From NCBI GenBank assembly GCA_946613885.1, contig CAMOGA010000005.1:3159-67158 (forward strand): 64,000 nt of DNA, given 5' to 3'. Positions 1 to 64,000 of this stretch are shown here, in pieces (within the stretch, counting starts at the first letter, position 1; the number at the start of each line of letters is the position of its first letter). This stretch comes from an uncultured Pseudomonadota bacterium. Its GTDB lineage: Bacteria; Pseudomonadota; Alphaproteobacteria; Rs-D84. Below the pieces are notes generated by a model. The model did not search any database and was not told the origin of the DNA. It saw only the letters and a program-made list of their open reading frames with translations. The position numbers and the translations under genes are program-made.

Positions 1-309
1 GAACGCGTGTTTAAAGACATGAATCCTGGATCTTTGGTTCGTTATTGTGGGCATTATAATAATGGCAATCAACATCGTCATTCACAAACATATCTGGGAC
101 AGGGGTATAGTGAAAATAATGATTCATTTGTTCCAAGTAAGCGTGGAAAAACGGTGATGGCCGCTGGATATGATGATTTGTTCAAATATTTAGAATCAGA
201 TATCAAAAAATATGCAGAAAATGATGGCAGTGAACATCGTCCGGTTTTAGATAGTATTGTGATTGTTGATATTCCAAAAATAATTGCACATAAAGCGAAA
301 CAGCGTTAA
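1..309 (+). CDS. hypothetical protein, probably the 3' part of a gene starting before the window
   Basis: Frame is open from position 1 (GTG at 7 is only the first possible start). It ends at a stop followed directly by a hairpin terminator. No recognisable motif. Confidence 0.3.
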   Translation, partial: ERVFKDMNPGSLVRYCGHYNNGNQHRHSQTYLGQGYSENNDSFVPSKRGKTVMAAGYDDLFKYLESDIKKYAENDGSEHRPVLDSIVIVDIPKIIAHKAKQR

Positions 310-310
310 G

Positions 311-338
311 AAAAATCGCCCGTTTGGGCGATTTTTTA
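311..338. terminator. bidirectional intrinsic terminator between convergent genes
   Basis: aaaaATCGCCCgtttGGGCGATttttt: 7-bp GC-rich stem, A-run before and T-run after. Confidence 0.7.
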
Positions 339-343
339 TTGTC

Positions 344-1438
344 TTAGAACCGTGTCCCATATATACAATATCTGTAATCTTCTGGGTCTGTTTTTGTCCA
401 GCATTCACCCAATTGTGTTTTGGTTGTTGCAACACCATATTTCATTTGATCCATTGTTAATTGTAATTTACAGCCCGTATGATTTTCGTTTGCATTACTG
501 TTAAGCGGACAATCAATAATTCCCTGTTTTAGTGATGATTTTGCAAATGTTCCACCAGGGCAAAATTGTTTGCGATTCAAATTTTCGCATGGTTGTGGTG
601 TTGTATAATTTGCCGGTAAATAATACCCACGGGGCACGGATATGTTGTCTGGATCTGTTTCGCATTCTGTTTTTGTTCTGTTGGGAACAGTGCCATTGGG
701 ACATTCTTCGTTACCCTGGTCGATTGGTTGTTTTGAATAAGCATTGCCACGGCACACAAAACCGTCAGGACACGCCGCACATTCTTCGGCATTTGCAGGT
801 AAATATGTTCCAGCAACACATTTTATTTTTCCATCACTAGCATTTTCGCATGTGGTGTGCGTGCCATTTGCATGTTGACCGGATGTACAGGTTTTTATTC
901 CTTGGTCGATAGTAATTGATGGATAAACATCTTTTAGTCCAGGACAATAATCAGATGTTCCAGTTTTACATGGAACGCATGTGTCAGAATTTATTGGCAA
1001 ATATTCCCCAGAAACACATGTGATTTTTTTGTAATATAATTTTTTAGGTCCTGCCACTGTATAACATTGTTCAATTGATGTTGAACCGCCTGCCGAGTTT
1101 GGAAATTGTTCTGGACAACGAAATACCTGTGCTTTATCATTTCTGCCACATTCTTGATATTCATTATAGTATTTATTGCTCTTTTTTGGTTTGTCGCATT
1201 GGTTAATTTTATGCGCACACCAATCTGCAAGTTGAGAACTTGAAATTTCATCTTCTATATCTAATTGCATTCTGTTACCGCTGATATACGGACAATAACA
1301 TCCTGCGGGACAATTACTGCAGTTTTTGGTCATAAAAAATTCGCCATAGTCACAATGTTCTGATTTGGCAAATGCGCCATATTCCGGCAATAATCCGACA
1401 CATAATGCAATAACAAAAAAACCGAAATTTGGTTTCAT
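344..1438 (-). CDS. secreted cysteine-rich repeat protein (ephrin-receptor-like/furin-like Cys repeats)
   Basis: N-terminal signal peptide (MKPNFGFFVIALCVGLLPEYGAFA). Many Cys residues in recurring C..G.Y(L)P....C..CP.G..C spacing, e.g. CVAGTYLPANAEECAACPDGFVC and CVSGEYLPINSDTCVPCKTG. Confidence 0.6.
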   Translation of the reverse strand: MKPNFGFFVIALCVGLLPEYGAFAKSEHCDYGEFFMTKNCSNCPAGCYCPYISGNRMQLDIEDEISSSQLADWCAHKINQCDKPKKSNKYYNEYQECGRNDKAQVFRCPEQFPNSAGGSTSIEQCYTVAGPKKLYYKKITCVSGEYLPINSDTCVPCKTGTSDYCPGLKDVYPSITIDQGIKTCTSGQHANGTHTTCENASDGKIKCVAGTYLPANAEECAACPDGFVCRGNAYSKQPIDQGNEECPNGTVPNRTKTECETDPDNISVPRGYYLPANYTTPQPCENLNRKQFCPGGTFAKSSLKQGIIDCPLNSNANENHTGCKLQLTMDQMKYGVATTKTQLGECWTKTDPEDYRYCIYGTRF

Positions 1439-1611
1439 AGATTAAAAATTCCCTTTCCTGTGATACGATAATTATAATATTTTTGGCATAACCGTGCAAG
1501 GCAAAAATAGGGGATAAAGAATATTTTATTTAATGTAATTGAAATTCTGCTTGATTTTTCATAAAATATAACATAAAATGCACCCAGTAAATTAAAACAA
1601 AGGCAATAAAA

Positions 1612-1791
1612 ATGGCATCTAAAAAAGGCAGCAAAGAAGTTGTAAAACTGGAAAACAAAGAAACCGGTTTTTATTATACAACCACGAAAAATACAAAATC
1701 TGAAAACACTCAGGGTAAAATGAAGTTTCGCAAATACGATCCAAAATTGCGCAAGCATGTCGTATTTACAGAGGCAAAAATGTCCCACTAA
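1612..1791 (+). CDS. rpmG: 50S ribosomal protein L33
   Basis: 59-aa ORF below the ORF-track cutoff: MASKKGSKEVVKLENKETGFYYTTTKNTKSENTQGKMKFRKYDPKLRKHVVFTEAKMSH. It shows the classic L33 pattern (G.FY.T.KN...KYDP..RKHV.F.E.K) and is followed by a terminator. Confidence 0.9.
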   Translation: MASKKGSKEVVKLENKETGFYYTTTKNTKSENTQGKMKFRKYDPKLRKHVVFTEAKMSH

Positions 1792-1813
1792 TGGTGTGAA
1801 TTTTATAAAAATT

Positions 1814-1837
1814 AACCCGCGTTTTGCGGGTTTTTTC
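1814..1837 (+). terminator. intrinsic terminator of rpmG
   Basis: CCCGCgttttGCGGG followed by tttttt. Confidence 0.7.
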
Positions 1838-1866
1838 TTGTAATAAATAGTAGTTGTTATTGTTTT

Positions 1867-2118
1867 TTATTTAGTACGTTTTTTTAATTGGGCAATAATT
1901 TTGTTTTTTAAATTTCCGACAGTGTTATATTTGCCGTAATCTGATTCTGGCAGGCGGACATGAAATTTGTGTTCTAGTGTGTACAATGTATCAACACAAT
2001 CAAAATAAGATAAGTTAGAATTTGACATAAAACCTGTGTTGTTGTTTATATCTTTTACCTGAATACCACATTCTTTAGCGATGATTTTCTTTATTTTTTG
2101 TGAAATATTTCTGTCCAT
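1867..2118 (-). CDS. acyl carrier protein-like small protein (divergent)
   Basis: Aligns by eye along its length with ACP (IKKIIAKECGI..DINNNTGF......D.V.....LE.KF.V.LPE). The canonical DSL phosphopantetheine site reads NLSYFD, so the Ser is offset by one position. Confidence 0.45.
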   Translation of the reverse strand: MDRNISQKIKKIIAKECGIQVKDINNNTGFMSNSNLSYFDCVDTLYTLEHKFHVRLPESDYGKYNTVGNLKNKIIAQLKKRTK

Positions 2119-2224
2119 TTAAACCCCCATTTGTAAAATGTGTTCGTATTAATCTGACAGGCATAATATTACCTATTATGCCTGTTGTCAAATATTTTTT
2201 TTGGAAATTTTTTATTTTTGTTTG

Positions 2225-4462
2225 TTATTTACCGAATTTACCACTGCGTGGAAACCCGACAGGAATCGTATGACCCTGGGATGCACGTTTTGCACGCCAT
2301 GGTGTAATATCGTCCAGTTTTGTTGTTCCGCGACCAGTTGTCCAACCAAAACCGTCTGCCATATTAAAGAACATTGCATCGATTGTATAAGTGCGTTCGG
2401 CATTATATTTCTGCAAAATTACACCCTTGCCACGGGACATTTCTGGAATTTGGTTGGTTTCGAATATCAACAATTTATCGTTAGAACCAGACAGAGCAAC
2501 CATATCGCCAGTCACAGGAACACATAATACCGCCGGATTTTTATCGTCAACGTTCATAATCTGTTTCCCGTTTTTGGTTTGGGCGACACAATTTTCACCG
2601 TTAACAATGAATCCTGTACCGTGACGACCGATGACCAGATATTTTGCATTTGTATCCAATACAAATGCGCGAACAATGTTTTCTTCGGCACCGATGTCCG
2701 CCATCATACGGACAGATTCCCCAAACCCACGCGCAGATGGCAAATCGTTCGCAGCCAATGTGAACATTTTTCCGTTTGATGTGAACAGATTGATTTTGTC
2801 GGTCGTTTGTGCGTGGAACGCAAATTGTAATTCATCACCTTCTTTGAATTTCATATCCAGATTATTTAAATCCAGATGCCCGCGCGCCGCACGTATCCAG
2901 CCCATATTAGATAATATAACGGTAATTGGTTCGCGTTCGATAAAATCATCTGCGTTAACAACGATTTCTTCGCCAACTGGTATCCACTGAGTGCGACGAC
3001 GACCCAACGCAGTTGTTTTTGCATATTGTTTTTTTATGTCATCAAACCATGCATGCAATTGTGCGTTTTGGATTTCATCGCTGTTTAATAAATTTTGCAA
3101 TTTTTCACGTTCTGCACGTAATTCAGCATCTTCGCGTTTAATTTCCATTTCTTCCAATTTGCGCAGTGAACGCAGGCGGGTGTTTAATATAGATTCAACC
3201 TGAACCTCAGTCAATTGGAATTCAGCCATTAATACAGATTTCGGATCATCTTCGTTTCTTATAATTTCGATAACTCTGTCTAAATTTAAATAAACAATTA
3301 ATAATCCATCCAATATTTCCAAACGTCTGTCAATATTACCCAAACGCCATTTTGTGCGGCGCAATAAAACATTTTTTTGATGTGCAACAAATTCACGCAA
3401 CACATCGCCAATAGGCATAACACGTGGCGCACCATTTGAATCTACAACGTTAAAATTCATGTTGAATTTATATTCTAAATCAGTCATCGCAAATAAATGC
3501 GCCATCATTTTATCAATGGGGATATTTCTGTTCTTAGGCGTAATTACAATGCGCACATCTGTTGTTGATTCATCGACAATATCTTCGACCAATGGTAATT
3601 TTTTCGCGTCAATTAAATCTGCAATTTGTTCCACCAGTTTTGATTTTATAATACCGTATGGAATTTCAGTAATTACAACCTGTTCGGCACCGCGTTCTAA
3701 TTTTTCGGTTTCCCATTTTGCGCGAATACGAAATGCACCACGTCCAGTGTCATAGTTTTTACAAATCGTATCAAAATCATCAATTAATATGCCACCAGTT
3801 GGAAAATCAGGACCTATTAATTTTTTCATAATTTGCGGGGTTGTAGATTCTGGTTTATCAACAATCAAATTCAACGCATCCATAATTTCAGATACATTGT
3901 GTGTTGGGATGTTTGTTGCCATACCAACCGCAATTCCCATACCGCCGTTTGCCAACAAATTTGGAAATGCACCCGGCATCACAGTTGGTTCAACAGTTGT
4001 GCCGTCAAAATTTGGCATCATATCAACACTGTCTTCATCAATGCCTTCCATAATAGACATTGCCGCCGCAGTCATTTTAGATTCAGTATAACGATATGCC
4101 GCCTGGGGATCGCCATCGATGTTTCCAAAATTACCCTGGCCATCAATTAATGGATAACGAACAGAAAAATCTTGGGCCAGACGCACCATTGCATCATAAA
4201 CAGAAGAATCCCCATGGGGATGATAATGACCCAATACATCACCAACCACAGTTGCACATTTACGAAATGCAGCGTTTGGGGATAATTTTTGGCGCAACAT
4301 AGAATATAAAATACGACGATGAACCGGTTTTAATCCATCGCGAACATCGGGCAGGGCACGTGCCACAATGGTTGAAACCGCATAGGATAAATAACGTTCA
4401 GACAATGCGTCTGATAATTGTTGACCAGATATATTTTCGACTGTGTTTTCGGTTTTTCTCAT
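2225..4462 (-). CDS. parC: DNA topoisomerase IV subunit A (type IIA topoisomerase A subunit)
   Basis: [24 protein letters not shown] and AAMRYTE-like motifs. At ~745 aa the size fits ParC better than GyrA. Start moved to MRKTEN (internal ATG at 4462), because the longer ORF adds a non-homologous leader. Confidence 0.8.
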
Positions 4463-4680
4463 AATATTTCCCACTTTTATCAGCCACAGGTTAAAACATT
4501 TAAAAAAATAAAACAAGAAAAAACAGTGAAAATATTATGGTTGTTTTTATTGTGAAACAGGTTGTTTTTGGGAATGATATGCGGCATTCATAACTTTTTC
4601 CAAAATAATTCTGTCTGATTCAGGTAAATCGCTAAAATTGTCACTTGTGAATTATATCATAAAATTTATATGTTTTGAAT

Positions 4681-4710
4681 AAAAAACACCGACATGTGTC
4701 GGTGTTTTTT
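4681..4710. terminator. bidirectional intrinsic terminator downstream of rpsU
   Basis: aaaaaaCACCGACAtgTGTCGGTGtttttt. Confidence 0.7.
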
Positions 4711-4716
4711 GAATTG

Positions 4717-4923
4717 TTAGAAACCAAATACCATACGTTGTTTGGATTGGCGTTTCTTTTCGTTACGGACCGCTTCTTCCTTTAAACGTTTACGTTTAGT
4801 TGTCGGTTTTTCGTAACGTTGACGTTCCTTCATTTCGCGATACAGACCTTCTTTCTGTGATTTACGTTTTGCAACACGCAGAGCCTGTTCAACGTTGTTA
4901 TCACGAACCAAAACTTTTACCAT
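4717..4923 (-). CDS. rpsU: 30S ribosomal protein S21
   Basis: [21 protein letters not shown]...[10 protein letters not shown] is typical S21. Start set at MVKV. Confidence 0.9.
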
Positions 4924-5031
4924 ATTTTTATTCACCCCCTTTGGCGAATTTGTATTTTTTTGTTAATGTTATCGGGTATTGTATAATATAAAATTTCAAA
5001 AAACAAGGATTTTTTATCGTTGCCTTATGTT

Positions 5032-6327
5032 TTATTTACATATTGCAGTATATGGATATATTGATTTTTCTGTGTCTATTTCCCCATCACCACAATCCAT
5101 ACAATTAAACATGCGGTTTTGGCTGTGGTTAGTGTCTAAATCAATTGTTATGCCGTTCAGTTCCGGTATCCCATCAATGCGAGATTTTGGAGAAAAACCG
5201 AAATATATTCCACGAACAGGTCCACTGCATTCGGATATGTCATTGTTATAACATGCCGCGTTATTTAATTTATCGACATCGGGTATACAATACGTTTCAC
5301 ATGTTTCTTCATCTACAAATAATTTTTCACAATCGGTACAAGATATTGAACGAACCCTTAATGTTGCACCAATACCACCCTGAATCGGGGTTGTGCGGGC
5401 GATATTATCACATTTCTTTTTAGTTTTTTTCGCATTTGGGTCGGCAATACATTCCCATTTTAATTCATTGTAATCCAGGCGCGCAACCATTCCCTGGGGA
5501 CATGTTTTGTCGGCAAACGGATCAACACATTCCCACATGTCATCAATCAATACAGCCGTTTGATTGTTTGAACACAGTGGTTGACGTGTGTCATCTGCCA
5601 CGCATTGCATAGATACTTCGTCCCAAATGGTGTCGCCAGTACAAGACATTTTATAATTATATTGGATACATTGCCATCGACCAAACCGAAATGTTTTTAT
5701 TGTATCTGGTGGACAGATAATATTACTGTCGTCAACAGTAGGATAATCAATGGTGGTTTCTGGTATCTTGTATTGCATGATGTATGTTAATTGGCCATCC
5801 GTTAAATTTGCCGCTTTTACGATTTTTGCTGGTATGGTGCGATGAGATACAGACCCAGCGGACATTAAACTGGAATCAGTAAATATGCCAAATGTTCCAG
5901 CATCAGGGTAATATTTTTCCAGTATTTCCAACATATTATTATATTCTGTTTCTGGCAGAGCCGAACTGGTTGTAATAATGAAATTAAATATCGGCGTTTT
6001 TCCAGATGTTGCATCACATGATACGATATTGTAAGATTTATTCATACATACGTATTGGCTGGTTATGTCATAGCGTTCAACACAATCATCAATGAATTCT
6101 TGGCCATACATCGATGCGTTTTGTGCAGATACCACACATTCGGCAATAGAACGTAAATCTGCCCGTTTTATGGCGTATTCTGTTTCATGTTGGATAATTC
6201 GCGTGGATGGACTGGACATCATGTAATATCCTGCCATAATTATTAAAGATAAAAGAATTAAAAAAATATTCACGAATTCTCTCTTGCGATTTATAAAAAG
6301 TGTAGCTAAAATTGCATCAGAGTTCAA
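5032..6327 (-). CDS. membrane-anchored cysteine-rich hypothetical protein
   Basis: N-terminal TM helix (FVNIFLILLSLIIMAGYYMM). The C-terminal half is rich in Cys with recurring W(E/Q)C motifs (RWQCIQ, MWECVDP, KWECIADP). No family recognised. Confidence 0.5.
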   Translation of the reverse strand: MNSDAILATLFINRKREFVNIFLILLSLIIMAGYYMMSSPSTRIIQHETEYAIKRADLRSIAECVVSAQNASMYGQEFIDDCVERYDITSQYVCMNKSYNIVSCDATSGKTPIFNFIITTSSALPETEYNNMLEILEKYYPDAGTFGIFTDSSLMSAGSVSHRTIPAKIVKAANLTDGQLTYIMQYKIPETTIDYPTVDDSNIICPPDTIKTFRFGRWQCIQYNYKMSCTGDTIWDEVSMQCVADDTRQPLCSNNQTAVLIDDMWECVDPFADKTCPQGMVARLDYNELKWECIADPNAKKTKKKCDNIARTTPIQGGIGATLRVRSISCTDCEKLFVDEETCETYCIPDVDKLNNAACYNNDISECSGPVRGIYFGFSPKSRIDGIPELNGITIDLDTNHSQNRMFNCMDCGDGEIDTEKSIYPYTAICK

Positions 6328-6339
6328 CAGGAAAAAGAC

Positions 6340-6798
6340 ATGAAAAAATTATTTTTATTATTATTTTTATCAGCATGCAGTTTTAAACCGATTTTTTCCG
6401 GTGATTCAACCGATATTTATGTCGGACCAATCAGTGGTATTAATGGTATTGAACTGCGAAATTCGTTAAATGCAAAATTTGGTGGGATTCATGATGAAAA
6501 CGCAAAATATTCTTTGTCTGTGAATTTAAAAGACCCTGTGACCAAATACAAGGCATTGGAACGTGCAGGTGATGCCGTTTGGCAAGAGGTTAGATTAGAC
6601 GCATCTTATGTGTTAAAACAGGGGGATAAGCAAATTGCATCTGGGGCTGAATCTGCATCGGAAAGTTATACTTTTGTTCGTTATCTGGTCGCGTCAAATG
6701 CATCATATAATAATGCAGTTATGAACACTATACATCAATTGGCTGAAAAAATCGGAATACGCACCATTACTGAAATTCGAAAAGTGGAAAATCAATAA
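6340..6798 (+). CDS. lptE: LPS-assembly lipoprotein LptE
   Basis: Lipobox (LFLSAC), ~150 aa, and stop overlaps the holA start. This is the conserved lptE-holA arrangement. Confidence 0.65.
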   Translation: MKKLFLLLFLSACSFKPIFSGDSTDIYVGPISGINGIELRNSLNAKFGGIHDENAKYSLSVNLKDPVTKYKALERAGDAVWQEVRLDASYVLKQGDKQIASGAESASESYTFVRYLVASNASYNNAVMNTIHQLAEKIGIRTITEIRKVENQ

Positions 6799-7787
6799 TG
6801 AAATGGAAAGAATCTGATTTTAATTCTGGAATATCAAATATCAATGCTGTGTTGATATATGGACCGGATGCAGGTTTGGTTGATGAATTATGTGATAATG
6901 CGGTTGCTAAATTAGAAATTGATAAAGATAATTTGTTTGTGTTAGATGCAAATGAATTGCGTGAAAAACAAGATGCAGTTTTTGCAGAAAGTTGTTCGCC
7001 TTCAATGTTTGGTGGACGCAAGGCGGTTATAATTTCTGGGGCTGGTGATGGTGATACGAAAATTATATCTGAATTAGTGTTATCAACATCGTTGTGCGCA
7101 ACCATAATAGTGACAGCCGGTGATTTGCGTGTTGGTTCGTTACGCAAGTTGTTTGAAGATGGTGAAAATGTTGCGGCAATTGCATGTTATACCGATGATT
7201 CAAAAACATTAGAGGCATTAATTCATAAAGAATTATCAGCGCAAAATGGTATCAGACAGGTCACACCAGATGCTATGTCGTATATGTTATCACATATGGG
7301 GGGCGATAGGGGAATTACGCGCAGTTTTTTACAAAAAATTGCAATATATGTTTCTGATAAACATGTTGTTGATTTGGAAGATGTGGAAAAGTGTCTGCCG
7401 GATACATCGGCAACCAGTGCAGATGATTATATGTATTCATTAACAGCAGGACATATAAATCAAACGATGGTTGCGCTGGACAGGTTAATTTACAGTGGTG
7501 CAGATGCGAATATGTTGGTTCGTATGTTGTATAATCATTTTTCAAAATTATTAACAGCGGTGGTTGATGGTCAATTGCCACGTATGTTGTTTTGGAAGGT
7601 TGCTGATAAGTTTCGTGTTGCTATGAAAATATGGTCAGAGGATGAGATTGTTAATGTTTTATCTAAATTAAACGATTTAGAAAAATTATGCAGAACTAGC
7701 GGTATGCAACCAGAAATTTTAATTCGTGATTTTTCGTTGAAATTATCTGTGCGTGCCGCAAAATTGGCTTTAAAACGAAGGAAGTAA
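6798..7787 (+). CDS. holA: DNA polymerase III subunit delta
   Basis: Size, the N-terminal VLIYGPDAGLVDE pattern, and position after lptE. Confidence 0.75.
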   Translation: MKWKESDFNSGISNINAVLIYGPDAGLVDELCDNAVAKLEIDKDNLFVLDANELREKQDAVFAESCSPSMFGGRKAVIISGAGDGDTKIISELVLSTSLCATIIVTAGDLRVGSLRKLFEDGENVAAIACYTDDSKTLEALIHKELSAQNGIRQVTPDAMSYMLSHMGGDRGITRSFLQKIAIYVSDKHVVDLEDVEKCLPDTSATSADDYMYSLTAGHINQTMVALDRLIYSGADANMLVRMLYNHFSKLLTAVVDGQLPRMLFWKVADKFRVAMKIWSEDEIVNVLSKLNDLEKLCRTSGMQPEILIRDFSLKLSVRAAKLALKRRK

Positions 7788-7789
7788 AA

Positions 7790-8560
7790 ATGTTGTCGTC
7801 TGTTTATGCGCCAAAAGATTTTAAAAGATTACGTGTATCTGGTGATTTGGTGGCACGTTGCTTTGATTACATAACACCGTATATCGTTGCAGGAATTTCT
7901 ACCGGTGAAATCGATAGATTGGTTGCGGGATTTTTAAAAGAAAATGGTGCAAGGTCATCTGATTTGGGGTATATGGGGTATCCTAAGAGTATATGCACAT
8001 CAATAAATGATGTTGTTTGTCATGGAATACCTGATGATAATGTAATTTTAAAAGATGGTGATATTGTTAATATCGATTTAACGGCTGAATATCATGGTTT
8101 CCATGGTGATGCATCACGTATGTTTATGATTGGTAATGTTTCAAATCAGGCACGTAAGTTAGTTCAAACGTGTCAAGATGCATTAAATGCGGCTATTTCA
8201 ATTTGTGCACCGGGCGTTCCGTTGTCCGAGATTGGAAAAACAATTGAATCTGTGGTTAAACCACATGGTTTTTCAATTGTGGAAGATTTTTGTGGGCATG
8301 GTATTGGTAAAGTAATGCATGATAATCCAAATATTTTACATTTTTATGATAAAGCATATGATAAATTGATTATGCAACCTGGGTTTGTGTTTACAATTGA
8401 ACCGATGATAAATACAGGAACGCATCGATGTGAAATTGATAAAGACGATGGTTGGACTGTGCGCACGTTGGATGGCGGGTTGTCTGCGCAGTGGGAACAT
8501 ACTTTGGGTATTACAGAAGACGGTGTGATTATATTTACAGAAAAATTGCCCCATGATTAA
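7790..8560 (+). CDS. map: type I methionine aminopeptidase
   Basis: Metal-ligand pattern VCHGIP, D.V.ID, FHGD, GHGIG, FTIEP, QWEHT. Confidence 0.92.
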   Translation: MLSSVYAPKDFKRLRVSGDLVARCFDYITPYIVAGISTGEIDRLVAGFLKENGARSSDLGYMGYPKSICTSINDVVCHGIPDDNVILKDGDIVNIDLTAEYHGFHGDASRMFMIGNVSNQARKLVQTCQDALNAAISICAPGVPLSEIGKTIESVVKPHGFSIVEDFCGHGIGKVMHDNPNILHFYDKAYDKLIMQPGFVFTIEPMINTGTHRCEIDKDDGWTVRTLDGGLSAQWEHTLGITEDGVIIFTEKLPHD

Positions 8561-9236
8561 AAAAGAAGAATATCAATCTTTGCAACATGGTCATCGCGCC
8601 AGATTAAGAGAAAAGTTTCTGGCAGGGCAATTGACGGAATATGAATTGTTGGAATTGTTATTAACCTATGCTATCCCCAGACGTGATGTGCGTGCTTTGG
8701 CACGTCAGTTATATAAAAAATATAGAAATATTCAACAGTTGTTGTCTTTGCCTGTGGCAGAATTAATGACAAATCCTGGAATAAAAGAAAATACAGCAAC
8801 GTTTTTAAAACTGGTACACGAAATCACAACTTTGGAATATAAATATGTGTTTGGAAACGAACCAATATTTTATGATTTTGCAAAATTGGAAAATTATTGC
8901 AAAGTGTTATTAGGTAATAAAACAGTTGAAGAATTTCACGTGTTTTATCTGGATAAAAAATTGGCGTTAATATTAGATGATTTACATAGTTCAGGAACCA
9001 TTGATTGGGCGGCAGTGTATGTTCGTGAAATTGTTAAAAAAGCATTAGATTTAAATGCGTATAGTGTTTTGTTAGTACACAATCATCCATCTGGTATCAC
9101 AGGTTTTTCAACAGCCGATATTCAAATGACTGAGGAATTAGAAAATGCTTTGAAACAATTAGGCATAGAATTATATGATCATTTATTGGTGTCTGGAAAT
9201 GTTTTATATTCGGCACGTAATTCACATTTGATATAA
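8553..9236 (+). CDS. radC: RadC-family JAB-domain protein
   Basis: N-terminal HhH-like region and the C-terminal JAMM motif VHNHPSG. Confidence 0.85.
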   Translation: MIKKEEYQSLQHGHRARLREKFLAGQLTEYELLELLLTYAIPRRDVRALARQLYKKYRNIQQLLSLPVAELMTNPGIKENTATFLKLVHEITTLEYKYVFGNEPIFYDFAKLENYCKVLLGNKTVEEFHVFYLDKKLALILDDLHSSGTIDWAAVYVREIVKKALDLNAYSVLLVHNHPSGITGFSTADIQMTEELENALKQLGIELYDHLLVSGNVLYSARNSHLI

Positions 9237-9264
9237 ACGCGTGATTCCAAAAAAGTATAATATT

Positions 9265-9747
9265 TTATTGTTCTGTATCATCTGATGTTGTTTCGATATC
9301 ATATTTTGCACCAGAATCAACCACTTCAAAAGATTCGTATAATAAACCGTTGTCGTATTTTGAAAAATGTTTGTTGCGTGTGTCTAGTAATTCCTGGATT
9401 GATGATAAAGATACCTGTTTTGTATCGCATTGACGGGCAAATAAATCATCGCCGTATACCACATTTACAATCGGTTTAACAAAACTTAATACCGCAAAAA
9501 TTAAAATAATTGTTTTTGCGTTATTAAATAATGTATTTATTTTTACACCATTTTTTATGTATAGAAAAGCCCAACCCGCCAACATAAATATGGTTAAAAA
9601 TACAATAACAATCCATGCAAAATGTAATATTGTATCAAATGCAGGAAATATACAGGATGGATCTTCAAAATATATATTTTCAGAATCCATACCGAATACT
9701 TTGATTCCGGAATTAGTTAATAAATTTATTATTGTTGTTTTATCCAT
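9265..9747 (-). CDS. hypothetical membrane protein
   Basis: Two predicted TM helices (HFAWIVIVFLTIFMLAGWAFLYI; TIILIFAVLSFV). Immediately downstream of the acidic protein gene on the same strand. Confidence 0.5.
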   Translation of the reverse strand: MDKTTIINLLTNSGIKVFGMDSENIYFEDPSCIFPAFDTILHFAWIVIVFLTIFMLAGWAFLYIKNGVKINTLFNNAKTIILIFAVLSFVKPIVNVVYGDDLFARQCDTKQVSLSSIQELLDTRNKHFSKYDNGLLYESFEVVDSGAKYDIETTSDDTEQ

Positions 9748-9750
9748 TGT

Positions 9751-10683
9751 TTATTTCCGTGAAGCGGCATTTGTAAAAAATCCCGGAACAGAAAAATCTT
9801 CATCATTTGCAGCAATACCGGCCCATCCAAATAAATCACCCAATCCAGTGTCTTTGTGTTTAGATTGTTTGAACGGTAAAATGTTGCGTAATTTTCCAAT
9901 TCTATTGCGAGATGTCGATTTTGTTTCAGATGTAATTTTATCCTGTTTTTCTGCAAATTCAGTTGCCAATTGTTCCAATGTCGCATCTACAGAAATATCA
10001 TTATCGTCATTATTGTCCACAGGTATGATTGGTTCGTTATTATTTGTATCTTCTGATACGTCCAATGGGGTCATTTCAGATAATAATTTTTCCAAATCTG
10101 CATCATCATCAGAAATTTGGATGTCCATTTCGTCATCTTCTTTTGATTCAATTGTTTCAGATGGTTCATCAGATATTTCAGAAATTATATCTAAATTTTC
10201 AACAATTTCGTTGTTTTGTGGTTCTGAACCGTTTTCATCTTCGTTTGTTGATAATACAGATAATATAGGAACAATATTTTCTGTATCGATATTATCCTGA
10301 TTTTCAGAATCAACGACTGTTTCTGTTATGGTTGTTTCTTTGCGTGGGCGGCCACGTTTTTTTATTGGTGTTTCAACAACCGATTCGGTTTGTTCAACCA
10401 TTTCAATTGGTTCAGGAATAAATTCTGGTTCTGGTTCAATGATTTCAGATGTTTCAATCGATTCTGGTTCCGGTGTATTAATAACGTCAGTAATATTTGA
10501 TTCTGATATGGCGATGTTATCTGTTTTTGTTGATAATCCGGCATCTTCGTTGTCCACAGGGACACCAAATAACACAGTGTTTTTATCCAGATTTAATGCG
10601 TTGCGAACCTCTTCAAATGCAGCGCGTATATCGTTCATATCGAAAATTTCGTTTCCAGAAATATAGATGATTTTTGTCTTCAT
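9751..10683 (-). CDS. highly acidic hypothetical protein with an AT-hook-like motif
   Basis: Long D/E/I/N-rich low-complexity body. Contains a single KKRGRPRKE (GRP core AT-hook) and a conserved-looking C-terminus GDLFGWAGIAANDEDFSVPGFF. Confidence 0.55.
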   Translation of the reverse strand: MKTKIIYISGNEIFDMNDIRAAFEEVRNALNLDKNTVLFGVPVDNEDAGLSTKTDNIAISESNITDVINTPEPESIETSEIIEPEPEFIPEPIEMVEQTESVVETPIKKRGRPRKETTITETVVDSENQDNIDTENIVPILSVLSTNEDENGSEPQNNEIVENLDIISEISDEPSETIESKEDDEMDIQISDDDADLEKLLSEMTPLDVSEDTNNNEPIIPVDNNDDNDISVDATLEQLATEFAEKQDKITSETKSTSRNRIGKLRNILPFKQSKHKDTGLGDLFGWAGIAANDEDFSVPGFFTNAASRK

Positions 10684-10766
10684 AGAATTTGTTCCTTAAC
10701 TTTAACGGATGTATTATATCACATTTTCCGGTTGAACGCATATAAAAAATATCGTAAAATGCAAAT

Positions 10767-10979
10767 ATGGCAGATATTAAAGATCAAATTTTTCAAGAAC
10801 TGGATTCATTAGAGATTTTGGCACAACATTTACGTGCCGATGCCCAATGTGCGACAAAACAGACAGATTTAGAGGTTGCTATTTTAACTAAACAGGTTAA
10901 GACTTTACGTGAAAAAAATGAAAACGCCAAACAGTTAATTGAAAAATCTGTGTCGATTCTGGAGAAATTAAAGAAATGA
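10767..10979 (+). CDS. small coiled-coil protein, ZauP-like partner of ZapA
   Basis: 70-aa coiled-coil ORF whose stop overlaps the zapA start. This matches the alphaproteobacterial zauP-zapA arrangement. Confidence 0.4.
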   Translation: MADIKDQIFQELDSLEILAQHLRADAQCATKQTDLEVAILTKQVKTLREKNENAKQLIEKSVSILEKLKK

Positions 10980-11257
10980 GTGTTGTATCAATACCAATTG
11001 TTAATCGCAATTATCCCATGGGGTGTGAAGACGGGCAAGAGGGTCGCCTGATTGAACTGGGGCGTATTGTTGATGCGCGCGCACGGCAGATTTTGGATAA
11101 AATTGGTCCTTTGCAGGAAAGTGCATTATTGGCAACGTTGTGTATAGTTTTGGTTGATGAAATACAAAATAAAAATACCAAGCCAACAATATCTGATGAA
11201 GATTTGCGTGAAATTTTGGCACGAATCCGTGAAATAAAACATAAAATGTCTTTATAA
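10976..11257 (+). CDS. zapA: cell division protein ZapA
   Basis: V.IPIVNRNYPMGCEDGQEGRLIELGRIVD follows the ZapA N-terminal pattern (I.G..Y.L.C....E..L..LA..vd). About 90 aa. Confidence 0.65.
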   Translation: MSVVSIPIVNRNYPMGCEDGQEGRLIELGRIVDARARQILDKIGPLQESALLATLCIVLVDEIQNKNTKPTISDEDLREILARIREIKHKMSL

Positions 11258-11285
11258 AAAAACCGACATTTGTCGGTTTTTTATT
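11258..11285. terminator. bidirectional intrinsic terminator (zapA / gap)
   Basis: aaaaaaACCGACAtttGTCGGTtttttt. Confidence 0.7.
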
Positions 11286-11288
11286 TGT

Positions 11289-12287
11289 TTATAGTGTTTT
11301 TCCGATTGCAACGGCGGTATCGCACATACGATTTGAAAATCCCCATTCATTATCATACCATGCGGTTATGTGCAATACATTACCATCAACAACACGTGTA
11401 AACGATGTATCAAAAATCGCGCTGTGTGAATCATGTGTGAAATCAATAGATACCAATGGTTTTTCATTGATGCCCAATATATCAGATTGTGCCGCAATCA
11501 TCGCACGATTAACAGATTCTGATGTTGTGTTTTTCTTTAAATTCAATACCAGTTCAACGACAGAAACATCCGGAGTTGGAACACGAATTGCAACACCGTC
11601 TAATTTGCCGTCTAATTTTGGTAAAACCAGACCAATTGCCTTAGCAGCCCCGGTTGTTGTCGGAATCATTGATAAATTTGCCGCACGTGCACGACGGAAA
11701 TCTTTGTGATTTTTATCCAATAATTGCTGGTCACCTGTATAAGCATGCACAGTTGTCATCCAACCATTTTTTATACCGAATTTTTTATCCAGAACATTTA
11801 ACACTGGTGCCAAACAATTCGTTGTGCATGATGCGTTTGATATTATCAAATCACGTTTAGTTATTTTATTTTCATTAACACCAAAAACAATTGTTTTATC
11901 CGCCCCCACAGATGGTGCAGACACCAAAACACGTTTTGCGCCATTGTCCAGATGAACACGTGCTTTGTCCGCCGCGGTAAATAAACCTGTGCATTCCATA
12001 ACAACGTCAATTTTCATCTGTTTCCATGGTAATTTAGATGGATCGCGTTCGGATAAAACCCTGATTTTATGGCCGCCAACCAATATGTGTTCGCCGTCTG
12101 TTTTAACATCGGTATTTAATTTTCCATGAACAGAATCATATTGTAATAAATGTGCGTTTTCGTCCAATGGGGTTATATCGTTAATTGCGACAAAATCAAT
12201 ATCTTTGCGCCCGGATTCAATTGCAGCACGCAATACCAAACGCCCAATACGCCCAAAACCATTAATTGCAACCCGAATTTTTTTCAT
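11289..12287 (-). CDS. gap: glyceraldehyde-3-phosphate dehydrogenase
   Basis: INGFGRIGR, the active site SCTTNCLAP, and WYDNEWGFS. Start set at MKKIRVAING. Confidence 0.93.
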   Translation of the reverse strand: MKKIRVAINGFGRIGRLVLRAAIESGRKDIDFVAINDITPLDENAHLLQYDSVHGKLNTDVKTDGEHILVGGHKIRVLSERDPSKLPWKQMKIDVVMECTGLFTAADKARVHLDNGAKRVLVSAPSVGADKTIVFGVNENKITKRDLIISNASCTTNCLAPVLNVLDKKFGIKNGWMTTVHAYTGDQQLLDKNHKDFRRARAANLSMIPTTTGAAKAIGLVLPKLDGKLDGVAIRVPTPDVSVVELVLNLKKNTTSESVNRAMIAAQSDILGINEKPLVSIDFTHDSHSAIFDTSFTRVVDGNVLHITAWYDNEWGFSNRMCDTAVAIGKTL

Positions 12288-12384
12288 AAAATCTCCTTTG
12301 TTCCTGATGTGATATTTTATCATAAAATAGGGATAAAATACAATTTGATTTTTTTCTGGAAAATAGCCGTCTGTTTTCTATAAT

Positions 12385-13293
12385 GTGATTATGAAGTATA
12401 AATCGATAATTATTACAGGACCAACTGCATCGGGCAAATCTGATTTTGCGCATGAATTGGCACAGCAAATAAATGGTGCAATTATAAATTGCGACAGTGT
12501 TCAGATTTATGCTGGTATTGAAAATATATCTGCATCACCGTTTGCAAATGAATCAGATGCCAAATCAGAACAAATTGATGGTGTTCCATATAAATTATTT
12601 TCGATTCTGCCGTTAAATAAGCATATTAGTGTTTCTGAATATTTGAATCTGGCGCATCAGGCGATGGATGAAGTGGTTTTAATGGGCAAAATACCAATCT
12701 TTGTTGGCGGTACGGGATATTATATAAATGTTTTGTTAAATGGTATATCTCAAATTCCGGAAATCAGTGAACAAAACAGAATACGTGCGCGTGATATCGT
12801 TGAAAACGATATGTCAAAGGCACGTGAAATATTGCCAACTGATTTTATAATGATTGACCCACAACGTACTGCACGTGCATTAGAGGTGTTTTTTGAAACT
12901 GGTGTTCATTTAACGGATTGGCAAAAAAATCCTCGTACTGGTGCAATCATTTCAGATGCATATAAAATACTGGTGTTGCCAGAACGTGAAATATTATTGG
13001 AACGTATTGCAAAACGTATTCCTGAAATGATACATGGTGGCGCATTAAACGAAGCGAAAAATATAATTACCAATAATTTTGATGAAACACGTGCAATTGG
13101 TGCAACACAGTTATGCAAAATGCTGCGCGGTGAATTATCTGAATCAGAGGCAATTGAAAATTGGATAACAAAAACGAATCAATATGCTAAACGTCAAAGA
13201 ACTTGGTTTCGCGGACAATATAATGCTGATTTAGTAATAGAACACATCCCAAATGCAAAAGATATATCAGAAACGATAAATAAAATATCATAA
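12385..13293 (+). CDS. miaA: tRNA dimethylallyltransferase
   Basis: P-loop GPTASGKS, DSVQIY, and the typical size. Confidence 0.9.
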   Translation: MIMKYKSIIITGPTASGKSDFAHELAQQINGAIINCDSVQIYAGIENISASPFANESDAKSEQIDGVPYKLFSILPLNKHISVSEYLNLAHQAMDEVVLMGKIPIFVGGTGYYINVLLNGISQIPEISEQNRIRARDIVENDMSKAREILPTDFIMIDPQRTARALEVFFETGVHLTDWQKNPRTGAIISDAYKILVLPEREILLERIAKRIPEMIHGGALNEAKNIITNNFDETRAIGATQLCKMLRGELSESEAIENWITKTNQYAKRQRTWFRGQYNADLVIEHIPNAKDISETINKIS

Positions 13294-14013
13294 TTCGTTT
13301 ATGATTTTTTTATATGCATCACGTGTGGTTTTATCCAGACCAATCTTCTGCATTTTTTTACGAACACGAACCAGACCAGTGAATTCATAATCTGTATTGT
13401 TGTATTTTGCCCATTCCCAATCAATTATACCAGTGATTTTCATGGTTTTTGGGTCAATCATAATATTGCTGCACATGTCACCATGAATCCATGAATATCC
13501 AGGTTGAATCGGATTGGTGCGCAAATCATCGATTTCTGTCGGTTTTGCCAACGATTTTTGGTATATAAATTCTGCCAATTGTTTGCTGATTTGGTTTTGA
13601 TATTTTTTTATTTTGCGCGATGATATATTAACCAATAATTTTCCATTTATACGTGCAGTTTTATAAAAAGTTATATTGTCAGAATCAAAAAATTCAATTT
13701 TTGGAATTTCAATCGTACACCATGGACGCAGTGCATCTGTGATACGTTTTTCACGGTAAAAGCGTTCGAATTTGCCGGCCTCGTAATTATGTTTGCGAAC
13801 CTTGAACGTGTCGTTGCCAATTATAAAAACCAATGAACCGCCACCCTTAGCCAGACGCATTTTTCCATAATCTAAATCGGGATATGCGTGTTTCAGTGCA
13901 TTTATTTTGCGCCGATAATCAAACAATAAATCTGTGCGTAAAAATTTGCGCCATTTTTTTATCGGCACAATTGAAAATAACCGGTCACTTAATTCAAATA
14001 ATAATTTCCACAT
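13288..14013 (-). CDS. aminoglycoside/choline-kinase-family phosphotransferase-like protein
   Basis: WIHGDMCSNIMID....ITGIIDWEWA matches the APH catalytic loop plus the DxD-like motif. Start set at the internal MWKLL; the upstream extension looks non-coding. Confidence 0.55.
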   Translation of the reverse strand: MWKLLFELSDRLFSIVPIKKWRKFLRTDLLFDYRRKINALKHAYPDLDYGKMRLAKGGGSLVFIIGNDTFKVRKHNYEAGKFERFYREKRITDALRPWCTIEIPKIEFFDSDNITFYKTARINGKLLVNISSRKIKKYQNQISKQLAEFIYQKSLAKPTEIDDLRTNPIQPGYSWIHGDMCSNIMIDPKTMKITGIIDWEWAKYNNTDYEFTGLVRVRKKMQKIGLDKTTRDAYKKIINEL

Positions 14014-14058
14014 AACGTATAAATGATTATTGAAAAAAAGAAAAAAAACAAGTATTTT

Positions 14059-16266
14059 ATGAATATGTTCAAAAAAGACGATATTGTAAAAGTTCTGATA
14101 CCCAATGTTATAAACACTGGGTACGATTATCGTTTGACTGAAAATGCAGATGTTGGAAATTTTGTCCGTGTTACGGTTATGAATAAACAATATATTGGCG
14201 TTATTGTTGGGGCCGGGGATGGCAAGATAGATGCTTCAAAGATAAAACCGATAATATCAATATGTGATTTTGGAAAAATGTCCGTGGCTGATTTGAATTG
14301 GATATACAAAATGTCACAATGGACATTGATGAATCCTGGGGCGGTGTTGCGATTAATTTTAAATGTTCCTGATGCGTTTAATCCGCCAAAAATAGAACAA
14401 TTATATGCCTATAATTTTAATCAGACGACTAAAATGACAGATGCACGACAACGTGTTATGGATGCGTTTCAATCAAATGAAAATGAACCAATGTCTGTGT
14501 CGGATATTCAAAATATCGCACATGTTAGTGGGGCTGTTATAAAAACAATGATAAAAAATGCTGTGTTAATGCCAACCACAATGCGTGAAAAAGATGAACG
14601 TAGATTTGTGTATGAATATTATGATACGGGCAATGTAAAATTAAACGCGGAACAACAATCTGCGGCGGATAAGATAAATCGCGCAATTAGTGATGAAAAT
14701 TTTTCTGTGCATTTATTAGATGGTATAACAGGTTCTGGTAAAACTCAGGTTTATTTTGATGCGGTTTTACGTGCATATAATATGGGGAAATCGGTATTAT
14801 TGATGATGCCTGAAATTGCGTTGACTGCACAATTTATGGACCGATTTCGTAATCGCTTTGGTAATCCGCCCGTTGTGTGGCACAGCAATTTAACCGCATC
14901 ACGGCGGCGTGAAATTTGGCGTGGTGTTGCACGTGGTGATATAAAAATTGTCGTTGGAACACGCAGCGCATTATTTTTACCCTGGCAAAATCTGGGGTTA
15001 ATTGTGGTTGATGAAGAACACGATACATCATATAAACAGGAAGATATGGGGAATTATCATGCGCGTGATATGGCAATATTACGGGCGAAAATTGCCGGTT
15101 TTCCCGTTGTTTTAGCCAGTGCCACACCATCTGTTGAAACAATGTATAACGTCAGTATGGGAAAATATCATCGTATACGTTTGATGTCGCGTTTTGGTGG
15201 TGCACAAATGCCAAAAATTGAAACCATAGATATGCGTCAAAATCATCCTGAATCTTATAAAATTGGTTCAGATGAAAATGAAATTTCGGGTAATTTATCG
15301 CCGATACTGTGTGATGAAATATGTGATACTTTGTCAAAACATCAGCAGGTTATGTTGTTTATAAATCGTCGTGGTTTTGCACCGATTGTGCAATGTAAAA
15401 AATGTGGTTGGGTGGCACAGTGTCCTGATTGTTCAATGGGGTTAAATTATCATAAAAATTTGAATAAATTGTTGTGTCATATGTGTGGAAAAACACTAAA
15501 TTTACCAACAAAATGTCCACAATGTGGAAATGATATTTCTATGCGTGGGGCGGGATTGGAACGCGTTGAACAGGAAATATCTGTAAAATTCCCAAATGCG
15601 CGAACTGCGTTGGTGTCATCTGATACAATATCATCGCGTGAATCATTGGAACGGATGGTTCATAAGATGGAAAATGGGGAAATAGATATAATTATCGGAA
15701 CACAAATTTTAGCCAAAGGACATCATTTTCCAAACCTGACATTGGTTGGGGTTGTTGATGCAGATATGGGATTGTTTGGAACAGATTTTAGGGCGGGTGA
15801 ACATACTTTCCAACAATTATTTCAGGTTGCAGGTCGTGCGGGTCGTGGCGAAATTCCTGGCCGTGTTTTATTACAGACGTATCAACCAGAACATCCTGTG
15901 TTGGGGGCGATATGTGCCGGTAATCGCGATGAATTTATGGCCGGCGATATGGAATCAAGGCGGGCGGCGCAAATGCCACCGTTTGGGCAATTGATTGCTG
16001 TTATTGTGGAAAGTGATAAAGAAAGTGTGCTGAAAAAATATTGTGAAGAATTGGCAAGTGTTGCACCGCAATTAAATGGTGGAAAAATTATGGGGCCGAT
16101 ACCCGCCCAGATTTATCAGATTCGTAATTGGTATCGCATGAGGTTTTTGGTGTCTGGGCATGCACGTGCAAATTTGCAACCGATTGTGCGTGATTGGTTG
16201 GATAAGATAAAACAACCAACAAATACCAGAGTAAAAATAGATGTAAACCCGCAAAGTTTTATGTGA
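14059..16266 (+). CDS. priA: primosomal protein N' (replication restart helicase)
   Basis: GITGSGKT, DEEHD, and the Cys4-Cys4 zinc module (CKKCGW..CPDC...CHMCG..CPQCG). Start uncertain (14023, 14059 or 14065). Confidence 0.9.
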   Translation: MNMFKKDDIVKVLIPNVINTGYDYRLTENADVGNFVRVTVMNKQYIGVIVGAGDGKIDASKIKPIISICDFGKMSVADLNWIYKMSQWTLMNPGAVLRLILNVPDAFNPPKIEQLYAYNFNQTTKMTDARQRVMDAFQSNENEPMSVSDIQNIAHVSGAVIKTMIKNAVLMPTTMREKDERRFVYEYYDTGNVKLNAEQQSAADKINRAISDENFSVHLLDGITGSGKTQVYFDAVLRAYNMGKSVLLMMPEIALTAQFMDRFRNRFGNPPVVWHSNLTASRRREIWRGVARGDIKIVVGTRSALFLPWQNLGLIVVDEEHDTSYKQEDMGNYHARDMAILRAKIAGFPVVLASATPSVETMYNVSMGKYHRIRLMSRFGGAQMPKIETIDMRQNHPESYKIGSDENEISGNLSPILCDEICDTLSKHQQVMLFINRRGFAPIVQCKKCGWVAQCPDCSMGLNYHKNLNKLLCHMCGKTLNLPTKCPQCGNDISMRGAGLERVEQEISVKFPNARTALVSSDTISSRESLERMVHKMENGEIDIIIGTQILAKGHHFPNLTLVGVVDADMGLFGTDFRAGEHTFQQLFQVAGRAGRGEIPGRVLLQTYQPEHPVLGAICAGNRDEFMAGDMESRRAAQMPPFGQLIAVIVESDKESVLKKYCEELASVAPQLNGGKIMGPIPAQIYQIRNWYRMRFLVSGHARANLQPIVRDWLDKIKQPTNTRVKIDVNPQSFM

Positions 16267-16275
16267 TGACCAGAT

Positions 16276-16306
16276 AAAAAAACAGCGAAAATTCGCTGTT
16301 TTTTTT
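16276..16306. terminator. bidirectional intrinsic terminator (priA / downstream minus-strand operon)
   Basis: aaaaaaCAGCGAaaatTCGCTGtttttttt. Confidence 0.7.
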
Positions 16307-16697
16307 ATTTAGTTTTATTTTTTATGCGGTTGTGAAATATTTTATTCCAAAAATTTTTGCGTGTAAGAATACGTTCGTATTCGTCTTTTTCTGCGGTATT
16401 CATTTGTCTGTTCAATTCATCGTGGTCAGGTGTCAACGATTTGTTTTGTAATATACATTCTATTTCGTGAATACCTTTTAATATTATGTTTGCGCCATAG
16501 CGGTCTGTGGCGGTACCATTGATGTCAAAAGCCAAAGGTTCCAATTGTTCCATTTCTTTTAATTTTGATTGAACGATGGCTGTAAATTTTGTCGCATCAA
16601 TTACACGATTTTGTGCATCAATTGCGTTTGTTTTCTGTAATTCCGTTTTCAAAGATTGTTTGATGGTGTTAACTTTTTTTTCAATATCAATATACAT
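16305..16697 (-). CDS. hypothetical protein downstream of virB11
   Basis: ORF with start set at MYIDIEKK. Charged and helical-looking, no motif recognised. Confidence 0.4.
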   Translation of the reverse strand: MYIDIEKKVNTIKQSLKTELQKTNAIDAQNRVIDATKFTAIVQSKLKEMEQLEPLAFDINGTATDRYGANIILKGIHEIECILQNKSLTPDHDELNRQMNTAEKDEYERILTRKNFWNKIFHNRIKNKTK

Positions 16698-16760
16698 TGT
16701 ATAACCCCTTGGTTCTTTTGAAAAAAATAGCACGGTTTTGGACAATGTCAATGTTTTTAG

Positions 16761-17756
16761 TTAAACAACCTCTGTGACAGCGCGTAATGTTCCTTCGCGA
16801 GATAATTGGACAACACGAATTTTCTTTTTCATTTCTGCAATTAATTCGGTTCTGTTATATGCAGGTTGGGTGTGTAAGATACGATCTGCAAATGCGGCAT
16901 AGGCGGCTTCTGCGTTTTCTGCATGAATTGTAGTGTAAAAATGGTCGTGGCCAGTACCCAACATTTCCCATAACACAGCAGCATTGTCGGTGGATATTTC
17001 ACCACCAATAATCACATCTGGGGTCATACGAACAACCAAATCCAGCAGACGCGCATAATTAAAATCGTTGTTTTGCTCTGTTCTGGATAATACAAAATGA
17101 ACACGATTTTTTTGTGGAACACGAATTTCACGTGCGTCTTCAACAGTTATAACGCGACTGTTTTGATCAATCAGTGTTAACATATGATTTAAAAAAGTGG
17201 TTTTTCCCGTTGATGTCGCACCAGATACCAGAATAGGACTGCCGTCATTTATTGCAGACATTAACCGTTCATATGGGTCATCAGGACGGACGGATTCACG
17301 GGGCTTTACCTTTAACAATTTTTGCCCACGTTGCAGATGATAGTTTTCAAAACTGGTTTCACGCGTGGTGCCACCACGAATATTTAATGCCACACCGCCG
17401 GTTATATCACGTTCGTCATATTGAACGTTTGGACCCGCAATTGCAGAAAAACGATGATTTCCAGGTAATGTAGCATATACCACAGGTATCCCGTGAATCG
17501 GGTCAAATGGACGTTCGTAAATATTTGCAACCGTATGAATCAAATCAATCAGATATTGTTTTGATAAAATTTCGCTGTTGTAAGAAACCCATGGAACACG
17601 TCCACCATTTAAACGCATCCATACTTCGCCTGCATGATTTATGGCAATTTCTTCAACAAAGGAAGGACTGTAAAATTCTTCCAATGGTTTTAATAAAGAA
17701 TCTAATACAACATTACTCATGTTTTTTATTTTATCATAAATTGTGGCTTGAATCAA
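16761..17756 (-). CDS. virB11: VirB11-family type IV secretion ATPase
   Basis: Walker A GATSTGKTT, VITVEDAREI, RMTPDVIIGGEI, and a His-box-like TTIHAENA. About 330 aa. Confidence 0.8.
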   Translation of the reverse strand: MIQATIYDKIKNMSNVVLDSLLKPLEEFYSPSFVEEIAINHAGEVWMRLNGGRVPWVSYNSEILSKQYLIDLIHTVANIYERPFDPIHGIPVVYATLPGNHRFSAIAGPNVQYDERDITGGVALNIRGGTTRETSFENYHLQRGQKLLKVKPRESVRPDDPYERLMSAINDGSPILVSGATSTGKTTFLNHMLTLIDQNSRVITVEDAREIRVPQKNRVHFVLSRTEQNNDFNYARLLDLVVRMTPDVIIGGEISTDNAAVLWEMLGTGHDHFYTTIHAENAEAAYAAFADRILHTQPAYNRTELIAEMKKKIRVVQLSREGTLRAVTEVV

Positions 17757-17800
17757 AAAAGTTTATTTGCTAGGATGAAAAAAACAAAAGGGAAAAAGAA

Positions 17801-18346
17801 ATGAAAAAATATTTACTTTGTTTTTTGTGTTCTGCGGTGTTATTGGGTGGCTGTAATTCTGGGGATGGCGGTTTTTATGGGAACGATGCCAATGCGGTGT
17901 ATGATGAAAAAACTGGCGAATATATAACTGCGGATAACGAATACGCAGAAATCGATTCGTACAAACCACGCAGTATGGCAGAACGTGAGGCAATATCGAA
18001 TCGGTGGAATACGGCACGTAAAGAAACCAGATGGCAAGAATACAAAGGTTCAATGGTTCGTATCGAAATTTTGTTGGGCGATAGTGAAACACGCGAAATG
18101 CGTTTGCGTTTGATGCAAAACGCTGATGGTATGGATGTTGATGCGGATGCGCGTACGATTTTGGCACGTGTTGCAGATTATGAAATGAAACGTGTATGTG
18201 GGCGTAATGCTGAATCTATTGTTGTCGTGTATGATAATCCATCGGCCCAGGTTATGCGTCCAACAACATTTTACGATTATCGTGTCGAATCCGAAGGTGT
18301 CACCATGCGTGAATATGGATTCAAATGTGTTTACAATACTAAATAA
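17801..18346 (+). CDS. hypothetical lipoprotein
   Basis: Lipobox LLGGC after a signal sequence. No family recognised. Confidence 0.55.
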   Translation: MKKYLLCFLCSAVLLGGCNSGDGGFYGNDANAVYDEKTGEYITADNEYAEIDSYKPRSMAEREAISNRWNTARKETRWQEYKGSMVRIEILLGDSETREMRLRLMQNADGMDVDADARTILARVADYEMKRVCGRNAESIVVVYDNPSAQVMRPTTFYDYRVESEGVTMREYGFKCVYNTK

Positions 18347-18357
18347 AGGAGTAATAA

Positions 18358-18678
18358 ATGAAAAAAGTATTGGGTGTAGTGGCTTTGTGCGGGGTTGCCG
18401 CATTGGCAGGATGTGACAAAGTTGCAAAAAATGGCGATACAGTCGTTATTGATTTTGCTGGATTTTTGGGTGAAGAACAATTTGCCGGTGGTACAGCAGA
18501 AAATTATTCTTTGAAATTGGGTTCTGGCACATTTGTCCCAGGTTTCGAAGAACAATTGGTTGGTGCAAAAGTTGGCGAAAGTCGTGATGTAAATATTACT
18601 TTCCCAACAGATTATGTTCCAGAATTGGCTGGTAAAGATGTTGTGTTCAAAGTCACAATCAAAGATATCAAAAAATAA
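18358..18678 (+). CDS. lipoprotein consisting of a trigger-factor-type FKBP PPIase domain
   Basis: Lipobox ALAGC, then [61 protein letters not shown]...[16 protein letters not shown]. This is the signature of the trigger factor PPIase domain. Confidence 0.7.
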
Positions 18679-18695
18679 AGATTTTGAATCAATTT

Positions 18696-18722
18696 AAAAA
18701 TCCGCCGTTTGGCGGATTTTTT
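18696..18722. terminator. bidirectional intrinsic terminator
   Basis: aaaaaTCCGCCgtttGGCGGAtttttt. Confidence 0.7.
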
Positions 18723-19539
18723 ATATTGCCTGAATGAATATTTTTGCCCGATTCGCGGCTGCAATAACCGCATCACGGTCGATTACAAAGCATGTCTTGG
18801 CATTTATAATAATTCCGTTTAATTTTGCCGCAGCAACCGCACGAACAGTGTCAACACCAATTGCAGGAATATCAATACGTAAATCCTGACCTGGTTTAGT
18901 CATTTTAGCAAACACACCACTGGATTTGCGTTTGTTTTTGCGCATTTCAACAACGCGATCCAGCATGCGTGCAGTGCCTTCGGCGGCTTCGACTGCAAAG
19001 ACCTGTTTATCAACGACCACGGATGCACCAATGTCTGCCGAACCAATAATATGTGATACTTCAATGGCACGTTTGATGTCCGCTATGTCTGATTTTGACG
19101 GTTTGTGTTTTGTATAAATACCGGGCTTTTCAAAAGTTAATTCAGGTGCCAAATCTTGTGCCGCAACAATTTCATATCCGCGTTTTTCCAACGCTTTGTT
19201 AAATGCAACCGCCATGGAATCATACCCCCGTTGATGTTTTAAAACACTTAATAACACAGATATAGACCATAAATCAGGTCGTATATCACTTAAATTTATA
19301 TGCCCCAGTGCACCCACGAATACCAATTTAGAAATGCCACGCTTTTTACATTCGCGTGCCGCTGTTCCGCCACCACCAACACGTATAACCAAATCTGGTT
19401 TTAATGCCGGGTCATAGAAATTCTTTAATCCGATAACAAATACATCCCAACCGTTTTTACGCAACGCATCACGTGCCAAAAATGGCAACGATAATGCACC
19501 AGCAAACAGGGCGACTTTTTTGTCTGAATTTTTTTTCAT
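18721..19539 (-). CDS. lpxI: UDP-2,3-diacylglucosamine pyrophosphatase LpxI (DUF1009 family)
   Basis: Full-length resemblance to LpxI (LFAGALSLP..., DIGASVVV....FAVEAAEGT..ML.RV, IDIPAIGVDTV, VIDRDAVIAAAN). No lpxA or lpxB flank it here. Confidence 0.8.
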   Translation of the reverse strand: MKKNSDKKVALFAGALSLPFLARDALRKNGWDVFVIGLKNFYDPALKPDLVIRVGGGGTAARECKKRGISKLVFVGALGHINLSDIRPDLWSISVLLSVLKHQRGYDSMAVAFNKALEKRGYEIVAAQDLAPELTFEKPGIYTKHKPSKSDIADIKRAIEVSHIIGSADIGASVVVDKQVFAVEAAEGTARMLDRVVEMRKNKRKSSGVFAKMTKPGQDLRIDIPAIGVDTVRAVAAAKLNGIIINAKTCFVIDRDAVIAAANRAKIFIQAI

Positions 19540-19600
19540 ATTTATATTTTAAGATTAAAATAATTTGTAATCAAGTTGGAATTTATGTTATTATTTGAAT

Positions 19601-20536
19601 ATGAAAATAAAAAAGTGTCCTTTGTATGGTATTTGTGGTGGTTGTCAGTTTGATTTTTCTGACACAGGTTATCAGACAGAAAAATCAGCGGTATTGCCAA
19701 AAATAAAATATACTAAAACGCCAATTTTTGTGCCGGCTGGGTTGCGTCGTCGTTGTGATTTCGCCTTTGTTGATGGGCATTTTGGTTTTTATAAACGTCA
19801 AACCAAGGATGTTATTGATGTTATCGCATGTCCAAACGTGGCAGATGAAATAAATACAATATTACCGGATGTTGCAAAATTGCCTTGGGGTGGGTCGGGC
19901 AGTGTATTAATAACAAAATGTGAAAACGGTATAGATGTGGCGATTAACAGTATCATTCCGTATTTTAGTGCCGATTTTAAACAGGCTGTGGAAAAATTGC
20001 CATCACAAATTATACGTGTTGTTTGGAACAATATTGAAATTATAAAACGTGCACAGCCACAAATAAAATTTAATGATAAAATTATTGATTATCCGCCACA
20101 TGCGTTTTTACAGCCCACAATTGAAACAGAACAAATTTTGCGGGATTTGGTTGTGAAAAATGTTGGTGATGCGAAACGTGTTGCTGATTTGTTTTGTGGA
20201 TTGGGAAATTTTACCTTTGCGACAAATGCGGTTGGTTTTGATATTTTTGGAAACGGTGTAAAACGTGATTTGTTTAAAAATCCGTTGCGTGCAAATCAAT
20301 TAAATAGTTATGATGTTGTTATAATGGACCCACCGCGTTCTGGTGCATTGGCACAGAGCAAAGAATTGGTAAAATCTGGTGTTAAAAAATTTATATATGT
20401 ATCATGTAATCCAAATACTTTTATACGGGATATGGAAATATTGCAACGTGGTGGTTATAAAATGATAATCTCAATCCCAATTGACCAATTTGTTGGCAGT
20501 AGTCATTGGGAAATATTTAGTGTTTTTGAAAAATAA
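19601..20536 (+). CDS. RlmD/TrmA-family RNA (uracil-C5)-methyltransferase, no TRAM domain
   Basis: N-terminal Cys cluster CPLYGICGGCQF, SAM motifs DLFCGLGNFTF and VIMDPPRSG, and catalytic YVSCNP.TF.RD. Start set at the ATG at 19601 rather than the TTG at 19595. Confidence 0.8.
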   Translation: MKIKKCPLYGICGGCQFDFSDTGYQTEKSAVLPKIKYTKTPIFVPAGLRRRCDFAFVDGHFGFYKRQTKDVIDVIACPNVADEINTILPDVAKLPWGGSGSVLITKCENGIDVAINSIIPYFSADFKQAVEKLPSQIIRVVWNNIEIIKRAQPQIKFNDKIIDYPPHAFLQPTIETEQILRDLVVKNVGDAKRVADLFCGLGNFTFATNAVGFDIFGNGVKRDLFKNPLRANQLNSYDVVIMDPPRSGALAQSKELVKSGVKKFIYVSCNPNTFIRDMEILQRGGYKMIISIPIDQFVGSSHWEIFSVFEK

Positions 20537-20545
20537 TTTTTCCGC

Positions 20546-20574
20546 TTTTTTCAGTATGCAAAATCTGATATAAT
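20546..20574 (+). promoter_or_regulatory. candidate extended -10 promoter for the GC-rich RNA island
   Basis: TGATATAAT (TGn + TATAAT, 20566-20574) lies just upstream of a GGGG start. The -35 region is poor and T-rich. Confidence 0.4.
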
Positions 20575-20576
20575 AC

Positions 20577-20915
20577 TGGGGTAAGGAAGGAAAAACAAAC
20601 GGACAAAAATCGCAGGGTTGGCAAATCGGCTGAAACCCGCAGAACTCTACACACACAGATAGTTTACCTGTAAACAAAATTTTTCCAATTAACATTAATT
20701 AAGAAACGGGGGGACACCCCTCCGGCTGTGCCGCAGCCCCCCGATGGGGCGGAATTAGAAAAAATACCGCCGTCGCCGGCGGTATTTTCCGGGTGCCCTG
20801 AAAGGAAGGAAAGGAGAAAAAGAAATTAGGCACCCTAAACTGAGACGGGCCCAAAGTCCAGAGGAGAGAGAATGTAGGAGGGAGTCTGAAAACCCCGGGC
20901 CCGATAATGGTCAAA
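20577..20915 (+). ncRNA. structured GC-rich non-coding RNA candidate (possibly a divergent RNase P RNA)
   Basis: Sharp GC-rich island in an AT-rich genome, about 340 nt, with no credible ORF. Strong helices: GGGGGG/CCCCCC (20708/20737), a 12-bp AAAAUACCGCCG/CGGCGGUAUUUU hairpin (20761-20788), GGGUGCC/GGCACCC (20791/20829) and CGGGCCC/GGGCCCG (20846/20897). The 5' GGGG can also pair with CCCC at 20892. Several RNase P-like strings are colinear on the + strand. The canonical GGAAAGUCC P4 strand is not present. Confidence 0.4.
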
Positions 20916-21064
20916 TGATTTTTATCCTTTGACGATGTAAAATATAATACACAAAAAATAATTTGTCAAGCATTTTGTCAAAAATTTTTTTAGTGTATTT
21001 TATTGTGCGCTTTTTGTCGCAATAAAACCTTGCAAAGCCTTGATTTTTCGGGTATTGTTGTGTC

Positions 21065-21484
21065 ATGATTAGAAATATTAGTGTGTTTACTTCTGACATT
21101 TATTGGCAACATATTTTTGTTGAACTGGGGGCGGTTATCGCCGATTCGCAAAAAGTGGCAGATGTTGTGTTTGATGATTTGGATATAAAAACACCTGTGG
21201 CGATTAGGGATTTGTATAAAATCATATTGGATGCGGCGAATAACACAGATATAATCACAGATGTTTTTGGAAAATATGTGATTTTGCCAACTTTGCAACA
21301 TAAAATAGTGGTTTTGTTATACAAAAATCCAAATATAACCATGCAAGAGTTAAAAAATTGCCTGGGGTTATTGCCAGATATAACAACACATACTGTGGAA
21401 AATGCAATTTATCAGTTGCGAAAAATTTATGGTCATGATTTTATTCAAAATATAAATGGGACATATAAAATTGGACACGTATAA
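21065..21484 (+). CDS. winged-helix DNA-binding protein resembling the N-terminal repressor domain of class II BirA
   Basis: The C-terminal 65 aa (LQHKIVVLLYKNPNITMQELKNCLGL...TTHTVENAIYQLRKIYGHDFIQNINGTYKIG) parallel E. coli BirA residues ~5-60. The ORF overlaps the birA start by 29 nt in another frame. Confidence 0.5.
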   Translation: MIRNISVFTSDIYWQHIFVELGAVIADSQKVADVVFDDLDIKTPVAIRDLYKIILDAANNTDIITDVFGKYVILPTLQHKIVVLLYKNPNITMQELKNCLGLLPDITTHTVENAIYQLRKIYGHDFIQNINGTYKIGHV

Positions 21485-22139
21485 ATTATTGTCTTTTGAT
21501 AAAATCCCCAGCACGCAAGATTATGCGCATGATTTGATTGCACATAATAAAATGGGTAATAAAACAATTATTACCGCGATGGCACAAAGTGCAGGGCGGG
21601 GGCGTTATCGCCGCAGTTGGGTTTCACATCATGGAAATTTATACGCATCGTTTATTTATAAAATAACAGAACGTGATCCACGGTTGTCTTATGCAATGGG
21701 GGTCGCTGTTGCAGAAACATTGATTGATTTTGGAATTAGCCCACAAATTAAATGGCCTAATGATGTTTTAGTCGATGGAAAGAAAATTAGTGGTATCTTG
21801 ATTGAGTATTCGCAAAAGTTTGTGATTATTGGTATTGGAATAAATATAAAAACATGTCCAACTGTTGCAGAATATAAAACTACTAAAATGAATAATTATG
21901 TTAAAAATGTTGATGTGTCAGATTTGTTAAATGTTCTGATAAAAAAAATTGATAAATGGCGCAAAACTGATTTCGCCGTTGTTCGTGAACGCTGGATGAA
22001 TTTAGCGGCAGCATTAAACAAAATGATAAAATATCACGGAAAAGATGTGGAATTAATCGGATTAAATGAAGATGGTGCTTTGGTTTTACGTGATGGTTCG
22101 CGATATATTTTAACATATGGTGAAGAAATCAGTTTTTAA
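21456..22139 (+). CDS. birA: biotin--[acetyl-CoA-carboxylase] ligase (catalytic and C-terminal domains only)
   Basis: IPSTQDY, QSAGRGRYRRSW (GRGRxGR.W biotin loop), KWPNDV and KISGILIE. Confidence 0.85.
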   Translation: MGHIKLDTYKLLSFDKIPSTQDYAHDLIAHNKMGNKTIITAMAQSAGRGRYRRSWVSHHGNLYASFIYKITERDPRLSYAMGVAVAETLIDFGISPQIKWPNDVLVDGKKISGILIEYSQKFVIIGIGINIKTCPTVAEYKTTKMNNYVKNVDVSDLLNVLIKKIDKWRKTDFAVVRERWMNLAAALNKMIKYHGKDVELIGLNEDGALVLRDGSRYILTYGEEISF

Positions 22140-22143
22140 TTGC

Positions 22144-22172
22144 TTGACTTTGATGTCAATTTGTGATATTAT
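22144..22172 (+). promoter_or_regulatory. strong sigma70-like promoter at the left edge of the phage-like module
   Basis: TTGACT, 17 nt spacer, TATTAT, with TGn extended -10 (TGATATTAT). Confidence 0.5.
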
Positions 22173-22199
22173 ATTAAACATCAAGAATAGAAATTATGT

Positions 22200-22223
22200 C
22201 CGCACGTTGTTGCGGTTTTTTTT
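22200..22223 (+). terminator. intrinsic terminator 1, ~25 nt after the promoter
   Basis: CCGCAcgttgtTGCGG followed by tttttttt. Confidence 0.6.
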
Positions 22224-22237
22224 ATTCTGAATTTTTT

Positions 22238-22266
22238 GTCTGTGCGTGTTTGCACGGACTTTTTTT
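22238..22266 (+). terminator. intrinsic terminator 2 (tandem)
   Basis: GTCTGTGCgtgtttGCACGGAC followed by ttttttt. Confidence 0.6.
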
Positions 22267-22285
22267 ATTTAAATAGGAAAATAAC

Positions 22286-22696
22286 ATGCATTTAAATTTG
22301 ATAACAAATGATGATGATACGCAAATCACATCATATAAATTGGCACGCATAGTTTTTGCAGAAACTAATGCTGTGTCTTTGCGAGCTGTGGAATCGATGG
22401 CATCAATGATTTATAATATTCATATTAAATATGATAAATCGTTTGCAGATATTGCACATGATAAAAATCTGTTTGATGTATTAAATGAAAATTCATCAAG
22501 ACATAAATTATTAAATGTAAATGCAGATGATAAAAAATTACAAATGTGTTTGCGTGTCGTCAAAACTATGATGCGTGGTAATTTACCAGATGCTGTATTT
22601 GGTGCAATAAAATTTCATCATGCTGACATAATTCCATATTGGGCGATGGCACGTGGATATATAACTGAATGTGAAGATATTTTATATTATTTATAA
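22286..22696 (+). CDS. SleB/CwlJ-type cell wall hydrolase (phage endolysin-like)
   Basis: LARIVFAETNA......MASMIYNI and the C-terminal AIKFHHADIIPYWA follow the Hydrolase_2 (SleB-like) pattern. Confidence 0.65.
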   Translation: MHLNLITNDDDTQITSYKLARIVFAETNAVSLRAVESMASMIYNIHIKYDKSFADIAHDKNLFDVLNENSSRHKLLNVNADDKKLQMCLRVVKTMMRGNLPDAVFGAIKFHHADIIPYWAMARGYITECEDILYYL

Positions 22697-22708
22697 TGAG
22701 GATGAATC

Positions 22709-22900
22709 ATGAATAAATTTATACGTGGTGGATATTTGAAAAATCGTAAAACATATGTTGTATCAACAACAGGAATCGTTGGTGCAATGGGCGCGTATCT
22801 GATTGGTGATGCAGATATATTTACAACATTACAAACAATATTTATGTTGTCTGGAATTTATTTCTTGAAACAAGAATCTTCAACCAAAGGAAAAAAATAA
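22709..22900 (+). CDS. small two-TM membrane protein, holin-like by position
   Basis: 63 aa with two hydrophobic segments and a charged C-terminus, directly after the hydrolase gene. Confidence 0.35.
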   Translation: MNKFIRGGYLKNRKTYVVSTTGIVGAMGAYLIGDADIFTTLQTIFMLSGIYFLKQESSTKGKK

Positions 22901-23556
22901 TGGAATCTGTACCAGAAAAATTTTTAAATGCAGATGGTGAATTAAATACTTCTGCGTTGGTTAAATCATATTGCGAATTAGAAAAAAAGATGAGCAATAT
23001 GGTATCTGTACCAAATGAAGATAGTGATGATGTTGCAAAACAAAAATTTAATCATGCAATTGGGGTGCCTGATGATGCATCTGAATATCCAACAAATGAT
23101 TTGTTTGATGACGAATCGATTCGGAAAAAATTTCACGAGATTGGTTTAACATCAAAACAAGTTGAAAAAATTTATTCCATCGCAGAAGAATTTTTACAAC
23201 CAACATTACAAAATTTATTTCAATTACAATCACAAACAAATGCGATTAATGAATTAAAAAAATTTTTTGGTGATGATGATAAAATGAACGAAGCATTACG
23301 TGAAATAAATTCATTTGGTGAAAGATTTTTACCACACGATGCATTTGATGAGTTGTGCTCTACACCCCAGGGAATCCAAGGCATATATAAAATGATGCAA
23401 TCAATGGAACCAACAATTTTAACAAACAAAAATACAAATGAAAATTTAACTGATGATGCATTGCGAAACATGATGCGTGATCCAAAATATTGGCGTGATC
23501 ATGATCCTGAATATGTTAGAAAAATTGAAAATGGTTTTAAAAAATTATATTCATAA
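22900..23556 (+). CDS. phage capsid scaffolding protein candidate
   Basis: Acidic and helical. N-terminus VPEKFLNADGELNTSALVKSYCELEKK is the pattern seen at the start of podovirus scaffold/assembly proteins. Lies upstream of the capsid gene, as T7 gp9 does. Confidence 0.45.
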   Translation: MESVPEKFLNADGELNTSALVKSYCELEKKMSNMVSVPNEDSDDVAKQKFNHAIGVPDDASEYPTNDLFDDESIRKKFHEIGLTSKQVEKIYSIAEEFLQPTLQNLFQLQSQTNAINELKKFFGDDDKMNEALREINSFGERFLPHDAFDELCSTPQGIQGIYKMMQSMEPTILTNKNTNENLTDDALRNMMRDPKYWRDHDPEYVRKIENGFKKLYS

Positions 23557-23650
23557 TCATTTTATTCTTTACTATTTTGTTTGTTTCATATAAAATAAAA
23601 CCAAGAACAAAATAATTTTGTTCTGTCCAAAAACTTAAAAGGAGAGAATT

Positions 23651-23980
23651 ATGTTCTTTGGTTCCAAGAAAAAATGTGGTTGTGCAAAAGCTGCTGCAAA
23701 GCCAGCTGCTAAACCAGCTGCAAAAAAAGCACCTGCGAAAAAAGTAGCAGTTAAAAAACCAGCTGCAAAACCAGTTGCAAAAAAAGCACCTGCGAAAAAA
23801 GTAGCAGTTAAAAAAGTAGCTGCAAAACCAGTTGCAAAAAAAGCACCTGCGAAAAAAGTAGCTGCAAAAAAACCAGTTGCGAAAAAAGCACCTGCGAAAA
23901 AAGTAGCAGTTAAAAAACCAGCTGCGAAAAAACCAGTTGCAAAAAAAGCACCTGCGAAAAAAGTAGTTAAGAAAAAATAA
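23651..23980 (+). CDS. histone H1-like Lys/Ala/Pro tandem-repeat basic protein
   Basis: Good RBS (aaaaggagagaatt ATG). About 85% K/A/P/V in repeated [19 protein letters not shown] units. Flanked by its own hairpins/terminators. Confidence 0.7.
23690..23975. repeat. imperfect in-frame tandem DNA repeats (45-60 bp units) encoding the KA-rich protein
   Basis: The core gcaaaaaaagcacctgcgaaaaaagtagc recurs about five times at ~57, 57, 45 and 60 bp spacing. Confidence 0.8.
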
Positions 23981-24003
23981 TATGCAAATTTGTATATGAT
24001 TTT

Positions 24004-24038
24004 AATCCCCAAAGCACCATGTTTTGGGGATTTTTTTT
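24004..24038 (+). terminator. intrinsic terminator after the KA-repeat gene
   Basis: AATCCCCAAA...TTTGGGGATT followed by a run of eight T. Confidence 0.7.
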
Positions 24039-24198
24039 AAGATAAATTTTTCAGTTGGATTATATATGTCTAACTGAATTTTTTATTGGATAATCCGTTT
24101 TTTGGACCCTGAATAATGTTTTTATTTATGGCGCATTTTTTGCACAACCATTGATAAAAATTTTTTAGATTTCATAAACAATAAAAAAAGGATTTAAT

Positions 24199-25026
24199 AT
24201 GTCTATGTCTGTTGATCAAGTGTTTATCAAACAATTTGAAGCAGATGTTCATTTGGCTTATCAGCAAATGGGCACAAAATTACGCTCTACAATCCGCAGT
24301 AAATCAGGAGTTGTAGGATATTCAACAACCTTTCAAAAAATTGGCAAGGGTATCGCCAGTACTAAATCACGCCATGGTATTGTGCCGGTTATGAATTTGA
24401 ATCATACACCTGTGGAATGCACTTTACAGGATTATTATGCAGGCGATTGGGTCGATGCATTGGATGAATTGAAAACTAATGTTGATGAACGTCGTGTGGT
24501 GGCATCTGCCGGGGCATATGCGTTGGGTCGTAAAACAGATGAATTAATCATCAATGCTATGAACAGTGCAACACAATATGTTGGCGATTATTCCACAGGT
24601 TTAACCAAATCTTTGATTATGTCCGCACTGGAAATTTTGAATACTAACGATGTGCCAGATGATGGCCGCAGATTTGCAGTTGTTGGTGTTCATCAATGGA
24701 ACGAATTGTTAAAGATATCTGAATTTGTTTCCGCAGATTATGTTGGCAATGCAACACCATTGGTTGACGGTTGCGAATCCAGAAAATGGTTGGGTGTTAA
24801 TTGGATTTTATGTAATGCATTACCGTTGGCAAATACTGATGACCGCGATTGCTTTATTTATCATGCATCCAGTATTGGTCATGCATGTGGTCAAGAAGTT
24901 AAAACAGATATTACCTGGCATGGTGAACGTGCTGCACACTTTATTAGCAACAGTATGTCCCAAGGTGCAGTTTTGATTGATGGCGAAGGTATCGTTCGTA
25001 TTAAATGCGATGACGATGCAGAGTAA
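24199..25026 (+). CDS. major capsid protein, T7 gp10-like
   Basis: The N-terminal half parallels T7 gp10 (F.K.F...V..A.......R..IRS.S.....F...G......). Position between scaffold and tail tubular genes. At 275 aa it is short. Confidence 0.65.
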   Translation: MSMSVDQVFIKQFEADVHLAYQQMGTKLRSTIRSKSGVVGYSTTFQKIGKGIASTKSRHGIVPVMNLNHTPVECTLQDYYAGDWVDALDELKTNVDERRVVASAGAYALGRKTDELIINAMNSATQYVGDYSTGLTKSLIMSALEILNTNDVPDDGRRFAVVGVHQWNELLKISEFVSADYVGNATPLVDGCESRKWLGVNWILCNALPLANTDDRDCFIYHASSIGHACGQEVKTDITWHGERAAHFISNSMSQGAVLIDGEGIVRIKCDDDAE

Positions 25027-25049
25027 TATTTTAACCAAAAGGAAACAAA

Positions 25050-25280
25050 ATGGCTTTTCAAAATAAGAATTTGTCTGTGATTGCGTATGCAAATGGTTTT
25101 ACATTATGGCATTATAAAGAAAATGTGACATTGGCAACGATAATCGCATCTGGATATTTTAATTCTGTAAAAACATTGATGAATACAGGTGATATAATCT
25201 TAATCAATGGTTCAAACGGATCAACAATCAAGGTTGCATCAGTTGTTGATGGTGTTGTCAGTTTGGCGGCACTGTCATAA
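25050..25280 (+). CDS. small phage protein after the capsid gene (possible decoration or minor head protein)
   Basis: 76-aa ORF with an RBS, tightly spaced after the capsid gene. No motif recognised. Confidence 0.35.
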   Translation: MAFQNKNLSVIAYANGFTLWHYKENVTLATIIASGYFNSVKTLMNTGDIILINGSNGSTIKVASVVDGVVSLAALS

Positions 25281-25303
25281 TTTATTTTAATTTGTTCATA
25301 TAT

Positions 25304-25328
25304 CGGGTCGCTTTTTGCGACCCGTTTC
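25304..25328 (+). terminator. hairpin or weak terminator after the head genes
   Basis: CGGGTCGCtttttGCGACCCG followed by tttc. The U-tract is short. Confidence 0.4.
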
Positions 25329-25334
25329 TAATTA

Positions 25335-25865
25335 ATGGGTGTTAAAATGTTTACTAAAATAGATTTATGTTCAATGGCTTTGTTAAAATTGGGCGAAAAA
25401 CCAATTCAATCTTTGAACGAAGATTGTGTGGCTGCCAAATTAGCGCAAAGTTTATTTAATCCAGTAATTGATACATTGTTATCAATGTTTCCTTGGCATT
25501 TCGCAACACAATCAATTTTGTTGGTAAAAAATTCTGATGGTGATTTCGTTATTCCACAAAATGTGTTAAGGGTTTTAAAATGGTCTGGTAAAATAATTGG
25601 AAATAAAATCGAATCCAATTCAGATACATTGAATATAACAGCAATTGTTAAAACAGAACCAGAAAATTTTCCAGGATATTTTGCAAATCTGGTCGCAGAT
25701 AAATTAGCAATGGAATTTTGTATTCCGCTGACAGGTGATGCAAATGTTTTTCGAATGATGTCGGCAATATATGAATCAGAATATCAATCTGCAAAATTCA
25801 TAGATAGCGCATCTTCTAATCAATCAAATATAGATAATTTTTCTTTGATTAATGCCAGATTTTAA
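25335..25865 (+). CDS. tail tubular protein A, T7 gp11-like
   Basis: IDLCSMALLKLGEKPIQSLNEDCVAAKLAQSLFNPVIDTLLSMFPWHFA parallels T7 gp11 [45 protein letters not shown]. Size similar. Start at 25335 or 25347. Confidence 0.65.
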   Translation: MGVKMFTKIDLCSMALLKLGEKPIQSLNEDCVAAKLAQSLFNPVIDTLLSMFPWHFATQSILLVKNSDGDFVIPQNVLRVLKWSGKIIGNKIESNSDTLNITAIVKTEPENFPGYFANLVADKLAMEFCIPLTGDANVFRMMSAIYESEYQSAKFIDSASSNQSNIDNFSLINARF

Positions 25866-25882
25866 ACAAAAGGATTTTATTC

Positions 25883-27595
25883 ATGGGAAATTTTTTAAAG
25901 ACACAAAATGTTTTTTCTGACGGTGAAATTGCACCAGAATTTTATTCAATAAATAATGTTCATGGTGTTGCATCTTTGGAAAACGTTGATGTTTTACAAT
26001 CTGGTGGATTGAAACGTCGGCGCGGATTAAAAAAAATAAAAAATACGGTTAATGGTGCAATATTAGTACCTTTTGTGATAAATGAATCTGAAAAATATTT
26101 GTTGGTAATATATGATACATCCATAGATGTTTATTGTAATGATACCAAAGTATCTTCGATAATATCGCCGTGGTTGGCATCTGATTTATCAAAATTACAA
26201 TATGCACAAAGGTTTAATTCGATATTTTTTGTTCATCCAAATTATATCCCAAAAATTTTAACAAAAACATCGTCTGGTTTTTCTTTAACAGATTTTGTGT
26301 TTTATATTAATTCTGATATTAGTGTGAATATGCCTTTTACACGATTCGATGATACAGATAATATTACAATCGGTATCAGCCCCAGTTCCATAGATAATAA
26401 CCATGCGATATTTACAGCCAGTGCAGATTTGTGGAATGACAATTGGGTTAATACCAGGTTATTAGCAAATAACAAACAGTGGGTTATTGAATCTGTGCAA
26501 GATGCACGTGTGGCAACCGTTTTTACTAACGGTGGTTATACGTTGCCTGATGGTGTGTTAAAAGAGTGGTACGAGGCCGCTTTTAATCCAAGACGTGGTT
26601 GGCCAATGTCTGTATCATTTCATCAAAATAGATTAATTTTTGGTGGAACTCCGTCTTTGCCAAATAATATTTGGATGTCTAAAATTGGCATGTATAATAA
26701 TTTTGATGTTGGAACAGGATTAGATGACGAGGCAATTTTTACCACACTGTTATCATCACAACATCATCAAATATGTACGATTGTCAGTTCTGATGCGTTG
26801 CAAATATTAACTTCGGTTGGTGAATGGGCGATATCTAATTCACCATTAACACCGTCAAATGTTAATATTAAACAGCATACATCTGTTGGCAGTTTTATTG
26901 ATAAATATTTGCCACCACAACAAATTGAGGGTGCAACTGTTTTTGTGTCTAAATCTGGACATGATATTCGTGAATTAGATTTGGATACTCTGAACGATAA
27001 ATATAATGCCACAGATTTATGTGTCTTTTCCAAACATTTGATAAACAAACCGGTCAGTTTAGCGTATAACAAATCATGCCACCAATTATTCGTTGTTACA
27101 GATGATGGGAATATGGCTGTGTTAAACAAATATATTAACACAGATATCGCCGCATGGGGAAAATATACAACAGATGGTTTGTTTAAATGTGTTGCAGTTG
27201 TTGATGATACAACTTATGTTATTGTAAAACGCGGGAATACATCGTATCTGGAAAAATTTGATGATGAGTGTTTGGATGATGCCGGACAATATGATTTTTC
27301 ATATAAAATATCTGGTTTTCCAATGATTATAAATGGACATGTTCCAAAAAAAATTCGCGTTCGTAAAATATCACTGCGTGTAATGAATACGAAAACTTTG
27401 TTTGTGAATAATCACCGTATGGAAATACCGAATTATGCATATGATGAAAATCATGATGGATACAGTGGTGATTTGTATATGAATTTATTCGGAACACAAT
27501 TTGACACTATGAAACCGCTGTGGACAATATCCAGCAATGAACAATTACCAGCAACTATATTATCTGTGACAATGGACGGATGGTATTTAATGTAA
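25883..27595 (+). CDS. tail tubular protein B, T7 gp12-like (shortened)
   Basis: The central segment PRRGWPMSVSFHQNRLIFGGTPSLPNNIWMSKIGMYNNFD....DDEAI parallels T7 gp12 NPWPSF....FFFRNRLGFLSGENIILSRTAKYFNFYP....DDDPI. Follows the gp11-like gene. Confidence 0.6.
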   Translation: MGNFLKTQNVFSDGEIAPEFYSINNVHGVASLENVDVLQSGGLKRRRGLKKIKNTVNGAILVPFVINESEKYLLVIYDTSIDVYCNDTKVSSIISPWLASDLSKLQYAQRFNSIFFVHPNYIPKILTKTSSGFSLTDFVFYINSDISVNMPFTRFDDTDNITIGISPSSIDNNHAIFTASADLWNDNWVNTRLLANNKQWVIESVQDARVATVFTNGGYTLPDGVLKEWYEAAFNPRRGWPMSVSFHQNRLIFGGTPSLPNNIWMSKIGMYNNFDVGTGLDDEAIFTTLLSSQHHQICTIVSSDALQILTSVGEWAISNSPLTPSNVNIKQHTSVGSFIDKYLPPQQIEGATVFVSKSGHDIRELDLDTLNDKYNATDLCVFSKHLINKPVSLAYNKSCHQLFVVTDDGNMAVLNKYINTDIAAWGKYTTDGLFKCVAVVDDTTYVIVKRGNTSYLEKFDDECLDDAGQYDFSYKISGFPMIINGHVPKKIRVRKISLRVMNTKTLFVNNHRMEIPNYAYDENHDGYSGDLYMNLFGTQFDTMKPLWTISSNEQLPATILSVTMDGWYLM

Positions 27596-27615
27596 ATAAA
27601 TCAAAGGAGGTTTTT

Positions 27616-27963
27616 ATGGGACAATTGGTATCAGATGTGACAAAAATATTAGATTATAATAATGCTAAGAAAGATGCAGAAAATCAGCGTCAGAAAATAT
27701 TAGCACAAATCGCATCAGATGAAAAAAACAAAGTAAATCTAATAAAAAAAGTGCTGTCAACGCAACGTGCCAAATACGGTGCAGATGGAAATTCTGGGGA
27801 CAGTTTTTCTGAAAATGCAGTTTTGAAAAGGTTGCGTAATGAAACTGCACAGCCGTATGATGATAAAAAGCAGGAGAATATAGAAAAAATAAGAAAAAAT
27901 AAAATAAAAAAACCAAATTTAATAAAAAATTGGTTGGCAAAACTAGATGATATAGCCGGTTAA
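27616..27963 (+). CDS. small charged protein, small terminase subunit candidate by position
   Basis: Strong RBS (aaaggagg). 115 aa, Lys-rich and coiled-coil-like, immediately upstream of the TerL ATPase ORF as T7 gp18 is. Confidence 0.3.
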   Translation: MGQLVSDVTKILDYNNAKKDAENQRQKILAQIASDEKNKVNLIKKVLSTQRAKYGADGNSGDSFSENAVLKRLRNETAQPYDDKKQENIEKIRKNKIKKPNLIKNWLAKLDDIAG

Positions 27964-27965
27964 AA

Positions 27966-28565
27966 ATGACAGTGGCTGATGCGTTGAATTTTTTGGATGT
28001 ATGGAATAAATTTATCGGATTACAAACGCCAATTCATCATCAAAAAATTATGCGATTTTTGGTTGATGTTTTTAATGAAAATCCCCATCGTGGGTTGTTA
28101 AATGCTTTTCGGCATTCTGGAAAATCTACGGTTGTGGGGATATTTGCCGCATGTGTTTTATACCATCATCCAAAAACCAGAATATTAATATTGTCTGCAG
28201 AATCTGGATTGGCATCCAGAATGGTTTCACATATCAAAAACATATTAGAAAACCATCCGTGGTGCGAAGGGATTTTGCCTGATGTGAAAAAAGAGTGGGG
28301 CAGTCACAAAATTACAATAAAACGCCCGGTTGGAATACGTGAACCTTCGGTTATATGTCAGGGTATCTCAGGAAATATTACCGGTATGCGTTCTGATTTA
28401 ATAATCTGTGATGATGTTGAGGTTCCAAATACATGCAATACTGTGCAAAAACGTATTAATTTGCGCGACAGATTGCGAGAACTGGATTTCATATTATCAC
28501 CAAATGGTGCGATGATTTATATTGGAACACCACACACACATGATACAATATACAAAACAGAATGA
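27966..28565 (+). CDS. terminase large subunit, N-terminal ATPase fragment
   Basis: Walker A FRHSGKST, Walker B DLIICDDVE, and coupling motif IGTPH. The ORF stops right after ...HDTIYKTE, where intact TerL proteins continue. Confidence 0.8.
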   Translation: MTVADALNFLDVWNKFIGLQTPIHHQKIMRFLVDVFNENPHRGLLNAFRHSGKSTVVGIFAACVLYHHPKTRILILSAESGLASRMVSHIKNILENHPWCEGILPDVKKEWGSHKITIKRPVGIREPSVICQGISGNITGMRSDLIICDDVEVPNTCNTVQKRINLRDRLRELDFILSPNGAMIYIGTPHTHDTIYKTE

Positions 28566-28566
28566 T

Positions 28567-29208
28567 TTAAGACAAAGATGATACAAATGTGCGTAATCTG
28601 TTTAACATCTTTTGACCGTTTTCACCAAACATTGGCAGATATGTTTCGTATTCTGGCATGTCTGCCTGGATTTTAGCACGATTGCGTTCTGTTAATGTTT
28701 CTGATAATAATTGTTGTGCAGAATCCCACAATTTGTATGCTGTATCTGTTTTTATGACGTTATCCCATTGTGCAGATAATTCAGAATCCGTCGCAATTGC
28801 AGATTTTATATCTGCGGCCCAATCGTTGCCAAATTTTTTAACTAATTGCATCTGTTTGATTGCATTTAAATTTTCAGATGTTGGTTGAAAACTGGATAAT
28901 GCACGTTTTAATTCGATAATTTCATTTTCTGACAAGGAAATATTTGTTTCGTGTCCCGTCATCATACCACCATAGGGCAACAAATCGTTGTCGATGGAAT
29001 CCATCGGGGTTGTGCCATTACGTAAATTGTTTATGTGTTTGATTAATTTTTTACCTGTGGGTAGATTTTCCAGTTCATGGATTACCTGTTCATCATTGGA
29101 TTCGGCAATAAAAACCTGATTTACAGCCGACCAACCACCGCGAATTACATGTTCTTGGCGATACAGGTTCAACAGGCGTTGTGCAACTACATGAGCCGAT
29201 TGCGACAT
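28567..29208 (-). CDS. hypothetical protein (last gene of the cassette inserted in terL)
   Basis: 213-aa ORF. Its stop lies 1 nt from the stop of the TerL-N ORF. No motif recognised. Confidence 0.5.
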   Translation of the reverse strand: MSQSAHVVAQRLLNLYRQEHVIRGGWSAVNQVFIAESNDEQVIHELENLPTGKKLIKHINNLRNGTTPMDSIDNDLLPYGGMMTGHETNISLSENEIIELKRALSSFQPTSENLNAIKQMQLVKKFGNDWAADIKSAIATDSELSAQWDNVIKTDTAYKLWDSAQQLLSETLTERNRAKIQADMPEYETYLPMFGENGQKMLNRLRTFVSSLS

Positions 29209-29235
29209 GGTTTCTCCCCCCTTGTAGTTAATCAG

Positions 29236-30243
29236 TTATTGCATGACAATCATAACGACTTTGTGCATGCTGGCACCAGATATTTTTTCATCTGGATTAG
29301 ATATATGACCGTATATTTTGCCATGCGAATCTTTTTTTACCAACACAATTTGTGCATCAGAGGTTTCGTCAGATGCCATTTTTGCAAAATCAGATGTTAT
29401 ACATACCGCCAAATCACCAGGTTTAGGTGTTAAACCACTGTCTGCGAAAACATATGCAGATTCTGGAATAAAACCGCCAACGCGTTTTGAATTTGGAACG
29501 ATGGCATAAATGCCACTGCGACCCTCCATCTCGGCAGGTGCAGCAATCATTGTTTCATCAGATTTTTTCAATTTAATACCCTTGGCATTTGGTGTACCAA
29601 ATACAGGAACCAATTTTTTGCGTGCGCTGTCATATAGTTGTGCGCCATATAAACCATCACTTACATTTAATCCGGACACAGGGTTCACAGGTTCCAATAC
29701 AGATTTTACGCGCGCAGTAACTTTGTTGATTTGTTTGGTTAATTCGCCAGAACTGTATAATTTGGCAATTTCATCAAACATTTGTGATGCGGTATACCCA
29801 AAAGCATTTGCCAACACATCAATTTCGTTTTCATAAACCTCACGCTGGCCAACCTCAATTTTATGATATACAGACAAGGTCATTTTTGCCGCCGCCGCTG
29901 CATCTGCGATGGTTTTTTCAGATTTTTGACGAATTTTACGTAATCCGGCACCAAATATCTTCAAACCGCCACCTTCGTTGTCGTTTAAACGGCGTTTGAT
30001 TTCTGTTTGCCACTTTTGTGCGCCAGCATCAGATTCATGGATAAATATATCGGATAACTTACAGCCCAAAATATTGCAAATATTCAAGATTTGTTTTTGA
30101 TTAAGACGACGTACACCTTTTTCAATCTTGGATACGGCAGATAAAGATAAATTCGAACGCCGCGCCAATTCGGTCATTTTCATACCTTTGGCAGTACGAA
30201 TATTGCGAATATTATTTGGAAATATAATTTCTTCTTGGGCCAT
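29236..30243 (-). CDS. double XRE-type HTH regulator with a cI/LexA-like C-terminal domain (catalytic motif not evident)
   Basis: Two HTH_XRE modules (NIRNIRTAKGMKMTELARRSNLSLSAVSKIEKG; LRKIRQKSEKTIADAAAAAKMTLSVYHKIEVG). The C-terminal beta-rich domain has the size of an S24 domain, but no G(D/S)SM Ser motif was seen. Confidence 0.7.
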   Translation of the reverse strand: MAQEEIIFPNNIRNIRTAKGMKMTELARRSNLSLSAVSKIEKGVRRLNQKQILNICNILGCKLSDIFIHESDAGAQKWQTEIKRRLNDNEGGGLKIFGAGLRKIRQKSEKTIADAAAAAKMTLSVYHKIEVGQREVYENEIDVLANAFGYTASQMFDEIAKLYSSGELTKQINKVTARVKSVLEPVNPVSGLNVSDGLYGAQLYDSARKKLVPVFGTPNAKGIKLKKSDETMIAAPAEMEGRSGIYAIVPNSKRVGGFIPESAYVFADSGLTPKPGDLAVCITSDFAKMASDETSDAQIVLVKKDSHGKIYGHISNPDEKISGASMHKVVMIVMQ

Positions 30244-30311
30244 AATTGAACTCCTTGGTATATATTGTTGACAAAATGATAGTCAATTTTTATGAATTTG
30301 GCAAGAAAAAT

Positions 30312-31862
30312 TTAAATGATATCTTCCGGAATTTCATTTATATCAACAATATTTTGGTTTTCGTCAGGTTGATTTTGTGTTTGTTGTTGATTAAATCCGT
30401 TGTCATAATCAGACGGTGTATCAAATTGATTTAAATTATCAAATAATGAATAATCGCCATTAAAGGACAAATGAACCGTTTCTGGTTTTCCATGACGGTT
30501 TTTAGCAATTATAACGTCTGCCTTGTTTTTCGCGTTGTTTAAGCGTTTGTGCCAATTTTGGATTACTGCATCAGATGCAGGACCAGATAACCTGTCTTCG
30601 GGCGAATGTCCGTTCAGATAGTATTCTTCACGGTATGTGAACATGACAATATCAGCATCTTGTTCAATAGATCCCGATTCACGTAAATCCGACAGAATTG
30701 GTCGCTTGTCATCACGATCTTCAACTTTACGTGATAACTGGGACAATACAACAACAGGAACATCCAATTCTTTGGCCAATATTTTTAGACCACGAGTGAT
30801 TTCAGATAATTCTTGAACACGATTGTCGTTGCGTTTGCCGCCAGGCGAAGACATCAATTGTAAATAATCGATAACAATTAATGCAATACCGCCAAATTGA
30901 CGTGCAATACGGCGCGCACGTGTTTTTATCGCAGGAACAGACACTTCGGATGTATCATCAATAACAATCGGAACCTTGGATAACGCATCAACATATTGGG
31001 ACATTTTCATAAAATCTTCGTCCGTTAGGTTGCTGCCTTCACGCATCATTGATGCCGGAATTTTAGATTGAGATGACAATATACGTGCCGCCAATTGTGG
31101 AAAAGACATTTCCAAACTGAAAAATGCGACCGCACCATGATATTGTTTGTTCGCACGTCCGTTTAATATTGCGTTTGCTGCATTAAATGCGATATTTAAT
31201 GCCAGTGTTGTTTTTCCCATCGCAGGACGACCAGCAATAATTATTAAATCAGAATGGTGCAGACCACTGATTGATTTATCCAAATCGTCCAACCCGGTTG
31301 TTAAACCAGATAATTTGCCATCAGCTTTATAAGCGGTTTCGGCCTCAGCCAGGGCGCTTTTTAATGCAGTTGCCAATGTGACAACATTGCGTTCTGTTTG
31401 ACCCGTCGATGCTAAATTAAATAATTTTTGTTCCGCAGATTCAATTTGTGTGTTAACCGGTTTGTCTAAATCTTCAACATAGGCATCATCAATAATAGAT
31501 TGTCCCAGATGTATTAAATCGCGTCTGCGTGCGTTGTCAAATACAATTTGCCCGTAATGCGCGACATTAACAACGGTTGAACCGGCAGATGCCAATTCTG
31601 ATAAATATTGTATGCCGCCAACAGATTCCAGTGTTCCCTGTTGTTCCAAGTATGTTTTTGCAGTAATAATATCAAACGGAACACCCACAGCAAATTGGCG
31701 CAGAGCCAATTTATAAATTTCTTGGTGTGCAGGATGTGAAAAGTGTTCTGGCAATAAAAATTCAGACACAGATTCCAACGCACGGTTATCCATCAACACC
31801 GCAGCCAGAACAGCTTGTTCTGCTTCTAAATTAACAGGTAAAGTTTTCGGGGTAAAGTCCAT
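30312..31862 (-). CDS. dnaB: replicative DNA helicase DnaB with a Q/N/D-rich C-terminal tail
   Basis: N-terminal P.NLEAEQAVLAAVL, Walker A GRPAMGKTT, IVIDYLQLM, SQLSR and RESGSIEQDAD. The start codon overlaps the start of the TerL-C ORF (CATG). Confidence 0.92.
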   Translation of the reverse strand: MDFTPKTLPVNLEAEQAVLAAVLMDNRALESVSEFLLPEHFSHPAHQEIYKLALRQFAVGVPFDIITAKTYLEQQGTLESVGGIQYLSELASAGSTVVNVAHYGQIVFDNARRRDLIHLGQSIIDDAYVEDLDKPVNTQIESAEQKLFNLASTGQTERNVVTLATALKSALAEAETAYKADGKLSGLTTGLDDLDKSISGLHHSDLIIIAGRPAMGKTTLALNIAFNAANAILNGRANKQYHGAVAFFSLEMSFPQLAARILSSQSKIPASMMREGSNLTDEDFMKMSQYVDALSKVPIVIDDTSEVSVPAIKTRARRIARQFGGIALIVIDYLQLMSSPGGKRNDNRVQELSEITRGLKILAKELDVPVVVLSQLSRKVEDRDDKRPILSDLRESGSIEQDADIVMFTYREEYYLNGHSPEDRLSGPASDAVIQNWHKRLNNAKNKADVIIAKNRHGKPETVHLSFNGDYSLFDNLNQFDTPSDYDNGFNQQQTQNQPDENQNIVDINEIPEDII

Positions 31863-32709
31863 GTCTATAAGGTTAAACGAAAATTTTGATAATTCAACAC
31901 CTTTTTTACGGGGGTATAAACAATTAAAAATTCCAATAATAGATATTGCCGGAAATTCAGCATGGCCAGAGGTGTTTCCATTAGAAAAAATTCATGAATT
32001 GGAAAATACAGTGGGAACACGACATTTTTCGGCTCAGATGATGTTAGAATATATGCCCGATGAACGCGTTCATTTAGATCCTGGGGCAATTAATTTTTAT
32101 TGTGATGATTTTAATCATCGTTTGGCGTGTATCGGTGTTCATGAAATTTCTGGTGTCAGTTTTTATTGGGATCCGTCATCTGGGCGTGCTAATTCTGATG
32201 GCAGTGTTTGTGTGTTAATTTATCGTGATGATAAAAACAGAAATGTTTTTGTTCATGATGTTTTATATATGCTGGTGGCAGATAACGATTTGTATCCATT
32301 ACGTAATCAATGTGAAACTGTTCTAGATTTTATGCAAAATAATTTTCTGAACAAAATAGCGGTTGAAATAAACGGAATTGGAAATGCTTTGCCAGAGATA
32401 ATTCGGACCAATGCATTAAAAAAACATATGCATGTAAATATAACACAAATTGCAAATCACACAAAAAAAGAAACCAGAATTTTAAATGCAATTGAACCTT
32501 TGTTAACCACAGGACATTTATACATGCATGAACGAATAAAACAAACAGTGTTGTTGTCTGAAATGTTGGCGTGGACACCGATGGGCAGCAAAGAACATGA
32601 TGATGGTTTGGATGCGCTGGCTGGGGCTGTGTCTGTGATGCCTGCACCAATCAGACCGATAAATTATAGCCAAAAATTAATTCAAGCAAATACAGAATTT
32701 CAAATATAA
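31861..32709 (+). CDS. terminase large subunit, C-terminal nuclease fragment
   Basis: WPEVFPLEKIHEL....FSAQMMLEYMP (end of the ATPase lid), then RNase H-like nuclease motifs FYWDPSSGRANSDGS and HDDGLDALAGAV. Immediately upstream of the portal gene. Confidence 0.75.
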   Translation: MSIRLNENFDNSTPFLRGYKQLKIPIIDIAGNSAWPEVFPLEKIHELENTVGTRHFSAQMMLEYMPDERVHLDPGAINFYCDDFNHRLACIGVHEISGVSFYWDPSSGRANSDGSVCVLIYRDDKNRNVFVHDVLYMLVADNDLYPLRNQCETVLDFMQNNFLNKIAVEINGIGNALPEIIRTNALKKHMHVNITQIANHTKKETRILNAIEPLLTTGHLYMHERIKQTVLLSEMLAWTPMGSKEHDDGLDALAGAVSVMPAPIRPINYSQKLIQANTEFQI

Positions 32710-32733
32710 ACAACCTAACCAAAAGGATAAAAT

Positions 32734-33975
32734 ATGGAAAAAAATCTTGTGCAATTATATAAACGTGCATTAAATGAACGTGAAATTTGGTTGCCCCGTT
32801 GGAAAAATGCTATGCGTTATACGGTGCCAACAAACGATACAGATGTTGCAACATTGTTTGATGCAACCGCATCAGATGCTGTTGATAATCTGGCGGCATC
32901 AATGTATTCTTTATTAACGCCACCTGAATCATTATGGATAAATTTGGTTCGTGAAAGTGATTTATCGCCAGACCCAGAAATTGCAACCAAAATGTTGCGG
33001 GCGCATTTAAATGATTCTAATTTTTATACAACTATACATCAGTGTTATATTGATTTAATTGTTTTGGGAACAGCGTGTTTGTTTATGGCTGAAAATCCAA
33101 TTGGGGCAAATTCAGCGTTTTCTTTTACGGCGATTCCAATGACAGATATTGCCATATTGCCGGGGGCGATATTTCATACTACGTCAATACCTGCATGCGA
33201 TTTGATGGAAAAATATCCAACGATAACTTTGCCAAACCATATGAAAGACACTGTAAAAAATAATCCAGAAACACCAATTAATCTGGTGCAATCATTAATT
33301 GGACAAGATTTTACTGCCTGGATTGATGTTGGCGGCGATTTTGAAAATAATGTTGTTGCGCGTGGAAAATTTGAAACAAATCCGTATATAATTTTTCGCT
33401 GGTCTTTGATTAGTGGTGAATTATATGGTCGTGGCCCAGTGTTGCGTGCGTTGCCAGATATAAAAACTGTTAACAAAGTTGTAGAATTGGTATTAAAAAA
33501 TGCAACAATCGCCGTCAGTGGTATCTGGCAGGCCGATGATGATGGGGTAATTAATTTATCAAATATAAATCTGACACCCGGCGCAATTATTCCCAAGGCA
33601 GTCGGCAGTTCAGGTCTGACCCCGTTGGCCAGCGGTGCAGATTTTGATGTGTCACAAATAGTTCTGCGCGATTTGCGTGACAGAATACGTCATACATTAT
33701 TGGCAGACAGGTTGGGTTTGTTGTCCGATAAAGAGATGACCGCTACAGAAATTTTAGCACGTAATTCGGATATGGTTCGTATCTTAGGTGCAACGTATGG
33801 TCGTTTGTTGCACGAATTTATTCGCCCGTTGTGTGAACGTGGATTGCAAATATTATCGCGTCGTGGATTAATTGATAAAATATCTTTGCACAGTGATGCA
33901 GAATTAGAATACATTGCGCCAATTGCACAAATGGCACGTGAAGAAATCTCAATCACAGGGGTTGATAATGAATAA
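32734..33975 (+). CDS. portal (head-to-tail connector) protein, T7 gp8-like
   Basis: LYKRALNEREIW...RYTVPT......A.DNLAASMYSLLTPPESLWINL parallels T7 gp8 VYERLKNDRAPY...QYTIPS......GLNNLASKLMLALFPMQTWMRL. YGRGPVLRALPDIK parallels YGRSYIEEYLGDLR. MTATEILAR parallels VTAEEIRYV. Confidence 0.8.
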   Translation: MEKNLVQLYKRALNEREIWLPRWKNAMRYTVPTNDTDVATLFDATASDAVDNLAASMYSLLTPPESLWINLVRESDLSPDPEIATKMLRAHLNDSNFYTTIHQCYIDLIVLGTACLFMAENPIGANSAFSFTAIPMTDIAILPGAIFHTTSIPACDLMEKYPTITLPNHMKDTVKNNPETPINLVQSLIGQDFTAWIDVGGDFENNVVARGKFETNPYIIFRWSLISGELYGRGPVLRALPDIKTVNKVVELVLKNATIAVSGIWQADDDGVINLSNINLTPGAIIPKAVGSSGLTPLASGADFDVSQIVLRDLRDRIRHTLLADRLGLLSDKEMTATEILARNSDMVRILGATYGRLLHEFIRPLCERGLQILSRRGLIDKISLHSDAELEYIAPIAQMAREEISITGVDNE

Positions 33976-34171
33976 TATTGAAAAACAATATGCGCAAACG
34001 TTTGTGACGGCATCGGGTAAACGGGTTTTATCCCATTTGCGAACAATTACTGTTGAACGCATTTTGGGACAAAATGCGACAAATGACGAATTAAGATGGT
34101 GGGCGGCACAGTGTGCATTGTTCCATCAAATTGAAAATTTAATAAATAGAGGAAATAATTCATCGCAGTAA
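33968..34171 (+). CDS. small conserved phage protein (Bbp19-like?)
   Basis: 67-aa ORF whose ATG overlaps the portal stop (ATGA). The pattern SGKRVLSHL.......ERILG....E......EG-like is recalled from small podovirus head-module proteins. Confidence 0.35.
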   Translation: MNNIEKQYAQTFVTASGKRVLSHLRTITVERILGQNATNDELRWWAAQCALFHQIENLINRGNNSSQ

Positions 34172-34226
34172 TAACAATACCAGGACATATTGCCGTAATT
34201 GTTTGTTATGAATTATTTAAGTAATT

Positions 34227-34487
34227 ATGAATAAAACACAAAATATTTTTAATATTGTGGACATTTTGCGCGATAGTTGGTTTTTAATCGCATTTATCGC
34301 AGGAATAATTTATTGGGCCGCACGTCAAGATTCTTCGTTGTCAGAAATTGAACGCCAAGACCAGCGAATAACAGCTTTGGAAAATCGAACGACAATCTTG
34401 GAATCTGGTATTGGACAATTGCAATTGAAAATTGACGGGATTAAAGAAGATGTGACGTTAATTAAAAGTGCGGTTATAAAAAACTAA
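34227..34487 (+). CDS. small TM plus coiled-coil protein (phage-associated, unknown role)
   Basis: One TM helix (WFLIAFIAGIIYWAA) followed by a heptad-like coiled coil. Last + strand gene of the module. Confidence 0.4.
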   Translation: MNKTQNIFNIVDILRDSWFLIAFIAGIIYWAARQDSSLSEIERQDQRITALENRTTILESGIGQLQLKIDGIKEDVTLIKSAVIKN

Positions 34488-34837
34488 ATCACGTTTTTTG
34501 CCCAATGTATTTTATGTCCGCAAACCATAATAACATCAAATCGTGCATCGCCGTGCCAATGTTTTTTTATTAAATAAGTTTCTGCGGCACGGCGCAGGCG
34601 CGCTGATTGACCTGGGGTTATTGCATCCCATGCGGATTGTATGGTTTTATGTGCTTTGACTTCTACAAAAACAATAGTGTTTTTATGTTTCGCAATTATA
34701 TCTATTTCTGCACGATTAGTATTTTTGCCGGTAATATATCTGTGCGCCAATATGCGGTATCCGTGCAGGCGCAAATACATGCGAACCAGAAATTCAGAAT
34801 AAATCCCAATCCAGTAAGATGTTTTATTAAAACGCAT
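34484..34837 (-). CDS. yraN: YraN-family (UPF0102) endonuclease-like protein
   Basis: G...E......L...GY.IL..R.......EIDIIA......VFVEVK pattern. Start set at MRFNKT. Confidence 0.75.
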   Translation of the reverse strand: MRFNKTSYWIGIYSEFLVRMYLRLHGYRILAHRYITGKNTNRAEIDIIAKHKNTIVFVEVKAHKTIQSAWDAITPGQSARLRRAAETYLIKKHWHGDARFDVIMVCGHKIHWAKNVI

Positions 34838-35606
34838 ATGGTTTTGCCTGGAAATTTTCACGAGATTTTTGGATGTTAATAGATGAATCTGTGGTGTTTA
34901 ATCCATTATCTGTTAAAACCAATTGACCATAATATGCACGCATCATTGGGTCATAGGCATTTTCAGATGAAATCCATTTGTCTTCACCAGAATTTGGTAT
35001 TCCGTATTTATCAATTACACCCTGCCAAAAAGCCAAAATCTTTTTTTCGCGGATGTTCGAAAATTTTTCATCACCACCATCCATTTGGTTAACATCATTT
35101 TTGTAAACGATTTTCCAAACAACATTGTCTGTGGCATTACTGGTCATGTAAATATCAATGGTTTCGCCGGTAAATGTACGTTCCAAATGTATTTCAGATA
35201 CATATAATAATCCACGATTTTTAGCCAACGAATATATGCATTTTTTTAATTGGTCTGGAATAAAAATATTGTTTTGACGACATTCGTAATCCAGATTGTA
35301 TTCCCATTCTTTGTTTATCGTGTAAACAATGCTGTCTTTTTGGCGCGGTGCATACAGTGATGAATTATTAAAAAACAGATTGTATACTTCATCATAATTC
35401 ATGCCCAACATTGCGCCGCCAATATCAAAATGTTTTACATCTAATACCCCCATGTCATCGTTTAAAGATACTGGTTCCATGTTCATATCATCATCTGTAT
35501 CATCAACAATAGCAAAATTGTCAAAATCTAAATTATCGTCAGCAATCGAAAAATTGCCCGAAAATATTATTGAACACACGGATATAAAAAATAATATTCT
35601 TTTCAT
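34827..35606 (-). CDS. secreted hypothetical protein
   Basis: Signal peptide MKRILFFISVCSIIFSGNFSIA and an acidic N-terminal region. Last gene of the bamA-downstream operon. Confidence 0.5.
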   Translation of the reverse strand: MKRILFFISVCSIIFSGNFSIADDNLDFDNFAIVDDTDDDMNMEPVSLNDDMGVLDVKHFDIGGAMLGMNYDEVYNLFFNNSSLYAPRQKDSIVYTINKEWEYNLDYECRQNNIFIPDQLKKCIYSLAKNRGLLYVSEIHLERTFTGETIDIYMTSNATDNVVWKIVYKNDVNQMDGGDEKFSNIREKKILAFWQGVIDKYGIPNSGEDKWISSENAYDPMMRAYYGQLVLTDNGLNTTDSSINIQKSRENFQAKPYAF

Positions 35607-35608
35607 TA

Positions 35609-36295
35609 TTATATGCCTTTGCTGCCTATGTTTGTGACCCTGAATCTGAACAAATTTACCGGATTTTGATTGCTTTTTAAATAATCCCTGATGTTTATTT
35701 TTTCACCATATTTATTGTGTTCACGTAATCCTGGTTCAAATAAAACCTCAATATGAATAATACCCTGGTCATATATTGGTTCTGTGTTCATATTATTTGA
35801 TTCTGGCCATGTGTATGTTTCATAATGAACAACATAATATACAGATTTTGTAGTATCAGATGTTTTGGTGTTAATATCATCAGGTGTGTGTAAAGGTGCG
35901 ATGCCACCGTCTGGAACACGTGCCATACGAAACATTTTTTTTGCAGACATATCGGTAATAAGTTTTGCCTCGCCGTTGGCCCATTCAGAAAACGCATTTG
36001 CCGAAGACATTTCAATCATTGTTGGACGTGATGTCACGTTCGCATCACCAGGCATAACCCGGAAATATTCAGATATATATTTTTTTATTAATTTATTACG
36101 TAAATCATCAGGAGATATTGTATCTATATCCTGTAATGCACCAACGCGTTGATTAACATTGTTGCCCATTTGAAATATATATGTTTTTATGTTTGAACGT
36201 TCATTTGCACGATATATTAACACACCAAATATCACCATGATAAAAACGATTATCAATAATAATATCCCCATAAAGAACGATTTTATTTTCATCAT
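35609..36295 (-). CDS. bitopic membrane protein, second VirB8-like paralogue (weak)
   Basis: N-terminal TM. LRNKLIKKYISEYFRV resembles the VirB8 helix-1 pattern, and C-terminal NPVNLFRFRVTNI resembles VirB8 NPLGFQVTSY. Overlaps the stop of the upstream paralogue. Confidence 0.35.
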   Translation of the reverse strand: MMKIKSFFMGILLLIIVFIMVIFGVLIYRANERSNIKTYIFQMGNNVNQRVGALQDIDTISPDDLRNKLIKKYISEYFRVMPGDANVTSRPTMIEMSSANAFSEWANGEAKLITDMSAKKMFRMARVPDGGIAPLHTPDDINTKTSDTTKSVYYVVHYETYTWPESNNMNTEPIYDQGIIHIEVLFEPGLREHNKYGEKINIRDYLKSNQNPVNLFRFRVTNIGSKGI

Positions 36296-36990
36296 TGTGT
36301 AATCCGGTATGAATTGAATTGTTTAACATAATATCCAAATGTTGCAGGATAAGAACCGTCTGTGTTTCGTGCAATATCCATGAATATCAATACATTAAAA
36401 ACACGTTTCATCATAGATGCATTTGATGTTTGTATTATGGCATAAACCTGCCAAGAACTGGCGTTTTCTGAAACTGTAATCGGTAAAATTTGCATTCCTA
36501 GAACACGCCATGTGTCGGTGTTTTCAATTTCTTTGTATTGTTGACTAACCATATGAAATTCTTTGAATACATCCGCACTACATTTACAAGATATCGCACA
36601 TTCTGTATTTGTGGGATCGTATTGTTCTGGTAAATCACATTCATCAACAGAACATTGTGACCAACGGGATTCATTGATGTTTGCATTATTAGAAATTGTA
36701 AACCAATCAGTCACAAAATCATTGACCAATTTTTCTTGGATGATTTGATGTTGCTGCATCGGTTTTTTGAATTCATCGGGATATGCAACCACAGACCATT
36801 CGTCTGTTATTGGATCCACAGATATTAAAAACGGATAATTTGTTTTAAAACGTATTCCCAGCACAATGAAACCACAAAATGCCACAATCATAAAAAATAT
36901 TATCGCAATCCAAATAGAAAAACTGCGGGACAGGGCAAGTGTTTTGCCCGCAGGAAATGTAGGTATATTAAATCCGTTTGGGTAATCCAA
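36292..36990 (-). CDS. VirB8-like type IV secretion protein
   Basis: Cytoplasmic N-terminus, then a TM helix, then FKTNYPFLISVDPITDEWSVVA (compare VirB8 LKT.VPYVITVD..TGE..V) and IIQEKLVNDFVTDWFTI (compare VirB8 ..V.KY.L..FV..RE.Y). About 230 aa. Confidence 0.5.
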   Translation of the reverse strand: MDYPNGFNIPTFPAGKTLALSRSFSIWIAIIFFMIVAFCGFIVLGIRFKTNYPFLISVDPITDEWSVVAYPDEFKKPMQQHQIIQEKLVNDFVTDWFTISNNANINESRWSQCSVDECDLPEQYDPTNTECAISCKCSADVFKEFHMVSQQYKEIENTDTWRVLGMQILPITVSENASSWQVYAIIQTSNASMMKRVFNVLIFMDIARNTDGSYPATFGYYVKQFNSYRITQ

Positions 36991-37017
36991 TCAATCCCCC
37001 CATAATAATGTATTGTA

Positions 37018-37173
37018 TTATGCACGATATACCAATATACACGCACAAGGGCTTAATTTTAATTCATTGTTATCATATCCAATGCTGACCGGTTCGGCAT
37101 CATATATTTGTCCGCATCCGGATATTCCCAAACCAACAATTGCCAATGTGCAAACAATCAGAATTTTTTTCAT
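37018..37173 (-). CDS. 51-aa lipoprotein (VirB7-like by size and position)
   Basis: Not in the ORF track. RBS gaaaggagacacc, then ATG. MKKILIVCTLAIVGLGISGCGQIYDAEPVSIGYDNNELKLSPCACILVYRA has the lipobox ISGC. Lies between bamA and the VirB8-like gene. Confidence 0.45.
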   Translation of the reverse strand: MKKILIVCTLAIVGLGISGCGQIYDAEPVSIGYDNNELKLSPCACILVYRA

Positions 37174-37235
37174 GGTGTCTCCTTTCTTTTATTTGATTAT
37201 AAGAAATATCAAATCCCCCCGTCAAGATAAAACAA

Positions 37236-39503
37236 TCAGAACTGTGTCGCAAACGATAACAAGAAACGTCTTTCATCGTCATATTTATTAACCTTTAATG
37301 GCCATCCCCAAGAGAAATTCATTGGGCCCATTGGTGTATTCCAATAAATACCAAATCCCACAGATGTCCGCCAATCTTCATCAATTATATTGGGTTGACC
37401 CTGATACGTAAATTCACGATGTGGTGGTTTGCCCAAAATACCGTAATCTGCGAATACAAAACCCTTAATCTGGTATTCATCAGGAATAAATATTGGGAAA
37501 TTTAATTGTGTCGAACCATTTAATTTCCATAAACCACCCAATGAATAACTTCTGTAATACCAATTACGAGAACCAACACCAGCCACATCAAAACCACGCA
37601 ATGAATCACCACCCAAGAAATAACGATACACACGTGGTATGTAATTATCAGATTCCAAAGATTGTAAATAACCAAAATCCAAAGATGATTTTAATTGCCA
37701 TCTGTCATCAAAGAATTTTACCAAACCAGTGATATCTGCACTGTATCGCATAAATGTATTCGTACCGCCAAATCCAGTATATGCGATACCTAAATCACCG
37801 ACAATTCCTGTATGGGTGTTTTGTTGGAAATTTGTGTGTAAATTATAATAGCGCAAATTTGTTCCCAGTGTATACAGATTCGCTTTATTCCAGCCGCCCA
37901 ATTGTAAATCATAATTTTGATCAAATGATGCAGACAGGCGCATTGTTTGCGTCCAGTGGTCTGTTAATCGCCATCCCAATCGACCAGCCACCACAAAAGA
38001 ATCACGGTCGTATCCATATCCACCCAGTTTTGAATATTTATATTCTGTATATGAAACATCGACACCTGCGGATAATTCACGATTAAATAAAAATGGTTCT
38101 GTGAAACTGAATAATGCCTGACGTTGATATTCGGCAATTGAACCCTTAATCTGGACAACCTGACCGCGTCCCATAAAATTGTTTTCAGTGATTCCGGCAT
38201 CAATCATAAAACCATTAATTGTTGACCAGCCAATACCACCAGACAATTCCCCAGTTGGTTGTTCCGTCACTTTTACATCTAAATTCATCATATTTGCATC
38301 TGCCAGACGTGTCGGAACCATTTGAACATCTTTGAAATAGCGTGTGTGCATTAAATTCTGACGACCTGTTTCAATCGTTTGCAATGAAAAAGGATCGCCT
38401 TCGCGCATGGGCAAATGGTGTTCGATGACATTGTCAAAAGTGCGAACATTACCCAATAAATTGATACTGTTTATATATATACGATTTGTTTTTTGAATTT
38501 TGAATTTAATATCCGCAGTACGTTTTTCTGTGTTTTTATCGGTAATGGGTTCGACATTGATAAATGCATATCCGTGATCTGCAACGACACCACGTATCGC
38601 ATTAACTGTGGCATCTATTTCATCAATATTGTATACATCTTTTTTTGATATTGTTAACGCATCGTATAATTCACGATTTGGTACATCTGGAAACGGGTTA
38701 TCAATCGTGATATTACCGATTTTATATTGATTTCCTTCGTCCACAGTAAATTTTACAGAATAATATTCACGTGTTGGTGAAAAATTGCCTTGAACATTTG
38801 TCACCTTGAAATCTAAAAATCCATTTCGCATATAAAATTGATGCAACAATTGTTGATCGTATTGAATACGGTCTTCGTCAAAAACATCAAATTGTGTTAA
38901 AAAACGCCACCAAGCATGTTCGCGTGATAAAATTTCCCTGCGTAATGTGCGTGACCGGAATTTTTTGTTGTTTTCAAAATCAATGTCTTTGATGTATGTC
39001 GGGTGACCTTCGCGAATTTCATAAACCACGTTGACACGATTATTGTCTACATCAATTTTTTTCGGATTTATTTTAGTGCCAAAAAAACCCTTGCGCTGAT
39101 ACAGAGTTAACATACGTTGCACATCGCCACCAATAACAGATTTATCATATGCAGCGCGTTCTTTGGTTTTTATTTCTTTTTTTAAATCATCGGTAGAAAT
39201 TTCATCGTTTCCTTCAACTGTCACCATGTTTATGATTGGCGATTCTGTGACCTTGATTTTTAAAACATTTCCGTTTAACGAAGTATCGACAGATGAAAAA
39301 TACCCAGATGATTGTAATTTTTTCGCGACATTATTTATTGTTTCTGAATTGACATTATCACCATTTTTTATGCCTGATAAAATGCGCACAGATTCAGCAT
39401 CCATACGTTGATTCCCAACAACGTCAATCCGCGAAACAACAGTGGCATGGACAGATGTAGATGCCAACAGAAATAAAACAAAAAACAGACCACGTTTCAT
39501 CAT
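37236..39503 (-). CDS. bamA: outer membrane protein assembly factor BamA
   Basis: Signal peptide, POTRA repeats (I..I.V.GN......), a large beta-barrel, and the C-terminal ...FATQF. Confidence 0.92.
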   Translation of the reverse strand: MMKRGLFFVLFLLASTSVHATVVSRIDVVGNQRMDAESVRILSGIKNGDNVNSETINNVAKKLQSSGYFSSVDTSLNGNVLKIKVTESPIINMVTVEGNDEISTDDLKKEIKTKERAAYDKSVIGGDVQRMLTLYQRKGFFGTKINPKKIDVDNNRVNVVYEIREGHPTYIKDIDFENNKKFRSRTLRREILSREHAWWRFLTQFDVFDEDRIQYDQQLLHQFYMRNGFLDFKVTNVQGNFSPTREYYSVKFTVDEGNQYKIGNITIDNPFPDVPNRELYDALTISKKDVYNIDEIDATVNAIRGVVADHGYAFINVEPITDKNTEKRTADIKFKIQKTNRIYINSINLLGNVRTFDNVIEHHLPMREGDPFSLQTIETGRQNLMHTRYFKDVQMVPTRLADANMMNLDVKVTEQPTGELSGGIGWSTINGFMIDAGITENNFMGRGQVVQIKGSIAEYQRQALFSFTEPFLFNRELSAGVDVSYTEYKYSKLGGYGYDRDSFVVAGRLGWRLTDHWTQTMRLSASFDQNYDLQLGGWNKANLYTLGTNLRYYNLHTNFQQNTHTGIVGDLGIAYTGFGGTNTFMRYSADITGLVKFFDDRWQLKSSLDFGYLQSLESDNYIPRVYRYFLGGDSLRGFDVAGVGSRNWYYRSYSLGGLWKLNGSTQLNFPIFIPDEYQIKGFVFADYGILGKPPHREFTYQGQPNIIDEDWRTSVGFGIYWNTPMGPMNFSWGWPLKVNKYDDERRFLLSFATQF

Positions 39504-39506
39504 TTT

Positions 39507-40565
39507 CTAATTCAATCCAAACACACGTGCAATATCATTCCACATGGTAAACGCGAATAACAATGCGATTAAAATCCATCCTATTAATATTGTTATTTCC
39601 ATTGCTTTACCGCCCAATTTTTTGCGTGTGATGGCTTCTATTACCAATATTAATAAATATCCACCATCCAATACCGGTAAAGGCAACAAATTAATCACAC
39701 CTAAATTAACAGACAGCAGGGCGATTATTGACATAAACACAAAGAATCCCATTTCCAAGGCATGTCCAGATACCTGGGCAATTGTAATAAACGACCCCAG
39801 TTGTTTAGAAGAACGCTCGCCAGTAATGATTTGTTTCAAAACAATTAATAAAGTTTTTGATTGGTAATACGTTTCGCGTAACCCAGAATACATCGCACTG
39901 AATAAACCCTTTTTGCGGAATATGGTTTTGCTGCCATCTGCGATTAATCCCCAACGATCCGCAGGTTTTAATGTAGTTTTGATTAATTCATTATTGCGGG
40001 AAATTATAACGTTTGCGTTGTGTTTGTCTGCCAATTCTTTGGCAATAATTAATTCACCCCAATTCGCAATTTTTGCATTATCGATTTTAACAATTTTGTC
40101 GCCTGGTTTAATTCCGGCATGGAAAGCGGAACTGTCGCGGACAACCTGACCAATTACAGGTAATTGAATCGTGCGTGGGCGGAACATAAAGTCAGCAGAA
40201 TATATAAACCATGCCAGTACAAAATTCATAAATACACCAGCGCCAATGATAATAAATTGTTTCCATGCAGGAACAGATAAATAATGTCCTGTTTTTTTAT
40301 CAGCAGGTAAATCTGTATATTTTTTGCGGTTAAACATGTCTTCTTGACCATAAATAGACACATAGCCACCCAACGGCAGACAACATAATTTCCATACTGT
40401 ATTATGTTTGTCGTGCCATTTTATTATTGCCGGTCCAAAACCAATGGAAAACGCATCAACACGCACACCCGCCCATCGTGCAGCCATAAAATGTCCTGCC
40501 TCGTGAACAAAGACAACAATTCCTAGAACTATGATTAACGCAATAATTGTCAAAATCGTGTGCAT
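39507..40565 (-). CDS. rseP: RIP zinc metalloprotease RseP
   Basis: HEAGH in the first TM helix, a PDZ segment (GIKPGDKIVKIDN), and NLLPLPVLDGG. Confidence 0.88.
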   Translation of the reverse strand: MHTILTIIALIIVLGIVVFVHEAGHFMAARWAGVRVDAFSIGFGPAIIKWHDKHNTVWKLCCLPLGGYVSIYGQEDMFNRKKYTDLPADKKTGHYLSVPAWKQFIIIGAGVFMNFVLAWFIYSADFMFRPRTIQLPVIGQVVRDSSAFHAGIKPGDKIVKIDNAKIANWGELIIAKELADKHNANVIISRNNELIKTTLKPADRWGLIADGSKTIFRKKGLFSAMYSGLRETYYQSKTLLIVLKQIITGERSSKQLGSFITIAQVSGHALEMGFFVFMSIIALLSVNLGVINLLPLPVLDGGYLLILVIEAITRKKLGGKAMEITILIGWILIALLFAFTMWNDIARVFGLN

Positions 40566-40582
40566 AATTTAATCCTTATCCG

Positions 40583-41254
40583 TTATTTGATAAAAAACCA
40601 CATAAATGGCAAAACGTAAATCCAACCGTCAAATCTGTCCAAAATGCCACCATGCCCAGGCAACAAATTCCCAAAATCTTTGATTCCGATTTTACGTTTT
40701 ATAAAACTGGCAGTCAAATCACCATATTGTGATAACAATGCGATTGTACATCCCAGTAATACCGAAAATAATGCATCACCACCATATCGTTTGAACAATA
40801 CGAAAAACAACAAAGACATCGCTGTTCCGCAAAATATACCGCCAATTTGTCCAGCCCATGTTTTATTTGCAGACAAACGTTCCCACATTTTATCGCCACC
40901 AAAAATATGTCCGAATAACCATCCGCCTACATCGGCACCCACAATTATCATTAACAGCCATAACATAATCCATGGGCGTGCGCCAACAAAATACACAGAT
41001 ACTAACATTAAAACCAACAATAACATAAAAACAGTAAAGTAAAATAAGTTTGTGTTTATTGTTTCTGTGTCTGCAGCCTTGTAGCATTTTATTGTTTCAT
41101 ATATTGCACCCAAAACAACCAAGATACCCAACCAACGCACAGCGTGCAGGGCAGGCATCCAAGATTCCAAAGCCATAACAACAATCAATATTGCCACCAT
41201 GGCTAATGCGGAAATAAACCGTAAAGATGTATTAGATAATTCGTTTAATTTCAT
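40583..41254 (-). CDS. cdsA: phosphatidate cytidylyltransferase
   Basis: Polytopic membrane protein with the C-terminal signature S.IKR..G.KD.G.LLPGHGGILDRFD. Confidence 0.85.
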   Translation of the reverse strand: MKLNELSNTSLRFISALAMVAILIVVMALESWMPALHAVRWLGILVVLGAIYETIKCYKAADTETINTNLFYFTVFMLLLVLMLVSVYFVGARPWIMLWLLMIIVGADVGGWLFGHIFGGDKMWERLSANKTWAGQIGGIFCGTAMSLLFFVLFKRYGGDALFSVLLGCTIALLSQYGDLTASFIKRKIGIKDFGNLLPGHGGILDRFDGWIYVLPFMWFFIK

Positions 41255-42006
41255 TTTTGTTTTCCTGAATAATTTTTCTTTTTACCACCACCAAATCTGC
41301 GGTCGCGTTTTGTGTATTCGTCCAAAACCCGTTGCCATAATTTTTCAGATTTAACCAAATCTGGCCAATGTTCTGGAATGAATAATAATTCTGCGTATGC
41401 CAATTTCCACAGCAAGAAATTAGATATACGACATTCGTTGCTGGTGCGAACCATTAAATCTACAGGTAATAAATCGCCTGTATCCATAAATGTTTCAAAA
41501 GTATCCTTGTCAACGCTTTCCCCATTTTCAATTGCGGCATTGACAGCACGAATAATTTCGTCTTGACCGCCGTAATTCAATGCAAAAACAACCGTCCCGT
41601 TGGTGTTTCCTGCGGATTTTTCTTCCAATTCATCACATAATTTAGCCAATTTTTTTGGTAATCTGTCACGCGAACCAATAACACGATAACGCAGATTTTT
41701 TTCCATTGCGTGTTTCATGTTTTTATTTAGTTCTGAATAAAATAAATCCATCAAGAAATTGACCTCTTCGTCAGAACGATTCCAGTTTTCTGTGGAAAAG
41801 ATATAAAATGTGATTGTAGAAACCCCACGCGCAATAAACCAATCAACCAAATTTTCAAAATTTGAAATACCTGCACGATGTCCCTCTAGTGGGGGCAGAC
41901 CGCGCATTTCTGCCCAGCGGCGATTGCCATCACAAATAAATGCAATGTGTTGAGGTATTTTCGTTTGGATTTGTTCTGGTTGTGTTTTTTTGAATATTTT
42001 GAACAT
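41251..42006 (-). CDS. uppS: undecaprenyl diphosphate synthase
   Basis: HIAFICDGNRRWA, FSTENW.R and NYGG.DEI motifs. Confidence 0.92.
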   Translation of the reverse strand: MFKIFKKTQPEQIQTKIPQHIAFICDGNRRWAEMRGLPPLEGHRAGISNFENLVDWFIARGVSTITFYIFSTENWNRSDEEVNFLMDLFYSELNKNMKHAMEKNLRYRVIGSRDRLPKKLAKLCDELEEKSAGNTNGTVVFALNYGGQDEIIRAVNAAIENGESVDKDTFETFMDTGDLLPVDLMVRTSNECRISNFLLWKLAYAELLFIPEHWPDLVKSEKLWQRVLDEYTKRDRRFGGGKKKNYSGKQK

Positions 42007-42053
42007 GGGTTTCTCCTTGGATATAAAATGTAAAGTTTTATATTTTGGTTGTT

Positions 42054-42614
42054 TTATATAGACATAATGTCTGCTTCTTTTTGTTTTAACATTGCATCAA
42101 CTTCGCTGGCACGACCGTCAAATACCTTTTGAATATCTTCTTCGTATTTATGTTGATCGTCTTCTGAGATTTCTTTATCTGTCACCGCACGTTTGATTTT
42201 ACCCATTGCGTCTTGACGAATGTTGCGCATAGATATTTTTGCTTCTTCTGCGTATTTTCCGGCAACCTTGGTCAATTCACGACGGCGTTCTTCGGTTAAT
42301 GGTGGCATGTTTAAGCGGATAACACCACCCGCAGTCATTGGATTTAATCCCAAACCCGAATCGCGAATCGCTTTTTCAACCAATGGCGCATTGGTTATAT
42401 CCCAGACCGTCACAGATAATGTTTGATTGTCTGGGGTGGATACTGTCGCAACCTGATTCAATGGAATTTCAGAACCATATGCAGGTACTTTGACACCATC
42501 CAACAAATGCACAGACGCACGTCCCGTGCGTAATCCAGCAAATTCAGATTGTAAAACTTCCAGTGTTTGAGCGGTCTTTTGTTCGGCCTCTGATTTTAAT
42601 AGTGAATAATCCAT
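42054..42614 (-). CDS. frr: ribosome recycling factor
   Basis: Full-length Frr pattern (F..LRTGRAS..LLD.V.V..YGS..PLNQVA.....D...L.V..WD; LTEERR.EL.K). Confidence 0.93.
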   Translation of the reverse strand: MDYSLLKSEAEQKTAQTLEVLQSEFAGLRTGRASVHLLDGVKVPAYGSEIPLNQVATVSTPDNQTLSVTVWDITNAPLVEKAIRDSGLGLNPMTAGGVIRLNMPPLTEERRRELTKVAGKYAEEAKISMRNIRQDAMGKIKRAVTDKEISEDDQHKYEEDIQKVFDGRASEVDAMLKQKEADIMSI

Positions 42615-42662
42615 AAAAAACTCCTTAATAAGATATCACGGTAAAAAGATTAGCAAAATGAT

Positions 42663-42691
42663 TTGACTTTTTGCAAGAAGAAATATAAAAT
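42663..42691 (+). promoter_or_regulatory. candidate promoter of the tRNA-Ala/tRNA-His unit
   Basis: TTGACT, 17 nt spacer, TAAAAT, ending ~15 nt before tRNA-Ala. Confidence 0.4.
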
Positions 42692-42705
42692 AGTTTCTGC
42701 CGCAT

Positions 42706-42781
42706 GGGGTTGTAGCTCAGTTGGTAGAGCACTTGCATGGCATGCAAGGGGTCGTCAGTTCGAGTCTGATCAGCTCCACCA
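42706..42781 (+). tRNA. tRNA-Ala (anticodon GGC), CCA encoded
   Basis: Manual cloverleaf: acceptor GGGGTTG/CAGCTCC with the G3:U70 alanine identity pair, anticodon loop AUGGCAU, T-loop TTCGAGT. Confidence 0.9.
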
Positions 42782-42818
42782 AAAAATTTGAGTCAGGCAA
42801 TCAATGCCTAAAAGTTAT

Positions 42819-42896
42819 GGCGGGTGTAGCTCAGTTGGTTAGAGCGTCGGTTTGTGGTACCGAATGTCGCCAGTTCGAATCTGGTCACCCGCCCCA
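42819..42896 (+). tRNA. tRNA-His (anticodon GUG) with encoded G-1 and CCA
   Basis: Manual cloverleaf: G-1 opposite C73, acceptor GCGGGTG/CACCCGC, anticodon loop UUGUGGU, T-loop TTCGAAT. Confidence 0.9.
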
Positions 42897-42998
42897 TAAA
42901 TAAAAAACGCACCAAACGGTGCGATTTTTTATTTATCTGGTCGGGTCAGATGAGAACTGGCGAAAAAGCCAGTCGACCCGCAGCAAAAAGGCGGAATA
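42878..42998 (+). repeat. direct repeat copy 1: tRNA-His 3' end, terminator and GC-rich hairpin element
   Basis: aatctggtcacccgccccataaataaaaaacgcaccaaacggtg ... ggtcgggtcagatgagaactggcgaaaaagccagtcgacccgcagcaaaaaggcggaat. It recurs 163 bp downstream with a few substitutions. Confidence 0.85.
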
Positions 42999-43040
42999 AC
43001 GCCGGTTTGCCGTCAGGCAAATTTTGCAAGGGAGCGAAGC

Positions 43041-43158
43041 AATCTGGTCACCCGCCCCATAAATAAAAAACGCACCAAACGGTGGGTTTTAATTTTATCA
43101 GGTCGGGTCAGATGAGAACTGGCGAGAAAGCCAGTCGACCCGCAGCAAAAAGGCGGAA
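43041..43158 (+). repeat. direct repeat copy 2: orphan tRNA-His 3' fragment, degenerate terminator and GC-rich hairpin element
   Basis: The first 44 nt are identical to tRNA-His positions 42878-42921. Then comes the same nested hairpin element (GGGTC..CTGGCgagaaaGCCAG..GACCC, CCGC..GCGG). Confidence 0.85.
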
Positions 43159-43243
43159 TTGGTGTTTTTTATATAAAAGTTTTTATTTTCTTGCTTTATT
43201 AAATATGCAGATTTATAATCAGCACCGATAAAGGAGAAAGAAT

Positions 43244-43990
43244 ATGAAAATATCAGAAACATTTAAAAATTTATCATTAATTTGGGTTGTTGTGTTGGCG
43301 TTCGGTGTTGCGCTGGGGGGATTTTTTATCGGAAACGGTGTGTATAAATCTATGGCGCGCAGAACGGTGACTGTCAAGGGTTTGGCGGAAATGGATGTGG
43401 TTGCAGATACCGCCGTGTGGAATATAAAAATCAATCGTGTTGGTGGTGATTTAAGTGCTGTTCAGGCATCTGTTGATAACGATATTCAGAAAACACGTGA
43501 ATTTTTAACAGATAATGGATTTAACGAAAATGAAATTCAAAACCTGCGTATAACTGTGCGGGATAAATTTGCCGGATACAGTGATGCGCAACGCCAAGAT
43601 GAAAATGCCAGCGACAGATACGTTATTGAAACAGGTGTTATGGTGCGTTCAAATTCTGTTAATTTAGTGGATACTGTATCACGTAAAATGGGTGATTTAG
43701 TGCGGCAAGGTGTGACGGTATCAGAAGATTATGCCGGTCCGATATATGTTTTTAATGGATTAAATGATATTAAAATTAAAATGATAGAAATGGCGACAAA
43801 AAACGCAACTGCAGCGGGTGAACAATTTGCAAAAGATTCTGGTGCAAAGTTGGGTAAAATACAATCTGCAAATCAGGGATTGTTCACGATTACTGCGCGC
43901 GACCAAATGGATGCGTGGTCTGACAATGAAAAGCAATCAATTAACAAACGTGTTCGTGTTGTGACAACGATAACTTTTTATCTGAGATAA
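43244..43990 (+). CDS. SIMPL/DUF541-family periplasmic protein
   Basis: N-terminal TM/signal sequence, then R.V.V.G.AE..V..D.A.W.I and overall SIMPL-like organisation. About 250 aa. Confidence 0.55.
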   Translation: MKISETFKNLSLIWVVVLAFGVALGGFFIGNGVYKSMARRTVTVKGLAEMDVVADTAVWNIKINRVGGDLSAVQASVDNDIQKTREFLTDNGFNENEIQNLRITVRDKFAGYSDAQRQDENASDRYVIETGVMVRSNSVNLVDTVSRKMGDLVRQGVTVSEDYAGPIYVFNGLNDIKIKMIEMATKNATAAGEQFAKDSGAKLGKIQSANQGLFTITARDQMDAWSDNEKQSINKRVRVVTTITFYLR

Positions 43991-43997
43991 AAAAATT

Positions 43998-47824
<3,827 letters not shown>

Positions 47825-47884
47825 TGTCCTTGATTTATCTTTGGTGTTTATGTAAAAATGCCGTACATAGGGAAGGGGTGTTTT

Positions 47885-49657
47885 ATGAAAAAAGAAATCA
47901 CATCATTACCAAAATCTTTGTGGAAATTTTATGCCCAATACGGTTTCAAAAACTATAAATTTTTATTGGTTTGTTATATGCTTACTATGTTTGCCGTATT
48001 GGCGGGCGGGGTGATTTGGCCGTACATAGAACGTTGGATTGTTGCGTTATTTGAAAATCCTGTACCCGCAGGGGTTGGATTTGTCAGATATGCTTTACCT
48101 ACAGTGATATTAATCACATTGTTGAATATGTTTATGACGGTAAGTGCTTTGTTGCATCAAACTTTGTCTGCGCACACTGTGCCTGGTATAAAAAATCAGG
48201 TTTCAGAAGTATTGACCAGTTATGTTCATCAACAATCCATGAATTTTTGGGTTGGGCGTATGTCTGGTTCTATAAATTCGCAGATTGGAAATATCCAAAG
48301 TACTTTGGATGCATTGGGCAGTTTGTGGCGCAATTTTGGCAGATTATTGGTTATATTTGTTAATGGCACCATGTTGTTGTATGTGAACAGATACGTTGCA
48401 TTGTTGTTTATATTTGCTTTGTTTTTCAGGGTGTTGTATGCGTATGCCATGCGCAGTCGTATTAAAAAAGCCAGTGAAGATGCTTCTGGGGCCAATGTTG
48501 CGTTAAGCGGTAAATTGGTGGACAGTTTTTCAAATTATTCTATTGTGAAATTGTTTGCAGGTGCCGATAAAGAAAAAAAGGCATTGCAAGATCCCAGAAC
48601 AAAAATGGTAAATACGCAAATGTATTCTTTGTATATGACGCGTCTTTTCTGGGCAATTCCTGGATTGTTATGGGATTTATTGTTGGGATGTACAGTGTTA
48701 TTCTGTTGTATTTTATATGTGCGCGGTGAAATATCTGTGTCAGAAGTTGTTTATACGTTATCTGTATATTACACCGTAATGGGGTCTTTGTCGCAAATAA
48801 TAGATGCCGTTCCTGAAATCATAGATAAAATTGCATCGGGCAAAAAGGCGTATCGTGAATTGGTTGTGCCGTTGGATATTATTGATAAAAAAAATGCGAA
48901 ACCATTACGTGTTAAACGTGGCGCAATTGAATTTCAAAATGTGTATTTCAAATACAGAAGTAAATATGTATTAAAAGATTTATCTTTGTTTATTAAACCT
49001 GGTGAACGCATTGGTATTGTGGGGGCCAGTGGTGCTGGAAAAACAACTTTGGTTAATTTGTTAATGCGTTTTTATGAACCACAACATGGCAGTATTTACA
49101 TCGATAATCAAGATATTGCCAATGTTAAACAACAATCTTTGCGCGAAAATATTGCCATGATTCCCCAAGAACCAACGATGTTTAACCGTACAATTGGTGA
49201 AAATATTGGTTATGGTAAAAATGGCGCATCAAAAGCTGCTATAAAACATGCGGCAAAATTTGCATCTGCAGATAAATTTATTATGGATTTAGAAGATGGT
49301 TATGATTCTTTGGTGGGTGAACGTGGTGTAAAGTTATCTGGGGGACAACGGCAACGTATAGCCATTGCACGTGCGTTTTTAAAAAATGCGCCAATATTGG
49401 TATTGGACGAAGCAACTTCGGCATTGGATAGTGAAACAGAAATGGCAATTCAGAAATCTTTTGATAAATTATCACGGGGACGCACAACCATTGCGATTGC
49501 GCATCGGTTATCAACTTTACGTAACATGGACAGGATAGTCGTGTTGGACAAGGGACGTGTTGTAGAAACCGGAACCCATACACAATTATTGCGTAAACGT
49601 GGTAAATATTACCATTTGTGGAAAATGCAATCAGGTGGTTTTTTGCAAGAAATGTAA
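47885..49657 (+). CDS. ABC exporter, fused permease/ATPase (MsbA-like)
   Basis: Six-TM N-terminal half. Walker A GASGAGKTT, signature LSGGQRQR, Walker B LVLDEATSALD. Start set at MKKEIT. Confidence 0.85.
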   Translation: MKKEITSLPKSLWKFYAQYGFKNYKFLLVCYMLTMFAVLAGGVIWPYIERWIVALFENPVPAGVGFVRYALPTVILITLLNMFMTVSALLHQTLSAHTVPGIKNQVSEVLTSYVHQQSMNFWVGRMSGSINSQIGNIQSTLDALGSLWRNFGRLLVIFVNGTMLLYVNRYVALLFIFALFFRVLYAYAMRSRIKKASEDASGANVALSGKLVDSFSNYSIVKLFAGADKEKKALQDPRTKMVNTQMYSLYMTRLFWAIPGLLWDLLLGCTVLFCCILYVRGEISVSEVVYTLSVYYTVMGSLSQIIDAVPEIIDKIASGKKAYRELVVPLDIIDKKNAKPLRVKRGAIEFQNVYFKYRSKYVLKDLSLFIKPGERIGIVGASGAGKTTLVNLLMRFYEPQHGSIYIDNQDIANVKQQSLRENIAMIPQEPTMFNRTIGENIGYGKNGASKAAIKHAAKFASADKFIMDLEDGYDSLVGERGVKLSGGQRQRIAIARAFLKNAPILVLDEATSALDSETEMAIQKSFDKLSRGRTTIAIAHRLSTLRNMDRIVVLDKGRVVETGTHTQLLRKRGKYYHLWKMQSGGFLQEM

Positions 49658-49686
49658 AAAAATGCCCAAATTGGGCATTTTTTTTA
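49656..49686. terminator. bidirectional intrinsic terminator
   Basis: aaaaaaATGCCCAaatTGGGCATtttttttt. Confidence 0.7.
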
Positions 49687-50925
49687 TCTGGTTGAAGCGT
49701 TTTCTATTAACTTCTGCAAGTCTTTAATCACGTCTTTATTATTGCCACCAAACAATCCAGTTTTTAATGAGGCAATCCTCATTTTTAGATTTTTGATAAA
49801 CGAATCCTTTTTTTCTAGTTGTTTTTCCATTTCGTTCATTTGCTCGATTAACTGTTTGTTTTTAGTGCGTTCTTCGCCTAATTGTTTCAACAATTCATCA
49901 TATGATGATTGTAATTGTTGGGATTTTGAGGTTGCTGACTGGGCCGCTGTTTCGGCATCGTTTGCACGTTTTTCAGCATTTTTTGCGCGTTTTTCGGCAT
50001 CTGCAACCTTGGATTCAGATTCCGCAACGCGTTCTTCCAAAGATTTTTCTGTTTTTGCAATATATTCTGTGTTAGTATCTAATACACGTTCAAAATCAAA
50101 TTCAGCCCGAACAGTATCCAGATATTCAATCGAAACAGGGTTTTGTATATTTCCTGTTGATTCGTTTAATGCGGTCCTTACCTGGTGTATTAAATGTTGA
50201 ACTTGCTGACATATTTTACGAATTACATCAATGTTTGGAAAATCTTTTTTTAATTCGGTATCTAATATTTTTTTTGATTCAGATATCAAATCGGGAACAA
50301 TTGCCTGATTTGTTTTGATGATACGTTCTGCCACTAACATTTTTGTATCAAATGTTGCGTGTTCATTGTTTGTTATGGCAATAGCAATTTGATTTATAAA
50401 CTCTTCTTCTGTTCTGTTATATGTTCTGGTAGTATTAAAGAACCAGTATAACCTGTCCAGAATCAAAAATTGGGTTTCTTTATTAAAAATATCCAGTTTG
50501 TTTAAAATTAATTTGTAATTTTTGAAATTGACAGCACTGTATTGTGTCATGCCTAAATATTTTATAAAATTAAAACAATCGCGTAAGTCCTGAGATTGTT
50601 TAGACGTTGGGTCTTTGTAATATACGTAAGTATATGTTGTTAAATATAACTCTGCTTTTTTTTGTTTGTTTCTTAGATCAGGATTCATTCTTGTAGATTC
50701 ATACTGATCTGTAAATTCTTTATCTGTTTTTGGAAATGAAAAACCGCCATCTGATTGTGTGTATTGATCGGGATTCATTAATACATTGAACCAAGACCAC
50801 CAATTATTGTATGATGTCAATAATGACGTCACAAATGTATCCCTGCGCAATATAACCTTATCTAATTTTTTTAATATCTCTTCAGCAGAGGTAATATCAT
50901 TTTGTTGTTCGGTTGTTTCTGGCAT
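49684..50925 (-). CDS. hypothetical protein with a C-terminal coiled coil
   Basis: 413-aa ORF. The C-terminal ~130 aa are heptad-rich (AEKRAKNAEKRANDAETAAQ...). No family recognised. Confidence 0.5.
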   Translation of the reverse strand: MPETTEQQNDITSAEEILKKLDKVILRRDTFVTSLLTSYNNWWSWFNVLMNPDQYTQSDGGFSFPKTDKEFTDQYESTRMNPDLRNKQKKAELYLTTYTYVYYKDPTSKQSQDLRDCFNFIKYLGMTQYSAVNFKNYKLILNKLDIFNKETQFLILDRLYWFFNTTRTYNRTEEEFINQIAIAITNNEHATFDTKMLVAERIIKTNQAIVPDLISESKKILDTELKKDFPNIDVIRKICQQVQHLIHQVRTALNESTGNIQNPVSIEYLDTVRAEFDFERVLDTNTEYIAKTEKSLEERVAESESKVADAEKRAKNAEKRANDAETAAQSATSKSQQLQSSYDELLKQLGEERTKNKQLIEQMNEMEKQLEKKDSFIKNLKMRIASLKTGLFGGNNKDVIKDLQKLIENASTR

Positions 50926-51048
50926 TATTTTTCTCCTTGGTTATTTCTTGGTTATTGTATCATATTTTTACCTGATTTCCAAACGATATTTATTTAATTT
51001 GATTTTTTGTTTGGGTGGTGTTATGCTGTTTTCCACAAAGGAATTTTT

Positions 51049-52083
51049 ATGTCAGCCAAAGCGAAACGTTTATTTAAGAAATTTGTCAGTTATGCGGGAT
51101 TGTTTTTCTTTGTGATTGCTGCGGGCATGTTGTATTGGCAATTGCGCAATTATTCTTTGATGGATATTGCGCGTGCATTGTGGAATATACCGTTTGTAAA
51201 TCTGGTTTTGGCATGTGTTGCGTGCCTGTTTGGATATATCGCATTATCTTTGTATGATTATTTGGCATTGGATTATGTCGGACGCAAGGTGTCTTGGTGG
51301 AAATGGATGCTGGCTGGAATGTTGGGGTTTGCAATCAGTAATAATGCCGGACATGCGGTTGTTAGTGGTGGCGCAATTCGTTATCGTTTGTACACACGTT
51401 GGCGTGTTCCTGGGTCAGATATTATAAAAATGCTGACTTTTTCGGGCTTTACGTTCTTTTTAGGGTATGCGGCAATTGCGGTTATCGGGTATTTTTTAGT
51501 GCCAAATGATATGTTTGCGCACTCGGTCAGTGCATCATTTGGGGTAAATGGGTTATTTATATTCTGTGCATCTGTGTTGTTGGCATATTATGCAATTGCG
51601 ATAATGTTTAATAATAAATCCATCCGTATTGGCGAGATTAAATTCCATATTCCTTCGTTTGGGATGTCATTGGTTCAGACATTTTTGGGAATAATGGATG
51701 CACTGTGCGCTGGGTTGGTTTTGTATTTTTGTATTAAACCATACATAGATATGCCTTTTGGGGTGTTTATCGGATTGTACGTGATTGCAAATGTTGCCGG
51801 CGTTTTTAGTCAGGTGCCCGGTGGTATTGGCGTTTTTGAATCTGTGTTTATGGTGGCTTTGCCTGAATCAGTGGACAAGGCCAGTATTTTTGGCGCATTG
51901 TTGGCATATCGTATTATCTATTATGTTTTGCCATTGATAGGCGTTGGCGGATTGTTCTTTATCTATGAACGTTGGTTGCGTGCACGTATGCGTCGTTGGA
52001 TTGAAGAAGCAAAACAAAAAATGCCGCATATTCAAATGCCCCAAATTCCACATAAAAAACACAAATTAAATCCAGAAAAATAA
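51049..52083 (+). CDS. polytopic membrane protein, flippase-like (lysyl-PG synthase TM region / UPF0104-like)
   Basis: About eight TM helices with a basic N-terminus, as in the MprF flippase/YbhN family. Assignment is by topology and general resemblance only. Confidence 0.45.
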   Translation: MSAKAKRLFKKFVSYAGLFFFVIAAGMLYWQLRNYSLMDIARALWNIPFVNLVLACVACLFGYIALSLYDYLALDYVGRKVSWWKWMLAGMLGFAISNNAGHAVVSGGAIRYRLYTRWRVPGSDIIKMLTFSGFTFFLGYAAIAVIGYFLVPNDMFAHSVSASFGVNGLFIFCASVLLAYYAIAIMFNNKSIRIGEIKFHIPSFGMSLVQTFLGIMDALCAGLVLYFCIKPYIDMPFGVFIGLYVIANVAGVFSQVPGGIGVFESVFMVALPESVDKASIFGALLAYRIIYYVLPLIGVGGLFFIYERWLRARMRRWIEEAKQKMPHIQMPQIPHKKHKLNPEK

Positions 52084-52290
52084 AAACACCTTGCCTTTGA
52101 AGATAACGTCTGTTATCCTGTAATGCGTTGTATAAAAACAGGGTAAAGCAAGTGTTTGTGTTATCGCTTTTTACTTTAATCCGAGTCGCGCTGTTTATCA
52201 TCGTTGCGTGCATCCTTGGCATGGGCGGGATTGCCCCATGGGAACGGATTATGTCTGGATTTTATACCATTAACACAAAAGGATTATTAA

Positions 52291-54093
52291 ATGTCAAAAA
52301 AAATATATGTGGATGGTGTTCATCCCGAAGAAACACGGGTGGTGGTGGTAGATTCCACAACGAATCGTGTGTCTGATTTTGACGTGGAAACAACAACTAA
52401 ACCCCAGATAAAAGGTAATATTTATCTGGCTAAGGTTATTCGTGTTGAACCATCACTTCAGGCGGCATTTGTTGATTATGGAACCGGTAAAAATGGTTTT
52501 TTGCCATTTTCTGAAATTCATCCGGATTATTATCAAATTACCCCAGAACAAAAGAAAAAATTACTGGAATTGGCTCATGCAAATATCGTTGATGACGATG
52601 ATGACCCAGATGATGAAATGGATGAAGTTGCCGATTATGACGATCATAGTGCAGGCGAAGATAATGTCGAATTTGTAAAACGTGCACACGAATTTAAAAT
52701 TCAAGACGTTATCGTTCCAAAGCAAATTTTATTAATTCAGGGCGTCAAAGAAGAACGTGGACAAAAGGGCGCATCAATGACAACGTATTTGTCATTGGCG
52801 GGTCGTTTTGCTGTGTTGATGCCTAATTCCCGCAAGCGCAACAGTTATGGTATTTCCAAAAAAATATCAGACCGCGCTGAACGTGCGCGTTTGCGTGAAA
52901 TTTTGCACGGGTTAAAGATACCTAAGGGTATGACGGTTGTGTTGCGTACGGCTGCCATGGGGGCATCTGCGGAAGATATTGCCAAAGATTATGAATATTT
53001 GACTGGTTTGTGGAACGATATTCGTAAAACAACACTGGAATCGGTTGCACCGGTTATTATTCATGCCGAAGATTCTTTGTTGCGTCGTGTCGTTCGCGAT
53101 TTTATTTCTGACAAAGACGATGTTATGTACGTTCAGGGCAGCGAAGCATTTGATGAAGCAAAAACTTATTTTCAACAAATGTACGGACGTGCGCCACGTA
53201 AACAATTGATACAATACAAAGATGCCGCAGTTCCATTGATGACCAAGGCCGGTGTTGAAAAACAATTAGAAGGTCTGCACGGTCCATATGTTGTTTTGCC
53301 GTCTGGTGGTTCAATCGTTATCAATCAAACCGAAGCAATGGTGACAATTGACGTTAATTCGTCACGTGCAATCAAAGAAAAAGACATTGAACAAACCGCA
53401 TTAAATACTAATTTAGAGGCCGCAGAAGAAATTGCTTTGCAATTGCGTTTGCGTGATTTGGCGGGAATTGTTGCAATTGATTTTATCGATATGGAAGAAG
53501 AGAAAAACAATCGTAAATTGGAACAAAAAATGCGCGAAGTGATGAAACATGATCGTGCCAGAACTCAGGTTGCAAAAATCAATGCGTTCGGTGTTATGAT
53601 GTTATCACGTCAAAGATTGCGCAGTACGTTCTTGGAATCTTCGTATGTCGTGTGTCCGCATTGTATGGGGGCGGGTATTGTCCCATCAATCCAGACGGCA
53701 TCCATTATACTGTTCCGTCATTTACAAGAAAAATTATTGGCCAAGGCAGCACAGAAAATCATTATGACAGTGCCCAGCGATGTTGCGATTTATCTGTTAA
53801 ATCAAAAACGCGCTGAATTGGCGGCGATGGAGAAAGAATTTAACACAGAAATTGTCATTGTTGGTGATGATTCTTTGATGAATATCGACCAATATTCAAT
53901 TCAACGTGTTGCGGCAGAAATGGTGAAAACAGACGATGTATTAAAGGCACACGAACCGTCAACTGATGCAAAAAAGAAAAATGCACAGCATGTTGATGCC
54001 AAACGTGTCACGACATCTGCACCACGTCATCGCAAACCAATCAAAAAACAACAACAAAAGAAAAAATCTTTGTGGAAAAAATTGGTTGGATAA
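52291..54093 (+). CDS. rne: ribonuclease E/G family endoribonuclease (RNase E-like, short)
   Basis: N-terminal S1 domain (GNIYLAKVIRVEPSLQAAFVDYG..KNGFLP) interrupted by an acidic insert. Also contains DNase I-like and Zn-link (CPHC.G.G) regions and a basic C-terminal tail. Confidence 0.85.
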   Translation: MSKKIYVDGVHPEETRVVVVDSTTNRVSDFDVETTTKPQIKGNIYLAKVIRVEPSLQAAFVDYGTGKNGFLPFSEIHPDYYQITPEQKKKLLELAHANIVDDDDDPDDEMDEVADYDDHSAGEDNVEFVKRAHEFKIQDVIVPKQILLIQGVKEERGQKGASMTTYLSLAGRFAVLMPNSRKRNSYGISKKISDRAERARLREILHGLKIPKGMTVVLRTAAMGASAEDIAKDYEYLTGLWNDIRKTTLESVAPVIIHAEDSLLRRVVRDFISDKDDVMYVQGSEAFDEAKTYFQQMYGRAPRKQLIQYKDAAVPLMTKAGVEKQLEGLHGPYVVLPSGGSIVINQTEAMVTIDVNSSRAIKEKDIEQTALNTNLEAAEEIALQLRLRDLAGIVAIDFIDMEEEKNNRKLEQKMREVMKHDRARTQVAKINAFGVMMLSRQRLRSTFLESSYVVCPHCMGAGIVPSIQTASIILFRHLQEKLLAKAAQKIIMTVPSDVAIYLLNQKRAELAAMEKEFNTEIVIVGDDSLMNIDQYSIQRVAAEMVKTDDVLKAHEPSTDAKKKNAQHVDAKRVTTSAPRHRKPIKKQQQKKKSLWKKLVG

Positions 54094-54097
54094 AATA

Positions 54098-54124
54098 CAA
54101 ACCGCCCAAATGGGCGGTTTTTTA
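54098..54124. terminator. bidirectional intrinsic terminator
   Basis: aaACCGCCCAaaTGGGCGGTtttttt. Confidence 0.7.
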
Positions 54125-55267
54125 TGCATTATTGCCGGCAACAAAGCCACTGCTGAACGCCCATTGGATGTTATAGCCACCTAAATCACCGGTTATATCC
54201 ATAACTTCGCCTACAAAAAATAATCCAGAACAAGTTTGTGATTCCATTGTTTTGGATGATATTTTATCAACTGATACGCCGCCAAATGTGATTTCGGCAC
54301 TTTGAAAGCCGATTGCTGTGCCGTCTGAGATTTCAAATTGATTGATTTTGTTGGCAATTTGTTTTAATTCAATATCACGCAGGTCAGCGATATTACGTGT
54401 GTCATTACATAAAAAACGTGCCAATTTATTGGGTAAAATTTCTGCAATTACATTTGAAACTGACTTTTTCCCATTTGTTTGCTTATATGTTTTCAATATT
54501 TCGAATATATTATTACCTGGTGCAAAATTTATTATCATGTGTTTGGAATTTATCAGCGTGGCGCGATAAGTCGCCGGCCCACCAATTCCGAAGTGTGTGA
54601 ATAACAGGTTATCAACGATTTTGTGTTTTTCAACCTGTATTTCTACGGGGACAGAAACGCCAGCCAACGCATTGTCAAACATTGCGGTTTTTATTGCGCA
54701 TAATGCAGGGCGGGGCGGTTCTATTTTATGTCCGAATTTTTTAGCAATTACATGTCCAATATTTGATACCTGTAAATTCGGGTACGAAATGCCACCTGTT
54801 GCAACAATAACAGATGTTGTATAAAAATCACCAGCATTTGTTTTTATTATGAATTTATCACCCGATTTTTCGATATCAATAACATTTGTGTTTAATTTAA
54901 TTTCAGTGTTTTTTATGTCGTATATCAATGCGTTTAAGATATCTGAGGCATCGTTTTTACAAAAATATCGTCCTGGTTCACGTTCAACATATTTTATGTT
55001 ATGCGATTTTACCCAATTTAGTGTATCGTATGGGGAAAATTGTGCCAGTGCTGATTTTACAAATTGTGGGTTTTTGCCGTAATAATGCGCGCTGTCTGCG
55101 TGTGTGTTTGTGAAATTACAGTGTCCACCACCAGAAATGGTGATTTTACGTGCGGGTGCGTTTCCCATATCCAATATCAATACGGATTTTTTGCGTTTCT
55201 GTAATTGAACTGCCGCCATTAAACCAGCCGCACCACAACCAATGATAATTACATCATATTTTTTCAT
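54122..55267 (-). CDS. HI0933/YhiN-family FAD-dependent oxidoreductase
   Basis: DVIIIGCGAAGLMAA dinucleotide fold, GGGHCNFTN, and the C-terminal GEV.D..G..GGYN.Q.A.SSG. Confidence 0.8.
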   Translation of the reverse strand: MKKYDVIIIGCGAAGLMAAVQLQKRKKSVLILDMGNAPARKITISGGGHCNFTNTHADSAHYYGKNPQFVKSALAQFSPYDTLNWVKSHNIKYVEREPGRYFCKNDASDILNALIYDIKNTEIKLNTNVIDIEKSGDKFIIKTNAGDFYTTSVIVATGGISYPNLQVSNIGHVIAKKFGHKIEPPRPALCAIKTAMFDNALAGVSVPVEIQVEKHKIVDNLLFTHFGIGGPATYRATLINSKHMIINFAPGNNIFEILKTYKQTNGKKSVSNVIAEILPNKLARFLCNDTRNIADLRDIELKQIANKINQFEISDGTAIGFQSAEITFGGVSVDKISSKTMESQTCSGLFFVGEVMDITGDLGGYNIQWAFSSGFVAGNNA

Positions 55268-55348
55268 AATGTTAATTTTACCGCAATGATAAAAAATATC
55301 AATAATTTTACATTTTTGTGGTATAATTGTAGCAAATTAGGGGGAAAT

Positions 55349-55825
55349 ATGAATAAATATATAAAAGAAGCAATAAATTTATCAAAAAGATTCTTGAAAA
55401 ATCGCAAATATGGCCCTTTTGGTGCATGCGTGGTCAAAAATGGCAAAATCATAGGACGTGGTTCTAACAGTGTTGTAAAAAATAATGATCCGACGGCGCA
55501 TGCAGAAATAGTGGCGATACGTAATGCGTGTAAAAAAATAAAATCGTATGATTTAAGTGAGTGCGAATTATATACTTCTTGTTATCCTTGTCCGATGTGT
55601 ATGTCTGCGATTATATGGGCAAATATAAAAATGGTGTATTATGGCAATACAAAAAAAGATGCTGCAAACATAGGTTTTAAGGATGATTTTATATATGAAT
55701 ATATTGAAAAATTAGCATCAGGAAAATCAAATTCAAAAGTGTTAAAATTAAAATCTTTGAATCGCACAGAGGCAATAAGGGTTTTTAAAACATTTGCTAA
55801 ACAAAAAAACAAGATAATATATTAA
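55349..55825 (+). CDS. CMP/dCMP-type zinc deaminase (guanine or nucleoside deaminase-like)
   Basis: HAE...(A)IR and PCPMC zinc motifs. Start set at MNKYIKEA after a GGGGGA RBS. Confidence 0.8.
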   Translation: MNKYIKEAINLSKRFLKNRKYGPFGACVVKNGKIIGRGSNSVVKNNDPTAHAEIVAIRNACKKIKSYDLSECELYTSCYPCPMCMSAIIWANIKMVYYGNTKKDAANIGFKDDFIYEYIEKLASGKSNSKVLKLKSLNRTEAIRVFKTFAKQKNKIIY

Positions 55826-55869
55826 TTTAAATAAATAAAAAACCGCCACAAAGACGGTCTTTTAATCTG

Positions 55870-55946
55870 TGGTGGGCTAAGTAGGACTCGAACCCACGAC
55901 CAAAGCGTTATGAGCGCTCCGCTCTAACCAACTGAGCTATTAGCCC
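55870..55946 (-). tRNA. tRNA with CAU anticodon (elongator Met, or Ile2 if lysidine-modified), CCA encoded
   Basis: Manual cloverleaf on the minus strand: acceptor GGGCTAA/TTAGCCC, anticodon loop CUCAUAA, T-loop TTCGAGT. It lacks initiator features (no C1:A72, no GGG/CCC anticodon stem). Confidence 0.85.
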
Positions 55947-56039
55947 ACAGCGAAATCTATTATATATTTTTTATTTAATCTTGCAAGATAAAAATTAACA
56001 TATCTTGATTTTTATATCAAATTATGCGAATATGCCGAT

Positions 56040-57311
56040 ATGCCCGATATTGTGCCAATATTAAATAAAAACCAAATGGACGCGTTTAATACAATTGAAC
56101 GCACTTATTCTAATATATTAATTCTGGGGCAGGCAGGAACTGGAAAATCTACGTTCGTTCAATATCTAAAATCTGCATCGTCTAAACGTATCGTGTGCGC
56201 ATGCCCAACGGCGGTGTCTGCGCTGAATATCGGGGGACAGACAATTCATTCGTTGTTTCAAATTCAGCCACGCGATTTTATTATGCCGGAATTATTAAAA
56301 TTAAAGGCAAAACCCAGAAATATTTTAAATGCTGTGGATGTTTTGGTTATTGATGAAATATCAATGGTGGCACCAGATTTATTGGATGCAATTGATATTT
56401 TGGCACGCAGCGCACGACACAATAATAAACCATTTGGTGGAATACAGGTTGTTGCGATTGGCGATATGTTTCAATTGCCACCTGTTATAACACGCGATGC
56501 AGAACAATATTATGAACAAAGTTATGGTTATAAAAACGCATATTTTTTTGATTCAAATGTTTACAAACGTGGTGATTTTATAAAATATGATTTTAATACC
56601 GTATATCGACAGAGCGATAATGATTTGCTGACCAATTTAATGCGCCTGCGTGGTAATGATTGTGGGGCGTTGGATTTCTTTAATGAGTGCAAGATAGACG
56701 ATGAAGATGTACGTAAAAATGCGGTTATAATTACACCTTTTCGGGCGGTTGCAGAACGTATAAATGCAGAAAAATTAAATCAAATTAACGCGCCAGAAAT
56801 TGTGTATAATGGCGAATTGTCTGGAAATTTTAATGCAAATGATGTGCCGGCACCGTTGGATTTGAAATTAAAACAGGGAGCATTGGTTATGTTTGTAAAA
56901 AATGGTGATAAATGGCATAATGGTTCTATCGGTATTGTGGAACGTCTGGGCGGTAAAGAAATTATTGTTCAATTGTTGGATGACAATAAAAACGATATTG
57001 TTGTGGTAAAACCTGAAAAATGGCAAAAGATTGAATATGGTCGTGATGAAAACGACAGGATTACTGAAAATGAAGTTGGTGCATATAAACAATTTCCGTT
57101 AATGTTGGGTTATGCCATGACCATACATAAATCCCAGGGTAAAACTTTGTCTAAGGTTATAATTGATATTTCACGTGGTGCGTTTGCGCATGGTCAAACG
57201 TATGTCGCATTATCAAGAACCAGACATGCAAATGATATGCACATTGTTAAACCATTAACATCACGTGATGTGATTTTTGATAAAAGAATTTTAGATTTTG
57301 TTAATGAATAA
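56040..57311 (+). CDS. Pif1/RecD-family SF1B DNA helicase
   Basis: GQAGTGKST, VLVIDEISMV, GDMFQLPPV, TIHKSQGKT and YVALSRTR. Confidence 0.8.
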   Translation: MPDIVPILNKNQMDAFNTIERTYSNILILGQAGTGKSTFVQYLKSASSKRIVCACPTAVSALNIGGQTIHSLFQIQPRDFIMPELLKLKAKPRNILNAVDVLVIDEISMVAPDLLDAIDILARSARHNNKPFGGIQVVAIGDMFQLPPVITRDAEQYYEQSYGYKNAYFFDSNVYKRGDFIKYDFNTVYRQSDNDLLTNLMRLRGNDCGALDFFNECKIDDEDVRKNAVIITPFRAVAERINAEKLNQINAPEIVYNGELSGNFNANDVPAPLDLKLKQGALVMFVKNGDKWHNGSIGIVERLGGKEIIVQLLDDNKNDIVVVKPEKWQKIEYGRDENDRITENEVGAYKQFPLMLGYAMTIHKSQGKTLSKVIIDISRGAFAHGQTYVALSRTRHANDMHIVKPLTSRDVIFDKRILDFVNE

Positions 57312-57331
57312 TAATTAATAAAGGATAAAAA

Positions 57332-57898
57332 ATGAATATTGTTTGTTGTCGTGGGGTTATGGGACCAGAAGAAAGTTGGGAAAATAGAACATACAATGCT
57401 ACCAAAGGCTGGAAAGATTGGTTGCAATTTATGGTAAAAAAAGAACATGATGTTTTAATGCAATTGCCTGAATTTCCGCATGACCATGCTTTGTTAATGA
57501 AATATGACGAATGGGCTAGAATAATGGATTTCCAAGATATAAATAATGACACAGTGTTAATTGGGCATTCTGCAGGTGGTGGGTTTGTGTTAAAATATAT
57601 GTCAATGCACCCCAGATTAAAGGTTGGGCAAATTATATTGGTTGCACCATGGATAGATACAGAAGATTTTCAACCGTTTGGTTTTTACAAAGGGTTAGTA
57701 TTAGATGATAAAATAATATCACAAACACGAAATGGAATTGATTTGTTAATGTCTGATGATGACATGCCACATATACAAACAAGTTTTACAAAAATAATAA
57801 AAAATATGCCGGACATACGTATTTATAAATTTCAAAACCGTGGGCATTTTATAACACCAGAATTACCAGAACTGATGTCGATTATAAAATTTGAATAA
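57332..57898 (+). CDS. alpha/beta serine hydrolase, YdeN/RBBP9-like
   Basis: About 190 aa with the nucleophile elbow GHSAGG and a late D...H arrangement. Confidence 0.55.
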   Translation: MNIVCCRGVMGPEESWENRTYNATKGWKDWLQFMVKKEHDVLMQLPEFPHDHALLMKYDEWARIMDFQDINNDTVLIGHSAGGGFVLKYMSMHPRLKVGQIILVAPWIDTEDFQPFGFYKGLVLDDKIISQTRNGIDLLMSDDDMPHIQTSFTKIIKNMPDIRIYKFQNRGHFITPELPELMSIIKFE

Positions 57899-57905
57899 TT
57901 GATAA

Positions 57906-58292
57906 TTAAATATCTTTTTCCATCAAAATTGCATCCACGCCATCATAGTATTTTGGGCGCAAACCAATCGTTTTGAACCCACAATTTTCATATAGTTTTT
58001 GGGCGGGGGTATTGGTTGAAGATACTTCTAAAAATATTTTTTTAACACCTTGATTTTTAAGTGTTTTTTCAATAATGCCAATCATGGCGGATGCGATGCC
58101 ATTACGACGCATTTCTGGGTTAACGCCGATGGTAATTATTTCTGCTTCGTCAACTGCGATTCTGTAAACAATGAACCCATTTTCAGACATAATGATTTCA
58201 CAACCTGATTTTTTTAAATCACGAAAATCATCTGCCGACCAGGGTTTGTTTGGAAAACATTTTTGATGAAGATTTGATAATTTTTCAAACAT
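57906..58292 (-). CDS. rimI: GNAT acetyltransferase, RimI-like
   Basis: RRNGIASAMI (acetyl-CoA-binding R/Q.x.G.A), size, and linkage to tsaB. Confidence 0.7.
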   Translation of the reverse strand: MFEKLSNLHQKCFPNKPWSADDFRDLKKSGCEIIMSENGFIVYRIAVDEAEIITIGVNPEMRRNGIASAMIGIIEKTLKNQGVKKIFLEVSSTNTPAQKLYENCGFKTIGLRPKYYDGVDAILMEKDI

Positions 58293-58295
58293 ATT

Positions 58296-58670
58296 TTAAC
58301 GGTTGTTTGTTTTGTATAATTTATCCATGTATTCGTACGCACTTTTTGCCAATTGAGTGTTTAATTCTTCATGTGATATTTTCGAATTTTTTTCTATAAC
58401 CAAAGAACAATATTTATATTCTTTTGATATAACAGGTTCTTGCTGATCACGAATTTCACATTTTATTTTATTTTGCCCATTTGTATCAAAGACAGAATAA
58501 ATGTATGCAGACACCCCAAGACAAGACGGCGATAATCTGTATTCACAATATTTTATATTATTTTTATTTTTGTTAATAAAATTCCGAACTGTGATGTCGT
58601 AAATAAATTGTTCTGGATTACGTATTATGTGTTTGACGAATTTTTTTGTCTGTTTTTTATTTAATATCAT
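58296..58670 (-). CDS. hypothetical protein between tsaB and rimI
   Basis: ORF with start set at MILNKKQ. Lys/Asn-rich, no motif recognised. Confidence 0.35.
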   Translation of the reverse strand: MILNKKQTKKFVKHIIRNPEQFIYDITVRNFINKNKNNIKYCEYRLSPSCLGVSAYIYSVFDTNGQNKIKCEIRDQQEPVISKEYKYCSLVIEKNSKISHEELNTQLAKSAYEYMDKLYKTNNR

Positions 58671-58686
58671 GGTTGTGTCCTTGCGT

Positions 58687-59217
58687 TTATTTTTCAGCAT
58701 AACTGGGACGTAAATACATTGGTATAACAGGTTCAAAATCTTTGTTTGCGATTTTGCTTTCTACGATATTTTTGGCAAACATTAAATTGTAAGGTTTATG
58801 GCCGACCGTCATTGGACATTTCATTTGCTCGGTTTCCAATGTATCTATATCCATTGTGCATGGTTTGTGAATCTTAGAAGCCACAAAAAAATCACCACGT
58901 CCAGAATCAATTGCAACAAAGGCATCTGGATTTTCGTATAAATACAATTCAAAAACATTTACGGGTATAACCGGTATATTCAATCCGATTCCCAATCCTT
59001 TGGCATATGCAATTCCCATGCGTATTCCGGTAAAAGACCCAGGACCGACAATAACACCAATTGCCGATAAATCAGACATTTGAACATTGTTTTTTGCCAT
59101 GAAATCCATTACTGCGGTTGGCAGGGCAATTGCCTGTTTTTCCGCATCAATATGTATGAATTTGTCATTTAAAACTAATTCAATACCTGTGCCAGAAGTG
59201 TTTATAATCAAAATCAT
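58687..59217 (-). CDS. tsaB: tRNA t6A37 biosynthesis protein TsaB (short form)
   Basis: I.TS.......L......, GVIVGPGSFTGIRMGIAYAKGL. Confidence 0.8.
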   Translation of the reverse strand: MILIINTSGTGIELVLNDKFIHIDAEKQAIALPTAVMDFMAKNNVQMSDLSAIGVIVGPGSFTGIRMGIAYAKGLGIGLNIPVIPVNVFELYLYENPDAFVAIDSGRGDFFVASKIHKPCTMDIDTLETEQMKCPMTVGHKPYNLMFAKNIVESKIANKDFEPVIPMYLRPSYAEK

Positions 59218-59222
59218 ATTTT

Positions 59223-59636
59223 TTATCTCTGTCTTGTTATTCGATTATGCTTTTTATACATTCTGCGCATTGTGGTATAGATTATTCGTGCAGGTAATCC
59301 AGTATAAGTATGTTGACCTGTGTATTCTGATGATAAGAATCCACTGTTATATAGTTCTGCCGTCCAGTTTGAGTGTATTGTTGCGCGATTGCCAGCTGTG
59401 CCAATTAAAATGGTCCACAAATTCACAGGAACGTATTTCTCGGCAGAGAAATGCTTATCTTTTTTCCATGTACGCAATGTTGTACTGATTTTAGTAAAAC
59501 CGTAAGAATCTAAAAACGAGCTCCATTGTGGTTCTATAATTTCATTTTTGCATAATTGTTTTATTTCTCTGCTAATCTGTAATGCCCGTAAAACGGTGGT
59601 GATTTTTACAAGCATTTTTACGTTCTTTTTATTCAT
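59223..59636 (-). CDS. hypothetical basic protein immediately downstream of the truncated lon
   Basis: 137-aa ORF with an RBS 19 nt after the lon stop. No motif recognised. Confidence 0.4.
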   Translation of the reverse strand: MNKKNVKMLVKITTVLRALQISREIKQLCKNEIIEPQWSSFLDSYGFTKISTTLRTWKKDKHFSAEKYVPVNLWTILIGTAGNRATIHSNWTAELYNSGFLSSEYTGQHTYTGLPARIIYTTMRRMYKKHNRITRQR

Positions 59637-59655
59637 TTTTTATGTTCCTTTTATT

Positions 59656-61413
59656 TTATATTCGCGCACTGAAGCCGATTTTATTTGTCATATTTGCGTT
59701 TTGGTGGACGGATAACAATTCATCAATCTTGTTAATTGTAAATTCTGTTTTGACATCATTTCCATCGTTTTCCAATAAACTGCGGCGTAACAGTGTTGCG
59801 ATTTCACGTTGCAATGAACGAACACCCTGTTCAGATGTATATTCGCGTATAATGTGCAAAATTGCATCATCATCAATGATAATGTTGTTTACATCCCAAC
59901 CTGTATCTGATGCAGCACGTTTTAATAAATGTTCGCGTGCAATTTGTAATTTTTCGTTTTCTGTATATCCGGGAATTTCGATAATTTCCATACGGTCTTT
60001 TAATGCAGACGACATATTTAATGAATTTGCTGTTGCAATAAATAATACATTGGACAGGTCAAAATCAACCTCTAAGTAATGATCACGAAAAGTTTTGTTT
60101 TGTTCAGGGTCCAGCACTTCCAATAATGCGGATTCTGGGTCCCCACGCCAATCACGTCCCATTTTATCAATTTCATCCAATACTATTACTGGATTATTAG
60201 ATTTGCATCTTTTTAATGCGTCCATAATGCGGCCACATTGTGCGCCTATGTAAGTTTTACGATGTCCACGAAAATGTGCTTCGTCCGAAACACCACCCAA
60301 AGAAATTCTGCAATATTTGCGGTTCAGGGCATTTGCTATTGATTTACATAATGATGTTTTTCCAACGCCCGGTGCCCCAACAAAACATAAAATTGTTCCG
60401 CTGTTTTTACCAGTTTTTTTCATAACAGCAATATGTTCCAATATGCGTTCTTTGACACCAATCATGCCGGAATGTTCGCTGTTCAAAGTTGCACGTGCAT
60501 GTTGCAAATCAACCGGCGCAGCATCAGATTTATCCCATGGCATAGATAACAATTCATCCAGATATGTTTTTAATAAACCGCCTTCTTGGGACATGGGGGA
60601 CATTGCGCGCATACGTTTGAATTCTGATAATGCCTTTTCTTTTGCTTCATCTGGCATTGCAGATTTCATAATTTTTTTACGCAGATTCAATGTGTCCATT
60701 TCGTCATCGTCATCGCCCATTTCTTTTTGAATTGCGCGCATTTTTTCTTGTAATATTGCCTGACGTTGACCGTTGTCCATCTGCATTTGAACACGACGAT
60801 TAATACTGGATTCTATACGACCTGTTTCAATTAATATTGCCAATTGTTCCATTAATGCCATTAATTTTTCACGCCAAGTTTGCATTTTTAAGATTTCAAC
60901 CGCGACAGATGTGTCGATATTTGCCAACTGAATCGCAGAATCTACAAATGCCGCCATTGGATAATCGTTTATAATGGCATGGATTTTTTCCATTTTAAAT
61001 TTGTGTTGACCAGATAATGTTTGCAGGGCATCTGCAACTTTGTCCCGCAAAGCAATAGTTTGTTCGTTGGTTGAATCGTCAAATATGGCGATTGGTGTAG
61101 CCGTTCCACTGAAAATACCATCGGTAATGTTAATATCGGATAAATTTACAACGTCTGTTGTTTGAATAATTGCGTGTATAGAGCCATCTGGCATGTGTAA
61201 AACCTGGGCAATAGTACCGATTGTTCCGGTTGTAAAAATATCGTCCACGCTGGTTGGATATGTCCAGTTGTGTTGTGGGCATAAAACCAATTTTTGGTGT
61301 TCCCGTGTTGCAGATTGAATACATGCAATAGATGTCGGGTTATCTACATAAACCGGCACAGTAAGTCCTGGATGAACAACTAAATCACGAACTGGTAAAA
61401 TATATTCTGTCAT
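59656..61413 (-). CDS. lon: Lon-like protein: LON N-domain plus AAA+ module, no S16 peptidase domain
   Basis: N-terminal LPVRDLVVHPG, Walker A GAPGVGKTS, Walker B VIVLDEIDK, and sensor region YTSEQGVRSLQREI. The ORF stops ~45 aa later, where LonA proteins start the protease domain (no GLAWT/PKDGPSAG anywhere downstream). Confidence 0.85.
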   Translation of the reverse strand: MTEYILPVRDLVVHPGLTVPVYVDNPTSIACIQSATREHQKLVLCPQHNWTYPTSVDDIFTTGTIGTIAQVLHMPDGSIHAIIQTTDVVNLSDINITDGIFSGTATPIAIFDDSTNEQTIALRDKVADALQTLSGQHKFKMEKIHAIINDYPMAAFVDSAIQLANIDTSVAVEILKMQTWREKLMALMEQLAILIETGRIESSINRRVQMQMDNGQRQAILQEKMRAIQKEMGDDDDEMDTLNLRKKIMKSAMPDEAKEKALSEFKRMRAMSPMSQEGGLLKTYLDELLSMPWDKSDAAPVDLQHARATLNSEHSGMIGVKERILEHIAVMKKTGKNSGTILCFVGAPGVGKTSLCKSIANALNRKYCRISLGGVSDEAHFRGHRKTYIGAQCGRIMDALKRCKSNNPVIVLDEIDKMGRDWRGDPESALLEVLDPEQNKTFRDHYLEVDFDLSNVLFIATANSLNMSSALKDRMEIIEIPGYTENEKLQIAREHLLKRAASDTGWDVNNIIIDDDAILHIIREYTSEQGVRSLQREIATLLRRSLLENDGNDVKTEFTINKIDELLSVHQNANMTNKIGFSARI

Positions 61414-61457
61414 AGCGAATTAAATATAAATCATTTTTTACATTTTTCAAGGTATAA

Positions 61458-61488
61458 AAAAATCCCCAGTATTTATGGGGATTTGATG
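61458..61488 (-). terminator. intrinsic terminator of the small membrane protein gene
   Basis: On the minus strand: AATCCCCataaatacTGGGGATT followed by a T-run. Confidence 0.65.
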
Positions 61489-61504
61489 ATAGTTTGTCAT
61501 CAAA

Positions 61505-61741
61505 TTAACGACGACGAAAACCATTAGTATGAGATTGTGCGTTGCTGCTGGATTTTTTAGACAAATAACGCGCGCCAATCAAAACCAACCATTCAACAGA
61601 CAATAACGCCAATCCAATAACTTTTTCTTGGCATCCGTCCAAATACGCCAAAACGTAAACAAATTGCGCGATATAAGATAAATACAAAACACCAAAAACG
61701 CCTGTGAAGAATATTTTTTTAATTTTTCCGAACATTTTCAT
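61505..61741 (-). CDS. small two-TM membrane protein
   Basis: RBS aaaaggaaa then ATG. Two hydrophobic helices and a basic C-terminus. Confidence 0.4.
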   Translation of the reverse strand: MKMFGKIKKIFFTGVFGVLYLSYIAQFVYVLAYLDGCQEKVIGLALLSVEWLVLIGARYLSKKSSSNAQSHTNGFRRR

Positions 61742-61773
61742 TTCCTTTTGTTATTTTTTATAAATTTTTCTAT

Positions 61774-62086
61774 ATCGGGTTTCTGGTGCCAGGTACCCGA
61801 TAAACCCCGCAAAAGCTATAATGAAATACATCAACAATTGCCAACGTATTTCTGTGCTATATTAAGCAGCCATTGCAAAGCGAACATTGTCGTTCGCAGC
61901 GATTCTATCGCCATTCAGTTTTTAGTTTGTTTTTAACGGAACAACCCGGATTCAATCAATTTGCCTTTATTTCGCCTGTCGAAACTATATCAGCCCCATA
62001 AAATTGGTGGAGCTGTGGGGTACCGCCCCCCAGTCCAAAACGATTATTCCGCAACGAATTCAGAATCATCACCATTTTTAATGGCA
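61774..62086 (-). ncRNA. ssrA: tmRNA, circularly permuted two-piece (alphaproteobacterial type)
   Basis: Read on the minus strand. The acceptor piece ends UUUUGGAC-UGGGG-GGCGGUA-CCCCA-CAGCUCC-ACCA (3' end at 62005). A 7-nt spacer AUUUUAU follows. The coding piece starts GGGGCUGAUAUAGUUUCGACAGG (5' end at 61997). GGGGCUG/CAGCUCC gives the G3:U70 pair. The tag ORF GCG AAC GAC AAU GUU CGC UUU GCA AUG GCU GCU UAA encodes (A)ANDNVRFAMAA (61897-61862). Outer boundaries are approximate. Confidence 0.85.
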
Positions 62087-62092
62087 GAATAT

Positions 62093-62121
62093 ATTATAAA
62101 TAATATAACTGGAAATTGCAA
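62093..62121 (-). promoter_or_regulatory. promoter of ssrA
   Basis: On the minus strand: TTGCAA (62121-62116), 17 nt spacer, TATAAT (62098-62093). Confidence 0.55.
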
Positions 62122-62145
62122 GTTTTTAAGTTATAATGACAATAA

Positions 62146-63159
<1,014 letters not shown>

Positions 63160-63161
63160 AT

Positions 63162-63701
63162 ATGTCAGAAACGTATAAATATGGATTGAAAGATTTGAAA
63201 GGCAATCCGATTCCAGATTCTAAATTATCGCCAATTGGGCGTGATATGTTTGAATCTAGTGGTGATTATGATGCGGATATAAAAAAAGATGTTTGTGCGT
63301 ATTACGGCAAAAAAAGAATACCATTATCTTCGGTTGATTCAAATAAATATATCGTTAAATTTATTGCAGGACTTTGGCGGGTTCGCAAAAAACCAAATCA
63401 ATCACACAAAGTTATAAACGTATATGATAAACGTTTGGTTTTGGGTAAAAAAATTGATATTAACGAAAGAGATGATTTTAATTTTGAATATTATACAGCC
63501 GCAGCAGAAAAATACGACATATTTGATGTGTTAGATTTGGATTTTGATATGTATGTTGCGAAATGTAATACAGTTCGTGGTGTAATGATGCGATATGGTG
63601 AAACGCGCGAATCTGCACGTGCGTTTTTACGCGGTGCGATAATGGATGCCTTTGCGCATAATATTGCATCGGTTGTTATTGGTAATCCAAAGCAACGTTA
63701 A
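63162..63701 (+). CDS. hypothetical protein
   Basis: 179-aa ORF 2 nt after obg. No motif recognised. Confidence 0.45.
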   Translation: MSETYKYGLKDLKGNPIPDSKLSPIGRDMFESSGDYDADIKKDVCAYYGKKRIPLSSVDSNKYIVKFIAGLWRVRKKPNQSHKVINVYDKRLVLGKKIDINERDDFNFEYYTAAAEKYDIFDVLDLDFDMYVAKCNTVRGVMMRYGETRESARAFLRGAIMDAFAHNIASVVIGNPKQR

Positions 63702-64000
63702 ATTTCCGGTCCGGCAATAAAATCACCAGTACCCGCATTATAGAAAAATTGTCCACTGACTTTATCGTACATACATGCCACACCTGACAAATCTTTGACC
63801 GGTACCATGTCACGAATTAATGTGCCATTGTCATAGATTTTAAAATAATATATTATTGTGTCACCACCAATACATCCTGAGCTTGATGTACTAGCATAAC
63901 ACTCACCACTAAGATTAGTGCCAATACGATTAGTGCCAAATATCCAGCAGGATCGCACGCCTTGGTATTGTGAATACCAATTGGTAGCATAAGAAGTGTT
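63698..64000 (-). CDS. C-terminal part of a hypothetical protein continuing beyond the window
   Basis: The minus-strand frame is open to the window edge (NTSYATNWYSQYQG... precedes the listed GTG). It ends ...MYDKVSGQFFYNAGTGDFIAGPEI. Gly/Ser/Thr/Cys-rich and beta-looking. Confidence 0.4.
   Translation of the reverse strand, partial: NTSYATNWYSQYQGVRSCWIFGTNRIGTNLSGECYASTSSSGCIGGDTIIYYFKIYDNGTLIRDMVPVKDLSGVACMYDKVSGQFFYNAGTGDFIAGPEI

Follow-up and report, generated by a model that had tools for sequence, protein, structure and literature searches.

The window analysed here, the whole 64-kb stretch of one Candidatus Enterousia genome, carries at 22144-34487 a block encoding a T7-type portal, scaffold, capsid, adaptor (gp11), nozzle (gp12), large terminase and lysis proteins. 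Is this block a prophage, a decaying remnant, or a locus that the host keeps for making particles? The host is a gut alphaproteobacterium with a genome of ~0.9 Mb, and other genomes were seen as ~20-kb loci around the block. We consider it probable that the block is a domesticated T7-like (podovirus) remnant, vertically inherited in Enterousia and selected as a host-owned particle maker, for which a gene transfer agent (GTA) is the nearest analogy.

Gene content of the block

Family and PDB matches agree on the T7-like portal, scaffold, capsid, gp11 and gp12 proposed by an earlier sequence-only reading (Table 1). The portal matched the T7 portal structures 6r21 and 3j4a, the nozzle 8ck1 ("Tail Nozzle", E 5.6e-28), and the adaptor the family PF17212 (E 9.5e-5, 22.8 bits, cutoff 22.3). 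The nearest solved capsid structure, 9eg4 (E 2.9e-25), was deposited with 7 chains, which hints at a head of the T=7 type. Such a head could hold more DNA than the 12-kb locus, so the GTA criterion that a particle cannot package its own genes may not hold here. The 76-aa protein encoded after the capsid gene is also present in pelagiphage Hodr and in IMG/VR relatives, and homologs of the Bbp19-like protein come after the portal in Hodr, MT838907 and IMG/VR relatives. The 5' part of the Bbp19-like ORF has stops in other species, and the protein likely starts at an internal Met.

Table 1. Features of the block and its flanks (window positions)
Feature	Position	Strand	Evidence or description	dN/dS
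birA	21456-22139		left flank
Sigma-70-type promoter	22144-22172	+	TTGACT, 17 nt, TG-extended TATTAT; directly after birA stop codon
Leader with two tandem intrinsic terminators	22200-22268	+	hairpins 22200-22215 and 22238-22259, T-run after each
Endolysin-like protein, 136 aa	22286-22696	+	phrog_938 endolysin, E 3.6e-7	0.33
Holin candidate, 63 aa	22709-22900	+	composition and position; two TM segments, charged Lys-rich C-terminus	0.25
T7-type scaffolding (capsid assembly) protein	22900-23556	+	PF05396, E 1.4e-9; phrog_3742, E 3.6e-16	0.24
H1-like Lys/Ala/Pro-rich protein, 109 aa	23651-23980	+	15-nt tandem repeats; between scaffold and capsid
Two terminator-like hairpins	24004-24078	+	between H1-like and capsid genes
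Major capsid protein, 275 aa	24199-25026	+	PF19821, E 1e-72; phrog_3437	0.09
Conserved 76-aa protein	25050-25280	+	phrog_18004, E 6.6e-13; after capsid gene in all relatives	0.14
Terminator-like hairpins	25247-25324	+	after capsid unit; at least one such site in 69/79 loci
gp11-like tail adaptor (tubular protein A)	25335-25865	+	phrog_394, E 1.7e-29	0.20
gp12-like tail nozzle (tubular protein B), 570 aa	25883-27595	+	phrog_376, E 8.4e-87	0.19
Conserved 115-aa helical protein	27616-27963	+	ORF 27580-27963; conserved start Met13 at 27616, MGQLVSDV
TerL N-terminal piece (ATPase)	27966-28565	+	phrog_38 positions 276-459, E 2.5e-41	0.09
213-aa protein	28567-29208	-	last gene of nested minus-strand unit	0.22
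XRE/CI-like regulator, 335 aa	29236-30243	-	two XRE-type HTH domains, PF01381 twice	0.11
DnaB replicative helicase, cellular type	30312-31862	-		0.087
TerL C-terminal piece (ATPase end and RNaseH-like nuclease)	31861-32709	+	phrog_38 positions 466-707, E 5e-37	0.175
T7-type portal (head-tail connector), 413 aa	32734-33975	+	PF12236, E 4.8e-78	0.07
Bbp19-like small phage protein	33968-34171	+	PF25181, E 7e-4, below cutoff
Membrane-anchored coiled-coil protein, 86 aa	34227-34487	+	phrog_736 (function not assigned); block right end	0.13
yraN/UPF0102	34484-34861	-	right flank

The hydrolase described earlier as SleB-type is endolysin-like by its phrog match and has no Pfam match, so that support for the "SleB-type" label is weak. 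The protein taken for a holin is the 86-aa one, with a single N-terminal TM segment and then a coiled coil; on its sequence features it is a candidate spanin-like or holin-like protein. The 63-aa two-TM ORF beside the endolysin gene appears to be the better holin candidate; it is conserved at every locus, and the outgroups L163, L206 and L183 have it too. In L163 a protein built like the 86-aa one (a likeness seen by eye, unaligned) is encoded directly upstream of the endolysin.

A large terminase is present, as expected from the earlier reading, but not as one gene: it is divided between two ORFs 3.3 kb apart, and three minus-strand genes, the dnaB unit, are nested in between. The N-terminal piece matches the structure of T7 gp19 (4bij, E 1.3e-21), and 73 species show no variation in its Walker A, Walker B and GTP coupling motifs. 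The C-terminal piece matches PF22530 (T7 terminase RNaseH-like, E 5.9e-8), with acidic nuclease motifs conserved in 70 species. Portal and both terminase halves are among the most constrained genes, an argument that selection acts on DNA packaging itself.

The nested DnaB belongs to the cellular type, with 595.5 bits to NF006606 (cutoff 540) and 500 to TIGR00665 (cutoff 385), and the phage_DnaB model TIGR03600 was below its cutoff. The nearest DnaBs outside Enterousia are found on alphaproteobacterial contigs several hundreds of kb long. Intergenic space is absent on both sides of the insert: the ATG of dnaB and that of the TerL C-piece overlap in CATG in all species, and the stop of the 213-aa gene, which is present in all Enterousia loci, abuts the stop of the TerL N-piece (-16 to +7 nt). 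This nesting occurs in 105 genomes, in all Enterousia loci examined; relatives outside the genus also have the split terminase, and the dnaB insert is absent there. The 213-aa protein had no family or PDB match. For the regulator, the AlphaFold model of the C-terminal domain (pLDDT 70-91) matched lambda repressor (3bdn, 2ho0) and the LexA C-domain (6a2s) in Foldseek, and this domain is predicted to be a beta domain of lambda-CI/LexA fold; the CI-like catalytic Lys is not conserved.

The ORF at 27580-27963 had been read as a possible TerS. Its 115-aa product matched no family, terminase families included, and no PDB entry. It aligns with L163:14010-14507 and L138:13960-14409, and the counterpart in the phage relative L138 matches phrog_418 "internal virion protein" (E 6e-4). 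The TerS assignment is thus unsupported; from the alignments, an internal virion protein of small size (gp13/14 position) is the likelier reading. The analysis recognised no small terminase.

The ORF between scaffold and capsid matches the H1-like models NF038052 and NF038053 (E ~4e-9, below cutoff). Each of the ~70 loci that have both neighbouring genes carries an ORF at this position, 52-165 aa long and with 73-83% K+A+P, some percentages being too low owing to over-extended starts. The gene is absent from the phage relative L138, where the scaffold-capsid interval contains no ORF of at least 100 aa.

The sequence-only reading had also listed several phage functions as missing. Indeed, the scan of the larger ORFs of the window (about ten of 90-250 aa lay outside it) turned up no gene for a polymerase, large core protein, fibre or integrase; beyond the block, the scanned ORFs are housekeeping genes or have no family match. 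No att-like direct repeats were found at the block. Large ejection proteins of the gp15/gp16 type were not found in the block either. The outgroup elements bear a short fibre, unlike the Enterousia block, and in L163 the portal lies away from the rest of the element.

Conservation and descent

The block lies between birA and yraN, as already noted, and its host-like base composition was borne out within the window (GC 0.31-0.39 in the block vs 0.32-0.41 in the remainder). Capsid relatives were found in 498 stretches of a one-genome-per-species collection. Across the Enterousia loci examined, which comprise 123 distinct capsid sequences and >100 species, the gene order is identical, whether or not the outer flanks are rearranged, and the structural ORFs are intact, with only two internal stops in ~80 loci. 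Values of dN/dS, with dS near-saturated, are 0.07-0.33 for the block and 0.08-0.19 for the flanking lpxI, rumA and birA, values that place purifying selection on the block at the level of the neighbouring housekeeping genes. Capsid sequences vary less than those of DnaB (mean pairwise distance 0.14 vs 0.25). Element-host distance correlations are 0.68-0.95, and housekeeping genes compared with each other span the same range; divergence of the element follows that of the host genes.

Synteny, intact ORFs, purifying selection and co-divergence rule out a fresh or decaying prophage and support the domestication suggested beforehand. Patchy presence with pseudogenes, which would speak for the contrary, was seen in one lineage only, L236, where the particle genes are deleted and dnaB and its neighbours are retained. 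As this lineage lost the particle genes and yet kept dnaB, elsewhere these genes appear to be held by selection and not by linkage. Moreover, Enterousia genomes measure just 0.75-1.0 Mb (PMC12306168), so that 9 kb of retained phage genes argues for function.

The capsid is homologous to those of Pelagibacter phage EXVC031P Hodr (42%), of the IMG/VR contigs L132-L162 (~60%) and of MT838907 (64%), and the portal to those of phage relatives (33-45%). Hodr, as a T7-like podovirus of Alphaproteobacteria, and its uncultured IMG/VR counterparts share the local order of portal, Bbp19-like protein, scaffold, capsid, 76-aa protein, gp11 and gp12, relative to which the Enterousia block is circularly permuted. 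Unlike the block, they have an unsplit TerL (L138), a fibre, a CI-like repressor, early genes and large internal proteins (in Hodr, two ORFs assigned solely by size and position, 783 and 1247 aa long).

Promoter, terminators and proposed control

The promoter was the top match of a 15-kb scan, and in 56 species its -35 hexamer is invariant and its extended -10 conserved. The leader ends ~18 nt upstream of the first gene and has at least two terminator hairpins in 64/66 species. These covary: paired cells reach 82.5% vs 69.5% in shuffles, compensatory cells number 107 vs 33, and 11 of the 12 pairs vary on both sides. The leader had no Rfam family match. Such an arrangement, an invariant promoter with two covarying terminators behind it, points to antitermination control. 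Further downstream, the scaffold-capsid interval has at least two terminator-like sites in 71/72 loci (0 in control gaps), and the hairpins after the capsid unit occupy what we take to be the place that T-phi has behind gene 10 in T7. Many loose terminator-like matches occur on the plus strand of the dnaB insert. No antiterminator protein, Q-like protein or binding element, or GafA-, GafY- or GafZ-like regulator was recognised, and no promoter of the TerL-C/portal unit was found.

In the lambda late operon, pR' is followed by tR' and then by lysis and morphogenesis genes, under Q antitermination. The block resembles it in having a promoter with terminators at once, lysis genes first and morphogenesis genes behind on one strand; it differs in its two tandem terminators and in the opposite-strand host gene unit that interrupts the operon. 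The Caulobacter GTA cluster is also partly controlled by antitermination past internal terminators (PMC11150451).

We propose that the strong conserved promoter fires into the leader, where the two terminators would keep the downstream genes off by default. An antitermination signal would permit RNA polymerase to read through the leader and the conserved internal terminators, and the nested CI/LexA-fold regulator may take part in this control. Endolysin, holin, scaffold, H1-like protein, capsid, adaptor, nozzle, small virion protein, portal and the two-polypeptide terminase would be made and would assemble. The heads of this element, which itself supplies neither replication nor excision, would take up cellular DNA, and the producer would lyse, releasing short-tailed particles able to bring host DNA to other cells. 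As a rule, terminases of the T7 type work on specific concatemer ends, a habit that counts against the GTA reading; so do the missing fibre and gp15/gp16-type proteins and the lack of a recognised small terminase.

Known particle makers and alternative explanations

The RcGTA type (Rhodobacter, Caulobacter) is, like the block, a phage-derived cluster of ~12-15 kb on the chromosome that encodes head, tail and packaging proteins, with vertical inheritance, purifying selection and no phage replication or integration module. Its genes are of the siphovirus HK97 type, whereas the recognisable structural families of the block are all T7-type; moreover, the block has lysis genes inside the cluster and a split terminase, and its DNA transfer is a prediction. 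The BaGTA of Bartonella, reportedly conserved genus-wide and diverging with its host, can be likened to the block by description: it was likewise independently domesticated in host-associated Alphaproteobacteria and is linked to replication functions. The linked function in Bartonella is a phage-derived run-off replication origin (PMC2697382), in contrast to the cellular-type dnaB nested in terL here.

A podovirus-derived GTA had been expected to be new. This holds in part: the FpGTA of Faecalibacterium prausnitzii, judged most likely podovirus-like by its authors, is a partial precedent (PMC12946183), while the literature searched yielded no GTA that is T7-like and none of podovirus type from Alphaproteobacteria. 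Operon I of FpGTA (10.5 kb) encodes TerS, TerL, portal, scaffold and capsid without replication genes, its fibre, receptor-binding and lysis genes lie at a second locus 125 kb away, and its particle proteome and packaging of 8.4-8.9 kb of host DNA were shown experimentally (PMC12946183). By description, both are GTA-like elements of gut bacteria built from short-tailed-phage genes; the FpGTA host is a Firmicute with demonstrated packaging, whereas the Enterousia block is known from its genes. The locus is most likely a particle maker of the GTA kind, of a type not previously described.

The same conservation evidence would fit a domesticated particle with a non-transfer purpose, such as programmed lysis that gives DNA or cell contents to kin, interference with infecting relatives of the ancestral phage, or delivery to other cells or their killing. 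We regard this as possible, although rather unlikely. The lysis genes come first behind the gated promoter, with neither fibre nor large ejection proteins in the block it is uncertain whether DNA would be delivered efficiently, and the H1-like protein might serve to condense DNA for some other purpose. Against it stand the constraint on portal and terminase halves (dN/dS 0.07-0.175) with intact ATPase and nuclease motifs, and no podovirus tail is known to kill cells as contractile tailocins do.

That the block is part of a rearranged complete or multi-locus prophage, with the remaining genes elsewhere and infectious virions still made, is very improbable. The view covers 64 kb of one genome and ~20-kb loci of others, the L163 portal is itself displaced, and known GTAs and FpGTA have fibre and lysis genes at second loci (PMC12946183). 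However, all examined Enterousia loci agree in order and location, the element diverges with its host, a cellular-type dnaB sits inside terL everywhere, and neither integrase nor att repeats flank the block; from such an arrangement, excision and packaging of a phage genome as a unit would seem impossible.

We give hardly any credence to a neutral prophage remnant persisting only through the embedded, essential dnaB, despite its gapless insertion: linkage guards against large deletions and not against point mutations, the structural ORFs are intact under purifying selection, L236 deleted the particle genes while keeping dnaB, and outgroup elements are conserved without the nested gene. A phage satellite of the capsid-forming island type, making its own heads and taking tails or other parts from a helper, would agree with a block encoding head, portal and terminase and lacking fibre and ejection proteins, and is just as implausible, since integrase and att repeats are absent, the sole replication gene in or beside the block is the cellular-type dnaB, position is fixed and descent vertical where mobile islands are patchy, and adaptor and nozzle are encoded by the block itself.

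Gene content of the block

The window has a G+C content of about 36%, and the base composition of the block is slightly below that of its surroundings. The ORFs scanned outside it are housekeeping genes or lack a family match: parC/gyrA-like, map, radC, gap, miaA and priA lie upstream, lpxI, a methyltransferase gene and birA adjoin the block, and yraN, bamA, rseP (by position), ligA, a class A PBP, RNase E/G, lon and a two-piece alphaproteobacterial tmRNA follow downstream. Three neighbouring ORFs beyond the block keep beside yraN and shift with it when the flank is rearranged. On the other side, orf139 always accompanies birA and the block, rearranged genomes included; its C-terminal part resembles, by eye, a BirA-type winged helix, and it has no match in family databases or the PDB.

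Profile and PDB matches bore out the T7-type portal, scaffold, capsid, gp11, gp12 and TerL proposed by the sequence-only reading, with the first five collinear, and every structural protein with a match has a T7-type one (accessions in the table). The gaps that it listed also held: single-subunit RNA polymerase, DNA polymerase, gp14-16 core and fibre gp17 are absent among the ORFs scanned in the window, and neither the block nor the ORFs scanned across the other 50 kb (which leave out about ten of 90-250 aa) yielded a gene for an integrase, a polymerase, a large internal protein or a fibre. Att sites at the block ends were rejected, the repeats there being at chance level at most. The sole replication gene in the block is a cellular-type dnaB.

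Positions, matches and selection on features of the window and of related loci. Positions refer to the window unless a locus is named; dN/dS values (pairwise Nei-Gojobori, pairs with dS 0.05-1.5) are approximate because dS is near saturation.
Feature	Position	Strand	Match or remark	dN/dS
lpxI			flank	0.08
orf139 (139-aa ORF)	21065-21484	+	overlaps birA start	
birA			flank	0.19
Promoter	22144-22172		TTGACT, 17 nt, TG-TATTAT; directly after birA stop	
Terminator 1	22200-22215		followed by T-run	
Terminator 2	22238-22259		followed by T-run; ends ~18 nt before endolysin start	
Endolysin-like protein			phrog_938, E 3.6e-7; no Pfam match; weak call	0.33
Scaffold			PF05396	0.24
H1-like gene	23689-23989		12-15-nt tandem repeats, 16 copies in register	
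Capsid, 275 aa	24199-25026		PF19821, E 1e-72; PDB 9eg4	0.09
gp11 adaptor			phrog_394; PF17212	0.20
gp12 nozzle			phrog_376, E 8e-87; PDB 8ck1 'tail nozzle'	0.19
115-aa ORF	27580-27963		115 aa counted from the conserved start at 27616	
Large terminase			phrog_38; PF22530 (T7 terminase nuclease domain); T7 gp19 structure 4bij	
TerL-N	27966-28565	+	phrog_38 positions 276-459 (Walker A, Walker B, coupling motif)	0.09
dnaB		-	nested	0.087
TerL-C	31861-32709	+	phrog_38 positions 466-707 (ATPase domain end, RNaseH-like nuclease)	0.175
Portal			PF12236, E 4.8e-78; T7 portal structures	0.07
86-aa protein				0.13
Three ORFs (259, 228, 232 aa)	34827-36990	-	no family matches; faint VirB8 match in the last	
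tRNA gene	42706-42778	+	not adjoining block	
tRNA gene	42820-42893	+	not adjoining block	
tRNA gene	55873-55946	-	not adjoining block	
PIF1-like helicase gene	56040-57311	+	amid housekeeping genes	
tmRNA, two-piece (permuted)	61772-62125	-	not adjoining block	
Extra sequence, variant locus	L235 1016-3203		WRIM01000036.1, MAG Nt197P3bin44	
Degraded locus	L236 1-6500		JBAYXF010000016.1	
Outgroup TerL spacer	L131 9058-9391			
Outgroup TerL spacer	L163 15767-16002			
Outgroup TerL spacer	L169 15497-16070			
Outgroup TerL spacer	L206 8046-8219			

Lysis is represented by an endolysin-like gene and holin candidates, and large ejection proteins were not found. The hydrolase first read as SleB-type stands as a weak endolysin call, and no Pfam family backs the more specific name. 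The 63-aa ORF beside it is the better holin candidate, because it has two transmembrane segments and a basic tail. The 115-aa ORF, proposed as a possible TerS, carries no terminase signature (no Pfam, PHROG, NCBIfam or PDB-profile match); its counterparts by alignment in relatives are small proteins encoded after gp12, of which one matches an internal virion protein, weakly, and the TerS assignment was dropped.

Between scaffold and capsid lies a Lys/Ala/Pro-rich, histone-H1-like ORF, found in the same place in all of the approximately 70 loci that hold both flanking genes; its length varies between species from 52 to about 165 aa. The capsid is as long as that of the 34-kb phage Hodr, and its nearest solved relative was deposited with seven chains, which suggests T=7; the head therefore may not be small.

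The divided terminase and the nested dnaB unit

The large terminase is encoded in two pieces, TerL-N and TerL-C, with catalytic motifs invariant in both. Across phrog_38 positions 276-707 the break costs only 6 profile positions and adds 17 residues, which leaves no space for an intein, and no Rfam intron was found in the window or in the outgroup element L131. Between the two pieces lie three minus-strand genes: a 213-aa ORF, XRE335 and dnaB. The last of these scores above the NCBIfam equivalog cutoff for the cellular replicative helicase (NF006606, 595 vs 540 bits) and below the phage DnaB cutoff. XRE335 (335 aa) has two XRE helix-turn-helix domains and a C-terminal domain that, in the structural model, is predicted to fold like the C-domain of lambda CI and LexA (pLDDT 70-91 for this domain; Foldseek matches 3bdn, 2ho0 and 6a2s), the model being built on a shallow alignment with a mean pLDDT of 67.7. 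Its derivation from a repressor of the ancestral phage was considered and dropped, as a profile search against the CI-like repressor of the phage relative L138 gave nothing. Searches of solved-structure sequences with the 213-aa and 139-aa proteins also returned nothing.

In all species, dnaB and TerL-C have overlapping start codons within a CATG palindrome, and the stops of TerL-N and the 213-aa gene abut, so that the nested unit and the TerL-C/portal unit must each have its promoter within the coding region of the other. Locus by locus, the overlap is present everywhere save at L235, where about 2.2 kb of extra sequence separates TerL-C from dnaB. Excision of the 3.3-kb insert to rejoin terL was not supported, a recombinase gene and flanking direct repeats not being found. 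Antiterminated transcription that continues from TerL-N through the insert, where it would run antisense to dnaB, and on into TerL-C and portal would fit the zero intergenic spacing; a loose terminator scan gave several plus-strand matches within the insert, which argues against it, and we give it a low probability.

Conservation, descent and phage relatives

A capsid search with one genome per species returned 498 relatives; the best 80 are MAGs carrying the label Candidatus Enterousia or uncultured Alphaproteobacteria, with rumen, horse, yak, sheep, goat and chicken gut as sources. Once duplicates were removed, the capsid was represented by 123 distinct sequences, and the dnaB nested between terminase halves by 105. 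In every Enterousia locus examined (flanks of 6-10 kb per related genome, one 64-kb window for the source genome), the order and location are identical: orf139, birA, endolysin, holin candidate, scaffold, H1-like, capsid, 76-aa ORF, gp11, gp12, 115-aa ORF and TerL-N, then the 213-aa ORF, XRE335 and dnaB on the minus strand, then TerL-C, portal, Bbp19-like and 86-aa ORF. Differences among loci arise from contig ends only; yraN, lpxI, rumA or bamA have been moved by rearrangement, and the block was kept whole.

The structural ORFs are intact, as had been claimed: start/stop wobble aside, only two internal stops occur in about 80 loci. The dN/dS values of the block genes, approximate given near-saturated dS, range from 0.07 to 0.33 and indicate purifying selection. 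Protein distances of element and host genes are correlated (Pearson 0.68-0.95, vs 0.76-0.84 among host genes; protein alignments, all genes in one locus), and the mean distance of the capsid (0.14) is lower than those of LpxI (0.21), DnaB (0.25) and BirA (0.35). With about 9 kb of phage genes kept in genomes reduced to below 1 Mb and a capsid more conserved than DnaB, a strong benefit is implied. The capsid gene also has an information content of 1.06 bits at third codon positions, vs 0.67-0.77 in the other genes tested, and dS is lower in both capsid and scaffold, a pattern that suggests either selection on codons for strong expression or a signal embedded in the sequence.

Patchy presence with decay, which the sequence-only reading had set against its own proposal, was seen in one lineage only among the loci examined. 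In that lineage (L236), the first 85 residues of the capsid are joined to the final 29 of TerL-N (capsid 85/terminase 170) and gp11, gp12, the 115-aa ORF, portal and Bbp19-like gene are deleted; dnaB is inverted but kept, as are TerL-C, XRE335, the 213-aa gene and the flanks. The particle genes are thus dispensable for life and quickly lost once selection lapses, and their loss with dnaB kept argues against retention by linkage to dnaB. A census baited with the universal DnaB motif gave at least about 10 Enterousia loci among the matches listed, of which 8 are standard around dnaB, one is the L235 variant and one the degenerate L236.

The closest cultured phage is Pelagibacter phage Hodr (capsid 42%, portal 33%); nearer is MT838907, a 5-kb human-faecal fragment (capsid 64%). 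About 30 phage-like contigs from IMG/VR (L132-L162), with capsid identities of about 60%, have an unsplit TerL and the T7 order portal, Bbp19-like, scaffold, capsid, 76-aa ORF, gp11, gp12 and small ORFs; also encoded on L138 are a fibre of collagen-like type, a CI-like repressor and part of a transposase. The circularised block order agrees with that of these relatives, as it had been said to agree with T7. The Enterousia arrangement is a circular permutation of the phage one, from which the contents between gp12 and terminase and between terminase and portal were removed.

Four outgroup elements outside Enterousia (L131, L163, L169 and L206; capsid 65-70%) carry a terminase divided at the identical point of the profile, with spacers of 170-575 nt and no dnaB between the two ORFs, which makes the split older than the insertion of dnaB, XRE335 and the 213-aa gene. 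This insertion is specific to the Enterousia lineage. Just upstream of TerL-N, these elements (L131, L163 and L206 on the narrower count) encode a protein of 216-237 aa with a T7 fibre N-terminal domain; the fibre was lost from the block in the Enterousia lineage. L163 lies on a 455-kb chromosomal contig, with the element between pyk/tkt/mlaC and amiC/ftsZ and no portal nearby.

Transcription signals and the gene transfer reading

The best promoter match of the region adjoins the birA stop. Two intrinsic terminators come next and leave no space for another promoter, so that transcription of the first operon must pass both. An unchanging -35 hexamer and a conserved extended -10 are shared by 56 species, and at least two terminator hairpins are present in 64/66 leaders. 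Covariation supports the hairpins: 82.5% of cells are paired vs 69.5% when shuffled and 29-67% when slid, compensatory cells number 107 vs 33, and 11/12 pairs change on both sides. The leader matches no Rfam family. Inside the cluster, at least two terminators precede the capsid gene in 71/72 loci and at least one follows the capsid/76-aa unit in 69/79, with none in the control gaps. This layout, with a promoter and with terminators upstream of and within the cluster, is of the antitermination type and points to a default-off transcription architecture.

In the lambda late operon, a promoter is followed by terminators, lysis genes and then morphogenesis genes. The block shares this design, but no antiterminator is recognised, as no block protein matches Q, GafZ or another such family in Pfam, PHROGs or NCBIfam; the 213-aa and 139-aa proteins are candidates. 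For the Caulobacter GTA, antitermination past internal terminators is documented (PMC11150451).

The Enterousia leader promoter, sought by regular expression, had no match in the outgroups; their leaders have an analogous but different promoter-hairpin-terminator arrangement, both ahead of the lysis genes and in the spacer that precedes TerL-C. The four TerL spacers carry a TTGACA-type promoter, a long hairpin enclosing a CU-rich loop (UUCUCUCUCCUC-like) and a T-run terminator, and may form a conserved leader RNA; that of L131 has no Rfam match at gathering thresholds.

The genes for a prohead (portal, scaffold, capsid), a short tail (adaptor, nozzle), a two-piece packaging ATPase/nuclease and lysis are thus present and under selection. 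From sequence evidence, the block is very probably a domesticated, functional particle locus owned by the host. We further favour, with moderate confidence, the reading that it packages and releases DNA as a gene transfer agent: its phage-derived structural and packaging genes come without replication, integration or excision functions (block and window ORFs scanned), and they are vertically inherited under purifying selection. On an unspecified signal, RNA polymerase would read through the terminators; heads would assemble, the two terminase polypeptides would associate and fill them with cellular DNA, which the H1-like protein may condense or mark, and lysis of the cell would release the particles. 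Genes for the missing fibre and ejection proteins might lie at another locus, as in FpGTA and RcGTA; alternatively, recipients might take up the DNA on their own.

A domesticated particle with a role other than gene transfer would account for the missing delivery parts and is harder to square with portal and terminase being so strongly constrained; we regard it as unlikely, though worth keeping in mind. A complete but dispersed prophage is very improbable, as it conflicts with the fixed position, the co-divergence with host genes and the nested cellular dnaB. A neutral remnant is at odds with the dN/dS values, L236 and the outgroups, and a phage satellite with the absent integrase and the vertical descent (neither integrase and att sites, nor an own replication initiator, nor a patchy distribution was found); both seem scarcely tenable.

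Returning to the gene transfer reading, the closest systems by function are the RcGTA-type and BaGTA of Alphaproteobacteria and FpGTA of Faecalibacterium. The block has no homologs of the HK97-type siphovirus genes g1-g15 of RcGTA, nor a match to a siphovirus tail, tape-measure or HK97 prohead protease, and it falls outside that family because all its structural families are T7-type. FpGTA is judged by its authors most likely podovirus-like (PMC12946183), which weakens the earlier claim that a podovirus-derived GTA would be new; a T7-like GTA, or a podovirus-type one from Alphaproteobacteria, did not turn up in the literature searched. No description of this element emerged from the literature on Enterousia, Rs-D84 and GTAs with T7-like or podovirus terms, and the paper describing Enterousia, an uncultured order Rs-D84 group with genomes of 0.75-1.0 Mb, does not mention phages or GTAs (PMC12306168). 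The element is best filed as an independently domesticated, T7-like system of GTA type, with unusual features in its conserved split terminase, nested essential dnaB and CI-fold regulator, H1-like gene in the head module and tandem-terminator leader.

More tentatively, and somewhat less likely than not, Enterousia could hold the third independently evolved alphaproteobacterial GTA and the first from a T7-like podovirus, genus-wide in genomes of about 0.9 Mb, with a terminase of two separate polypeptides, a nested dnaB and CI-like regulator tying particle production to the cell's replication and regulatory state, and antitermination at the tandem-terminator leader gating expression. T7-like podoviruses are classically strictly lytic. 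To our knowledge, very few GTA lineages are known, and each has altered views on how phages are domesticated and how genes flow; one that arose independently from a T7-like podovirus would add to them. The host group is uncultured, is widespread in livestock and bird gut and has genomes below 1 Mb, and the long-standing question of GTA maintenance would become testable in a streamlined genome. A large terminase naturally split over more than 100 species, an essential host gene nested inside it and a promoter with a double-terminator switch would be features for study in their own right.

Rumen and faecal viromes may hold Enterousia chromosomal DNA misread as contamination. About 48 'viral' entries of IMG/VR (L083-L130) are the Enterousia host locus, and many are trimmed precisely to the start of the capsid gene and take in the host dnaB; provirus predictors thus file this chromosomal locus as virus.

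Follow-up and report, generated by a model that had tools for sequence, protein, structure and literature searches.

Within the 64-kb stretch of DNA analysed here (the window), two open reading frames that resemble the ATPase and nuclease parts of a phage large terminase (TerL) lie on one strand, separated by three genes on the other. This arrangement raises the question of whether the frames are the remains of a broken gene, the pieces of a protein that is made whole again, or two proteins that together form a terminase. A preliminary description of the locus had left the choice between a very recent insertion and a terminase working as two polypeptides. The DNA comes from an alphaproteobacterium of the Candidatus Enterousia type (order Rs-D84), and we found the split to be common to Ca. 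Enterousia and its relatives, a large group of gut bacteria with very small genomes.

The two terminase genes and the position of the break

ORF 27966-28565 and ORF 31861-32709, here called TerL-N and TerL-C, are two colinear parts of a single T7-type TerL. Their coordinates and motifs agree with the preliminary description, as does the presence between them of three minus-strand genes encoding a 213-aa protein, a helix-turn-helix (HTH) regulator and DnaB. The features of this part of the window are as follows.

27966..28565, plus strand: TerL-N, 199 aa, N-terminal part of the large terminase (NCBIfam termin_lrg_T7 profile)
28567..29208, minus strand: 213-aa protein, last gene of the cassette (no match in Pfam, PHROGs, NCBIfam or PDB)
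29236..30243, minus strand: two-HTH regulator, 335 aa (Pfam HTH_3, HTH_31 and HTH_26, XRE-type)
30268..30286, no strand: perfect palindrome TTGAC-N9-GTCAA, between the dnaB and regulator genes
30312..31862, minus strand: dnaB, replicative DNA helicase of host type by NCBIfam equivalogs, 516 aa
31849..31853, plus strand: Shine-Dalgarno-like GGGGT, 7 nt upstream of the TerL-C ATG, in dnaB codons Thr4-Pro5
31861..32709, plus strand: TerL-C, the remainder of the ATPase domain plus the nuclease (Pfam Terminase-T7_RNaseH-like; PHROG 38)
31870..31897, minus strand: predicted dnaB promoter (-35 TTGAAT, 16 nt, -10 TAACCT) within TerL-C codons 4-13

TerL-N contains a Walker A motif with its preceding Arg (FRHSGKST), a Walker B motif with the catalytic Glu (LIICDDVE) and motif III (IGTPH). 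It scores 220 bits against termin_lrg_T7 (cutoff 150) over profile positions 4-190 and matches the T7-like TerL chains 8dgc_E and 4bij_A. TerL-C (282 aa; motifs WPEVF, SAQMML, WDP, E.NG.G and HDDGLDA) consists, in order, of a 12-aa leader peptide, the final strand and the lid helices that complete the ATPase domain, and an RNase H-like nuclease domain, and its best stretch matches positions 332-500 of termin_lrg_T7. On the PHROG 38 (TerL) profile the halves abut, with TerL-N at positions 276-459 and TerL-C at 466-707. Alignment to intact TerLs, which the preliminary description had proposed, gave the same picture: the concatenated halves (481 aa) are colinear with intact proteins of 462-501 aa, with no overlap and no loss. 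The halves also match phrog_4758 and phrog_5573, 'terminase' families in PHROGs that hold only the N or the C part. Catalytic motifs are intact in 83/83 TerL-N and 84/84 TerL-C sequences, the latter including the acidic motifs of the nuclease. By profile, solved chains and fold the protein belongs with T7 gp19 and PhiV-1 TerL (PDB 8dgc) and has all of their catalytic motifs; it differs from them in being only about 22-27% identical to the TerLs of cultured T7-like phages and in being encoded as two polypeptides.

The split had been described as falling cleanly between ATPase and nuclease, but an AlphaFold model of the fused TerL-N and TerL-C sequence (pLDDT 92.5) places the break inside the ATPase domain. 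The only low-confidence block of the model, residues 201-210, lies in a coil linking the motif-III strand (177-187) to the strand that follows it (219-223), and the nuclease fold begins near residue 280-300. The best structural match is T7-like PhiV-1 TerL (8dgc_E, E 4e-27). The fused sequence is thus predicted to fold as a canonical TerL whose junction is its only disordered block, a loop that follows motif III. At the break, TerL-N has 2-19 extra residues and TerL-C about 12-18, none of them conserved; the tail of TerL-N is short, acidic and variable, and an 18-nt indel in the TerL-C leader preserves the reading frame. With the break inside the ATPase domain, terminase activity would depend on fragment complementation, which is not known for any terminase.

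Junctions of the cassette and overlapping signals

The 3.3-kb cassette joins the terminase genes with almost no spacer, as previously described: at the left junction 1 nt separates the stop codon of TerL-N (TGA) from that of the minus-strand gene (TAA), and at the right junction the ATGs of dnaB and TerL-C overlap as CATG. The CATG overlap is kept in 73/73 genomes, and in all 73 the Shine-Dalgarno sequence of TerL-C reads GGGGT or GGAGT. The Thr4 codon of dnaB, in which this sequence is partly written, is only ever ACC or ACT, codons that account for 39% of Thr codons elsewhere in the gene. The TerL-N stop codon is likewise conserved. Synonymous-site entropy drops to 0.08-0.17 over TerL-C codons 1-20 from a gene average of 0.75, a dip with no counterpart in any other gene of the locus, and the hexamers of the predicted dnaB promoter are conserved together with an upstream A-tract. 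We infer that the dnaB promoter lies in the first TerL-C codons; in the subclade of the window its predicted position would give a leaderless or near-leaderless dnaB mRNA.

The DnaB protein scores 595.5 bits against NCBIfam NF006606 (cutoff 540) and 500 against TIGR00665 (cutoff 385) and stays under the cutoff of the phage_DnaB model, which identifies it, on profile evidence, as a host-type replicative helicase. The label 'cI-like', given earlier to the regulator (dN/dS 0.038), is supported for its two XRE-type HTH domains and not for its C-terminal 150 aa, for which family searches gave no match. The half-sites of the palindrome upstream of its gene are invariant across 87 sequences; the palindrome, which overlaps a -35-like TTGACT of the minus strand, is a candidate operator. 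The gene for the 213-aa protein is present in 80/80 GTDB loci, with a dN/dS of 0.064.

Conservation and selection among relatives

Our scan matched 254 GTDB species genomes. All 78 that were informative, having both flanks on the contig, share the split layout, as do seven distinct metagenome or MAG loci, and dnaB identity to the window falls to 68% among them. The preliminary description had suggested a search for relatives with and without the cassette; the cassette layout was present in every relative examined.

Median dN/dS, the other comparison suggested there, was 0.036 for TerL-N, 0.088 for TerL-C, 0.066 for the capsid gene, 0.046 for the portal gene and 0.032 for dnaB. These medians come from pairs with dS of 0.1-1 (13 pairs for TerL-N and 31 for TerL-C), a modest number, since dS is near or past saturation between most species. 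The values indicate strong purifying selection on both halves, with TerL-C evolving at two to three times the rate of TerL-N. The genes of the element co-diverge with the host genes birA or dnaB (Spearman rho 0.5-0.8). In three of 80 species the structural genes have suffered multi-gene deletions and acquired stop codons; both TerL halves decay alongside them, with dnaB, the regulator gene and the third gene intact.

A search of 5.8 billion protein clusters that included a junction-spanning query returned no fused TerL from the clade, none of whose TerLs exceeded 212 aa for the N type or 283 aa for the C type, and in a 50%-identity library no representative more than 52% identical to TerL-N exceeds 210 aa. 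The earlier suggestion that the terminase works as two polypeptides finds indirect support in the sequence record: selection on both halves, intact motifs, the conserved Shine-Dalgarno sequence and ATG, the lack of a fused form, and joint decay all favour it.

A phage-derived cluster and its likely role

The terminase genes belong to a phage-derived cluster of ~12 kb (roughly 22.1-34.5 kb of the window), of which about 9 kb are phage genes. Its other features are as follows.

22144..22172, plus strand: sigma-70-like promoter from a promoter scan (TTGACT-17-TATTAT, TG-extended)
22200..22259, plus strand: two hairpin-plus-T-run terminator-like sites, between the promoter and the first cluster gene
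22286..22696, plus strand: endolysin-like cell-wall hydrolase, 136 aa (PHROG 938, endolysin, E 3.6e-7)
22709..22900, plus strand: 63-aa membrane protein (hydrophobic segments; position conserved in relatives)
22900..23556, plus strand: scaffolding protein, T7 gp9-like (Pfam PF05396 on orthologues; PHROG 3742)
23651..23980, plus strand: 109-aa Lys/Ala/Pro-repeat basic protein, between scaffold and capsid
24199..25026, plus strand: major capsid protein (Pfam PF19821, E 1e-72; PHROG 3437)
25050..25280, plus strand: conserved 76-aa phage protein (PHROG 18004)
25304-25324: strong terminator-like hairpin after the 76-aa gene
25335..25865, plus strand: tail tubular protein A, adaptor, gp11-like (Pfam Tube; PHROG 394)
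25883..27595, plus strand: tail tubular protein B, nozzle, gp12-like (PHROG 376, E 8e-87)
27616..27963, plus strand: 115-aa conserved protein, just upstream of TerL-N
32734..33975, plus strand: portal protein (Pfam Head-tail_con, E 5e-78)
33971..34171, plus strand: Bbp19-like small phage protein (Pfam PF25181, E 3.6e-4, below cutoff)
34227..34487, plus strand: 86-aa protein, last cluster gene (N-terminal membrane segment, coiled coil; PHROG 736, weak)

The promoter follows birA at the cluster's left edge; in an intergenic alignment of 72 species its hexamers are >90% conserved, and the stems and T-runs of the terminator-like sites are conserved too. Orthologues of the endolysin-like protein give a weak match to Pfam Hydrolase_2, and its homologues adjoin TerL in phage relatives. 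The 63-aa membrane protein (no match in family searches) is a candidate holin, and the 86-aa protein, kept in 75/80 GTDB loci, a candidate lysis or spanin-like protein. The PF05396 orthologues of the scaffolding protein include a 100%-identical copy (L008), and orthologues of the Bbp19-like protein in relatives carry precomputed matches. The 109-aa repeat protein has no family match, and relatives have an ORF of variable length in its place. The 76-aa protein follows the capsid gene in 54/80 phage relatives. The 115-aa gene was called in all relatives (dN/dS 0.22), and family searches gave no match for its product. TerL is intact in the uncultivated phage relatives from IMG/VR, whose genes run in the canonical order portal, scaffold, capsid, tube A, tube B, fibre and internal genes, TerL, endolysin. 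We found no integrase, polymerase or recognisable small terminase in the cluster, and neither ejection (gp14-16-like) proteins nor a receptor-binding fibre in the cluster or the rest of the window; a truncated fibre gene has disappeared from parts of the clade, among them the subclade of the window.

The retention of head, tail and lysis genes without integrase, polymerase or ejection proteins points to an element like a gene transfer agent (GTA) rather than a prophage. We think it probable that the cluster is such an element, chromosomally fixed and vertically inherited, with a two-chain terminase. Ca. Enterousia has a host genome of <1 Mb without pseudogene accumulation (PMC12306168), and the keeping of 9 kb of phage genes in such a genome argues for function. 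The cluster would descend from a T7-supergroup podovirus, keeping endolysin, candidate holin, scaffold, capsid, portal, both tail-tube proteins and large terminase. Before the lineage radiated, a 3.3-kb host segment carrying dnaB with its own promoter, the two-HTH regulator and the third gene would have inserted antisense into the terminase gene, at codons for a disordered loop on the protein surface, shortly after ATPase motif III. The terminase would have been made as two proteins ever since, TerL-C starting at the CATG-overlap ATG with the Shine-Dalgarno sequence written in dnaB codons 4-5, and its first 12 or so residues would be mere translation of the dnaB promoter region. As the TerL-C chain would supply the last beta-strand and lid of the ATPase fold as well as the nuclease domain, the two chains would have to reassemble non-covalently to give the active motor. 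That the chains associate and package DNA, and that the cluster makes particles, we infer from the genes.

Known GTAs include RcGTA and CcGTA of Alphaproteobacteria, BaGTA, and FpGTA of Faecalibacterium, which is podovirus-like (PMC12946183). As in these, a small cluster of phage-derived head, tail and lysis genes occupies one chromosomal locus, lacks integrase and replication module, and is vertically inherited under purifying selection. The Enterousia cluster differs in its T7-supergroup podovirus ancestry (not HK97-type siphovirus), in a terminase in two genes with dnaB between them, and in the lack of small terminase, ejection proteins and full fibre among the genes found.

An alternative is that the halves were retained for something other than packaging, the fragments or the whole cluster having been repurposed with DNA packaging lost; the new use might be a capsid-like compartment or a device for secretion or lysis, or the ATPase and the nuclease might work independently. 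The lack of ejection proteins, of a full tail fibre and of a recognisable small terminase would fit this, as would the loss of the fibre stub in part of the clade, the weaker constraint on TerL-C and the disruption of the ATPase fold by the break. We nevertheless consider it unlikely. New, separate functions would not be expected to keep the exact residues for ATP-driven translocation and DNA cutting, yet these motifs are invariant in both halves; the portal, the docking partner of the terminase, is among the most constrained genes; and the halves always co-occur and decay jointly with the capsid, tail and portal genes.

Far less probable is the restoration of a single-chain TerL, by excision of the cassette from the DNA in producer cells or by an intron or split intein joining the parts. 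Known split terminase genes are indeed rejoined: herpesvirus UL15 has two exons separated by the opposite-strand genes UL16 and UL17, an arrangement conserved throughout the virus family (PMC3079670), and group I introns split phage terL genes such as those of Jug phages, where RNA reads document their removal (PMC12880540). The earlier statement that no terminase interrupted in this way was known has to be qualified by these cases; both are rejoined at the RNA level, of which there is no sign here. In UL15 (HSV-1, VZV, DEV and homologues), as here, opposite-strand genes interrupt the ATPase/nuclease coding sequence, but host mRNA splicing joins the exons into one polypeptide, whereas the Enterousia locus shows no splicing signal and gives the two parts a stop and a start of their own, with a host operon for the replication helicase between them. 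The break in UL15 presumably lies at a different position. Inteins interrupt the terL genes of some actinophages. In terL genes split by introns, homing endonucleases or inteins, colinear fragments are annotated as separate ORFs, as here; those elements are self-splicing and on the same strand, whereas the Enterousia insert is antisense, carries an essential cellular gene and has no detectable intron or intein. The sigK skin element of Bacillus subtilis and the nifD and fdxN elements of Anabaena, which encode site-specific recombinases and are bounded by repeats, split by several kilobases genes needed only in a terminally differentiating cell, and their excision restores the gene. A cell about to lyse could afford to lose dnaB. 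The Enterousia cassette, however, has no flanking direct repeats at its junctions, no recombinase in or near it by profile searches, no Rfam match at E up to 1 on either strand of 27900-32800, and no restored intact gene among the clusters searched, in keeping with the preliminary description, which had seen no recombinase, repeats or intron/intein hallmarks. The additional residues at the break are too few to make up a split intein and show no conservation, and the conserved stop and start signals and the in-frame leader indel also speak against rejoining.

A recent insertion or decaying prophage remnant, too young to have gathered stops, might explain the extremely tight junctions and the decay in three species, but we rejected it as extremely improbable, and with it the earlier proposal of a very recent insertion, on the breadth of conservation (lineages with dnaB differing by up to 32% and saturated synonymous sites share the split), dN/dS of 0.04-0.09 and invariant motifs. 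An assembly artefact uniting unrelated contigs, for which we found nothing in favour, is the least credible reading of all and was rejected because the same junctions recur in >90 independent assemblies, which differ in study, host and assembler.

We return, then, to the GTA-like element with a two-chain terminase. In this lineage, two conserved TerL genes around a host helicase operon suggest a packaging motor of two protein chains.

Two genes for one large terminase

The preliminary description reported a large terminase (TerL) whose two parts, TerL-N and TerL-C, enclose a tightly packed cassette of three minus-strand genes. The junction sequences bear out this packing: 1 nt separates the two stop codons at the left, and both start codons share the sequence CATG at the right. 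Profile searches agree as to the three genes, finding between the halves a protein without a recognized family, a protein with two XRE-type helix-turn-helix (HTH) domains, and DnaB.

Terminase halves, cassette genes and palindrome (genes from the ORF list)
27966-28565, plus strand: TerL-N, 199 aa
28567-29208, minus strand: hypothetical protein, 213 aa
29236-30243, minus strand: two-HTH regulator, 335 aa
30268-30286: perfect palindrome TTGAC-N9-GTCAA in the dnaB-regulator spacer, half-sites invariant in 87 genomes
30312-31862, minus strand: dnaB, 516 aa
31861-32709, plus strand: TerL-C, 282 aa

Placed head to tail, TerL-N and TerL-C make 481 residues that are colinear with intact TerLs of 462-501 aa drawn from a library of 1.84 billion representatives. 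Relative to these proteins the halves neither overlap nor lack a segment, and their join lies in a length-variable loop, so the two ORFs are abutting parts of one TerL, as had been proposed. The PHROG 38 profile matched TerL-N at positions 276-459 and TerL-C at positions 466-707 (E 5e-37 for the C half). Against the NCBIfam model termin_lrg_T7 (NF033889; cutoff 150 bits), TerL-N spans positions 4-190 and scores 220 bits, above the curated threshold; TerL-C, whose best stretch is 332-500, the furthest position reached in that profile, scores 99 bits on its own, under a cutoff that applies to the whole protein. Walker A, Walker B with its catalytic Glu, motif III and three acidic nuclease motifs are all present in the window's halves. 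Among relatives, Arg-plus-Walker-A, Walker B and motif III are kept in 83/83 N halves and the three acidic motifs in all 84 C halves, and the catalytic-motif columns are invariant or nearly so across 60 TerLs. Profile, motifs and predicted fold together assign the halves to the T7-type large terminases. ATPase and nuclease are not carried on a single polypeptide; in every relative 3.3 kb separates the two ORFs.

An AlphaFold model of the fused halves, built with 60 TerL homologues, reached a pLDDT of 92.5 and a pTM of 0.77 (a single-sequence run gave pLDDT 33). Its top Foldseek match was the T7-like PhiV-1 terminase (8dgc_E), followed by T4 gp17, HK97 and Sf6 TerL. The junction is at residues 199/200, and the only low-confidence block of the model, residues 201-210, lies in a coil flanked by the strand ending in motif III (177-187) and the strand that follows (219-223). 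Past that strand come helices 240-258 and then the RNase H-like domain, from about residue 280-300, and isolated ATPase-domain structures align to the model over ~270-300 columns. The break is thus inside the ATPase domain, and the earlier view of a gene cleanly split into ATPase and nuclease is inaccurate. As modelled, TerL-C supplies the nuclease and, of the ATPase, both the last strand and the lid.

Age of the split, selection and the search for a rejoined form

The preliminary description had considered a very recent insertion, a reading refuted by the same split at the same place in relatives. Every one of the 120 best TerL-N homologues is 198-212 aa long (identity 82-100%), and in the contexts of seven relatives some 20 genes follow an identical order. 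A scan of GTDB (one genome per species, with a DnaB alignment as query) matched 254 genomes, and the loci analysed are the best 80 of these matches, all in-group and at least 81% identical to the query. In all 78 informative loci among these best 80 of 254, that is, those with both flanks on the contig, the cassette is present and the order is TerL-N, antisense cassette, TerL-C. Identity of the GTDB loci to the window is 68-77% for DnaB, 58-77% for TerL-N and 50-65% for TerL-C, the relatives' sequences including MAGs, which can hold errors. In one subclade the host genes beside the portal side differ, and the split-terminase unit is unchanged. We conclude that a host operon was inserted into terL long ago, precisely and in antisense orientation, at a permissive loop.

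Both halves are under strong purifying selection. Nei-Gojobori dN/dS against the window was 0.04-0.09 for TerL-N, 0.11-0.25 for TerL-C and 0.05-0.10 for DnaB and BamA, making DnaB as constrained as BamA, and dS was alike for host genes and phage-derived genes. Most species pairs are saturated at synonymous sites, and medians were taken over all sequence pairs with dS 0.1-1: 0.032 for dnaB, 0.036 for TerL-N, 0.038 for the regulator, 0.046 for the portal, 0.064 for the third cassette gene, 0.066 for the capsid and 0.088 for TerL-C. Across all 13 genes tested at the locus dN/dS was 0.04-0.32.

Pairwise distances of element genes correlated with those of birA or dnaB at rho 0.5-0.8, and birA with dnaB itself at 0.74; the element genes thus track birA and dnaB as well as birA tracks dnaB, and inheritance is therefore vertical. 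The cluster adjoins birA in all loci examined. In three of the 80 GTDB species (loci L098, L112 and L153) the cluster is decaying by multi-gene deletions, stop codons and frameshifts. Capsid residue 191 is joined beside TerL-N residue 81, and residue 45 of tail tube protein A beside TerL-N residue 60; stops or frameshifts fall variously in scaffold, TerL-N, TerL-C or portal, and capsid and tail genes are also affected, while dnaB, the regulator and the third cassette gene are intact. Since the TerL halves decay with the particle genes and the cassette does not, the halves share the fate of the particle genes. Two other loci carry one stop each, L106 in the regulator gene and L159 in the portal gene, which are possible sequencing errors.

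The preliminary description saw no recombinase, intron or intein hallmarks, or flanking repeats, and our searches likewise found none. Excision of an element of the skin/sigK type is very unlikely, as neither a recombinase nor junction repeats were found and no fused protein occurs in public data. Profile searches and the relatives' contexts revealed no recombinase domain within the cassette or close by, and a repeat search for excision sites found neither direct nor inverted repeats at either junction. In the 1.84-billion library no representative more than 52% identical to TerL-N exceeds 210 aa. The search for a fused form covered 5.8 billion protein clusters, and a junction-spanning artificial query, with which a true fused protein would score twice as high, retrieved halves only, each covering 46-54% of the query. 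Interruption of terL by an intron or intein is likewise very unlikely, given the Rfam null result (no intron RNA at the gathering threshold or at E up to 1, on either strand) and the short, variable end extensions. After ...IYRT/IYKT the N half closes with 1-15 variable, mostly acidic residues, and the C half begins with 12-18 extra residues; the end extensions of the halves (2-19 aa) vary, and neither resembles an intein.

The locus thus holds two independently translatable genes under strong selection, with intact active sites and no rejoining device. We think it probable that the two chains reassemble into a working terminase, which would serve a particle resembling a gene transfer agent (GTA) released by the cluster's lysis genes; on reassembly with the N chain, the C chain would complete the ATPase sheet and lid. 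Of the earlier suggestion that the terminase works as two polypeptides, the separate genes, the selection, the intact motifs and the lack of a fused form stand as observed, and assembly of the chains is its inferred part.

Cassette genes and overlapping signals

DnaB scored 595.5 against NF006606 (cutoff 540) and 500 against TIGR00665 (cutoff 385), both cellular equivalogs, and 411 against the phage_DnaB model, under its cutoff of 499; by these scores it is a cellular, alphaproteobacterial-type replicative helicase. Because these genomes are smaller than 1 Mb (PMC12306168) and its dN/dS equals that of other housekeeping genes, the cassette dnaB is very probably the sole replicative helicase of the genome. 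The regulator has two HTH domains by Pfam, to which its PDB matches are limited. Pfam detected no S24 autopeptidase in it, and its C-terminal domain had no match in Pfam, in PDB or in BLASTP against lambda cI, to which the protein shows no similarity. No family was detected for the 213-aa protein, and a PDB search with it was uninformative. The palindrome TTGAC-N9-GTCAA overlaps a -35-like hexamer in the regulator's upstream spacer and is a likely autoregulatory operator. The window holds one perfect site only, and near matches occur at chance frequency, so no regulon can be claimed. A window-specific TTGAC-N6-GTCAA (22143-22160) overlaps the -35 of the cluster promoter.

The CATG overlap of the dnaB and TerL-C starts occurs in 73/73 genomes, and in all 73 GGGGT or GGAGT lies 8-12 bases upstream of the TerL-C ATG, a predicted ribosome-binding site for TerL-C formed by dnaB codons Thr4-Pro5. 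The Thr4 codon is only ACC (56) or ACT (17), which together make up 39% of Thr codons elsewhere in dnaB; the Pro codon beside it uses all four third bases. The ORF from the TerL-C ATG has 281-289 codons in 70 of 71 complete cases, and in the window TerL-C has no further in-frame start upstream of strand 219-223. In the first 20 codons of TerL-C normalised synonymous entropy is 0.08-0.17, versus 0.75 across the gene, a dip with no counterpart in any other gene of the locus. Read on the minus strand, these first codons comprise an A-tract, TTGAA(A/T), 16 nt and TA..(A/C)T, and this promoter-like block stops 7 nt short of the dnaB ATG. We infer that the block (31870-31897, minus strand) is a dnaB promoter placed for a leaderless or near-leaderless mRNA. 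The inserted fragment would have carried this promoter along, and the N-terminal ~12 residues of TerL-C, which fall within the disordered part of the model, would be its translation. In one subclade an 18-nt insertion brings in a ribosome-binding site, AAGGA, without shifting the TerL-C frame. An essential host operon is in this way nested in a viral gene, with the predicted dnaB promoter in TerL-C codons and the TerL-C ribosome-binding site in dnaB codons, a compact and testable case in which constraints overlap and replication may be coupled to particle production.

By synonymous-site conservation the cassette shows no sign of a conserved plus-strand promoter from which TerL-C would be transcribed, so TerL-C and the portal gene may be reached by antisense read-through. 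Such transcription would cross the regulator gene and dnaB in antisense over 3.3 kb and traverse the predicted dnaB promoter at the beginning of TerL-C, and turning the particle genes on could then turn the repressor-like regulator and the replicative helicase off by transcriptional interference. That the embedding is functional in this sense, with read-through silencing both genes and locking a sacrificial producer cell into particle production, strikes us as unlikely. If true, an interference switch combined with a terminase of two non-covalently assembled chains would give a domesticated virus a regulatory and enzymatic design of a new kind.

The phage-derived cluster as a candidate gene transfer agent

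The window is bacterial chromosome, with tRNAs, a two-piece alphaproteobacterial tmRNA and ~37% G+C. The tmRNA (61772-62125, minus strand) is permuted, with predicted tag AANDNVRFAMAA. The TerL-N and DnaB homologues carry the names 'Candidatus Enterousia' or 'MAG: Alphaproteobacteria bacterium'. Enterousia is a member of the uncultured order Rs-D84, gut bacteria with genomes below 1 Mb of normal coding density without pseudogene accumulation; the paper that describes them makes no mention of phage genes (PMC12306168). The cluster reads as follows.

Phage-derived cluster, ~22.1-34.5 kb, plus strand, in order
Start: conserved promoter, two terminator-like hairpins, endolysin-like gene, small membrane protein
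Next: T7 gp9-like scaffold, basic Lys/Ala/Pro-repeat protein, capsid, conserved small phage protein
Next: tail tubular proteins A and B, 115-aa protein, TerL-N, cassette (antisense), TerL-C
End: portal, Bbp19-like protein, small membrane/coiled-coil protein

Pfam tables and the seven contexts contained no integrase, excision or replication module within 10 kb on each side, and no other phage-like gene, polymerase included, occurs elsewhere in the 64-kb window. A small terminase, ejection proteins and a receptor-binding fibre were not found in the cluster or the window; by analogy with RcGTA, their genes could lie elsewhere in the genome. The cluster is chromosomally fixed, co-diverges with its host, is under purifying selection and has no integrase or replication module, as is the case for GTAs.

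Eighty uncultivated IMG/VR relatives (L011-L090) share cluster genes, TerL-N being about 42-52% and the capsid 49-63% identical. Their TerL is intact, and in no relative does DnaB, the regulator or the 213-aa protein lie close to it. Their gene order is portal, scaffold, capsid, tube A, tube B, 3-5 kb of fibre and internal genes, TerL and endolysin; compared with it, the Enterousia cluster shows loss of the 3-5 kb block and has its portal and endolysin modules in swapped positions. These are mostly 10-25 kb 'viral' contigs, many cut from isolate genomes, and form a large uncharacterised T7-supergroup podovirus-like family without a close cultured representative. In 54/80 GTDB loci (e.g. L003, 9484-10032, and L001, 9511-10059) a 182-aa fibre stub retains only the N-terminal tail-docking domain of T7-type fibres, whose phage families run to 470-1450 aa. 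The stub overlaps the TerL-N start in many species and is lost from the window's subclade, being absent between 27963 and 27966 of the window. Among GenBank phages, megablast of 24-36 kb gave no match and tblastn of the fused TerL matched T7-like TerLs that are all intact and at most 27.5% identical, so neither a cultured relative nor a split example is found there.

Sigma-70 and terminator scans covered 20.5-35 kb; promoter-like sites were no commoner than in shuffles, and single hits were therefore used only with conservation behind them. Directly 3' of birA (22144-22259, plus strand), a highly conserved sigma-70-like promoter precedes two hairpin-plus-T-run terminator-like sites, resembling an antitermination-requiring leader or a small RNA, with no Rfam match. 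Between scaffold and capsid (23651-23980, plus strand), a 109-aa protein with a strong ribosome-binding site consists almost wholly of Lys/Ala/Pro repeats, like histone H1 or AlgP; it has no family match, relatives have a length-variable ORF there, and it could be a DNA-condensing or internal capsid protein. A strong G+C-rich hairpin and T-run (25304-25324, plus strand), kept in relatives, follows the capsid and 76-aa genes in the classic position of a partial terminator, where it would raise capsid mRNA over tail-gene mRNA. Outside the cluster, a separate 139-aa ORF with a weak HTH match (21065-21484, plus strand) precedes and overlaps birA (21456-22139, plus strand), stays separate in relatives and may be a detached BirA repressor domain. 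Three co-directional genes without a family (34827-36990, minus strand) lie beside yraN, one of them weakly matching VirB8 (E 0.006); their evolution is fast, relatives being 36-63% identical, and they may encode envelope or secretion components.

To our knowledge, large terminases are single-chain in all studied tailed phages and herpesviruses, and known GTAs have their terminase in one piece. The preliminary description knew of no terminase interrupted in this way. We found none described with a cellular operon, although interruption as such has precedents: in herpesvirus UL15, opposite-strand genes lie between two exons joined by splicing (PMC3079670), and phage terL can be interrupted by group I introns or inteins and then restored (PMC12880540). 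The first podovirus-like GTA was reported only in 2026, from Faecalibacterium (PMC12946183). Our literature search found no phage-derived element of Enterousia or Rs-D84, no T7-like GTA and no two-gene terminase enclosing a cellular operon; with no matching report, we regard the locus as a domesticated phage cluster in which an enzyme gene is split.

A TerL that is naturally split within the ATPase fold and is under strong selection in at least 78 examined lineages at species level (the scan matched 254 genomes) would demonstrate that the packaging motor tolerates fragment complementation, and its break would mark a permissive site for engineering. The cluster is a domesticated T7-like virus without earlier description in an uncultured, genome-reduced gut lineage, where a genome below 1 Mb makes each retained gene informative, and is a strong candidate for a new type of GTA of animal and human guts.
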